This document shows positions 1-32,000 of a stretch of DNA of 32,000 nt, in pieces; the first letter of the stretch is position 1; the number at the start of each line of letters is the position of its first letter. Where the stretch lies: assembly GCA_964520895.1 (NCBI GenBank), contig CAZFOR010000003.1, positions 21,823 through 53,822 on the forward strand, given 5' to 3'. This DNA is from an uncultured Eubacteriales bacterium (lineage in GTDB: Bacteria > Bacillota > Clostridia > TANB77 > SIG350). A program made the position numbers and the translations under genes. Under the pieces are notes generated by a model. That model was not told the origin of the DNA. It searched no databases and saw only the letters and a program-made list of their open reading frames with translations.

Positions 1-1
1 A

Positions 2-349
2 ATGAGTAAAATAACTAAAAAAGAGTTTGAAACATTTTTAATATTGTTAAATCCTATTGCTCCACATATGACAGAGGAAATATGGCAAAATATAGGATTA
101 AATGGGCAAATAGCACAAGCAAATTGGCCAACATTTGATGAGAGTAAGACAATTGATAATGAAATAGAAATTCCAATACAAGTAAATGGAAAAGTAAAAG
201 AAGTTATAATAGTGTCAGTAGATGCTAATGAGCAAGAGGTAAAAGATATAGTGCATAATAATGAAAATATATGTAATATACTAAAAGATAAAACTATTGT
301 TAAAGAAATATATGTAAATGGTAAGATATATAATATAGTTGTTAGATAA
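2..349 (+). CDS. leuS: Leucine--tRNA ligase, C-terminal fragment (5' part is outside the window)
   Basis: The ORF is open from the window edge. The translation FLILLNPIAPHMTEEIW...WPTFDE...EIPIQVNGKVK matches the conserved C-terminal region of bacterial LeuS. Confidence 0.85.
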   Translation: MSKITKKEFETFLILLNPIAPHMTEEIWQNIGLNGQIAQANWPTFDESKTIDNEIEIPIQVNGKVKEVIIVSVDANEQEVKDIVHNNENICNILKDKTIVKEIYVNGKIYNIVVR

Positions 350-370
350 TGTGTTTTAAATATGTAAAAT

Positions 371-408
371 ATAAGAGTTATAGTAATAAAAATTATTATA
401 ATTCTTAT
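371..408 (+). terminator. Hairpin downstream of leuS (candidate terminator)
   Basis: 17-nt arms ATAAGAGTTATAGTAAT / ATTATTATAATTCTTAT (two G-U pairs as RNA) with a 4-nt loop, 22 nt after the leuS stop. The trailing U-tract is weak. Confidence 0.45.
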
Positions 409-472
409 ATTATGTATAATGTTATTAATAATTGCATATAATACCTATAAGTTAAAAAAAACCAATAATTAT

Positions 473-501
473 TTGATTTTTTTTAACTTATAGGGTATAA
501 T
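473..501 (+). promoter_or_regulatory. Sigma-A type promoter overlapped by an 18-bp perfect inverted repeat (444-461 / 477-494)
   Basis: TTGATT-17 nt-TATAAT lies 20 nt upstream of the 521 start. The right arm of CCTATAAGTTAAAAAAAA / TTTTTTTTAACTTATAGG fills the spacer. Confidence 0.45.
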
Positions 502-520
502 ATGATAAAGAGGTGGTAAT

Positions 521-1813
521 ATGGAAAGAGAGATTATAAATGATTTACTTAAATGGAAACAGTCAAATAATAGAAAACCTTTAATTGTTCATGGAGCTAG
601 GCAAGTTGGTAAAACATATATAATAAAACAGTTTGGTAAAGAAAATTATGACAATTTAATATATGTTAATCTTGAAACAAATAAAGAAATAAGTGATCAG
701 ATTAATGTAAATATTACTCCTGAATTTATTATAAATAAATTAGAACTTTTTTATGGAGAAAAAATAATTCCAGAAAAAACATTAATATTTTTTGATGAAA
801 TACAAGTAAATGAAAGAGCACTGACATCACTTAAATATTTTTGTGAAGATGCACCAAATTATCATGTAATTGCTGCTGGTTCATTACTTGGGATAGCAAT
901 AAATAGAGAGAATTATTCATTCCCAGTTGGAAAAGTAAGTATGTTAAATATGTATCCATTATCATTTAAAGAATTTTTAGTAGCAATTGGAAGAAATGAT
1001 TTAATAGATGAGATAAAGAAACATTTTGATACTAATGAAAGAATGGATACAACTATACACGAATTATGTTTGGAATTGTATAGAACATATTTAATAGTTG
1101 GTGGAATGCCAGAGGTAATAAAAACATATTTAGAAGAAAAAAAGATTATAGCTACAATAGATATACAATCTATTATATTAGATTCTTATGTAAGAGATAT
1201 GACAAAATATGCAGATAACTCTCAATCAAATAAGATAATATCAGCATTTGATTCAATACCAGTACAATTAGCTAAGGAAAATCAAAAATTCCAATATAAA
1301 GTAATTTCAAAAGGTGGAACGTCAAGTATTTTTGGACCAGCTGTATTATGGCTAAAAAATAGTGGTATAATAAATCAGGTATTTAAAGTGTCTGCTCAAA
1401 TGCCACTTGAAATGTATAAAGATTTATCATCATTTAAAATATATATGAGTGATGTGGGATTATTTGTTAATAAAGCAAAATACCCTTTATATCAAATTGA
1501 TTTAAAACAACAACCAACTATGATATCAATGGGTCCTCTTACAGAAAATTATGTTGCAAATGAGTTAAAGGTAAATGGATATGAGTTATATTATTGGGAA
1601 TCTAATGGAATGGCAGAATTGGATTTTCTAATTCAAAAAGAAGATAATATTATACCAATTGAAGTTAAATCTAGTGTGCATACAAAAGGTAGGAGTTTAA
1701 GTTTATATATGACAGATAATAATCCGAAGTATGGAATTAGAATTTCAGAAAAAAACTTTGGGTTTGAAAATAATATAAAATCAGTACCATTATATTCAGT
1801 ATTTTGTATATAG
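521..1813 (+). CDS. AAA+ ATPase with C-terminal PD-(D/E)xK-like domain (AAA_14/DUF4143-type, COG1373-like)
   Basis: RBS AAGAGGTGG. Walker A is GARQVGKT and Walker B is LIFFDEIQ. The C-terminal ELDFLI...IPIEVK resembles a restriction-endonuclease-fold D...ExK motif. 430 aa. Confidence 0.85.
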   Translation: MEREIINDLLKWKQSNNRKPLIVHGARQVGKTYIIKQFGKENYDNLIYVNLETNKEISDQINVNITPEFIINKLELFYGEKIIPEKTLIFFDEIQVNERALTSLKYFCEDAPNYHVIAAGSLLGIAINRENYSFPVGKVSMLNMYPLSFKEFLVAIGRNDLIDEIKKHFDTNERMDTTIHELCLELYRTYLIVGGMPEVIKTYLEEKKIIATIDIQSIILDSYVRDMTKYADNSQSNKIISAFDSIPVQLAKENQKFQYKVISKGGTSSIFGPAVLWLKNSGIINQVFKVSAQMPLEMYKDLSSFKIYMSDVGLFVNKAKYPLYQIDLKQQPTMISMGPLTENYVANELKVNGYELYYWESNGMAELDFLIQKEDNIIPIEVKSSVHTKGRSLSLYMTDNNPKYGIRISEKNFGFENNIKSVPLYSVFCI

Positions 1814-1855
1814 TAAATAATAAAATAAAAGATATAATATATAAATAAATTTATA

Positions 1856-2728
1856 TTATATCTTTTTTATATTTTCAATTCTTTTATTTAAATCAATATG
1901 ATAAGAGAATTTTTTAGAAGTTTTTTGTTTTATTAATGGATTTACAAAAAACATATTTGCACATGCTCTACTGTATATAATATTTAAATCATTTGTTTCA
2001 ATGCATTTTTGTAATGTGTTTGCTGCAGATATTGATTTTTCTGTTATTTTGATAGCTTCTTTATCATTTATTAACTCTAAGTTTTTATTTACAAATAAAT
2101 GTATAATCTTTACGTTTATAGGAGTAAAAAATACGAAAAGTGTAGTAAGTAATAATTTCATAAAGCTTTCACTTTCTCTACCTCTTTTTTGTACAGCTCT
2201 AAATATACTTCTAAAGAACTTGTCAGATAATATAATTAAATAACCAAATGTTACGGTTGAGATAGTTGCAAGCGATGTATCTCGTTTTAGAATTTTAATC
2301 ATTTCATATGTAAGTAAATATTCTAGTTCACTATCATTTAGCTTTTCAAAACATCCTTTTGTTAAACAAATACTTGACTTTTTTATACTTCTACCAATAG
2401 AGATACTATTTATGTTTTTATCATTTATATAATATATAGTAGGTATTGGTATTTCAAGATTACTTGAAATTGATTGCAATATAGGTTTGATTCTACGTTC
2501 ATGTTCTAAAGGTAATTTGCTTACATAATTTAATTTTAATAATATTTTATTAGAGAATACTATTAATACTAGATGTATAAATATAGATATTGAACATTCA
2601 ATTATTATTGATTTATATAACGGATATATAAATTGTAAAATTGCAAATAAAATTGCAGAAAGTATTATTAAGTTTATTGTAATAACAATAACTACATTTG
2701 TTATATTTTTATTTATGCTTATTTCCAT
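1856..2728 (-). CDS. HtpX/M48-like integral membrane protein with a degenerate active site
   Basis: It has N-terminal and central TM segments. The segment IPIPTIYYINDKNINSISIGR...LNDSELEYLLTYEMIKILKRD aligns to the HtpX region ...NAFATG...LxxxELxGVLAHELxHIxxxD, but HEXXH is replaced by YEMIK. Confidence 0.6.
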   Translation of the reverse strand: MEISINKNITNVVIVITINLIILSAILFAILQFIYPLYKSIIIECSISIFIHLVLIVFSNKILLKLNYVSKLPLEHERRIKPILQSISSNLEIPIPTIYYINDKNINSISIGRSIKKSSICLTKGCFEKLNDSELEYLLTYEMIKILKRDTSLATISTVTFGYLIILSDKFFRSIFRAVQKRGRESESFMKLLLTTLFVFFTPINVKIIHLFVNKNLELINDKEAIKITEKSISAANTLQKCIETNDLNIIYSRACANMFFVNPLIKQKTSKKFSYHIDLNKRIENIKKI

Positions 2729-2754
2729 TTTAATTAAAAAACCTTTCTAATAAT

Positions 2755-2783
2755 AAAACACATAGATAATCTCTATGTGTTTT
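2755..2783 (-). terminator. Rho-independent terminator hairpin after the 2798-3301 gene
   Basis: Perfect 12-bp stem AAAACACATAGA / TCTATGTGTTTT with a 5-nt loop and flanking A/T runs, 15 nt downstream of the minus-strand stop. Confidence 0.65.
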
Positions 2784-2797
2784 ATGTAATAATATCA

Positions 2798-3301
2798 TTA
2801 TTGAGCAACAGCACTAGTAATATCACTTTCTATACTATCTACAATTTTCTTTTTTTCTTTTTTCTTATATGTTCCATTTATTAATTGAGGAACATATGTA
2901 ATTACTTTATAAAATAATAGTTTTAATTTTTTACCAAATAAATAACTTTTTCTAAGCTTTCTTGTAGGTGTTAATGAATCGCTTTTCTTTGAAATTACTA
3001 ATTCATTTTTTTCTACAACAAAAGAATAATTATGACCTTCGTTATTATCCCAATTAGATTTATCATCTTTGAAACAACAATTGAACAAATCAGTATTTGG
3101 TATATCTATTTCAACTTCATATCCTACATCTGTTTTTGTCATTTCTATTTCAGATACATCTGACCATAATAGGCCATATCCATAATGTATAAATACTCTT
3201 TCTGCACCATTTAGAAATAATGTTCCACAATATGAAATTTTTGTTTTTGAATTTTCAACTATTTTATCATTACTAAAAAATATATTTCTATTTAATTCCA
3301 T
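2798..3301 (-). CDS. Hypothetical protein with a carbohydrate-binding-module-like domain (CBM25/53-like)
   Basis: 167-aa ORF with RBS AGGAGTG. The motif SNWDNNEGHNYSF after a beta-rich segment is typical of starch/glycan-binding modules. The C-terminus is Lys-rich. Confidence 0.45.
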   Translation of the reverse strand: MELNRNIFFSNDKIVENSKTKISYCGTLFLNGAERVFIHYGYGLLWSDVSEIEMTKTDVGYEVEIDIPNTDLFNCCFKDDKSNWDNNEGHNYSFVVEKNELVISKKSDSLTPTRKLRKSYLFGKKLKLLFYKVITYVPQLINGTYKKKEKKKIVDSIESDITSAVAQ

Positions 3302-3584
3302 TATTTACACTCCTTAATAATAAGTTTTATCTTTTGCTACACACATTATATTATTTTATTGTATAAACTTCAAGTCTTTTTTATAAAAAAGTAGTATTTT
3401 TGTAAAAAATAATATAATTGTAATAATATTGTAATATTTTACATGTTTTAATTATAATATTTTGTATAAAATTGTTAAGAAGTATCAAGATAAAAATACA
3501 ATTTATATCAAAAATCATTAACAATTATATACAAACAAACATAATATATATTAAGCATTAGCTAAAATATATTAGGAGGTAGTT

Positions 3585-4052
3585 ATGGAATTTGATAAAG
3601 GGATATGTCCAATAGTTGATATTGATGGAGCAATAGCATGTGGTAAGCAATTTGATTTAGATATTACATTACCAGAAGATAATAGAGATGTAATATATGG
3701 AATAGTAAGAGATTGTTATAAAGATCCAGTAAAAGATGCTGTTGTTAAATTAATTGAAGTTGTATATGAATGTGGTAAACAAGATAGAAGACCTGTTTCT
3801 CATACTTTTACAGACTGTGAAGGAGAATTTGTATTTGGTCCACTTTGTAAAAATAAGCAATATGAAATACAGATATGGGTAAATAAAGTTAATCATGCGA
3901 AAGTTTGTGCAAAATGTGAAAGAGATGGAGAATGTTTAAAAGGAATAAAGATGGATTGCAAAGATTTTAATCAATGTAATAAATGTATGCATAGAAGTGA
4001 TGAAGTAATAGAAGAATTACAACAAGATGAGATATTAGAAATTACAGAATAG
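3585..4052 (+). CDS. Cys-rich protein with a CarboxypepD_reg-like beta-sandwich core
   Basis: Strong RBS AGGAGG. IYGIVRD...PVKDAVVKLIEV...TDCEGEFVFGPL...YEIQIW fits the carboxypeptidase-regulatory-like fold pattern. It has 12 Cys, including the C-terminal CAKCERDGEC...CKDFNQCNKC, and an acidic tail. Confidence 0.55.
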   Translation: MEFDKGICPIVDIDGAIACGKQFDLDITLPEDNRDVIYGIVRDCYKDPVKDAVVKLIEVVYECGKQDRRPVSHTFTDCEGEFVFGPLCKNKQYEIQIWVNKVNHAKVCAKCERDGECLKGIKMDCKDFNQCNKCMHRSDEVIEELQQDEILEITE

Positions 4053-4289
4053 AAAATAACTAAATAGAAATATAGGGGAATACTTGTTTAAAAAGGATAG
4101 GTATTTCTTTATTTTTATATAAATAACAGTATATATTATGTAAATAATTACAAACTGTTTACATTTAGAGGTTGATAACCATTTCCAAATAATGCTAAAA
4201 TTTATATGTAATACTTTTTATAATATATAATCAATCACAATAATTGTGAAAAGTTCAATGACAAAAATAAAAATATGGAGGGAAACAAA

Positions 4290-4412
4290 ATGACTTATTT
4301 AACACAAGGCTTAAAACAAAATATGAATTCAGTTGTAATGCCAAAATGGTACACATTTATGGTCTTATTTTGTTATACCTTTATATCAGTTTACATGACA
4401 TGGTTTATTTAA
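4290..4412 (+). CDS. 40-aa small hydrophobic peptide
   Basis: GGAGGG RBS lies 7 nt upstream of the ATG. Translation is MTYLTQGLKQNMNSVVMPKWYTFMVLFCYTFISVYMTWFI, with a single C-terminal TM. A strong terminator follows. It falls below the ORF-track cutoff. Confidence 0.4.
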   Translation: MTYLTQGLKQNMNSVVMPKWYTFMVLFCYTFISVYMTWFI

Positions 4413-4445
4413 TACTTAAATAAATTAATATGAATTTAAAAATTC

Positions 4446-4480
4446 AAGATGTGTTGATATAAAGTCAGCACATCTTTTTT
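4446..4480 (+). terminator. Rho-independent terminator
   Basis: AAGATGTGTTGA / TCAGCACATCTT stem (one G-U pair) with a 7-nt loop, followed by a T-run. Confidence 0.7.
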
Positions 4481-4510
4481 ATATATAAAAATAAAATTAT
4501 AAAGGAGTGT

Positions 4511-4999
4511 ATGAAAATGACTATTATCAATGTAAACAATTTGGTGAAGAACTATGAGACAAAAGAGGCTGTAAAAAACATTTCATTTTCAATTAATGAA
4601 GGTGAAGTAGTAGCATTTATTGGACCAAATGGGGCAGGAAAAACAACAACCGTTAAAATTCTTACAGGCATTTTACATCCGACTAGTGGAAATGCTCAGG
4701 TTTGTGGAATTATACCTTGGGAAAAAAGAATGAAACTAGGGTATAATATTGGATGTTTGTTTGGACAAAAAAGTCAATTAAATCAAGCTCTTCCAGTTAT
4801 AGATAGCTATATTCTTCTAGGAGCAATATATGATATAGATAAGGAAGAGTTAATGAAAAGAATTGATGAGTATGCAACATATTTTGGTGTCAAAAAACTT
4901 ATAACTAAAAAAGCAAGTTATAATTGTGCTAGAGAAAAATATTTTTCAAATTTAAAAAAGTTTATTAAATGGAGTAATTATAATCCAATTAATTGTTGA
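4511..4999 (+). pseudogene. ABC transporter ATP-binding protein, 5' fragment only
   Basis: Walker A (GPNGAGKTT) and the Q-loop region (LFGQKSQL) are present. The ABC-like sequence stops near aa 133. There is no LSGGQ signature, Walker B or H-loop. The remaining about 30 codons are unrelated read-through into the next promoter. Confidence 0.75.
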
Positions 5000-5024
5000 C
5001 ATAATTCTGAAATGATGATATAAT
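4996..5024 (+). promoter_or_regulatory. Consensus sigma-A promoter for the rSAM/peptide cassette
   Basis: TTGACA (4996-5001), a 17-nt spacer, then TATAAT (5019-5024). It lies 60 nt upstream of the 5085 start. Confidence 0.6.
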
Positions 5025-5084
5025 AAGCGAAATTGTAAATATTTTTTTAATTGACTTAAAAATTTTTTAAGGAGGTAATGTGTT

Positions 5085-6194
5085 ATGGTAACGAGAGATC
5101 CTAATACCAAAGTAAAAACGCTGATGTTAACAGTGACAGAATCGTGCAATTTGTGTTGCGTTTATTGTTATGAACATAATAAGACTGCAAATGCAATGAG
5201 TTTTGAGACAGCTAAACGGATAATTGATGAAGAATTTATGGCAGATGATGGGTTTGAAGCAATTGAAGTTCAGTTTTTTGGTGGTGAGCCATTTGTTGAA
5301 TTTGAATTAATGAAGCAAGTTCATGATTATGTATATTCACTTGAGACGAAAAAAGAAAGAATTTGTTTTGCAATAACAAATGGTACATATGTACATGGCG
5401 AAATTCAGAAATGGTTAAGAAAACACAAAGACACATTTTGCGTTGGATTAAGCTTAGATGGAACAAAGAAAATGCATGATATGAACAGAAGGAAACATAA
5501 TGGAGAAGGTTCTTTTGAGGATATTGACATTGGCTTTTATAAAGAGTGTTGGCCTTTCCAAGACATCAAAATGACAGTTTCAAGACAAACTTTACCATAT
5601 CTTGCAGAAGGCATCATGTATATTCAAAATTTGGGATTTAATGGTGCAGGAAGTTTTGCTTATGGAATTGACTGGGATTTGGAGAAAGATTTGCCAATTT
5701 TGGAAAAGCAACTTGACATACTTGTCGATTATTACATTAAAAATCCTAGTGTTTCAGTTGCAAAGATTATTTCTATGCCAATTCAAAATATTGAATATAC
5801 CTTGGAAGAAGGATTTAAATGGTGTGGTGCAGGAACACAGATGAAATGTTATGATGTTAATGGAAATGTATTTCCATGTCAATTTTTTATGGGATTGACA
5901 ATAGGAGAACTGTCCAAAATCAACGAAAATGTTTTTCAACAAAAAGATGTGAAACTTGTAGATGACAAATGTGCTAGTTGTCCTTTGTATTCCATATGTC
6001 CAACTTGTTATGGTGTAAATTACGCTGAATCGGGTAATCTTTATGAAAGAGATGATGCACATTGTGAAATAAACAAGAGAATAATCCTTGCTAATGCAAA
6101 GATACAGTATCACAAGATAACAGCAAAAGATCAAATAACGGTGGATGATTATTATATTCTCAAAGCAATAGAGAATATCAATAATTTTCTATAA
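5085..6194 (+). CDS. Radical SAM/SPASM-domain peptide-modifying enzyme (anSME/QhpD-like, no N-terminal RRE)
   Basis: RBS AAGGAGG lies 9 nt upstream. CX3CX2C is at C21/C25/C28 (SCNLCCVYCYE), followed by FGGEPF and GTKKMHDMNRR. The C-terminal auxiliary-cluster cysteines are WCGAG..C-x10-C, CASCPLYSICPTC and HC. 369 aa. Confidence 0.9.
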   Translation: MVTRDPNTKVKTLMLTVTESCNLCCVYCYEHNKTANAMSFETAKRIIDEEFMADDGFEAIEVQFFGGEPFVEFELMKQVHDYVYSLETKKERICFAITNGTYVHGEIQKWLRKHKDTFCVGLSLDGTKKMHDMNRRKHNGEGSFEDIDIGFYKECWPFQDIKMTVSRQTLPYLAEGIMYIQNLGFNGAGSFAYGIDWDLEKDLPILEKQLDILVDYYIKNPSVSVAKIISMPIQNIEYTLEEGFKWCGAGTQMKCYDVNGNVFPCQFFMGLTIGELSKINENVFQQKDVKLVDDKCASCPLYSICPTCYGVNYAESGNLYERDDAHCEINKRIILANAKIQYHKITAKDQITVDDYYILKAIENINNFL

Positions 6195-6223
6195 ATTATT
6201 TTTTTTGAAAGGAGGAAAACATA

Positions 6224-6427
6224 ATGCTGAAACTTTCAAAAGACCAAATGGTATCTGTTGCTAACTTGATTAAAGCTAATTTGAAGTTTGAAAGTAGAAC
6301 TCCTATATTAGCGTCAGCGGGAGGATGCAATAGCTGCAATGGTGGATGCCAGAGTAGCTGTGGCGGATGCAGCGGAGGTTGTGGAACAGGTAATACTTGT
6401 GCAGTAACATTAGACATTTTTACATGA
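6224..6427 (+). CDS. Gly/Cys-repeat RiPP precursor peptide (67 aa)
   Basis: RBS GAAAGGAGG. The start is 29 nt after the rSAM stop. The 34-aa leader has no Cys and ends ILASAGG. The core is CNSCNGGCQSSCGGCSGGCGTGNTCAVTLDIFT, with 7 Cys. A hairpin terminator follows. Confidence 0.8.
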   Translation: MLKLSKDQMVSVANLIKANLKFESRTPILASAGGCNSCNGGCQSSCGGCSGGCGTGNTCAVTLDIFT

Positions 6428-6479
6428 TGCACATTACCTAATTACTAATGATTAATTAATCTATATTAGATTAAAGTAA

Positions 6480-6517
6480 AAAACTCAGTTATTTCGAAAG
6501 ATATAACTGAGTTTTGC
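6480..6517 (+). terminator. Hairpin terminator after the precursor gene
   Basis: AAACTCAGTTAT / ATAACTGAGTTT 12-bp stem with a 10-nt loop and a short T-run. Confidence 0.6.
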
Positions 6518-6597
6518 TATATATGAAAGTAAATTAAATATATGAATTATAACATTGTAAAACAAATAATATATTAAGTTGTTATATTTAAATATAT

Positions 6598-6692
6598 AAC
6601 TCAAAAAATAAATCAGCTATATCTATTGATATAACTGATTTATTTATGGAGCCGGCTGCCGGAATTGAACTGGCGACCTACTGATTACAAGT
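6598..6692. repeat. Direct repeat copy 1: orphan 3' 46 nt of tRNA-Thr plus 49 nt of its downstream terminator region (att-like)
   Basis: It matches 8740-8835 base for base, except for one A fewer in the A-run after AACTC. It ends abruptly inside the anticodon loop sequence (…GATTACAAGT). Confidence 0.9.
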
Positions 6693-6876
6693 TGATATAT
6701 ACATATTCTAGTATTTATTATTATTTCTATAAATGTAGTGTTATGCGGTATTTGTTCTATTGTATATCTTGTCTAGTAGTATATTTTATTGCTATATTTT
6801 TTTATTTATGTGAGCAAAATGTGAGTAAAAAGTTATAAAATTCTATTAGGTGTTAATAATATGTATTGATTTATAC

Positions 6877-6931
6877 TCGAAAAGTAGTCGAAAAGTACTC
6901 GAAAAGTACTCGAAAAGTAGTCGAAAAGTAT
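6877..6931. repeat. Five contiguous copies of an 11-bp unit TCGAAAAGTA(G/C/T)
   Basis: Read directly: TCGAAAAGTAG TCGAAAAGTAC TCGAAAAGTAC TCGAAAAGTAG TCGAAAAGTAT, followed by a short AAGTAT/ATACTT hairpin. Confidence 0.85.
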
Positions 6932-6949
6932 TGAAAAAAAATACTTGTT

Positions 6950-7309
6950 GTGATATATATTTTTTTGAGGTTAAATTATATAGAAAGTTATGGTACTGGA
7001 ATAGAAAAAATTATAGATAGTTATAAAGAGAAAGTTTTAAAACCTAAATTTGATATAACAGAAAACAGTTTTGTTCTAACATTATTTAATACAAATAAAA
7101 CTGCAACTATTAAAAACACAAAAAGTAAAGATAAAGAAGAAATAATTATCGAATATATAAAAGAAAATGGTAGTATTACTAGAATAGAAGTTCAGAAAAT
7201 ACTTGGATTAGAAAAAGCTATGTCAAATAAGGTGCTGACTAATATGTGTAAAGAAAATAGGATTAAAAGAGAAGGTAATGGTAGAAGTATTAAGTATATA
7301 ATATATTAA
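6950..7309 (+). pseudogene. 3' fragment of an AlbA_2/HATPase_c_4-type ATP-binding transcriptional regulator (wHTH C-terminus only)
   Basis: FLRLNYIESYGTGIEKIIDSYKE...ITENSFVLTL...IIEYIKENGSITRIEVQKILGL...NGRSIKY matches only the last 110 or so residues of proteins that are normally about 400-480 aa. It has no plausible RBS or ATG (GTG in the track). Confidence 0.6.
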
Positions 7310-7322
7310 AGGAGAGTGCCTA

Positions 7323-8339
7323 ATGAAAAAATGTAGTTTATGTGGAAGAAAAATATCACAAGTCAATTATAATTTTGGTTTAGGGTGTTTAAAAAAATCT
7401 TGTAAATTGATAGATATAAATGCGGTTAAAAATATAAAAGGAGAAAATACATTAAATAATAGTATTTGTAAATTATGTAATAAACAAGATTTAAATAAAA
7501 AACAGAAGGAGTTATTAACTAATAGATATTTAACATATAATATACTTAATAAAGTTGAACTTGATTATTATACTTCTATGAAAGATAAAGTAAACCAAGA
7601 TATAAAGATAATTAATAAAAATACTAATAAAAAAGATTTAAAAAGCTTTGATGTGATTACACTTAAACAAGCATTTGAAATATACAGATTATATAATAAA
7701 TATAAAAAAATAAGAGATAAAAGAGAAGAAGTAGATTTTGATTTTATTCAAAATACATCTTTTGACACACTAAGATTTGCTTTTAGTACATATTATAATA
7801 GAAAAACATATCTTAATGGGGTAACAGCTGATGGACAATATATTGTGTGGGAGTTGGGAATAATATATTTGAAGTCTACGTCAAAAAAGTGTTCAGCAAC
7901 TCTTTTAAAACACTCATTACAAGAAAGTCCAGATGATTTACTAATAGAAAGTGGAGAATTTATAACTAAGATAAAAAAGGATATATATTTTAAGAAAAAA
8001 ATAAATGAAATAATAGAAAAGAATAAAGAACAAGATTATTTAAATGAAACTGGCTATATAGATTTTAATATTGGAGATTTGTTTTTTGCCTTACATAGTG
8101 CAAAAATAAATATTAAAGGAAATAAAGTTAATAACATATGGAAACTTAATATAATAATAACAGATAGATATGATTTTACAGATTTCAAAAAACTAAGTGA
8201 ATATATGGATAGCAATATATTTAAATCAATTTTTACGAGTACAATTAATAATATGGCAATGATATCTACAAGTTCTAATGTTATAAATGAGTATAATGTT
8301 ACAATAAAATTTTCAATAGATTGGAGTGATAATCTATGA
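7323..8339 (+). CDS. Hypothetical 338-aa protein with an N-terminal Cys-pair (zinc-ribbon-like) region
   Basis: RBS AAGGAGAG. Cysteine pairs are C4-x2-C7, C22-x4-C27 and C49-x2-C52. There is no signal peptide. I do not recognise the C-terminal domain (…GDLFFALHSAKINIKG…ITDRYDF…). Confidence 0.7.
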   Translation: MKKCSLCGRKISQVNYNFGLGCLKKSCKLIDINAVKNIKGENTLNNSICKLCNKQDLNKKQKELLTNRYLTYNILNKVELDYYTSMKDKVNQDIKIINKNTNKKDLKSFDVITLKQAFEIYRLYNKYKKIRDKREEVDFDFIQNTSFDTLRFAFSTYYNRKTYLNGVTADGQYIVWELGIIYLKSTSKKCSATLLKHSLQESPDDLLIESGEFITKIKKDIYFKKKINEIIEKNKEQDYLNETGYIDFNIGDLFFALHSAKINIKGNKVNNIWKLNIIITDRYDFTDFKKLSEYMDSNIFKSIFTSTINNMAMISTSSNVINEYNVTIKFSIDWSDNL

Positions 8340-8692
8340 AGAAAAATGTAATTAAATTAATCAAAATATTATCTATATACTTATTATCTTTATTAATATT
8401 TGTAATAATAGCAAATACGAGAGGTGATGAATTCATACAATATATAGTAAATACAAGTGAACCTCAATCATATGATACTGACACAATAAATCCACTTTGG
8501 TGTTTTGGACCAATTGTACATGCAGGAGTTATTCATTTTATTTTAGGAGTAATACTAGCTATATATGCTAAGGTTAGTAAGGAATTTGATAATTTAACAA
8601 AATCAATTATATACATATTTCCTATATTAACTTTTTTTCTTACTATACCTATTGGAGTACTAATTTTATATATTGTTTCAATATTTCAGTAG
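8336..8692 (+). CDS. Small integral membrane protein (118 aa, about 3 TM)
   Basis: Its start overlaps the upstream stop (ATGA), which implies translational coupling. Hydrophobic segments are IYLLSLLIFVIIA, VIHFILGVILAIYA and IFPILTFFLTIPIGVLILYIV. Confidence 0.7.
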   Translation: MKKNVIKLIKILSIYLLSLLIFVIIANTRGDEFIQYIVNTSEPQSYDTDTINPLWCFGPIVHAGVIHFILGVILAIYAKVSKEFDNLTKSIIYIFPILTFFLTIPIGVLILYIVSIFQ

Positions 8693-8739
8693 AAATATTA
8701 TGGTAGCAAAATTGTAGCAAAATGACAAAAAATGGTAAC

Positions 8740-8865
<126 letters not shown>

Positions 8866-8872
8866 GTTTTAT

Positions 8873-8947
8873 TGGTGACCCGTAGCAGATTCGAACTGCT
8901 GTCGCCGCCGTGAAAGGGCAGTGTCTTAACCACTTGACCAACGGGCC
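8873..8947 (-). tRNA. tRNA-Glu (anticodon UUC)
   Basis: The reverse complement is GGCCCGTTGGTCAAGTGGTTAAGACACTGCCCTTTCACGGCGGCGACAGCAGTTCGAATCTGCTACGGGTCACCA. The anticodon loop is CTTTCAC. It closely resembles the Bacillus tRNA-Glu as I remember it. Confidence 0.9.
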
Positions 8948-8952
8948 TAATA

Positions 8953-9028
8953 TGGTGAGCCATCGCAGATTCGAACTGCGGACAACTTGATTAAAAGTCA
9001 AGTGCTCTACCGACTGAGCTAATGGCCC
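8953..9028 (-). tRNA. tRNA-Lys (anticodon UUU)
   Basis: The reverse complement is GGGCCATTAGCTCAGTCGGTAGAGCACTTGACTTTTAATCAAGTTGTCCGCAGTTCGAATCTGCGATGGCTCACCA. The anticodon arm is CTTGA-CTTTTAA-TCAAG. Confidence 0.9.
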
Positions 9029-9046
9029 ATTAGCTAACGCTCCTAT

Positions 9047-9075
9047 ATCTTACAATATTTTTTAAGAGTTGTCAA
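9047..9075 (-). promoter_or_regulatory. Sigma-A promoter of the tRNA-Lys/Glu/Thr operon
   Basis: The minus strand reads TTGACA-17 nt-TAAGAT and ends about 19 nt upstream of the tRNA-Lys 5' end. Confidence 0.55.
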
Positions 9076-9258
9076 CACTTTTTTAAAAATTTTTTAGATT
9101 ATTTAGATTTTTTTTATACATATTTTATTTTTATACAATATTCAACAATTTTTTATGTCATATTATATAGTTTTACCCAAAAATATAGGTATTATTCTTG
9201 TATTTTTATCTAAAATGTAGTATATTTCATTTAGATGTAATTTGGAAGGAAGATTGTT

Positions 9259-12200
9259 ATGGGAGACATCATAAAATATAATTTAACAAATCAACAAAAA
9301 GCTTTATATAACATAGATAAAGTGTATAAAAATAGTAAAATAAACAATATATCTTTTTGGTTAGAAATAAACCATGTAATAAATTTTGAACTATTAACAA
9401 AAGCGATAAATGTTATTGTAGAAAAAAATGATAATTTTAGATTTCAATTTGTAGAAGAAAACGGAGAAATATATCAATATGCAAGAGAGTATACATATCA
9501 AAACTTTGAAATTTTAGATGTTGCAAACTCAAAAGAATTAGAACAGAAAATAAAAGAATATACATTTGATTTAGAAAATGATAATTTATGTGTATTTACA
9601 TTATTTAGATATCCAGATGGTAAAGGCGGTATTGTTGCTTCAGCACATCATCAACTTGGTGATGCGTGGACAATGGGAATATTTATAAATGAAGTATTAG
9701 ATATTTATCATAAATTGTTAATTAATGAAGATGTATCAGATTTAACATATCCTTCATATTTAGAATATGTTAATACACAAAATGAATATATTCAATCTGA
9801 AAAATATATAAAAGATAAAGAATATTGGGAAGAAGTTTTTTCAAATAATATAGAAAAGCTGTCATTTAAAGAAGAGAGTTTTGATATTAATGCAATTAGA
9901 GAAGAATATGAAATTAACGAAGAAATATTAAAAGATATTAGAAGTTTTTGTACTGAAAATAAAATTTCTGAGTATGTATTTTTTCTATCAGTCTTTTGCA
10001 TATATTTAGGCAAGTTAAAAGGATTAAACAATTTTGTAATAGGTAATCCAATATTAAATAGATCTAATTTTAGAGAAAAATGTACATCAGGGTTATTTAT
10101 GTCTACAATGCCATTTGTAGTTAATATAGATGATGAATTAAACTTTATAGATTATGCAAAAAACATAGCATCTGGGCAAATGAAAATGTATAAACATTTG
10201 AAATATCCAGATTATGAAATAACAAAATATTTTAATCAAAAAAACAATACACATGGACCAATTTATGATTTCGTTTTTTCATATCAAAATGCAAAAACAG
10301 ATAAAGATACTGTAATGTTTGAAACAAAGACTAGATGGATGGAAGCAGGCCAGCAACTAAATTCATTAATGATACACTTTAAAGATACAGAAGATACAGG
10401 AAGACCAATTTTAATTTATGATTATTTATCAGAAATTTTTACTGGGCAAGATATTGATATTTTAAATAAAAGAATAATGGAAATATGTAAACAAGTATTA
10501 ACTAATATACAATTAGCTGATATAGAGATTATAACAAGTGAAGAAAAACAATATTTGGTAAATAATTGTAATAATACATATTTTGAATATGATAGAAATA
10601 GCACGATTGTGAGTAGGTTAGAAAAGACAATTAGTGAGACAAACAATGAAATAGCATTAATATATGGTAATGAAAAATTATCATATAGTGATTTAAATAA
10701 ACAGGCAAATAAACTAGCTAGGTATATGCAAAAATTAGGTGTAAAACAAAATGACATTATACCTATTATTGATAGTCGTAGTATTGATATGATAATTGGT
10801 ATGTTTGCAATTATGAAATTAGGGTGTGCATATTTACCAATTGATATAGAGTATCCAAAAGATAGAATTGAATATATTATATCAGATGCAAGTGCCAAAT
10901 TAGTTTTAACTAAAAAAGAGTATAAAGATAGATTTGAAACTAGTGGTAAAAAAATATTTATAGATACAAATGAATATGAAGATGAGCAAGATACAAATTT
11001 AAATACTAATATTTTACCTGATGATTTAGCGTATTTAATATATACATCAGGTTCTACAGGTAAGCCAAAAGGTGTAATGTTATCACATAGAAATGTTGTT
11101 AATTTTACTCAAGGTACTAGTAATATTATTTGTTTTAAAAATAAAACAATTGTATCTGTAACAACAATTTCTTTTGATATATTTGTTTTAGAATCATGGC
11201 TAAGTTTAATAAAAGGTGCAAAAGTGGTTATTGCAAATGAAAATGAGCAAAATATTTCACATAATTTAAATAAACTATGTTTAGAAAATAATGTTCAAAT
11301 GATACAAACAACACCTTCAAGAATGAAGTTATTAATTAGTGATAATGAAAATATACAGTTTATTAAAAATATGACAGATATAATGATAGGTGGAGAGGCT
11401 GTACCATATAAATTAATTGAGGATTTAAGAAAAATTACTAATGCACGAATTTTTAATATGTATGGACCAACTGAAACTTGTGTATGGTCAACAATAAAGG
11501 AATTAACAAATGATAATATTGTTACAATAGGTAAGCCTATTGCAAATACAACTGTGTATGTATTAAATAAAAATAAAAGATTATGTCCAATTGGAGTTGC
11601 AGGTGATTTGTATATTGGTGGAGATGGTGTATGCAAAGGATATTACAAAAAACAAGAATTAACAAATGAGAAGTTTATCAAAAACATATATAATAAAGAT
11701 GAAATTATTTATGAAACAGGTGATATTGCAAAATGGGATAATAATGGTAACTTAATCTGTTTAGGAAGAAATGATTTTCAAATTAAAATAAATGGACATA
11801 GAATTGAAATAGAAGAAGTTGAAAACACTATATTTAAATATGGAGATATAACAGAGGTAGCTGTTGTATCAATAAATAATCAAGCATTATATGGATATTA
11901 TACAAGTAATAAACCTATTGATAATACTAAATTAAGAGTATTTGTGGCAGAGAAGCTACCAACATATATGGTACCAACGAAATTTATACAAATAGATGAT
12001 ATGCCAAAAACACCAAATGGTAAAATAGACAGGAAAAAAATTATTGCATTTAGTAATAATACTCAGTGTGAGCAAGAAGAAATAATTGAGCCAAGAAACG
12101 AAATAGAAGACATATTATTTAAAGCATTTACTCAAATAATAGATAAGAAAATTAGTATAGATAAACCATTTTTTGATTATGGATTTGATTCATTATCAAT

Positions 12201-13524
12201 TATAAAAGTGCAAACATTATTATTAAAAAATAAATGGAATATTACTTTACAAGATTTTTATAAATATCCTACAATTGAACAATTAGCAAAACATATTTTA
12301 AATAAATATGAAAATGGTTCTAAGTACGATAATGAATATGAGGATTTACCAACAATTAGGGAAAATATAAATAATATTTATATAAGTGGTAATAAAAATA
12401 ATTACAAAAATATTTTACTTACCGGTTGTACAGGTTTTATAGGGATACATGTATTACAAGAACTTCTATTAAATACTGATGCAAATATTTATTGTATTAT
12501 TAGAAGTAAAAACGACCTAAGTCCTATTTACAGATTAGAGGAAAAATTAGATTTTTACTTTAATGGTAAATATAAAGAATTTATTGGGAATAGAATTATT
12601 GTTATTGAAACAGATATTACAAAAGATGTTAATATACAAGATAAAATACAAGATATTGATTTAGTAATACATTCAGCAGCACTTGTAAAACATTATGGTG
12701 ATGTTGAGTTATTTAAAAAGGTTAATATACAAGGTACACAAAATATAATAAATATATGTAAAAAATACAATAGTGTTTTGTGTTATTTATCATCACTTAG
12801 TGTATCAGGAAATTATTTAGTTAAACAAGATAATAGGGATAAAGAATTTACTGAAGATAATTTATATATTGGACAAAGATATCAAGACAATGTCTATGTA
12901 TATAGTAAATTCGAGTGTGAAAAACTTATATATAATGAAATTAAAAATGGATTAAAAGCATCAGTATATAGAATTGGTATAGTATCAGGTAGAGCTACTG
13001 ATGGTTTAATGCAACAAAATATATCTGAAAATGCTTTTTATAACAGGATTAAAGCAATTGTTGATTTAAAAAATATATCACAAAATATGTTTGATCAAAG
13101 TGTAGAGTTTACACCAGTTGACTTGTTAGCACAAGCATTAGTTAAATTAGTTCAAATACCAGAAAGTATTAATAAGGTATATCATTTGTATAATGATGAA
13201 TTGTTTAGCATTAAAGATGTTTTACAAGCATTAAGTTTATTAGATATTAATATTAATGTACTTTCTAGCAAAGAGTTTGATGGATTAATTAAACAAATAT
13301 CATCAAATATTAATGAAAATAGCAAACTTGGGGGAGTTATTAATGATTTCTATAATACAGATGAAGGTATTGGATTAAATTATGATTTCACTATTAATAT
13401 AAGAGCTGATAAGACGAAGAAATACTTAGAAAAATTAGGCTTTAAATGGATTAATAGTAAGTTTGAGAAAGAGATTTATTTAAGAAAGATATTTAGATAT
13501 ATGAGAAATGTAAATTATATATAA
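9259..13524 (+). CDS. Single-module non-ribosomal peptide synthetase, C-A-T-R (terminal thioester reductase)
   Basis: C domain: HHQLGDA at aa 130-136. A domain: LAYLIYTSGSTGKPKGV, FDIFVLE, NMYGPTE, GDLYIGGDGVCKGY and PKTPNGKIDRKK. T domain: FFDYGFDSLS. R domain: LLTGCTGFIG (Rossmann) and YVYSK (YxxxK). 1421 aa. Confidence 0.95.
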   Translation: MGDIIKYNLTNQQKALYNIDKVYKNSKINNISFWLEINHVINFELLTKAINVIVEKNDNFRFQFVEENGEIYQYAREYTYQNFEILDVANSKELEQKIKEYTFDLENDNLCVFTLFRYPDGKGGIVASAHHQLGDAWTMGIFINEVLDIYHKLLINEDVSDLTYPSYLEYVNTQNEYIQSEKYIKDKEYWEEVFSNNIEKLSFKEESFDINAIREEYEINEEILKDIRSFCTENKISEYVFFLSVFCIYLGKLKGLNNFVIGNPILNRSNFREKCTSGLFMSTMPFVVNIDDELNFIDYAKNIASGQMKMYKHLKYPDYEITKYFNQKNNTHGPIYDFVFSYQNAKTDKDTVMFETKTRWMEAGQQLNSLMIHFKDTEDTGRPILIYDYLSEIFTGQDIDILNKRIMEICKQVLTNIQLADIEIITSEEKQYLVNNCNNTYFEYDRNSTIVSRLEKTISETNNEIALIYGNEKLSYSDLNKQANKLARYMQKLGVKQNDIIPIIDSRSIDMIIGMFAIMKLGCAYLPIDIEYPKDRIEYIISDASAKLVLTKKEYKDRFETSGKKIFIDTNEYEDEQDTNLNTNILPDDLAYLIYTSGSTGKPKGVMLSHRNVVNFTQGTSNIICFKNKTIVSVTTISFDIFVLESWLSLIKGAKVVIANENEQNISHNLNKLCLENNVQMIQTTPSRMKLLISDNENIQFIKNMTDIMIGGEAVPYKLIEDLRKITNARIFNMYGPTETCVWSTIKELTNDNIVTIGKPIANTTVYVLNKNKRLCPIGVAGDLYIGGDGVCKGYYKKQELTNEKFIKNIYNKDEIIYETGDIAKWDNNGNLICLGRNDFQIKINGHRIEIEEVENTIFKYGDITEVAVVSINNQALYGYYTSNKPIDNTKLRVFVAEKLPTYMVPTKFIQIDDMPKTPNGKIDRKKIIAFSNNTQCEQEEIIEPRNEIEDILFKAFTQIIDKKISIDKPFFDYGFDSLSIIKVQTLLLKNKWNITLQDFYKYPTIEQLAKHILNKYENGSKYDNEYEDLPTIRENINNIYISGNKNNYKNILLTGCTGFIGIHVLQELLLNTDANIYCIIRSKNDLSPIYRLEEKLDFYFNGKYKEFIGNRIIVIETDITKDVNIQDKIQDIDLVIHSAALVKHYGDVELFKKVNIQGTQNIINICKKYNSVLCYLSSLSVSGNYLVKQDNRDKEFTEDNLYIGQRYQDNVYVYSKFECEKLIYNEIKNGLKASVYRIGIVSGRATDGLMQQNISENAFYNRIKAIVDLKNISQNMFDQSVEFTPVDLLAQALVKLVQIPESINKVYHLYNDELFSIKDVLQALSLLDININVLSSKEFDGLIKQISSNINENSKLGGVINDFYNTDEGIGLNYDFTINIRADKTKKYLEKLGFKWINSKFEKEIYLRKIFRYMRNVNYI

Positions 13525-13535
13525 GGAGATGAATT

Positions 13536-15563
13536 ATGTTGAATTTTTTAAAGAAACATAAATATAGTATAAGGGTATTATTTGATTATAATTTAATTAT
13601 AATATTAGTGGTATTAGCACTATATTTTACAGTTCCAACAATTATGAATTATTTGCCAGAAACAATTAATACACAGTTTGATGTAATGATGTCATTTATT
13701 TCATATAGACAACAGTATTTAATAATAATGATGCTTTTCTTAATAATTACAAATCCAATATTATTAATTTTATTAAAGAGTATATTTAAACTGGAAAATG
13801 AAATATCTACAAATGATGATTGGAAAGAAAATAAAGAGTTAATAAGTAAAGTAAGGAAAGATTGTTACAAAATACCATATACTATATTTTTAATTCAGCT
13901 TTCTATTGCAGTAATAGTAGTACTTGGAATATTAGTAACAACAGGTAGTCATGATTGGTTAATGATAATTAAAGTATCACTATTAGTATTAACATTTGAT
14001 GTTTTAGCAACAGTTATGTCATTTATTCTTTCAAAAAGGGTGTTTACAAAAATATTAGTAACGCTGCCATATGATGAAAATAATAAATGGTTTAGAATAT
14101 CATTAAAAAGTAAAATGTTAATGTTGATATTACCTATGTTATTAATGGCACTACTTTTTACATCATTAGTTGGATATACTAGAATATCATATGAAAAAGG
14201 TAATATATTACATGATGCATATGAAAAGTTTTTATTTGATATTTCTGAAAAATCACAAGATGGATTAACAGATGAGCAAATAAATAATGAATTAAATAAT
14301 ATTGAATTTATTAATAAAAATCATAATAGAGTTATTATTTATGAAGATGAAACATATAAAAGTATAGATGATAAAGGAGTAACAGATTTTATTATAAAAT
14401 ATACATTACAGATTTCAAACAAATATGATGGGAAAATAATGGATAGTTATGGTAAAGACATACAAGGTGTGATGAAAAGAGTATATAACGTTGATAAGCA
14501 GCAATATTGTTATATAGGTGTAATATATGACTTGTCATCACCAGGTGCATTAGCATTTTTGCTAGTGTCATCAATGTTGTTCTTTATACTAAACTTTATT
14601 GTATTAAGAAGTGTATCAAATGAAATTACAAATGGTGTAACAATGTCATTAGAAAGACTTCAAGAAATATCTGAAAATAGAAATGATTATACAAAAAGTA
14701 AACATAGTTTAAAAGTTATATCAAATGATGAAATGGGTGAACTTGCAATTGTATTTAATAAGATTCAGGAATTAACTAATGAATATATTAATGAGATACA
14801 TGATGGTCAAGAAACACTTATGGAAAAAGATAGACTTGCATCACTTGGACAGTTGATGGGAGGTATAGCACATAACTTAAAAACACCTATTATGTCAATA
14901 TCAGGTAATCTGCAAGGACTTCAAGATTTGATTACAGAATATAATGTATCTGTTGGTGATCCAGAAGTAACAACTGATGACCATAAAGCAATTGCAAATG
15001 ATATGCAAGAATTGGTAGATAAAACTAGAATTCATTTATCATATATGTCAGATGTAATTACAGCTGTTAAAGGTCAAGCAGTTCAATTAGACTCATCTGA
15101 AACACAGATATTTGGGGCATTAGAAGTTGCAAGTAGAATTGAGATATTAATGAAACATGAGCTTAAAAGTGCATTAGTTGAAATGAAAGTAAATGTTGAA
15201 GAAGAGGCAAAAACAGGATATATCAAAGGTGATATAAATAGTTTAGTTCAAGTATTAAATAACTTAGTTCAAAATGCTATATATGCAAGTAAAGATGCTG
15301 AAAATAAAGTTATATATTTTGATATAAGCAAACAAGATAATAAAATATGTTTTAAAGTTCAAGATAATGGTTGTGGTATACCACAAAATATACAAGAAAA
15401 ATTATTTAAAGAAATGGTTACTACAAAGGGTAAAAACGGAACAGGCTTAGGGTTATATATGTCATATTCAACAATTAGAGGAAAGTTTAATGGTACATTT
15501 GAATTTGAATCAAAAGAAGGAGAAGGTACAACATTCTATATTAAAATACCTGTAAGTCAGTAA
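13536..15563 (+). CDS. Multi-TM sensor histidine kinase (orphan)
   Basis: RBS AAGGAG overlaps the NRPS stop. There are about 6 N-terminal TM helices plus an extracytoplasmic segment and a HAMP-like linker. The H-box is GGIAHNLKTPI. N, G1 and G2 boxes are NLVQNAIYAS, QDNGCGIP and GTGLGLYMS. Confidence 0.9.
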   Translation: MLNFLKKHKYSIRVLFDYNLIIILVVLALYFTVPTIMNYLPETINTQFDVMMSFISYRQQYLIIMMLFLIITNPILLILLKSIFKLENEISTNDDWKENKELISKVRKDCYKIPYTIFLIQLSIAVIVVLGILVTTGSHDWLMIIKVSLLVLTFDVLATVMSFILSKRVFTKILVTLPYDENNKWFRISLKSKMLMLILPMLLMALLFTSLVGYTRISYEKGNILHDAYEKFLFDISEKSQDGLTDEQINNELNNIEFINKNHNRVIIYEDETYKSIDDKGVTDFIIKYTLQISNKYDGKIMDSYGKDIQGVMKRVYNVDKQQYCYIGVIYDLSSPGALAFLLVSSMLFFILNFIVLRSVSNEITNGVTMSLERLQEISENRNDYTKSKHSLKVISNDEMGELAIVFNKIQELTNEYINEIHDGQETLMEKDRLASLGQLMGGIAHNLKTPIMSISGNLQGLQDLITEYNVSVGDPEVTTDDHKAIANDMQELVDKTRIHLSYMSDVITAVKGQAVQLDSSETQIFGALEVASRIEILMKHELKSALVEMKVNVEEEAKTGYIKGDINSLVQVLNNLVQNAIYASKDAENKVIYFDISKQDNKICFKVQDNGCGIPQNIQEKLFKEMVTTKGKNGTGLGLYMSYSTIRGKFNGTFEFESKEGEGTTFYIKIPVSQ

Positions 15564-15578
15564 TATATGTAGATTGAT

Positions 15579-15613
15579 AAATATGGTGGGATTAATTTTC
15601 TGCCATATTTTTT
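15579..15613 (+). terminator. Terminator after the histidine kinase
   Basis: AAATATGG...CCATATTT stem followed by TTTTTT, 16 nt after the stop. Confidence 0.6.
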
Positions 15614-15802
15614 GATTGAATTATAACATTCTCAAAAGTTATTATATAAGACATTATCATAAATTAATCATAGATTAAAGCATAAAATATAAGTTGAATA
15701 ATGACAATTATGTAAATATATAGTATAATTGTATTGATATAATTTATATATTAAATTGAAAGTAAAAAATGTTGTATATAAAAATATATAGGAGTGATAA
15801 AA

Positions 15803-16855
15803 ATGGTAGATATGAAAGTTATAAAAGGTGGAAAAGCTAATAAAAATGTTAATAAACGTTATATGGGTTCTTATAAATATAGTAAAGAGGACATTAAAGA
15901 ATTATTAAGTAATTTGGGTATTATATATAAAGAAAGCATGAAGAAACAAGAACTATTTAATTTATTATATGATACATATAATAATGGCAATATAGATAAT
16001 TTAATATATATACTTTCAAATAATGCTATAGATATGCTAAATAGAATACTAAAAGGTAATTGCAAAATAATAGTTAATTCTGATACATCATTTTATACAA
16101 TGAGTAGTATACTTGAATTAATTAGTATATTAGTTATAGAAGCTGAGATTACTGATAATATAAATGAAATGATATTTGATACTAAGCTTAATAATAATAT
16201 TAATGAAGGTATTAATAGGTTGTTTTCAGATGAGTATAAAACAAAAATTAACAAAATAAATAAACTATCACAAATTATGAAAGCAATTGTTTATGTTTAT
16301 GGTGTAATTGAATATGACGAAATGATACAAATGTTAAATAGGTTATTTAAAAATAAAGTTGATGAACATGATATTTATATGTTGATTATGCATAGTATTG
16401 ATTTTAATCAATTTATTGATTTTATAGACATAGATGATGTAGAGTATTTCTGTCAGTCTGGAGTATATAATATTGAAGAAATATTAGAGGAAAGGGAAAA
16501 AAGAAATATTACATATAAAAAATATAGTTTAAAAGAGTTAGAGATGATTATTGATGGTCAATTTAAACCATCACAAGCAGAATTAGATTTATATGAATTT
16601 TTGTGTGATATTCATGAGGAAGGACAAAATTTATTTTACTATATTAGCAATCAGATTTCGACAAATACTGATAGTAATGATATAACAGATTATATGCATA
16701 TTAAAGAATTACAGTTAAATAGAAAAGACCTAGAAAAATATCTAGATTTATACAATAATGCGTATAATCATATTGCACAATATGCATTATATGGCTATTC
16801 TCCTATTGAACTTATGGAGAAGATGAAAAATAAAGGTGTATATAAACTATATTAA
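15803..16855 (+). CDS. Hypothetical protein (about 350 aa), no recognisable catalytic motif
   Basis: Long ORF. I prefer the ATG at 15803 (AGGAG 8 nt upstream) over the track start at 15794. A SAP/Rho-N-like helix pair lies near the N-terminus (SKEDIKELLSNLGIIYKESMKKQELFNLL). Confidence 0.65.
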   Translation: MVDMKVIKGGKANKNVNKRYMGSYKYSKEDIKELLSNLGIIYKESMKKQELFNLLYDTYNNGNIDNLIYILSNNAIDMLNRILKGNCKIIVNSDTSFYTMSSILELISILVIEAEITDNINEMIFDTKLNNNINEGINRLFSDEYKTKINKINKLSQIMKAIVYVYGVIEYDEMIQMLNRLFKNKVDEHDIYMLIMHSIDFNQFIDFIDIDDVEYFCQSGVYNIEEILEEREKRNITYKKYSLKELEMIIDGQFKPSQAELDLYEFLCDIHEEGQNLFYYISNQISTNTDSNDITDYMHIKELQLNRKDLEKYLDLYNNAYNHIAQYALYGYSPIELMEKMKNKGVYKLY

Positions 16856-17005
16856 ATTAAAGAAAAATTAAACTTAAAAATATGGTTTAATTTTTTTCTA
16901 TTATTCTATGTTCTATTAGCATAATTAAGTTCTGAAAAATCACAAAAACAAGATAATTAAGTTGATAAAGTAATGTATTATTATGGTAATAAAGGAGATG
17001 CTTTT

Positions 17006-18305
17006 ATGGAAAGAAAAATAATGAAAGATTTAATAAAATGGAAACAAAATAAAAGTGAGAGATTACCATTAATAGTATATGGTGCAAGGCAAGTTGGAAA
17101 AACATATATATTAAAAGAATTTGCCCAAAGACATTATACTGATTATGTGTATATTAATTTTGAGCAAATGGATTATGCTAAAACAATATTTGATAAAGAA
17201 TTAATACCAGATAAAATAATTGTTATGTTAGAAAGATATTTAAAGAAAAAAATTATACCTGAGCAAACATTAATTATATTTGATGAAATACAAATTTGTG
17301 AAAGAGCATTAACATCTTTAAAGTATTTTGCAGAACAAGCAAGTGAATATCATATTATATGTGCTGGTAGTTTTTTAGGTGTTGCTATAAATAGAGAAAA
17401 ATTTTCATTTCCAGTTGGAAAAATTGAAATGATTAATTTATATCCTTTGGATTTTGAGGAGTTTTTATGGGAAATGGGAGAAAAAGATTTAGCAGATAAT
17501 ATTAAATTAAGTGTACAAAAAAGGAAACCATTGTCTATTTTTGAACATGAAGATGCATTAGAATTATATAGGACATATCTAATAACAGGTGGAATGCCTG
17601 CAATAGTTCAAGATTATTCAATAAATAAAAATTTTGATAATACAAGACAAAAACAAAATGATATTATAAATTCATATATTACAGATATGGCAAAATATGC
17701 AACAGCTAGTGAAACTACTAAAATTAGAACAGCTTATGACTCATTACCATTACAAATAGCAAAAGAAAATAAAAAGTTTCAATATAAACTTATAAAAAAA
17801 GGTGCAAGTAGTTCAAATTTTGGGGAAGCTATAGATTGGTTAGAATTAGCAAAAGTGGTATTAAAATGTAAAAAAATTGAGCAAATAAAAAAACCATTGG
17901 AAGGTTATATGGATTTAAGTAGTTTTAAATTGTATATGGGTGATATAGGGTTACTTACATATAAATCAAAAATTTCACCAGAAGACATATTATTAGAGTC
18001 AAAAGAAATTAATGAATTTAGAGGACGGTTTAACTGAAAGCTATGTAGCACAAGCTTTAATTACTAATAGATATGATTTGTATTATTGGGTATCAGAAGG
18101 AAAAGCAGAAATTAATTTTATAATAATGAAGGATAATGAGATAATACCTGTTGAAGTAAAAGCTAATGACCATGTAAGAGCTAGAAGCTTATCAGTATAT
18201 GTACAAAGATTTAAACCTAAGTATAGTATAAGGATTTCTAGTAAAAACATAGGGTTTGATAATAATATATTATCAATACCTTTGTATGCTGTATTTTGTA
18301 TATAA
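17006..18305 (+). pseudogene. AAA+/DUF4143-type ATPase, paralogue of 521-1813, frameshifted
   Basis: MERKIMKDLIKWKQ...GARQVGKTY...IIFDEIQ runs parallel to the intact copy. The frame breaks at about 18026 (…NEFRG | GLTESYVAQAL…). The two track ORFs 16973-18037 and 18012-18305 together make one protein. Confidence 0.8.
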
Positions 18306-18372
18306 TATTTTGAAATATATAAAATATGTGATATAATGAAATGGAAATAAATTAGAGTGAGTAGGAATTAAT

Positions 18373-19452
18373 ATGTATATACAAAAAGTAAAATTAAAAA
18401 ATTTTAGAAATTATATAAATGAAGAAATAGATTTGGATGAAAATTTAAATATATTTATTGGCAATAATGCACAAGGAAAGACTAATATAATTGAGAGTAT
18501 ATATTTATCTGCAATTGGTAAGTCTTTTAGAACGAATTATGATGAAGAAATGATAAATTTTCAAAATGATAATTTTAGTATAGATATTGAGTATATTAAA
18601 AATGATAGACAAAATAGTGTTAATATTTTTTTAGAAAAAGATAAACGTAAATTAGTTAAAATTAATGGTATTAAAATTGATAAATTAAGTCAAATATTAG
18701 GAAATGTTAATGTTATACTTTTTTCGCCAGATGAATTAAAAGTGATAAAACAATCACCTAGTGTTCGAAGAAAGTTTTTTGATATATCTATTAGCCAAAT
18801 AAAGCCTATGTATTTGCATTATTTACTTGAATACAATAAAATATTAGTACAAAGAAATAATTTGCTAAAACAGCTAAGAACTAATCAATCCTTAATACAA
18901 ACTATTGACATATGGAATGAAAAACTTGTTGAAACAGGAATGAAAGTTATGGAAATGAGACATAAGTATATAGATAATATCTCAAAAATCTTGCCTGATA
19001 GACATAAAACGATTTCTGATAATAAAGAAAAACTAGAATTAAAATATATTCCTAATTGTGAAACAAAAGAAGTTTTTTATGATAAATTGTCAAAATACTT
19101 GAAATATGATATCGAAAGAGGTTATACTAGTAATGGAATACATAAAGATGACTATATGTTTTATATAAATGATATTGAACTTAGCAAGTTTGGGTCGCAA
19201 GGACAACAAAGAAGTGGAATACTTTCATATAAATTAGCTGAGATAGATAATATGTATGAAGAGTTTGGTGAATATCCAATATTATTATTAGATGATGTTA
19301 CATCTGAATTAGATAATGATAGAATAAATAAGTTACTTGAAAATCTTAAAAGATATCAAACAATAATAACATGTACAGATATAGATAATTTTAAAATATT
19401 AGATAAATATAAGGTGTTTAATGTAAAAGAAGGAATAGTAAAAGAGGTGTAA
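18373..19452 (+). CDS. recF: DNA replication and repair protein RecF
   Basis: MYIQKVKLKNFRNY...GNNAQGKTNIIESIY (Walker A), the signature region SQGQQRS and Walker B ILLLDDV. 359 aa. Confidence 0.9.
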   Translation: MYIQKVKLKNFRNYINEEIDLDENLNIFIGNNAQGKTNIIESIYLSAIGKSFRTNYDEEMINFQNDNFSIDIEYIKNDRQNSVNIFLEKDKRKLVKINGIKIDKLSQILGNVNVILFSPDELKVIKQSPSVRRKFFDISISQIKPMYLHYLLEYNKILVQRNNLLKQLRTNQSLIQTIDIWNEKLVETGMKVMEMRHKYIDNISKILPDRHKTISDNKEKLELKYIPNCETKEVFYDKLSKYLKYDIERGYTSNGIHKDDYMFYINDIELSKFGSQGQQRSGILSYKLAEIDNMYEEFGEYPILLLDDVTSELDNDRINKLLENLKRYQTIITCTDIDNFKILDKYKVFNVKEGIVKEV

Positions 19453-19455
19453 GTT

Positions 19456-20509
19456 ATGAGAAAAAATCAAATATCAACAGATAATGGATATAAGATATTA
19501 GTAGTTGATGATGAACAAGGTATAATTGATTCTATGTCAATATTTCTACGAAGAAGCGGATATGAGGTTAGAGGTATAACTAATCCATTAGAGGCTATTG
19601 AAACGATGAGAGTAGAACAATTTGATTTGTTATTACTTGACTATATTATGACACCAATACATGGAGATAAAGTAATTGATGAAGTAAGAAAGTTTAATAA
19701 AGATTTATACATATTATTGTTAACAGGACATAAGGATTTAGCTCCACCACTTGAAACAATAAAGAAATATGATATTCAACGGATATTGTGAAAAAAGTGA
19801 TAATCCTAATCAAGTGTTGCTTTTAATTGAATCAGCTTTAAAGTCTGTTGAGCAAGTAAAGACTATTAAAAGAATTAATGAAGAACTACATGAATCAAAT
19901 ACTAAACTTGAACAAGCATATATGGGAACAGTTGAAGCACTTAGAGTTGCTGTTGATGCAAAAGATACATATACAAAAGGTCATTCTGATAGAGTAGCAT
20001 ATTATTCAAAGTTGTTAGCAAAAGAAGCTGGACTTGAAGAAAAAGACCAAGAAAGAATTTATTTAGGAGGACTATTCCATGATATAGGTAAAATAGGCGT
20101 TCCTGATAATATATTACAAAAACCAGGAAAATTGTCTGATGATGAATATAGTGAGATAAAAAATCATCCATTAATTGGTACACAAATTATAAATGCGGCA
20201 TCAATATTTCAAGATATTATCCCTATTGTAAAACATCATCATGAAAGATATGATGGAAGAGGGTATCCTTCAAAATTAACTGGAAAAGATATTCCGTTAT
20301 ATGCTAGAATAACAGCAATAGCAGATTCTTTTGACGCAATGACATCTGACAGACAATATAGGCCAAGAATGAATTTACAAGAGGCATTAGATGATATTTT
20401 AAAAAACTGTGATATTCAATTTGATGGAGAACTTGCAAAATTATTTGTTACACTAATTAATAGGGATAAAGATATAATTCAAAAAGAAATGGATCATGTT
20501 TTTTATTAA
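19456..20509 (+). pseudogene. Response regulator receiver + HD-GYP phosphodiesterase, interrupted by a frameshift
   Basis: The REC domain (ILVVDDE...LLLLDY...LLTGH) ends at a TGA at 19789-19791. The +1 frame continues GYCEKSDNPNQ...GHSDRVA...HHERYDGRGYP. Removing one nt near 19780 restores ...KKYDIQGYCEKSD... Confidence 0.8.
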
Positions 20510-20528
20510 ATAATATATAAAGTATAAA

Positions 20529-20566
20529 AAAATAGCATATATCTAAAAATGCTATTTCTTTTTTAT
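20529..20566 (+). terminator. Terminator after the HD-GYP gene
   Basis: AAATAGCAT / ATGCTATTT stem followed by a T-run. Confidence 0.6.
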
Positions 20567-20577
20567 TTTGAAAAGAC

Positions 20578-20606
20578 TTGAAAATTAAGCTAAAAAATTG
20601 TATACT
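20578..20606 (+). promoter_or_regulatory. Sigma-A promoter for tRNA-Arg
   Basis: TTGAAA-17 nt-TATACT, ending 12 nt before the tRNA 5' end. Confidence 0.55.
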
Positions 20607-20618
20607 ATATAAGCAAAT

Positions 20619-20695
20619 GTACCCATAGCTTAATTGGATAGAGCATCTGACTACGGATCAGAAGGTTGGAGGTTCAAATCCTCTTGGGTACGCCA
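20619..20695 (+). tRNA. tRNA-Arg (anticodon ACG)
   Basis: GTACCCATAGCTTAATTGGATAGAGCATCTGACTACGGATCAGAAGGTTGGAGGTTCAAATCCTCTTGGGTACGCCA. The anticodon arm is TCTGA-CTACGGA-TCAGA, and CCA is encoded. Confidence 0.9.
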
Positions 20696-20707
20696 AAAGA
20701 AGTGAGA

Positions 20708-21585
20708 CTATTTCACTTCTTTATTTTTGTGTAATTTAAATTGTTCATCAATTATTTCTAAGTTTTTAATACTATTATTGTTTTTTAATAATTCTAGTTG
20801 TTTTTGAGCTATATTATTTAATTTTATTATTCTTTCTTTTTGGGATATTCCAGTTGATATCATATCTGCATTTAAATTTTCTAAGTTGGTTAAAACAATT
20901 AAATGTAATATGTCCGTATAATCTCTAATATTACCTTCTAAATTGGGATTTTTATCTCGCCATTCTTTTGCGGTTATACCAAATAAAGCAACATTTAAAA
21001 CATCTGCCTCATTTGAATATACATATTGTTTTTGTTGATCACTTATAGTTGGTACAATAAATTCTTTTATACTATCTGTATGAATAATATAATTGGTTTT
21101 TGATAATTCCCTTTTTACAGACCATTCAATTTTATTTTTATATGATTCATTAATTTTTAATCTTTCGAATTCTGTTATTAAATATAATTTAAACTCCGAA
21201 CTTAACCAACTAGCAAATTCAAAAGCAATATCTGGATGAGCAAATGTTCCAATGCTGTACTTTCCCCCTTTACTAATAATTCCTATGCTATTTGTTCTTT
21301 TTATCCATTGGGTTGGTGACATTGAAAAAGAATTTTTACCATATTCAGTTTTAATTTGGTCGAATTCGACCAAATTAAAACTATTATTATGTAATTGTTC
21401 CCAAAGTCCTATATAATCAATAGTATCTATTCTTCGTAGCCAGTTTTTGACTGTAAAAGAGGGATCACTTGAATTTTGATATTTTGCTAAATCTGTTAGT
21501 GAAATAAAATCGATATTGTTTAGTCTAGAAATTCTTTTGATGTATCTTTAACTAATATTTCAGTGCTTATAATTTTTCTTTCCAT
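20708..21585 (-). pseudogene. KilA-N domain protein (phage/mobile-element DNA-binding family), frameshifted near the 5' end
   Basis: ATG at 21585 (RBS AAAGGA) gives MERKIISTEILVKDTSKEFLD then a stop at 21520-21522. The adjacent frame continues ...LNNIDFISLTDLAKYQNSSDP...WLRRIDTIDYIGLWEQLHN...FAHPDIAFEFASWLSSEFKLYL, the classic KilA-N pattern. The track ORF 20708-21373 is only the tail. Confidence 0.7.
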
Positions 21586-21748
21586 AAATTCACATCCTTT
21601 TAACAAACTTTACCATATTATATAATATGTGATTCAAAAAGGCAAACGTTCGTTCTAAATCTTATGATTTTATTATTTTTTATTTTTATTTACAGTTGAT
21701 TTTTAAACAAAAATGAGTTAATATAAATATGTAAAGGGGAAATGTATT

Positions 21749-22156
21749 ATGGATAATAAGATTCTTATGATAGTAGCATTAATTGTTACATATATAATAA
21801 TGAAATTTGCAGCAAGATTTTATAGAAAAGTATCAGATGGTAACTCGATTAAACAGGAAGAGTCATTTGAATGGCAAGCAATATTATTTTTGATTTTAGG
21901 AATATTATATATATTAACAATATATATAGGTAATATGTTTGATTCAAATTTAAGGTTAATAATATTATATAGTGAGATTGTAGTTTTAGCAATAAATGTT
22001 GTTAGCTTTATTAGAATGTTTTTAGGACAAATATACAATTATTTTAAATATCAAAAAGGTGGAGATATTTGGCTTATTATATCTGTTCATTTTTTGAAAA
22101 ATTTAGTATTATCATATTATTTATATAACTATTATATTACATACATAGCACAATAA
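21749..22156 (+). CDS. Small integral membrane protein (135 aa, about 4 TM)
   Basis: RBS AAGGGGA. There are four hydrophobic segments and no recognisable motif. Confidence 0.55.
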   Translation: MDNKILMIVALIVTYIIMKFAARFYRKVSDGNSIKQEESFEWQAILFLILGILYILTIYIGNMFDSNLRLIILYSEIVVLAINVVSFIRMFLGQIYNYFKYQKGGDIWLIISVHFLKNLVLSYYLYNYYITYIAQ

Positions 22157-22267
22157 ATAAATTTGAAACAATTTCAAAAAATAACCAAAAAAGTAAAAAT
22201 CATATAGTATATGATTTTTTTTTGAGCTCAAAATATTAATGTAAAACTAAAAGAAAGGAGAAAAACA

Positions 22268-24223
22268 ATGAAAAAAGTTTTAATAATAATAATGGTATTT
22301 TGTCTAGCTCTTTCAACTTTTGCATTTGCAACACAAGAAGTAGAAGAAGAAATAGATGATCGTGCCAATATAAACATTTCAGAAAATCAGACATATACTT
22401 TTGCTGCAACAGATTTTTCAACAAGATTTAATGCATTAGATGTAGGAGCTCTAACAGATGTAATAATTACTTCACTTCCAACAGAAGAACAAGGAGTACT
22501 TTCAATATCAAATACACCAATTGAAGAAGAAGCTCTTCCAAAGACTATAGCAATAGCAAGTATTACAACATTAAAATTTGAACCTGCTGCTGACTTTACA
22601 GGAACAGCAAGTTTTAATTGGAAAGGTAAAGCAACAGATTTAACAGTACAAGAAGTATTTACTACAAATTTAATAGTTTCATCACCTACTAATATAGTTA
22701 ATATTAATATGAAACAAAATGAAGTTTATCAATATAAAGCTAATGATTTCACAGAGAAATTTGCTTTGTTAGATGTAGGAGATTTGACAAGAGTAGTAAT
22801 TACTGAATTACCATCTAATGGAACTCTTAAAGTTAATGATACTGCAATAACAACAGTACCAACAGGTATTGATATATCAAATATAGGAACATTAACATTT
22901 ATTCCAGATGAGGATTATGTAGGAACATCAACATTTACGTGGAGGGGTAGAGTAAATAATGTATCAGATGAAACAGTATTTACTACTAATATGATAGTAA
23001 GTAGAGCAGTACCTGAAAATACAGTAAATATTTATGTGAACAAAAATGAAACTTACAGATTTAAGAAAACTGATTTTTCAACAGAATTTGGATTACTAAA
23101 TGCAGGAACATTATCATCAGTGGTAATAGAAACTATGCCAGAGACAACAAAAGGTGTTATTAGATTTAATACAGCAACAATAGAGTTATTACCATATACA
23201 GTTAGTTTATCACAAATAGGATTGTTAACATTTACACCACCTACTGACTTTATAGGAACAGCAACATTTACTTGGACAGGTAAAGTAGATAGTGATGCCA
23301 ATGAAACAGTATTTACAACTAATATAATTGTACAAGAGCCAACTACTGTGACTGCATTAAATGATAGTTTTGAAGTTGATAAAAATACAACATTAAATGG
23401 AACATTAAAAGTAAGTCAAGATGTAGATGTAGTATTTGCAATTGTAACTGATCCAACACATGGAACAATTAGTAATTTAAATGTAGAAACAGGTGAATTT
23501 GCATATATACCGAATGCAGATTATACAGGAGCAGATCAGTTTACTTTTAAAGCATCATATGAAAATGCTGATGGTGATACAGTAGAATCAAATGTAGCTA
23601 CAATTAGTATTAATGTACAAGAAGCTGGAAATGTAATACCATTCCATTATGTGGATATGCAAAAACATTGGGCTAATTATTCAGCATCACATTTAGCAGC
23701 AATGGATATATTTGTTGGTGAAAAGATATCTAATGAGTATTTCTTCAGACCAGAAACTCCAATAACAAGAGCTGATTTTGTAATGTATATGTTAAGTGTA
23801 TTAGATATACCTGCAAGAGATAAAACAGTTTCTTTCACATTTGCAGATGATGCAACAATTGAAGATTGGCTAAAACCATATATTTATACAGCATATCAAG
23901 AAAGCATAATAAATGGTTCATTAGAAAATGGTAAAATATATTTCAATCCAAATAGTCCTATAACAAGAGTAGAAGCAGCTAAGATAATTAATGACTCAAT
24001 GAAATTTAAAGTACAAAATACAGCTACTTTGAAATTTACTGATGTAAATAGTATACCGAGTTGGGCAACAACATCTGTAAAAAATATGGTGGGATATGAA
24101 ATTATTAAAGGTTATGATGACAACACATTTAGACCAATGAATAATATAAACAAAGGTGAATTAGCAGAAATGTTATACAAAGCATTAAGAGAAAAACAAA
24201 TAGAAATTAACACTGCTGAATAA
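22268..24223 (+). CDS. Cell-wall-anchored surface protein: signal peptide, three about 115-aa tandem modules, an Ig/cadherin-like domain and three SLH domains
   Basis: RBS AAGGAGA and signal peptide MKKVLIIIMVFCLALSTFAFA. The repeat motif is N.xxN(Q/E)xYx(F/Y)xxxDF(S/T)xxFxxL(D/N)(V/A)GxL(T/S)xV(I/V)I(T/E)…, seen three times. The C-terminal SLH-like segments are FHYVDMQKHWANY..., FADDATIEDWLKPY... and FTDVNSIPSWATTS.... Confidence 0.9.
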   Translation: MKKVLIIIMVFCLALSTFAFATQEVEEEIDDRANINISENQTYTFAATDFSTRFNALDVGALTDVIITSLPTEEQGVLSISNTPIEEEALPKTIAIASITTLKFEPAADFTGTASFNWKGKATDLTVQEVFTTNLIVSSPTNIVNINMKQNEVYQYKANDFTEKFALLDVGDLTRVVITELPSNGTLKVNDTAITTVPTGIDISNIGTLTFIPDEDYVGTSTFTWRGRVNNVSDETVFTTNMIVSRAVPENTVNIYVNKNETYRFKKTDFSTEFGLLNAGTLSSVVIETMPETTKGVIRFNTATIELLPYTVSLSQIGLLTFTPPTDFIGTATFTWTGKVDSDANETVFTTNIIVQEPTTVTALNDSFEVDKNTTLNGTLKVSQDVDVVFAIVTDPTHGTISNLNVETGEFAYIPNADYTGADQFTFKASYENADGDTVESNVATISINVQEAGNVIPFHYVDMQKHWANYSASHLAAMDIFVGEKISNEYFFRPETPITRADFVMYMLSVLDIPARDKTVSFTFADDATIEDWLKPYIYTAYQESIINGSLENGKIYFNPNSPITRVEAAKIINDSMKFKVQNTATLKFTDVNSIPSWATTSVKNMVGYEIIKGYDDNTFRPMNNINKGELAEMLYKALREKQIEINTAE

Positions 24224-24310
24224 CAAATAATTAATTTAATATATATTAAAAAAGGTATATTGATAAGTATTTATTAATATACCTTACATATATTTTAAAA
24301 ACAGATTTAA

Positions 24311-24347
24311 TAAAAAATGCTAATCTATATTTACAATATAGATTAGC
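24311..24347 (-). terminator. Terminator for the minus-strand lon-like/membrane-protein transcript
   Basis: Perfect 12-bp stem GCTAATCTATAT / ATATAGATTAGC with a 5-nt loop. On the minus strand it is followed by ATTTTTTATT. Confidence 0.7.
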
Positions 24348-24377
24348 TAAAAGAAAAAGTAAAATGAAAGCATTTTT

Positions 24378-24974
24378 TTAATTATGTTGTTTTACTAATG
24401 TCATTGATTTAACATTTAATATATCTTTTACATTAACAGATGCAAGGTATGCAGCTGCCATTGATAATGAACCGAATGCTATACCACTAATACCATATTT
24501 CAAATCAAATGGTAGTCCGGCAATTACTTGCTCTATAACATTTGAATATCCTAAGAAATTTCCAGTATAGAATGTAAATACATCCATTAATACGCCAAAC
24601 ACAAACATTACAACAAAATTATAACCAAATACTACTAATTTGTTTGTATTAACAAGTTTGTTTCTTATTAAATAAGTACCAATACTAATTAATCCATATA
24701 TTAAGTATTGACCAATTGACCATGAACCAAATCCTTGTAAAAGGTTTACAAATGTAACTATAATAAGTGTATAAACAAATGAATATGGTTTGTTATGCCT
24801 TAATGCTAATAATACTGGCATTGCAAATAATGGATAAAAAGAACCATCACCTGCTAAAAATTTACATGCTATTGTTATACCTATTAATATACCAAGTTCT
24901 AAAATATCATTTTTTACAAACTTGAATATAACAAATAAAGCAACTGCATATAAAATTATTGATAAAATATACAT
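24378..24974 (-). CDS. Six-TM membrane protein, ECF-transporter S-component-like
   Basis: 198 aa with 6 hydrophobic helices. The C-terminal GLPFDLKYGISG resembles the conserved last-helix motif of ECF S components. The assignment is tentative. Confidence 0.5.
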   Translation of the reverse strand: MYILSIILYAVALFVIFKFVKNDILELGILIGITIACKFLAGDGSFYPLFAMPVLLALRHNKPYSFVYTLIIVTFVNLLQGFGSWSIGQYLIYGLISIGTYLIRNKLVNTNKLVVFGYNFVVMFVFGVLMDVFTFYTGNFLGYSNVIEQVIAGLPFDLKYGISGIAFGSLSMAAAYLASVNVKDILNVKSMTLVKQHN

Positions 24975-25055
24975 ATTGTTTCACTCCTTCCTAAAATGTA
25001 TTATTATTATTATATTATATAATATGAGCTTTTTCAACAATTAATATAATTTATT

Positions 25056-27443
25056 TTAATTAAATTCTTTACTATTTTGAGCATATTTCTTTAATTTCTC
25101 ATATACTAAATAATTAACTGTTCCAGAAGGATAATTACCATTTTTATCTTTTTTACCTGCTGCAACACCTGTTAATACTTCAATACCTTCTTCAATAGTT
25201 TTAATTGCATATATATGAAAATGTCCATTTTTAACAGCCTCAATAACATCATCATTTAAATTTAGATTTTTAATGTTTTGATATGGAATCATAACACCTT
25301 GTCCATCAGTTAATCCTTTTGTTTTGCATAAGTTATAAAATCCTTCGATTTTTTCTGTAACACCACCGATGGGTTGAATTTCTCCCTTTTGGTTAATTGA
25401 ACCAGTAACGGCAATAGATTGGTTTATAGGTATTTCCGCTAAACTAGATAAAATTGCATATAACTCAGTACTAGATGCACTATCACCATCAATTCCACTA
25501 TATACCTGTTCAAAACAAACACTAGCATTTAATGATAAAGGAAGTTCTTGTGCAAATTTCTCTCCTAAATATGCAGATATTATCATAACACCTTTTGAGT
25601 GAGATGTACCACTTAACATTACTTCTCTTTCAACATTAACAACACCATTTTTACCTATATAAGTATTTGCAGTAATTTTAGAAGGTTTACCAAAATTAAA
25701 ATCACCAACTGTAAGTACAGATAAACCATTAATTTGACCTACTTTATATCCTTCTGTATCAATTAAAATAGTATCATTAAGCATCATTTCTTGTATTCTA
25801 TAATCATATTTACTAACACGAATTAATCTTTCATCAATAGCTTTTTTAACATAATCAGTTGAAACAGTTTTCTTTTTATCCATTTTAGCCCATGTTGCAG
25901 CTTCACTTATAACTTGAAGTAATTCATTTAGCTGAGTAGATAATTTATTTTGATTATCTACAAGTCTTGAAGAATATTCGATAATTTTTGCAACTGCTGC
26001 TGGGGTAAAATGAGGTAAATTTTCTCTTGTACAAAACTCTGATATAAACTGTACAGTTCTAGAAACATTTTGCTCATTTTTTGGAGCTTCTTCTTCAAAC
26101 TCAACTTTAACCCTAAATAATTTTCTAAAATCTTCATCTAATGCTAATAACTGATGATAAATATCAGCAGTTCCTAACATTAATATTTTCATTTGTAAAG
26201 GAATAGTTTCAGGTTTCAAACCAATTATAGTTGCACTTGAATTATTATTGCTATTTGAAACATCTATAAATATTTGTTTAGTTCTAATCATTCTTTTAAA
26301 AGTATCCCATATCTGAACAGATGATAAAAGATCCCTAGCTTGTACTATAAAATAACCACCATTTGCTTTATGAATATTACCAGGTTTAATCATCCTATAA
26401 TCTGTTTTTAGATTACCAAAGAAATTTTCATATTCTAATTTACCAAAAATATTATAAAATGTTGGATTAGAATCTGATATAACAGGGGCACCTTCTAAAC
26501 CACTATTATCAACAAACAAATTAACTTCATATTTTTCCCAAGGTTTCATTATTTCTATTTTAGGTTGTTGATTTTGCTCAGGATTAGGTTTTGGTTCTAA
26601 AAAGTTATCTATATTAGTTAAAATATCAGTTCTAATATTATCTAAATGTGATAATATTTTTTTATACTTTTTATATTTGTTTTTTAAATCATTTATGTGA
26701 AGACTAATAGTAAGTAGGGCAATATTGCTTTCCCAAGCAGAAACTCTTTTTTTAGAAGACTGTTCAATATCTTTAATATCCTTAATAACTTCTAATGTTT
26801 TTTGTTCAAGTAATTTTGATTTTTCTTCGAATTTATTTTGAGTTGCTTTTGGTAAGGCATTAAATTCTTCTTCACTTAAAGTTTTACCTTTATATATTGG
26901 TAAGAAATATAACCCATTTGAAGAGTTCTTTACTTCAAAACCATTTGCATTTGCACTTGCATTTAAATCTTGTAATAATACATTTTTTTTATTTTCATAT
27001 TCTTGTTCAATTAATGCTTTTTCTTTTTCATAATCTTCATTATTAAATGTTTGATTTATTTCTTTTTTTATAGATTTAATAAAATCTTCCATTTCCTGTT
27101 TAAATATTTTACCCATACCATGTGGAAGAGATACTGCAATAGGTTCATTTGGGTTTGCAAAATTGTACAAATAACACCAGTCATCAGGTATATCTTTGCT
27201 TTTTGCAATTTCATTTACATAGTTTACACAGTATGATGTTTTTCCTATACCACTTGGGCCTTCAACAAAAAGGTTATATCCAGATGTATTGATGTTAAGA
27301 CCAAACTCTAAAGCTTTAATACCTCTTTCTTGTCCAATTACACCATCCATTTTACCTACTTCTTTTGTAGTTTTGAATTTTAGTAAATCAGGTGAATATT
27401 CCTTTTTTAACATAGTATATTTTAATTCCTTGTTTCTTATCAT
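25056..27443 (-). CDS. Lon-like ATP-dependent protease (COG1067/LonB-like; AAA+ with insertion plus S16 protease domain)
   Basis: Walker A is EGPSGIGKTS. A long coiled insertion follows. The C-terminal part reads GIDGDSASSTELYAILSSLAEIPINQSIAVTGSINQKGEIQPIGGVTEKIEGFY, which carries the catalytic Ser/Lys pattern. 795 aa. Confidence 0.9.
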   Translation of the reverse strand: MIRNKELKYTMLKKEYSPDLLKFKTTKEVGKMDGVIGQERGIKALEFGLNINTSGYNLFVEGPSGIGKTSYCVNYVNEIAKSKDIPDDWCYLYNFANPNEPIAVSLPHGMGKIFKQEMEDFIKSIKKEINQTFNNEDYEKEKALIEQEYENKKNVLLQDLNASANANGFEVKNSSNGLYFLPIYKGKTLSEEEFNALPKATQNKFEEKSKLLEQKTLEVIKDIKDIEQSSKKRVSAWESNIALLTISLHINDLKNKYKKYKKILSHLDNIRTDILTNIDNFLEPKPNPEQNQQPKIEIMKPWEKYEVNLFVDNSGLEGAPVISDSNPTFYNIFGKLEYENFFGNLKTDYRMIKPGNIHKANGGYFIVQARDLLSSVQIWDTFKRMIRTKQIFIDVSNSNNNSSATIIGLKPETIPLQMKILMLGTADIYHQLLALDEDFRKLFRVKVEFEEEAPKNEQNVSRTVQFISEFCTRENLPHFTPAAVAKIIEYSSRLVDNQNKLSTQLNELLQVISEAATWAKMDKKKTVSTDYVKKAIDERLIRVSKYDYRIQEMMLNDTILIDTEGYKVGQINGLSVLTVGDFNFGKPSKITANTYIGKNGVVNVEREVMLSGTSHSKGVMIISAYLGEKFAQELPLSLNASVCFEQVYSGIDGDSASSTELYAILSSLAEIPINQSIAVTGSINQKGEIQPIGGVTEKIEGFYNLCKTKGLTDGQGVMIPYQNIKNLNLNDDVIEAVKNGHFHIYAIKTIEEGIEVLTGVAAGKKDKNGNYPSGTVNYLVYEKLKKYAQNSKEFN

Positions 27444-27455
27444 ATATATTTCCTC

Positions 27456-27935
27456 CTATAAATTTTTAGACATAATATATGCATCTTCTTTTGTGCCAGT
27501 TACTTGATTTAAGTAATAATCTTTTCGTGTATGTATTATATTAAAACCTAAATTCTGATATAATTTTATTGCAAATTTATTATTAATATTTACTTCTAAA
27601 TTAGCTGTTTTACAATTATTAGTGTTTGCATAATTTAAAGTAAAATTTAATAAATTAGAACCAATTTTCATATTTCTATAATTAACATTTACTGCTATAT
27701 TTAATATTTCCATTTCATCTAAAACGATTTTTATACAAATAAAGCCAGTAATTATATTATTAACAATATCTTTAGATATAATCAAAATATTATTTTCATT
27801 TAATATTTGATTATTAAATATTTCACTATTCCAAGTACATGTAAATATATTTTCTAAATTATCAGAAATGAATTTAACATCAATATTATCTTTACTAACA
27901 TTTTTATCTAATATATTAATATCAGTTTTAATCAT
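27456..27935 (-). CDS. rimI: GNAT acetyltransferase, ribosomal-protein-alanine N-acetyltransferase-like
   Basis: EILNIAVNVNYRNMKIGSNLL...LEVNINNKFAIKLYQNLGF...RKDYY...DAYIM. Its position directly after tsaB (8-nt overlap) is the conserved tsaE-tsaB-rimI arrangement. Confidence 0.75.
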   Translation of the reverse strand: MIKTDINILDKNVSKDNIDVKFISDNLENIFTCTWNSEIFNNQILNENNILIISKDIVNNIITGFICIKIVLDEMEILNIAVNVNYRNMKIGSNLLNFTLNYANTNNCKTANLEVNINNKFAIKLYQNLGFNIIHTRKDYYLNQVTGTKEDAYIMSKNL

Positions 27936-28611
27936 TTTTACACAATCTTTCAGCAGATGATGATTTTAAATACATAGGTGACAATGAATATATATCATCT
28001 ATTTCATTTTTTAAATACTTTTCATATCCTAAGATTGCAATGTTTTTAGCTGATAGATACGAGTCTTGTATACATGTAACCTTTTGTATATCTAAGTTTT
28101 TGCATATTAAGTCATTATGTAGTATTGCACCATTTCCAATAAAATATATTGGTTTTGTTTGATTTTTGCAAACAGATATTAATTCCTCAATATTAAAACT
28201 ACAATAATCTAAAACTAAATTATATTTATTATCAAATATACAAGTATATATATTATCATTTTTTGCATCAATCATTGGACAAATTAAACTATCTGTAAAA
28301 GATATATTTTTAGCTAGATTAATTAAAGTAGATATACCTATTATAGGTTTGTTATTTGCTTGTGCCATTGATTTTAAAACAGACATACCAATTCTAATAC
28401 CTGTAAAAGAACCAGGACCAATACCTGTGACAAATAAATCTATATCTTTAATATCTATTTCTAAGTTTTTTAGTAATTCATCAATCATTGGGACTATTTT
28501 AGGAGAATGTGTACGAAGATTTTTTATAGTATATTCACCAAGTAAAGTAGTATCTTCATTTACACATATTGATAATATATCTGTACATGAATCAACAGCT
28601 AGTATTTTCAT
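27928..28611 (-). CDS. tsaB: tRNA t6A37 threonylcarbamoyltransferase complex dimerization subunit TsaB
   Basis: MKILAVDSCTD...GIGPGSFTGIRIGMSVLKSMA is typical of TsaB (YeaZ). It overlaps tsaE by 20 nt. Confidence 0.85.
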   Translation of the reverse strand: MKILAVDSCTDILSICVNEDTTLLGEYTIKNLRTHSPKIVPMIDELLKNLEIDIKDIDLFVTGIGPGSFTGIRIGMSVLKSMAQANNKPIIGISTLINLAKNISFTDSLICPMIDAKNDNIYTCIFDNKYNLVLDYCSFNIEELISVCKNQTKPIYFIGNGAILHNDLICKNLDIQKVTCIQDSYLSAKNIAILGYEKYLKNEIDDIYSLSPMYLKSSSAERLCKND

Positions 28612-29071
28612 CTATATATGCCTCCTTTATGTAGTTTTCGTATTTTTGTCCATATGGTATGAACTCTAAACATCTAGTGTTTTCATCAATCATTTCAAAT
28701 TTTATTTGTAAAAATTCTTTTGGCAAAACATCACTAATTCTTTCTCCCCATTCTATAATACAAATACCATTTTGAAAATATTCTTCACCACCAATATTTA
28801 TAAATTCATCAGTGTTTTCTAATCTATAAACATCAAAGTGATAAATAATTGGATTAGAAGAATATTCATTTACTATTGTAAAAGTTGGACTAGATACTTC
28901 GTCTATTTGAATAAAATGTTTTAATATACCTTTTGTAAAATATGTTTTACCAGTACCTAAGTTTCCTGTAAGTACTATTATATCACTACATTTTAAATGC
29001 TTAGCTAATTTTTGTGCTATATTCATTGTATCATCAATATTTTTTGATATTATTTTATGCAATTCAATCAC
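28592..29071 (-). CDS. tsaE: tRNA t6A37 threonylcarbamoyltransferase complex ATPase subunit TsaE
   Basis: LTGNLGTGKTYFTKGI (P-loop), SPTFTIVNEY, HFDVYRL and IEWGE motifs. 159 aa. Confidence 0.85.
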   Translation of the reverse strand: MIELHKIISKNIDDTMNIAQKLAKHLKCSDIIVLTGNLGTGKTYFTKGILKHFIQIDEVSSPTFTIVNEYSSNPIIYHFDVYRLENTDEFINIGGEEYFQNGICIIEWGERISDVLPKEFLQIKFEMIDENTRCLEFIPYGQKYENYIKEAYIDENTSC

Positions 29072-29158
29072 CCTTAATTTCTTTGTTTATTTTCACTCTT
29101 ATTTTATTATACATATTGAAAAAAGTAAACAAAAAAGTAAAAAAATAACAGAAAATAG

Positions 29159-29186
29159 TTGAAAAAAAATAAATATATAGTATAAT
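29159..29186 (+). promoter_or_regulatory. Sigma-A promoter for the 29.2-30.9 kb plus-strand unit
   Basis: TTGAAA-16 nt-TATAAT, in the divergent intergenic region opposite tsaE. Confidence 0.5.
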
Positions 29187-29246
29187 AAAAATGAATAGTA
29201 CTTTGTTGAAAGGAGGAATCATGGATAATATCTATGATAATCGAAT

Positions 29247-29426
29247 ATGGAATTTAATTATGATGATACTATTAAAGAGCTAAGAGAATTTAGTAATTTA
29301 AATTTAGAAAATATGACGGATTTAGAAATAGGATTAAAAGAAGCGGACACAGAAGATTTAATAAGGTTATATAAAGCATTAGAAGAAACAAGGCAACATT
29401 TATTAAAGGTTCAAAGTATGTTATAA
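29247..29426 (+). CDS. Possible 59-aa helical protein (uncertain start, possibly part of a frameshifted gene beginning at 29221)
   Basis: ORF MEFNYDDTIKELREFSNLNLENMTDLEIGLKEADTEDLIRLYKALEETRQHLLKVQSML. It has no good RBS of its own. The strong RBS AAAGGAGG at 29208-29215 serves a 20-codon ORF (29221-29283) in another frame. Confidence 0.3.
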   Translation: MEFNYDDTIKELREFSNLNLENMTDLEIGLKEADTEDLIRLYKALEETRQHLLKVQSML

Positions 29427-29456
29427 AAAATAAAATATAATTTAGGAGGTAATATA

Positions 29457-30953
29457 ATGGGAATATCAAAAGAACAAATAGAATTATGGATTACAAGACT
29501 AGACAAGTTGAATAACACATTAGATGAATTGGAAAATGATTTATCATTTGCAGGAGATGATAATATAAGTGCGGAAGAATATGATAATATAAATAAAGAA
29601 ATTGATAAAACAATAAATGAAATTACAGTAATACAATCAAGGATTGAAAAAGAAATTGTATCTAGAACATTAACAGATGAAAAGGCAAAAGATTTTGTTG
29701 AAGCTGAAAAACTTGATACAAAAAATAAAATTGATAATGAGAAATCAGAAGTTGCTGAATTAGAAGAAATAGAAGAAAAAATTAATGAAAATGAGAATAT
29801 GCAACTTATTAATAATTTAATAAATGAAAAATTCGAAATAGAAAATGATAATAAAGAATTAGAGATAGAAAAAGATGCATTAGAAGCAAATATGGAATCA
29901 ATTGAACATGAATTAGAAGATTTAAAAGATAAATTAAATGATCCAACAATTAGTAGAGATGAAAGAACACAAACATTAGACAGAATGAAACAGGTTTCTA
30001 AAGAAAAGAATATTACAAATAATAAACTTACAAGTGTAAAAAGCAAAATAGAAGAAAACAATGAAAACATTAAAGAAATTGACAATGAATTAGGAGAGTA
30101 TGGTGTTCCTAATTCATTTGAAGCGGAAATAGAATCTTTTTATGGAACAGGAAGTACATATAGTAATGATGAAAAGTTAATCGCAATTATGGGTATAAAT
30201 ACTGATGCTATAAATAAAAATAAAAACGATATAAGGAAACAAGCAAAAGATAAATTAGGAATGAAAGCAAGATTTATAAAAGATGATGAAATAAAATCAG
30301 TATTAGAGCAAAAACTAGCACAAAAAAGAGATGAAATAACTAGATTAGAAGAAAGAGGAGTGGGATTTAATGAGGTTGACTTAATAAGAAAAGTGAAATC
30401 TGATTTAGAATCAACTAATCCAAGTTTAACACAACCACAAACATTAGAAGACATTGTTAACAAAGTTGTTTATGAAAGAACAACAGTACCTGCACCAAGT
30501 GATAGAACATCTGGAGGAGGTACAGGAACAAGAAGTGGTTCTAATCTTCCAGTACCAGTTACTGAAAAAGGAAAGAAAAAAGTTGGATTCTTTAAAAATC
30601 TATATGAAACAATGATATCATCAGAATTTAAAGAAAAAAGAATTGATATAGCAGAGAAAATGTATCCTGAATTAGACGAAAAGCAGATAAAAAAATATAT
30701 AAGTGAACATACTGATGTACTAAATAATATGATAAGAAATGATGTTTCACCATTAGATATTGAGGAGGCAAAAATAATACAAAAAGCTCAAAGAGAAGAA
30801 CAAAAGAACAAAAATAGAAATAATGATTTTATTACAAAATTAAAAGAAACCGTAAAAACTGGCGGAGATATAGAAATGTTTAAAAATAATCAATTAGATG
30901 AAAAAGTAAAAAAAGCTAAAGAGGATTTGAAAAGCAGAGATGATGATAGATAA
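29457..30953 (+). CDS. Glu/Lys/Asn-rich coiled-coil protein (498 aa), function unknown
   Basis: RBS AGGAGG. About 300 aa show heptad-like E/K/N/I composition. A Gly/Ser/Thr/Pro linker (TSGGGTGTRSGSNLPVPV) and a basic C-terminal region follow. No enzymatic motif. Confidence 0.75.
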   Translation: MGISKEQIELWITRLDKLNNTLDELENDLSFAGDDNISAEEYDNINKEIDKTINEITVIQSRIEKEIVSRTLTDEKAKDFVEAEKLDTKNKIDNEKSEVAELEEIEEKINENENMQLINNLINEKFEIENDNKELEIEKDALEANMESIEHELEDLKDKLNDPTISRDERTQTLDRMKQVSKEKNITNNKLTSVKSKIEENNENIKEIDNELGEYGVPNSFEAEIESFYGTGSTYSNDEKLIAIMGINTDAINKNKNDIRKQAKDKLGMKARFIKDDEIKSVLEQKLAQKRDEITRLEERGVGFNEVDLIRKVKSDLESTNPSLTQPQTLEDIVNKVVYERTTVPAPSDRTSGGGTGTRSGSNLPVPVTEKGKKKVGFFKNLYETMISSEFKEKRIDIAEKMYPELDEKQIKKYISEHTDVLNNMIRNDVSPLDIEEAKIIQKAQREEQKNKNRNNDFITKLKETVKTGGDIEMFKNNQLDEKVKKAKEDLKSRDDDR

Positions 30954-31016
30954 AACAAAATTATTAATTTAGCGATAAATTTATTTAAAATATTGAAAAA
31001 AATAAATATTAAAGAT

Positions 31017-31061
31017 ATAATCTCTATATTAGTAAATATATTAATATAGAGATTATTTTTA
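31017..31061 (+). terminator. Terminator after the coiled-coil gene
   Basis: Perfect 15-bp stem ATAATCTCTATATTA / TAATATAGAGATTAT followed by TTTTT. Confidence 0.7.
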
Positions 31062-31087
31062 TATATTAATATATGAAAGGGGAATAT

Positions 31088-32000
31088 ATGGAGGAAAATA
31101 AACAAACCGTAAAAAAACAAACATTTATGATGAGTGTACTTACAATACTTACAGCTCAAATATTAATAAAAGCATTAGGGTTTATATATAGATTTGTAAT
31201 AACTAACATACCAGGATTTGGTGATGCTGGTAATGGATATTATGGAGCGGGTTTTCAAATATATATGTTATTATTAGCTGTATCATCAATGGGTATACCT
31301 GGTGCAATAGCTAAAATTGTATCAGAGAGAATAGCCTTAAATGATTATAAAGGTGCACATAAAGTATTTAAAACAGCATTAACTATATTTGCAATGATAG
31401 GAAGTTTTGGAGTAGTATTATTAATATGTAGTGCAAAATGGCTTGCATATGTTGTATTAGATAATCCGGGTGTTGAATATGTGCTTATAGCATTAGCACC
31501 ATCTGTGTTTTTTGTATGTATTTCAGCAGTTATTAGAGGATATTTTAATGGAATGCAAAATATGAGAGCAACAGCTAATTCCCAAACATTAGAACAAATA
31601 TTTAATTGTATTCTTACAATTACAATTGTATATATTTTATCAGGTGGAGGTAATGCTCTTGTTATGGCAACAGGCTCTAGTATAGCTACAACACTTGGAA
31701 CAATGCTTAGTTTTTCATATTTGTTATTTTTCTATAATAAAAAGAAAAAAGAAATTTGGAAGAATATTAGAGAAAAACATACAGCAGATAAAAGCATAAA
31801 GGATTTAAGAATAAGAAAAATTGCTAAAACTATACTTGCAATATCAATACCTATTTCTATGAGTTCAATAATTAGTGCAATTAATAGAACAGTTGATGCA
31901 ACAACAGTATTAAGAGGAATTAAAGCATCAATGGGGTATACAGATGAAATAGCAAATTATTGGTATGGTATATTATCTGGTAAAGTTGATATGTTAACAA
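31088..32000 (+). CDS. MOP-family flippase, stage V sporulation protein B-like (3' end outside the window)
   Basis: RBS AAAGGGGA. LGFIYRFVITNIPGFGDAGNGYYGAGFQIYMLLLAVSSMGIPGAIAKIVSER matches the SpoVB/polysaccharide-biosynthesis-protein N-terminus. It has multiple TM helices and stays open to the window edge. Confidence 0.8.
   Translation, partial: MEENKQTVKKQTFMMSVLTILTAQILIKALGFIYRFVITNIPGFGDAGNGYYGAGFQIYMLLLAVSSMGIPGAIAKIVSERIALNDYKGAHKVFKTALTIFAMIGSFGVVLLICSAKWLAYVVLDNPGVEYVLIALAPSVFFVCISAVIRGYFNGMQNMRATANSQTLEQIFNCILTITIVYILSGGGNALVMATGSSIATTLGTMLSFSYLLFFYNKKKKEIWKNIREKHTADKSIKDLRIRKIAKTILAISIPISMSSIISAINRTVDATTVLRGIKASMGYTDEIANYWYGILSGKVDMLT

Follow-up and report, generated by a model that had tools for sequence, protein, structure and literature searches.

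A two-gene cassette predicted to encode a radical SAM/SPASM peptide maturase without an RRE domain and its cysteine-repeat precursor

Introduction

Radical SAM/SPASM maturases are a main source of new peptide chemistry. In two large genome-mining surveys, an RRE domain or an ABC transporter gene nearby was the criterion by which candidates were chosen. In a 32,000-nucleotide stretch of DNA from an uncultured Eubacteriales bacterium (hereafter the window), a gene for a 369-residue radical SAM/SPASM protein is followed by a small open reading frame (ORF) for a cysteine-rich peptide. This locus raises the question of what the enzyme does to the peptide, and whether the pair belongs to a system that is already catalogued. 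Because the family to which the pair belongs possesses neither an RRE nor a conserved transporter, it would be missed by such survey filters. By analogy with CteB and PapB, we propose, with a probability of about 0.6, that the locus is a self-contained two-gene RiPP cassette, in which a CteB/PapB-like SPASM maturase would convert a leader-core precursor to a sulfur-crosslinked (thioether) peptide.

Results

Organization of the cassette

The features of the cassette are as follows.

4996..5024, + strand: promoter-like site, TTGACA, 17 nt (with TG), TATAAT; 12 of 12 consensus positions
5069..5075, + strand: ribosome-binding site of the enzyme gene, AAGGAGG (direct reading)
5085..6194, + strand: predicted radical SAM/SPASM peptide maturase without RRE, 369 aa (ORF, profiles, fold)
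6207..6215, + strand: ribosome-binding site of the precursor gene, GAAAGGAGG (direct reading)
6224..6427, + strand: predicted precursor, 67 aa (ORF)
6224..6325, + strand: precursor leader, residues 1-34, MLKLSKDQMVSVANLIKANLKFESRTPILASAGG (ORF, family alignment)
6326..6427, + strand: precursor core CNSCNGGCQSSCGGCSGGCGTGNTCAVTLDIFT and stop codon (ORF, profiles, core statistics)
6475..6518, + strand: terminator-like hairpin, then UUUUG (folding)

The promoter-like site is of the sigma-70 type with an extended-10 TG, lies 60 nt 5' of the enzyme start and was the top-scoring site of a consensus scan between positions 4000 and 7500; the consensus match suggests that it is a candidate promoter. 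The AAGGAGG sequence is separated by 9 nt from the ATG at 5085, and GAAAGGAGG by 8 nt from the ATG at 6224. The gap between the two genes is 29 nt. The hairpin and U-run downstream of the precursor gene have a predicted folding energy of -18.1 kcal/mol (z = -6.6), which was equalled by none of 200 shuffled sequences; a consensus scan missed this hairpin because its stem is poor in G-C pairs. From these sequence signals, the enzyme and peptide genes are predicted to form one transcription unit with its own promoter-like site, two ribosome-binding sites and a terminator-like hairpin. The same gene pair, identical in sequence, was found on three independent assemblies. An Rfam scan of the window detected four tRNAs and nothing else, and thus no riboswitch ahead of the cassette. 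The features of enzyme and precursor listed in the original prediction were all present on re-reading; the promoter-like site, AAGGAGG and the terminator-like hairpin were not among its observations.

The enzyme is a radical SAM/SPASM protein without an RRE domain

The 369-residue protein contains CNLCCVYC, which is the cluster motif C21-x3-C25-x2-C28, and matches PF04055 above the gathering score (36.6 bits; cut-off, 29.5). Its SPASM cysteines are C247 (in WCGAG), C265 (in G260-x4-C265), C296-x2-C299-x5-C305-x2-C308 (CASCPLYSICPTC) and C327 (in H326-C327). C247, C265, C296, C299, C305, C308 and C327 correspond to the seven-cysteine SPASM motif (CX9-15GX4C ... CX2CX5CX2-3C ... C) and align with the SPASM cysteines of CteB. 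Ten cysteines, three of the radical SAM cluster and seven of SPASM, are invariant in 26 homologues. The SPASM block of the original prediction is therefore present, but its "C-x10-C" element corresponds to C255-x9-C265, the first cysteine of which is not conserved in the family; the canonical first element is C247-x12-G-x4-C265. By its sequence, the enzyme is a member of the radical SAM/SPASM superfamily.

That the enzyme has no RRE was borne out at three levels. The ORF has no possible N-terminal extension; in the AF2 model (pLDDT 92.4), the first barrel strand begins at residue 10, no N-terminal domain is present and the protein stops after the SPASM helices; and the window as a whole encodes no PqqD-like protein. 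The maturase would have lost, or never had, an N-terminal RRE domain.

We compared the enzyme with curated models and solved structures. It did not reach the curated cut-off for any named family, and the homology to characterised enzymes on which the thioether proposal is based amounts to 23-30% identity. The highest-scoring curated model, aligned over the full length, was the PapB model NF047865 (168.4 bits; cut-off, 340), on which all 26 family members gave E-values of at least 1.7e-49. The second-best model, also aligned over the full length, was TIGR04115 of the CXXX-repeat system (144.1 bits; cut-off, 350). The SCIFF maturase model TIGR03974 gave 103 bits (cut-off, 425), and its alignment started at model position 92. 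When a family profile was used, the closest PDB match by sequence was CteB residues 92-451 (132 bits). A Foldseek search with the AF2 model also placed CteB first (E = 2.6e-20, TM 0.72), followed by anSME (E = 9e-16, TM 0.69); ChlB (E = 9e-14, TM 0.70, 15% identity), TigE (cyclopropylglycine) and EpeE (epimerase) were among the further fold matches. The enzyme had been described as anSME/QhpD-like rather than CteB-type. However, in both sequence and fold it is nearest to CteB minus its RRE, and QhpD aligns from its residue 91 onward only, so that the N-terminal extension of QhpD has no counterpart in the enzyme.

Membership in two of these named families was considered and rejected. In the case of SCIFF, the maturase score is far under the cut-off, the RRE part is missing and the peptide does not match a SCIFF model: in an NCBIfam scan of the 67-residue peptide, TIGR04117 and TIGR03601 were the sole matches. 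In the case of PapB, the enzyme scores 168.4 instead of 340 bits, and the window core contains no Asp or Glu between its cysteines (C35 to C59).

The precursor has a cysteine-free leader and a periodic core

The 67-residue peptide has cysteines at positions 35, 38, 42, 46, 49, 53 and 59. The 34 residues before them form a cysteine-free leader that ends in ILASAGG. This leader (MLKLSKDQMVSVANLIKANLKFESRTPILASAGG) aligns with the family leader consensus MFKLSKELLAKLKEAVSEEELTPAAAVLAAASG, and is linked to the family through intermediates such as MLSLSKQELSMLEKK (L004) and P0122, the core of which is SGCNSCNGSCQGSCGGCSQGCGSSSTCAVTIKIF. A precursor HMM was built from homologous precursors, with the window sequence left out, and was searched against 18,109 stop-to-stop segments. 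It found the window precursor ORF at E = 1.5e-6, as its sole match in the window. With a leader-only HMM, also built without the window sequence, the window leader fell short of significance; at the sequence level, the match between the window precursor and the family comes from the first residues and the core. A search with the 67-residue peptide returned only itself and one relative, which is 58% identical to it. A chance ORF was rejected on the basis of the precursor HMM match, the identical pair on three assemblies and this relative.

Curated peptide models gave weaker matches. TIGR04117, a Cxxx-repeat target model, gave 21 bits (E = 2.7e-4; cut-off, 50), TIGR03601 gave 20 bits (E = 8e-4; cut-off, 35) and TIGR04114 (cut-off, 20 bits) did not match the window peptide.

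The Gly-Gly at the leader end had been taken as a hint of double-glycine processing. This idea did not survive the comparison with relatives. Gly-Gly occurs in the window sequence only: the relatives have SG, QG, IG or RG (ASGC, AQGC, EIGC and RRGC in the closest ones) or no Gly at this position. Moreover, neither a C39 peptidase nor an intact exporter was found in the window, and neither is conserved in the family, in which ABC exporters occur at 7 of 80 loci. Double-glycine processing was therefore rejected. The core had also been described as a GGC-type repeat; in the family, the repeat is Cys-x3-Cys, and 292 of 368 Cys-to-Cys spacings in the cores (79%) are i+4.

The gene pair belongs to a large family in anaerobes

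A protein search gave 1340 homologues at E ≤ 1e-3. The best 120 of these are mostly 354-393 aa long (outliers, 256 and 432 aa) and, with the exception of one truncated match, are 41-69% identical over 85-100% of the query. The closest homologue (P0002, 69% identity) lies on a contig that stops 46 nt past the gene, so that the precursor region is not included. For synteny, we used the best 80 of at least 457 genome relatives confirmed by tblastn, a number that may include other radical SAM families. The homologues at these 80 loci are 35-57% identical and come from many phyla of anaerobes.

At 62 of the 80 loci, a same-strand small ORF with an "MFKLS.EL"-type leader and a Cys-x3-Cys core was detectable by HMM, nearly always no more than about 250 nt from the enzyme gene, although the distance reached 1.8 kb in a few cases. 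Small Cys-rich ORFs of divergent sequence were present at about 11 other loci. Thus, a small ORF next to the enzyme is the rule in at least 62 of 80 loci, as the proposed synteny survey had asked, but it is not always a downstream GGC-rich one, since gene order varies and the repeat is of the Cys-x3-Cys type. The precursor is upstream of the enzyme gene in 28 cases and downstream in 28; its downstream position, which had been counted as a difference from SCIFF, does not distinguish the family. At two loci (L070 and L078), several precursor genes stand beside a single enzyme gene. Beyond enzyme and precursor, the next most frequent neighbour cluster occurs at 9 of 80 loci; no protease, exporter or immunity gene, and no other third gene, is conserved among the neighbours of the 80 loci. 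The description as a minimal two-gene cassette of a radical SAM/SPASM enzyme and a Cys-rich precursor therefore held.

The precursors of the family share an N-terminal helix-like leader, MF[KQ]L[ST]xEL. Their cores are hypervariable in length, contain 3-20 cysteines and follow the repeat consensus C-x-G-[S/T], with Gly at position +2 in 49% of units. Asp and Glu are missing in 15 of 66 cores. Two of nine family precursors tested passed the TIGR04114 cut-off.

The hosts are strictly anaerobic bacteria of many phyla and one archaeal MAG: Clostridia, Bacteroidales, anammox Brocadia, Chlorobium, Spirochaetia, Acidobacteriota and a methanogen-related archaeon. The family is common in gut Clostridia and Bacteroidales. 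The cultured Desulfitobacterium hafniense (Y51/DCB-2) has the enzyme (WP_011460830.1), which RefSeq names merely "radical SAM protein", with a 60-aa ORF upstream of it. A 2022 survey described a cluster of a recombinase, a radical SAM enzyme and an Asp-Cys-repeat peptide, and this cluster may overlap the Bacteroidales branch of the family.

Judged by these sequence comparisons, the window pair is part of a large family for which neither a specific curated model nor a name exists. Its sister groups are PapB and the CXXX-repeat family (TIGR04114/04115/04119), which is known from bioinformatic prediction. Our literature search found no experimental study on this family or on the canonical CXXX system. 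The suggestion that the peptide class may not be described thus stands insofar as no curated model and no experimental paper were found, but it is weakened by the kinship to a predicted CXXX-repeat family and to PapB.

Discussion

Proposed reaction

We propose the following course of the reaction by analogy with characterised maturases. The leader would dock directly on the catalytic domain; ChlB, another radical SAM/SPASM enzyme without RRE, was crystallised with its precursor leader (PDB 9GM3/9GMC). The thiolates of the core cysteines would then occupy, one by one, the open iron site of auxiliary cluster I; we suggest this site because only three conserved protein cysteines are available for this cluster, as in CteB, and because PapB has been reported to bind a peptide cysteine at AC1. 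The C21/C25/C28 cluster would cleave SAM reductively to a 5'-deoxyadenosyl radical, which would take a hydrogen atom from a nearby residue in the same or the next Cxxx unit. Combination of the resulting carbon radical with the bound sulfur would give a thioether (-2 Da), and repeated cycles along the core would give a string of small in-line rings. In-line small rings have been described for the PapB/NxxcB/GggB group. The product may stay intracellular or rely on machinery encoded elsewhere.

As the acceptor, a small residue (Gly, Ser, Thr or Asn) at position +2 or +3 is the probable choice. This is a guess, because PapB chemistry requires a carboxylate acceptor (Asp, Glu or the C-terminus), which the window core lacks. 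Since the window core and 15 of the 66 family cores have no Asp or Glu between cysteines, the acceptor cannot always be a carboxylate side chain. The CxxxC spacing leaves few non-Cys positions as acceptors, and other outcomes are conceivable.

A bolder reading is possible, but we hold it only tentatively: the family might form a distinct RiPP class, in which a maturase without RRE reads a short leader directly and modifies every cysteine of a Cys-x-Gly-Ser/Thr repeat with an uncatalogued linkage. Candidates for this linkage are a continuous ladder of Cys-to-Gly/Ser alpha-thioethers and a crosslink between neighbouring repeat units. If this were true, the product would not be a secreted antibiotic but a rigid rod, thiol-free (or metal-organising), that acts within anaerobic cells, and the phylogenetic spread of the family would suggest that its physiological role in anaerobes is a general one.

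Alternative explanations

SPASM enzymes of similar fold catalyse C-C and C-O bond formation, epimerisation and oxidation. The alternative that survives best, although we consider it unlikely, is that the cassette and the substrate are as proposed but the enzyme carries out a reaction other than Cys-to-carbon thioether formation, and that leftover thiols bind metal. Such a reaction could be oxidation of Cys to formylglycine or a dehydro-residue, epimerisation, C-C crosslinking or a crosslink involving two cysteines. Because the enzyme misses all named family cut-offs, no function can be transferred to it, and the same fold serves anSME (oxidation), TigE (cyclopropylglycine), ChlB (cyclophane) and EpeE (epimerase). 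The core is poor in obvious acceptors, as seen in the 15 of 66 cores without Asp or Glu, and the lack of a conserved exporter is compatible with an intracellular metal- or redox-active product. However, the sole invariant feature of the core is the regular spacing of its cysteines, and this suggests that Cys is the residue that reacts. Moreover, the seven-cysteine SPASM with an open auxiliary cluster I is that of the thioether-forming CteB and not of the eight-cysteine anSME. The full-length top matches (PapB, TIGR04115 and ScfB) are all maturases of Cys-rich peptides, and two of them form thioethers.

It is very unlikely that the pair is an ordinary member of the catalogued CXXX-repeat system (TIGR04114/04115/04117/04119). 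TIGR04117 is the best model for the precursor, TIGR04115 is the second-best for the enzyme over its full length, and some family precursors exceed the TIGR04114 repeat cut-off. Nevertheless, the enzyme reaches 144 of the 350 bits demanded by TIGR04115, and none of the 26 family members tested goes much beyond 160 bits. By comparison, 487 bits were obtained for a true member, Anaerococcus prevotii WP_012797095.1, which shares only 30% identity with the enzyme. It is a 728-aa fusion with a TIGR04119 domain and has an adjacent ABC transporter, and the small ORF upstream of it was not matched by the family precursor HMM. The 369-residue protein lacks the TIGR04119 domain, and no other gene accompanies the family at more than 9 of 80 loci. 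With TIGR04115 far below cut-off and TIGR04119 absent at the locus and from the conserved neighbours, canonical membership was rejected. A TIGR04119 copy may lie elsewhere in the genome.

It is also very unlikely that the small ORF encodes an unmodified metallothionein-like or Fe-S/metal-binding peptide beside an enzyme that acts on another substrate. The Cys/Gly/Ser-rich core is similar to metal-binding peptides, and a protease and an exporter are absent. However, the two genes are strictly co-directional and adjacent across phyla in either order, a conserved Cys-free leader with a hypervariable core (3-20 Cys) is the signature of a RiPP precursor, and several precursors per single enzyme gene occur.

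That the enzyme is an anSME and the small ORF incidental is effectively refuted. The two proteins are equal in length, both lack an N-terminal domain and anSME is the second fold match. In contrast, the anSME models TIGR03942 (68.6 bits; cut-off, 349.45) and NF010321 (53 bits; cut-off, 441) align with residues 16-147 and 14-148 alone, the conserved SPASM cysteines number seven and not eight, and 62 or more of the 80 loci keep the small ORF beside the enzyme gene. No sulfatase domain was found in the scanned window ORFs, and no sulfatase-like cluster among the conserved neighbours of the 80 loci. The check on anSME clades and small-ORF conservation, named in advance as one that could refute the cassette, thus came out against an anSME.

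A heterocycloanthracin-type (thiazole/oxazole, TOMM) precursor is likewise effectively refuted, since the TIGR03601 match stays under its cut-off and reflects Cys/Gly/Ser composition, a Pfam scan of 25 of the 33 window ORFs of at least 90 aa detected neither a YcaO cyclodehydratase nor a dehydrogenase, and it is a radical SAM enzyme that is conserved as the partner.

Significance

The family is large and phylogenetically broad, and its two-gene unit is small and directly testable in E. coli. Solving the product would give a function to hundreds of anonymous genes, and would reveal how a thioether-type enzyme that lacks an RRE recognises its leader. The enzyme might join PapB as a compact, leader-guided, iterative crosslinker for peptide engineering.

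Comparison with known systems

The auxiliary clusters of anSME have eight ligating cysteines. The window enzyme resembles anSME (PDB 4K36-4K39) in size, domain order and the lack of an N-terminal domain. However, its family has seven conserved SPASM cysteines, the curated anSME models align to the N-terminal radical SAM half alone, and the sulfatase partners of anSME are missing here.

The SCIFF genes of anaerobes form a minimal two-gene cassette, and neither a protease nor an exporter is conserved with them. The SCIFF and CteB system (thermocellin; PDB 5WGG/5WHY) shares with the window the two-gene cassette, the Cys-rich core and the seven-cysteine SPASM pattern. In contrast to CteB, the window enzyme lacks the first ~90 residues (RRE); its precursor differs in its leader and has a core that is periodic (CxxxC) and lacks the SCIFF motif, and gene order is variable in its family.

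The CXXX-repeat system, which is predicted only, is similar in its Cys-x3 repeat precursor (weak TIGR04117/04114 matches) and in a radical SAM domain that starts at the N-terminus with no RRE. Its leader is unlike that of the window family, and the true member examined has the TIGR04119 fusion and the ABC transporter, both of which are missing at the window cassette.

Freyrasin, the ranthipeptide of PapA/PapB, contains six CX3D thioethers. PapB is the best-scoring curated model over the full length, and the window core has a four-residue Cys period, so that a PapB-like logic of in-line rings is plausible. The differences are that PapB has been described with an RRE, whereas the window enzyme has none, and that, unlike PapA, the window core has no Asp or Glu between its cysteines.

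Finally, ChlB, a triceptide multiple-cyclophane synthase, forms C-C cyclophanes on aromatic-x-basic motifs of an unrelated precursor. It is nevertheless a radical SAM/SPASM maturase of about 375 aa without RRE, and gives a precedent for leader binding by an enzyme of this build.

The cassette and its signals

The cassette is probably a thioether-type radical SAM/SPASM RiPP system of a large family. All of the sequence features listed in the original prediction were recovered when both ORFs, the Cys motifs and the gap were re-read. The features, with motifs as read from the sequence, are as follows.

4996-5024: sigma-70-type promoter-like site, 12/12 consensus match, extended-10 TG
5069-5075: RBS of the enzyme gene, AAGGAGG
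5085-6194, + strand: enzyme ORF, 369 aa; SAM-cluster motif C21-x3-C25-x2-C28; C-terminal Cys block C247 (WCGAG), G260-x4-C265, C296-x2-C299-x5-C305-x2-C308, C327
6207-6215: GAAAGGAGG, inside the 29-nt gap between the enzyme and precursor genes
6224-6427: precursor ORF, product MLKLSKDQMVSVANLIKANLKFESRTPILASAGG-CNSCNGGCQSSCGGCSGGCGTGNTCAVTLDIFT
6475-6518: hairpin and U-run 3' of the precursor gene, dG -18.1 kcal/mol, z -6.6

With its promoter-like site, AAGGAGG and hairpin plus U-run, the cassette is predicted to be a unit with its own signals. No upstream extension of the enzyme ORF is possible, because the ORF list begins at the first start codon past a stop. An identical copy of the gene pair is present in three other assemblies. 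The GC content of the cassette is 32%, as compared with 22-25% in its flanks. A truncated ABC-transporter ATPase ORF (4511-4999, 162 aa, ABC_tran positions 1-102 of 137) stops exactly at the start of the cassette promoter, and the permease or remainder is absent downstream. The cassette may have taken the place of the rest of this transporter operon.

Enzyme and Cys-repeat precursor are paired across a large family

A protein search gave 1340 enzyme homologues at E <= 1e-3. Most of the best 120 are 354-393 aa long, with outliers of 256 and 432 aa, and identities range from 41 to 69%. In RefSeq, members such as WP_011460830.1 of Desulfitobacterium hafniense bear only the label 'radical SAM protein'. 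When one genome per species was scanned, at least 457 relatives were found, and the best 80 loci (all E <= 2e-68) were analysed. Their hosts are Clostridia, Bacilli/Erysipelotrichaceae, Bacteroidales, Coriobacteriaceae, Brocadia, Anaerolineae/Caldilinea, Spirochaetia, Chlorobium, Acidobacteriota, Verrucomicrobia/Kiritimatiellales, Thermodesulfovibrionales and one archaeon (Methanomethylophilaceae).

We made a precursor HMM from the obvious small neighbours of enzyme homologues. This HMM matched a same-strand small ORF at 62 of the best 80 loci, nearly always adjoining the enzyme gene (a few lie up to 1.8 kb away), and about 11 of the other 18 loci carry shorter or divergent Cys-rich ORFs at the same place. 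The pairing of the enzyme and a Cys-repeat precursor is a trait of the family, and this synteny supports well the proposal of a RiPP cassette in which a SPASM maturase lacking an RRE is joined by a Cys-repeat precursor. In contrast, a downstream precursor as a distinguishing trait finds no support: the precursor gene is upstream in 28 cases and downstream in 28. Several loci (L007, L058, L070 and L078) have two or three precursor copies. For example, L070 (Spirochaetia) has three near-identical tandem precursor genes at 5222-6019, and L078 has three differing precursors at 2999-3931, one with 20 Cys in CxxxC register.

All-against-all clustering of neighbour ORFs from the 80 loci gave no further conserved gene. 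The commonest other neighbours are leucine-rich-repeat-like proteins (9/80 loci); ABC exporters occur at 7/80. No PqqD-like protein turned up among the window ORFs scanned. They likewise encode neither a C39 peptidase nor an intact exporter and, with exporters this infrequent in the family, the proposed double-glycine processing finds no support.

When the precursor HMM was built again with the window sequence left out, it still found the window ORF (E 1.5e-6, 18,109 segments). A leader-only HMM did not match the window leader; thus, the family link runs through intermediates (P0122, a relative with a similar precursor, and loci L001-L004 and L085), without direct significance. This large family lacks a curated model or name of its own, and our literature search turned up neither experimental nor descriptive papers on it or on the CXXX system. 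Mining based on an RRE or a transporter would overlook this broad family.

The enzyme has a CteB-like fold and no RRE

A Pfam scan of the enzyme gave Radical_SAM and Fer4_12 only. Among NCBIfam models, three were matched over the full length, each below its cut-off: the PapB-family ranthipeptide maturase scored best (168 bits against 340), ahead of TIGR04115, the CXXX-repeat-target maturase (144 against 350), and the maturase of SCIFF (103 against 425). Alignment begins only at model positions 74-92 in RRE-bearing models (ScfB, QhpD, CcpM, nif11 maturase, HxsB and CefB) and at positions 1-8 in RRE-less models (TIGR04115, DynA, YhhB, AmcB, GrrM and anSME).

Among solved structures, CteB scored highest by sequence, at 79.6 bits when the window enzyme alone was the query and 132 bits when the family profile was used; anSME came next (70 bits). 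The matched part of CteB, residues 92-451, is CteB minus its RRE. The AlphaFold2 model (pLDDT 92.4, pTM 0.90; 26-sequence alignment) starts its first barrel strand at residue 10. Foldseek placed CteB top (E 2.6e-20, TM 0.72), then anSME (9e-16, 0.69), ChlB (9e-14, 0.70) and TigE. Thus, the predicted lack of an RRE was borne out, whereas the predicted anSME/QhpD likeness gave way to CteB, which is best by both sequence and fold.

Ten Cys are invariant in 26 homologues, three in the SAM cluster and seven in the SPASM domain; C255 of the window enzyme is not conserved. The enzyme carries ligands for three [4Fe-4S] clusters on a CteB-like fold. Because there are seven SPASM Cys, one iron of auxiliary cluster I (AuxI) would have no protein ligand, as in CteB.

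The precursor core and a proposed mechanism

The family consensus precursor is MFKLSKELLAKLKEAVSEEELTPAAAVLAAASG-C..(G)SCSGTCSGTC.... In 66 distinct cores, the number of Cys is 3 to 20 (median 6) and Cys-to-Cys spacing is i+4 in 292 of 368 cases. In the C-x-x-x unit, +1 is variable, +2 is Gly in 49% and +3 is Ser/Thr/Gly in 62%. In 15 of the 66 cores, the window core among them, Asp and Glu are absent from the stretch between the outermost Cys. Spacing in the window core (3, 4, 4, 3, 4, 6) is less regular than is usual in the family. Its subclade shares G-C-[PN]-[NS]-C-N-G-x-C ... T-C-[AV]-[VS]-[IT] plus a short hydrophobic tail. The conserved N-G-x-C recalls NxxC beta-thioethers, which we take as a lead.

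Across the family, the enzyme co-occurs with a leader-plus-Cys-repeat peptide and no other gene. We infer that the peptide is the substrate of the enzyme (probability about 0.85); the following chemistry is somewhat favoured. The leader would bind the catalytic domain, and each Cys thiolate would take the open AuxI iron; a peptide Cys has been reported at auxiliary cluster I during PapB catalysis. The 5'-deoxyadenosyl radical would then take an H atom from a small residue nearby, and the sulfur would couple with the carbon radical to give one thioether per Cys (-2 Da). The acceptor might be Gly, Ser, Thr or Asn, at the alpha or at the beta or gamma atom. Small, in-line rings of the kind described in the PapB/NxxcB/GggB group would be the probable result. 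Two genes suffice for a direct test of the system.

Other features of the window

A perfect 90-nt direct repeat (6603-6692 and 8746-8835), consisting of the 3' 46 nt of tRNA-Thr(TGT) and the downstream hairpin, flanks a 2.1-kb insertion directly 3' of the cassette. This sequence also occurs in a Logan contig, which breaks off within the repeat. The insertion contains the following.

6863-6938: tandem 11-nt unit (TACTCGAAAAG / TAGTCGAAAAG), about 6-7 copies, just upstream of the next ORF
6950-7309: truncated ORF, RecG-C/wHTH fragment
7323-8339: ORF, no family
8336-8692: membrane-like ORF, 118 aa

No integrase was found among these ORFs, and the insertion resembles a tRNA-targeting element that is decayed or mobilised in trans.

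Directly after the tRNA Lys-Glu-Thr cluster, with a histidine kinase next, lies a second small biosynthetic gene (9259-15563), unrelated to the cassette; it encodes a single-module NRPS that ends in a reductase (C-A-T-R, 1421 aa). An AAA_14/DUF4143 ATPase gene at 16973-18305 is apparently split into overlapping ORFs of 354 and 97 aa, probably by a frameshift; its 430-aa paralogue at 521-1813 is intact. A 155-aa ORF with many Cys (3585-4052) has a sub-threshold beta-sandwich match and no family match.

Comparison with known systems

The cassette lies outside the canonical CXXX-repeat system because the TIGR04115 cut-off is not reached and the second maturase is missing. A bona fide TIGR04115 protein (487 bits), from Anaerococcus prevotii plasmid pAPRE01, shares just 30% identity with the window enzyme. 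Moreover, it is a 728-aa fusion with a C-terminal TIGR04119 'CXXX repeat peptide maturase' domain, an ABC transporter gene lies 3' of it, and the small ORF upstream does not match the family precursor profile. At this conjugative-plasmid locus (L088, 204-6325), a 41-aa ORF, the ABC transporter gene and a gene for LanKC, a class III lanthionine synthetase, come after the fusion gene, and the whole could be a hybrid RiPP locus.

A PapB-type system is ruled out by the sub-cut-off score, the lack of an RRE and the lack of carboxylate acceptors in the core, since PapB chemistry requires carboxylate. SCIFF, which like this family has no conserved protease or exporter, is ruled out by the sub-cut-off score, the lack of an RRE and the different peptide. 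An anSME is ruled out by a match of 68.6 bits (cut-off 349) over residues 16-147 only.

ChlB is a precedent for reading a leader without an RRE: this triceptide cyclophane synthase lacks the domain and has been crystallised together with the leader of its precursor. A 2022 survey of IPR023867 enzymes described an uncharacterised three-gene cluster of a recombinase, a radical SAM enzyme and a repeated Asp-Cys peptide. Exactly this arrangement is seen in MT836223.1 ('Bacteriophage sp.', human faeces; 22-2087): there, the recombinase is a tyrosine-recombinase fragment, the enzyme homologue is 393 aa long and 33% identical to the window enzyme, and the Cxxx-repeat precursor has 62 aa. Therefore, the survey cluster may overlap the Bacteroidales branch of the family. 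Another homologue (38% identity) is encoded on Phocaeicola massiliensis plasmid OY725981.1, and the Bacteroidales cassettes may be carried by mobile elements.

Follow-up and report, generated by a model that had tools for sequence, protein, structure and literature searches.

NRPSs of gut Clostridia that end in a reductase (R) domain are known to produce dipeptide aldehydes and pyrazinones (Guo et al., Cell 2017), and PMC8210680 describes some of these products as N-acyl-tailed. In lipopeptide synthetases such as those for surfactin, CDA and rhizomide, a starter condensation (Cs) domain, standing first in the initiation module, attaches an acyl group from acyl-CoA or acyl-ACP to the nitrogen of the first amino acid (PMC11546977). 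The aureusimine synthetase AusA/PznA is organized as A-T-C-A-T-R, and Mru_0351 of the rumen organism Methanobrevibacter ruminantium is a far longer multimodular NRPS, of which the PCP-R portion (residues 3701-4187, PDB 6VTJ) has been crystallized. MxcG (myxochelin) and NpsB (tilivalline) have the domain order C-A-T-R on one polypeptide, release their products reductively and are supplied with aryl groups by dedicated partners that act in trans and whose genes lie in the same cluster, MxcE/F for MxcG and NpsA/ThdA for NpsB. Rpf/DSF quorum sensing joins the lipid-signal synthase RpfF, a crotonase, to the hybrid sensor kinase RpfC and the REC-HD-GYP regulator RpfG.

The window (the whole stretch of DNA analysed, 32 kb in length) contains a one-module NRPS gene followed by genes for a sensor kinase and a response regulator, with these features:

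9195..9227 (+): promoter-like block, TTGTAT-17 nt spacer-TATATT, about 30 nt upstream of the RBS and ATG
9259..13524 (+): single-module NRPS gene, 1421 aa, C-A-T-R, ATG start
9274..10557 (+): condensation (C) domain, aa 6-433, HHQLGDA, of the family's N-terminal (initiating) C type by PF00668 and NJ tree
10621..12024 (+): adenylation (A) domain, aa 455-922, code DILQMGMVWK (Gly-type)
12127..12297 (+): carrier (T/PCP) domain, aa 957-1013, phosphopantetheine Ser in GFDSLS; its nearest relatives are terminal T domains
12409..13458 (+): thioester reductase (R) domain, aa 1051-1400, with the nucleotide-binding motif TGCTGFIG, SSLSVSG and YVYSK (TIGR01746 and PF07993)
13536..15563 (+): sensor histidine kinase, 675 aa, with a 'class I' sensor, starting 12 nt past the NRPS stop
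15579..15610 (+): terminator-like hairpin and T-run, 16 nt past the kinase stop
18373..19452 (+): recF (TIGR00611, 359 bits, above cut-off), between the kinase and the response regulator
19456..20509 (+): REC-HD-GYP response regulator, as two ORFs, 19456-19791 and 19769-20509 (Pfam Response_reg, HD_5 and HD)

The 1421-aa protein has the C, A, T and R domains expected of an NRPS module with reductive release. Pfam places Condensation at 6-433 (PF00668, 216.6 bits), AMP-binding at 455-796, AMP-binding_C at 853-922, PP-binding at 957-1013 (PF00550, 39.3 bits) and NAD_binding_4 at 1054-1293 (PF07993, 127.7 bits, over its cut-off). The A domain scores 404.6 bits against TIGR01733 (cut-off 317.4), with D640 and K922 as the equivalents of Asp235 and Lys517, and GFDSLS fits the GxDS motif of a phosphopantetheinylated serine. 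Against the NCBIfam model TIGR01746 the R domain (aa 1051-1400) reaches 153.5 bits, below the cut-off of 213. Its TGCTGFIG, SSLSVSG and YVYSK motifs, corresponding to the SDR-type GxxGxxG and Ser/Thr-Tyr-Lys triad, align with those of relatives and are conserved, and among solved structures it matches the Mru_0351 PCP-R best (182 bits), followed by AusA-R (128) and MxaA-R (104). The original prediction of a C-A-T-R layout with HHQLGDA, GFDSLS, TGCTGFIG and YVYSK was borne out in the translation, and its view that the terminal reductase is competent for release is what the conserved motifs and structural matches would predict. With all catalytic motifs present, the gene product is predicted to be an intact, functional one-module NRPS.

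Like the NRPSs of Guo et al., this is a small gut-Clostridia gene with reductive release, but those, comparing the clusters by description, have two modules, and ours has one. With only one A domain recognized by Pfam, it does not belong among the two-A-domain dipeptide-aldehyde NRPSs; the predicted product is therefore an N-acyl amino aldehyde rather than a dipeptide, and pyrazinone formation would be impossible. The best NCBIfam similarity is to AusA (666.8 bits to residues 994-2316, which correspond to C-A-T-R), although the protein lacks the first A-T module, its C domain belongs to another class, the N-terminal one, and an AusA equivalog (NF047350) would reach the cut-off of 2500. Similarly, MxcG is matched over its full length at 444 bits, against a cut-off of 2300 for MxcG equivalogs (NF038078), and no trans partner of the MxcG/NpsB type is encoded in the window. 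Nor does the 32-kb window contain a PPTase, stand-alone carrier protein, acyl ligase, MbtH or intact transporter gene, in agreement with the earlier statement that no PPTase, acyl ligase, MbtH or transporter gene is adjacent. Only one ORF relates to transport, a truncated ABC ATPase fragment (4511-4999) in a RiPP locus about 4 kb upstream of the NRPS; this fragment and a split DUF4143 ATPase are pseudogenised neighbours.

We re-derived the specificity code of the A domain from the motif anchors FDIFVLE, IQTTPS, MIGGEA, NMYGPTETCVW and GKIDRK, and the residues D640, I641, L644, Q683, M709, G711, M734, V742, W743 and K922 reproduce the code first read by hand, DILQMGMVWK, which is identical to DILQLGLIWK at 7 of 10 positions. 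With D235, T278 and a 21-residue spacing taken as the reference numbering of GrsA, the details of that hand alignment are confirmed: D640 and Q683 lie 43 residues apart, as do D235 and T278, leaving the stretch from FDxxxxE to TPS gapless, and the 5-residue insertion before GGEA is real because Q683 to M709 is 26 residues compared with 21 in GrsA. Over 83 Gly domains the consensus is DILQ[L/M]G[L/M][I/V]WK, variable only at positions 299, 322 and 330 (PMC12283262), and our code falls within it, its deviations sitting at those three positions. DILQMGMVWK is shared by the window, P0006, P0007, P0023, L039, L004 and the A1 domains of P0002-P0005, and it is invariant among the one-module orthologues at an overall divergence of about 40%. 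The proposed glycine specificity is supported by these comparisons, and we infer that the A domain activates glycine.

The starter role proposed for the leading C domain stood only in part. The domain begins at aa 6, as the first domain of an initiation module, and in a neighbor-joining tree of the family's C domains the N-terminal ones, including those of the stand-alone proteins, form one clade apart from the internal C2/C3 elongation domains. It is not, however, close to solved canonical starter domains and does not cluster with characterised Cs domains: in a PDB sequence search the best match was TycC6, an LCL domain, at only 81 bits (compared with 262 bits for an internal C2 of the family), with RzmA-Cs at 32 and CDA-C1 at 22. 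The family's N-terminal C domains are a class of their own bearing HHxxxDA, which is kept in all stand-alone relatives. In four related one-module loci (L004-L007), a gene of 567-576 aa with AMP-binding and AMP-binding_C_3 domains and no T domain lies 4-14 nt upstream of the C-A-T-R gene; its best NCBIfam matches are long-chain-fatty-acid-CoA ligases, and it is translationally coupled to the NRPS. One of the four, L004, has the same Gly code and kinase sensor class as our locus and, outside the clade of our own protein, the R domain closest to ours. Neither the window nor the four one-module loci syntenic with it contain an acyl ligase, ACP or PPTase gene. Taken together, the tree and the ligase-coupled relatives support an initiating role for the C domain. 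No donor-activating gene is adjacent; the most likely candidate for the acyl donor is a fatty acyl-CoA or acyl-ACP of primary metabolism, given the position of the domain, its clade and its ligase-coupled relatives. Two-electron and four-electron release by R domains are not distinguished by sequence (PMC8024701), and either N-acyl-glycinal or N-acyl-ethanolamine is a reasonable but unproven product.

Most members of the family are C-A-T-C-A-T-R synthetases of 2470 aa, encoded by uncultured Clostridia of gut and rumen, and the nearest relatives of our protein are C-A-T-C-A-T-R proteins of human-gut, Hadza-gut and ruminant metagenomes. Its C-A portion resembles module 1 of the bimodular relatives and its T-R portion is of the terminal type. 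Judged by these resemblances, our protein represents the C-A-T-(C-A-T)n-R family in one-module form, with the C-A of module 1 joined to a terminal T-R, and the two- and three-module relatives are paralogous architectures. Among L002, L003 and L039, dN/dS is 0.09-0.23 for each of the C, A, T and R domains, and for the whole gene it is 0.13-0.18 among orthologues; all four domains are under purifying selection.

In the kinase, five TM helices precede a loop domain (about 120 aa), after which come a sixth TM helix, a HAMP-like segment, HisKA and HATPase_c; an AF2 model of its sensor gave no significant fold match. The 12-nt gap between the genes, the hairpin, which probably marks the end of the operon, and the promoter-like block argue for co-transcription of NRPS and kinase. 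The block occurs once in the window and is near-identical in the window, L002, L003, L039 and the bimodular L038, where the surrounding intergenic DNA has diverged, and we infer that it acts as a promoter. The recF gene occupies the same position in L001, L002, L012, L013 and L039 but not in L004-L009, and probably does not belong to the system. In the window, the response regulator gene is broken by a 1-nt insertion near 19781 (one extra C relative to the intact 350-aa genes of L001, L002 and L012). Its translation contains the HD and HHExxDGxGYP motifs, predicting a regulator of the c-di-GMP phosphodiesterase type.

The kinase gene directly follows the NRPS gene in all of the approximately 24 non-redundant NRPS-anchored family loci with downstream sequence. 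A REC-HD-GYP gene is usually next, but in L022, L027, L030-33 and L036 the 1.4-1.9 kb that follow the kinase gene contain none. Searching in reverse, from the kinase side, we found that the class I kinase P0128, only 30% identical in the sensor region, adjoins a 1425-aa C-A-T-R gene, and that the P0124 kinase is likewise beside a C-A-T-R gene. One-module loci have one sensor class (class I) and multi-module loci have HisKA_7TM+PAS, with no exceptions among the loci compared. Sensor class still follows module number in loci whose NRPS C-A (P0002, P0010) or kinase core (L012, L013) is nearest to the one-module loci. Since the T-R region and the kinase sensor region are physically contiguous, they could co-vary because a single DNA block was inherited or recombined, and not because the sensor is matched to a ligand. 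Neither the descent of the one-module form from a bimodular family nor its operon with a family-wide sensor kinase had been part of the original prediction, and the literature open to search makes no mention of kinase or HD-GYP linkage for gut R-terminated NRPSs.

Genes for a synthase, a membrane sensor kinase and a REC-HD-GYP regulator are linked in most related loci and also in the window, where the regulator is split, and this linkage suggests a signalling cassette that may work like that of Rpf/DSF. A true Rpf-type circuit is ruled out, as the synthase is an NRPS instead of an RpfF-type crotonase; in addition, the kinase is not of the hybrid RpfC type, and the hosts are Gram-positive anaerobes. 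We regard the likeness as a possible analogy of mechanism, not as membership. In the mechanism we propose, the A domain would load glycine, as its specificity code indicates, onto the carrier domain, the N-terminal C domain would move an acyl group to the glycine amine, and the R domain would free N-acyl-glycinal with NAD(P)H, which may be reduced further to an N-acyl-ethanolamine. The lipid product would most likely be an autocrine or quorum-type signal, because the NRPS, the six-TM sensor kinase and the REC-HD-GYP regulator form a cassette conserved across the family. Gene linkage suggests that the kinase may sense the lipid and that the HD-GYP regulator may turn the signal into c-di-GMP hydrolysis. 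For the combination of a functional one-module NRPS, N-acyl-glycinal/N-acyl-ethanolamine chemistry, family origin and a signal cassette, we estimate a probability of about 0.5.

The same chemistry might instead yield an effector for export, for instance an inhibitor of host or competitor proteases or a lipid acting on a host receptor, with the kinase and regulator merely neighbouring or regulatory and not sensing the product. Dipeptide aldehydes of the gut, some of them N-acylated, are reported as host protease inhibitors (Guo et al. 2017, summarised in PMC8210680), and N-acyl-glycinal is known to stand between N-acyl-ethanolamines and N-acyl-glycines in mammalian lipid metabolism (PMC2689249); a divergent gene for an HtrA-like serine protease also lies upstream of the NRPS in 19 related loci. 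We nevertheless consider this unlikely, if worth keeping in mind: with an enzymatic HD-GYP output and no DNA-binding domain the regulator is not a classical cluster regulator, adjacency of the kinase is universal with its sensor class tracking the size class of the product, no exporter gene was found adjacent, and a single Gly aldehyde should, by our own reasoning, offer little for a protease to recognize. It is also conceivable, though we doubt it, that the gene is half of a split dimodular system, whose C domain takes an aminoacyl or aryl thioester from an A-T or carrier protein encoded elsewhere in the genome, much as MxcG and NpsB do with their partners. The X-Gly dipeptide aldehyde so formed might then close to a (dihydro)pyrazinone ring. 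The bimodular nature of the closest relatives, the leading NCBIfam similarities to AusA module 2 and MxcG, and the lack of an adjacent donor-activating gene would all be in keeping with such a split, but the window, L001, L002 and L039 yielded no A-T or carrier gene, and the partner of related stand-alone C-A-T-R genes, where present, is the T-less fatty-acyl-CoA-ligase-like enzyme.

A vestigial C domain would leave an A-T-R amino-acid reductase, with A-T-R alone being enough for release, and would yield free aminoacetaldehyde or ethanolamine, self-condensing to pyrazine-type molecules as in PvfC-like signalling. An acyl donor gene was not found nearby, and HHxxxDA replaces the canonical HHxxxDG; however, that Gly-to-Ala change typifies the entire N-terminal C class, ligase-coupled L004 and L006 included, the HH and D residues are retained in all stand-alone relatives, and the dN/dS of the C domain (0.16-0.20) indicates purifying selection, making the loss of its function very improbable. 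We give still less credence to a decaying remnant, in which loss of a module would have inactivated the gene and the cassette would now be breaking down in this genome. The frameshifted response regulator of the window, the pseudogenised neighbours and the split NRPS gene of L001 would suit such decay, but the 1421-aa ORF is intact with its motifs complete, dN/dS is far under 1 in each domain, and the one-module architecture has been kept across lineages only 32-59% identical. Moreover, the L001-type NRPS is found as an intact copy on 22 contigs, and the single-base frameshifts may be assembly errors.

We thus return to a signal-producing one-module NRPS as the preferred reading. Conservation of the kinase at all family loci examined shifts the role that the NRPS is likely to play: with a kinase always encoded directly after it, its product may be a bacterial signal, and not a stray metabolite.

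The NRPS gene of the window (G+C ~24%) is an uninterrupted ORF encoding 1421 amino acids, and each of the four motifs named in the original prediction of a C-A-T-R protein is found in its translation. The gene and its surroundings are as follows.

Features of the window around the NRPS gene
8790-9028 (-): tRNA-Thr(TGT), tRNA-Glu(TTC) and tRNA-Lys(TTT), immediately upstream of the NRPS
9195-9227: promoter-like block (TTGTAT, 17 nt, TATATT)
9259-13524 (+): NRPS
13536-15563 (+): histidine kinase, 675 aa, starting 12 nt past the NRPS stop
15794-18305: kinase-recF interval, with a 353-aa ORF without family match and an AAA_14/DUF4143 ATPase split into 354 aa and 97 aa
19456-20509: REC-HD-GYP response regulator, with one extra C near 19781 giving ORFs of 111 aa and 246 aa
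20619-20695 (+): tRNA-Arg(ACG), after the response regulator
20708-21373 (-): KilA-N domain gene

Domains of the NRPS
aa 6-433: Condensation (Pfam)
aa 455-796: AMP-binding (Pfam)
aa 853-922: AMP-binding_C (Pfam)
aa 957-1013: PP-binding (Pfam)
aa 1051-1400: thioester-reductase domain (NCBIfam)
aa 1054-1293: NAD_binding_4 (Pfam)

The amino-acid adenylation domain scored 404.6 bits against an NCBIfam cut-off of 317.4. When re-derived from motif anchors, its code residues are D640, I641, L644, Q683, M709, G711, M734, V742, W743 and K922, which reproduces the code DILQMGMVWK read earlier; the spacings reported relative to GrsA hold as well, in GrsA numbering. Among 93 surveyed Gly-activating domains, 83 have a common signature, variable only at positions 299 (L/M), 322 (L/M) and 330 (I/V), with DILQLGMIWK as an example (PMC12283262). 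The query code differs from DILQLGLIWK at exactly these three positions, with an allowed residue at each. It is unchanged across four one-module proteins despite only 58-61% overall identity, and is also kept in the one-module orthologue locus L039, in L004, which is more distant, and in A1 of P0002-P0005, the bimodular proteins nearest the query. In silico, glycine has good support as the substrate of this domain. We did not count linear gramicidin synthetase (LgrA) as independent evidence, because its 557-bit PDB match is the sum of two A-domain matches (288 + 267 bits) and the code of its Gly-activating second A domain differs from that of the query.

The reported lack of partner genes next to the NRPS extends to the whole 32-kb window, in which no PPTase, carrier protein, acyl ligase, MbtH or intact transporter gene was found. 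The one ORF with a link to transporters (4511-4999) encodes a truncated piece of an ABC ATPase, in a region of higher G+C (0.32, versus 0.24 elsewhere). It lies upstream of a radical SAM/SPASM maturase gene (5085-6194, +), whose best matches, both under cut-off, are PapB-family and CXXX-repeat-target maturases, and of a 67-aa ORF (6224-6427, +) with a precursor-like C-terminus, GGCNSCNGGCQSSCGGCSGGCGTGNTC, in which Cys recurs at every fourth residue; maturase and ORF are likely a RiPP pair. Further downstream, the regions 22268-24223 (+), 25056-27443 (-), 27456-29071 (-) and 29457-30953 (+) hold genes for a surface protein that has an SLH anchor and Ig-like and cadherin-like repeats, for a LonC-like protease, the operon rimI-tsaB-tsaE, and a 498-aa ORF without family match.

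The enzyme type, an R-terminated NRPS of gut Clostridia, is already known. A protein database search retrieved ~460 relatives, nearly all of them C-A-T-C-A-T-R proteins of 2400-2490 aa from metagenomes, and the named ones are from Clostridia or Clostridiaceae MAGs. Residues 1-1016 of the query match module 1 of the bimodular relatives (59% identity to P0002), and module 2 at only 38%. The C domain is nearest C1 (47-58%) and the A domain nearest A1 (60-67%) of P0002-P0005, and the T and R domains are nearest terminal T and R domains, so the query is a module-1 C-A fused to a terminal T-R, without the T-C-A unit of the bimodular form. It falls below the cut-offs of both the AusA and the MxcG equivalogs, MxcG being a precedent for a stand-alone C-A-T-R, and lacks the two A domains of the dipeptide-aldehyde family.

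One-module relatives were found at 58-61% identity (P0006, P0007, P0023 and L039) and, more distantly, at 32-43% (L004-L009, L023 and L040; L006 is Clostridium sp. CAG:245). Codes vary among the distant ones: Gly-type in L004, DLTKIGEVGK in L007 (presumably Asn-like), DIFQMAGIFK in L005 and L006, DSELTAEVCK in L008 and L009, and DAYFCGAIFK in L040. A metagenome scan gave no further close one-module loci, every match being at most 43% identical, and the best genome-collection match is only 42% identical and bimodular. In L001 (9168-13447, a metagenome contig) the NRPS is broken in two, a 255-aa piece of C and the remaining 1148 aa; the closely similar L039 has an intact 1426-aa NRPS, and its kinase, P0124, is on 22 contigs. 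The trimodular relatives, L026 (1611-12308) and L027, are (C-A-T)x3-R members of the kinase-linked family, and modules 1 and 3 of L026 have Gly-type codes (DILQLGMIWK). In the C-A-T-X form, L028 (7956-12305) and likewise L029, ~400 C-terminal residues without a Pfam match replace the R domain and may be a novel release domain. Together, these loci form a naturally occurring series in which modules were lost or gained, useful for studies of NRPS recombination units.

The R domain retains the nucleotide-binding motif and the Ser/Thr-Tyr-Lys residues, and scores 128 bits against the solved aldehyde-forming AusA-R and 104 bits against the solved alcohol-forming MxaA-R. The paper on the PCP-R didomain Mru_0351 (PDB 6VTJ), the closest solved structure at 182 bits, describes as unclear what governs how far an R domain reduces its substrate (PMC8024701); with that determinant undefined in the structural literature, we rejected a sequence-based call of aldehyde or alcohol. 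Glycine would be N-acylated with a fatty acyl thioester and released as N-acyl-glycinal or N-acyl-ethanolamine. In the mammalian literature, N-acyl-glycinal appears as the intermediate between N-acyl-ethanolamines and N-acyl-glycines (PMC2689249). The one-module Gly version is the simplest member of the family; the product predicted for it is readily synthesised and, within its lipid class, has relatives known as signals in mammals.

The N-terminal C domain had been predicted to be of starter type, which stands in part. In a neighbour-joining tree, the N-terminal C domains, those of all stand-alone proteins included, form a single clade apart from every internal C2 and C3, and the query falls within it, but the solved starter domains of RzmA and CDA match the query C at no more than 32 and 22 bits. 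TycC6, an LCL domain, matches it at 81 bits, compared with 262 bits for the internal C2 of P0002, which has a canonical MHHIISDG motif; the HHxxxDA motif of the query class is conserved throughout. By clade position and scores, it thus belongs to an initiating class peculiar to this family, distinct both from typical elongation C domains and from canonical Cs domains. The best clue to its function is the ligase-like gene of the one-module loci L004-L007. This gene precedes the C-A-T-R gene by 4-14 nt, and its product (567-576 aa) has AMP-binding and AMP-binding_C_3 domains, lacks a carrier domain and is most similar, under cut-off, to long-chain-fatty-acid-CoA ligases. L004 shares its Gly code and its kinase type with the window, and its R domain is the nearest outside the query's clade. 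Starter C domains N-acylate with acyl-CoA-type donors (PMC11546977), and the ligase coupling, taken with the likeness of L004 to the window, supports a similar N-acylation by the query. No such ligase gene is found near the NRPS in the window clade, so the donor there would have to be drawn from the cell's general supply of acyl-CoA or acyl-ACP.

It is improbable that the C domain is instead supplied by an aminoacyl donor in trans. That the C domain is vestigial is less probable again, and that the NRPS as a whole is a decaying gene is the least probable of these alternatives. Among the one-module orthologues in L002, L003 and L039, dN/dS is 0.13-0.18 overall (dS about 0.5-0.6) and 0.09-0.23 for each of the C, A, T and R domains, so selection maintains the one-module architecture, C domain included. 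The comparison of the window with L014 was uninformative, the copies being separated by only 3 substitutions. The block at 9195-9227 is near-invariant in five loci in which the surrounding spacer has diverged; we used this comparative signal in place of a generic promoter scan, whose counts were no different from those of shuffles. A terminator-like hairpin lies 3' of the kinase gene, and the NRPS-kinase arrangement is operon-like. No riboswitch or c-di-GMP RNA was detected upstream of the NRPS: Rfam at gathering threshold gave tRNAs only, and a permissive search of 9020-9300 gave a single chance-level match. The promoter-like TTGACA of the three minus-strand tRNAs is kept in L002, L003, L039 and L038.

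A homologous kinase gene lies within about 3-130 nt downstream in every NRPS-anchored family locus reaching past the R domain (~24 non-redundant loci: the window, L001-L006, L008, L009, L012, L013, L015-L018, L021-L028, L030-L033 and L036-L038). Flanks beyond it vary, and the kinase is the most conserved neighbour, with no other gene matching it. By sensor region, the kinases split into two discrete classes. Class I (635-681 aa) has a sensor without Pfam match, comprising five TM helices, a ~120-aa loop domain, a sixth TM helix and a HAMP-like segment; class II (600-612 aa) has HisKA_7TM and PAS. Class I occurs in every one-module C-A-T-R locus, and class II in every bi- or trimodular locus and in the C-A-T-X form, where L028 also has a longer REC-DUF3369-HD-GYP regulator (14140-15684). 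The P0002 locus obeys this rule (class II) although its C-A is the query's nearest relative, as do the P0010 locus (class II), although sister to the C domains of L004-L007, and L012 and L013 (class II), despite sharing a recF arrangement with the window. In the kinase core, L012/L013 are 67% identical to the window and the one-module L001/L002 63%. Used alone as the query, the class I sensor region retrieved nine protein clusters, and both of those inspected for context, P0124 (47%) and P0128 (30%), have a C-A-T-R gene for 1425-1426 aa as their immediate upstream neighbour. Foldseek found nothing significant for the AF2 model of this sensor (pLDDT 71; best, a WalK model at E = 0.02), and the order of secondary structure suggests that residues 217-335 are a candidate PAS/PDC-like domain. 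The T-R and sensor-coding DNA are contiguous; passed on or recombined as one block, they could mimic ligand matching and account for the association of class with module number without any ligand relationship.

A REC-HD-GYP regulator gene directly follows the kinase in L004-L006, L008, L009, L021, L023 and L028, and lies about 0.6 kb downstream in L026. In the window, L001, L002, L012, L013 and L039, recF is interposed; in L015 the regulator is on the opposite strand, in L017 it is 7 kb distant, and L022, L027, L030-L033 and L036 showed none in the 1.4-1.9 kb past the kinase. The regulator has no DNA-binding domain, so the system is not a classical pathway-specific transcription regulator. The gene is intact (350 aa) in L001, L002 and L012; the 1-nt insertion in the window could be an assembly error or a genuine frameshift or erosion. 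The kinase-recF interval looks like a hot spot for insertions: recF directly follows the kinase in L012/L013, a Bro-N gene occupies the site in L001/L039 and a 199-aa ORF in L002. An intact paralogue of the window's split ATPase is at 521-1813.

We place at about 0.3 the probability of a joint reading in which the NRPS product is the ligand of the co-transcribed kinase, and NRPS, kinase and REC-HD-GYP regulator form an undescribed lipid amino-aldehyde or peptide-aldehyde signalling family, setting c-di-GMP in uncultured gut and rumen Clostridia. The kinase would sense the product, the output would pass through c-di-GMP hydrolysis, and the sensor class would switch between N-acyl amino aldehydes (one module) and N-acyl peptide aldehydes (two or three modules). 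The gene logic parallels, as an analogy only, that of RpfF, RpfC and RpfG in DSF signalling. R-terminated NRPSs of gut Clostridia have so far been interpreted as producing host-protease inhibitors, and peptide aldehydes block serine and cysteine proteases. This makes it of note that 19 of the retrieved loci, some of them redundant, have an HtrA-like trypsin-PDZ serine protease gene in divergent orientation on the upstream side of the NRPS. Examples are L004 (6467-7600), L006 (840-1982), L009 (7636-8763), L015 and L017, and the gene is there in L036 and L040 as well; it is absent from this position in the window clade, L012 and L013. An exported effector with an unrelated kinase is rather improbable, with the HtrA-like neighbour to be weighed against the kinase linkage. 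In the full-text literature covered, which leaves Guo et al. 2017 outside, we found neither an NRPS route to N-acyl-glycinal nor a description of an NRPS linked to a kinase and HD-GYP regulator.

A whole branch of this NRPS type is tied to a sensor kinase, and usually also to a c-di-GMP-degrading response regulator, with a sensor class that varies with the predicted size class of the product. Should the product be reduced to the alcohol, these bacteria would be an NRPS-based source of N-acyl-ethanolamine-type gut lipids. If it is the kinase ligand, the gene trio would be directly testable with synthetic ligands, and would represent self-signalling circuits in abundant, uncultured gut anaerobes.
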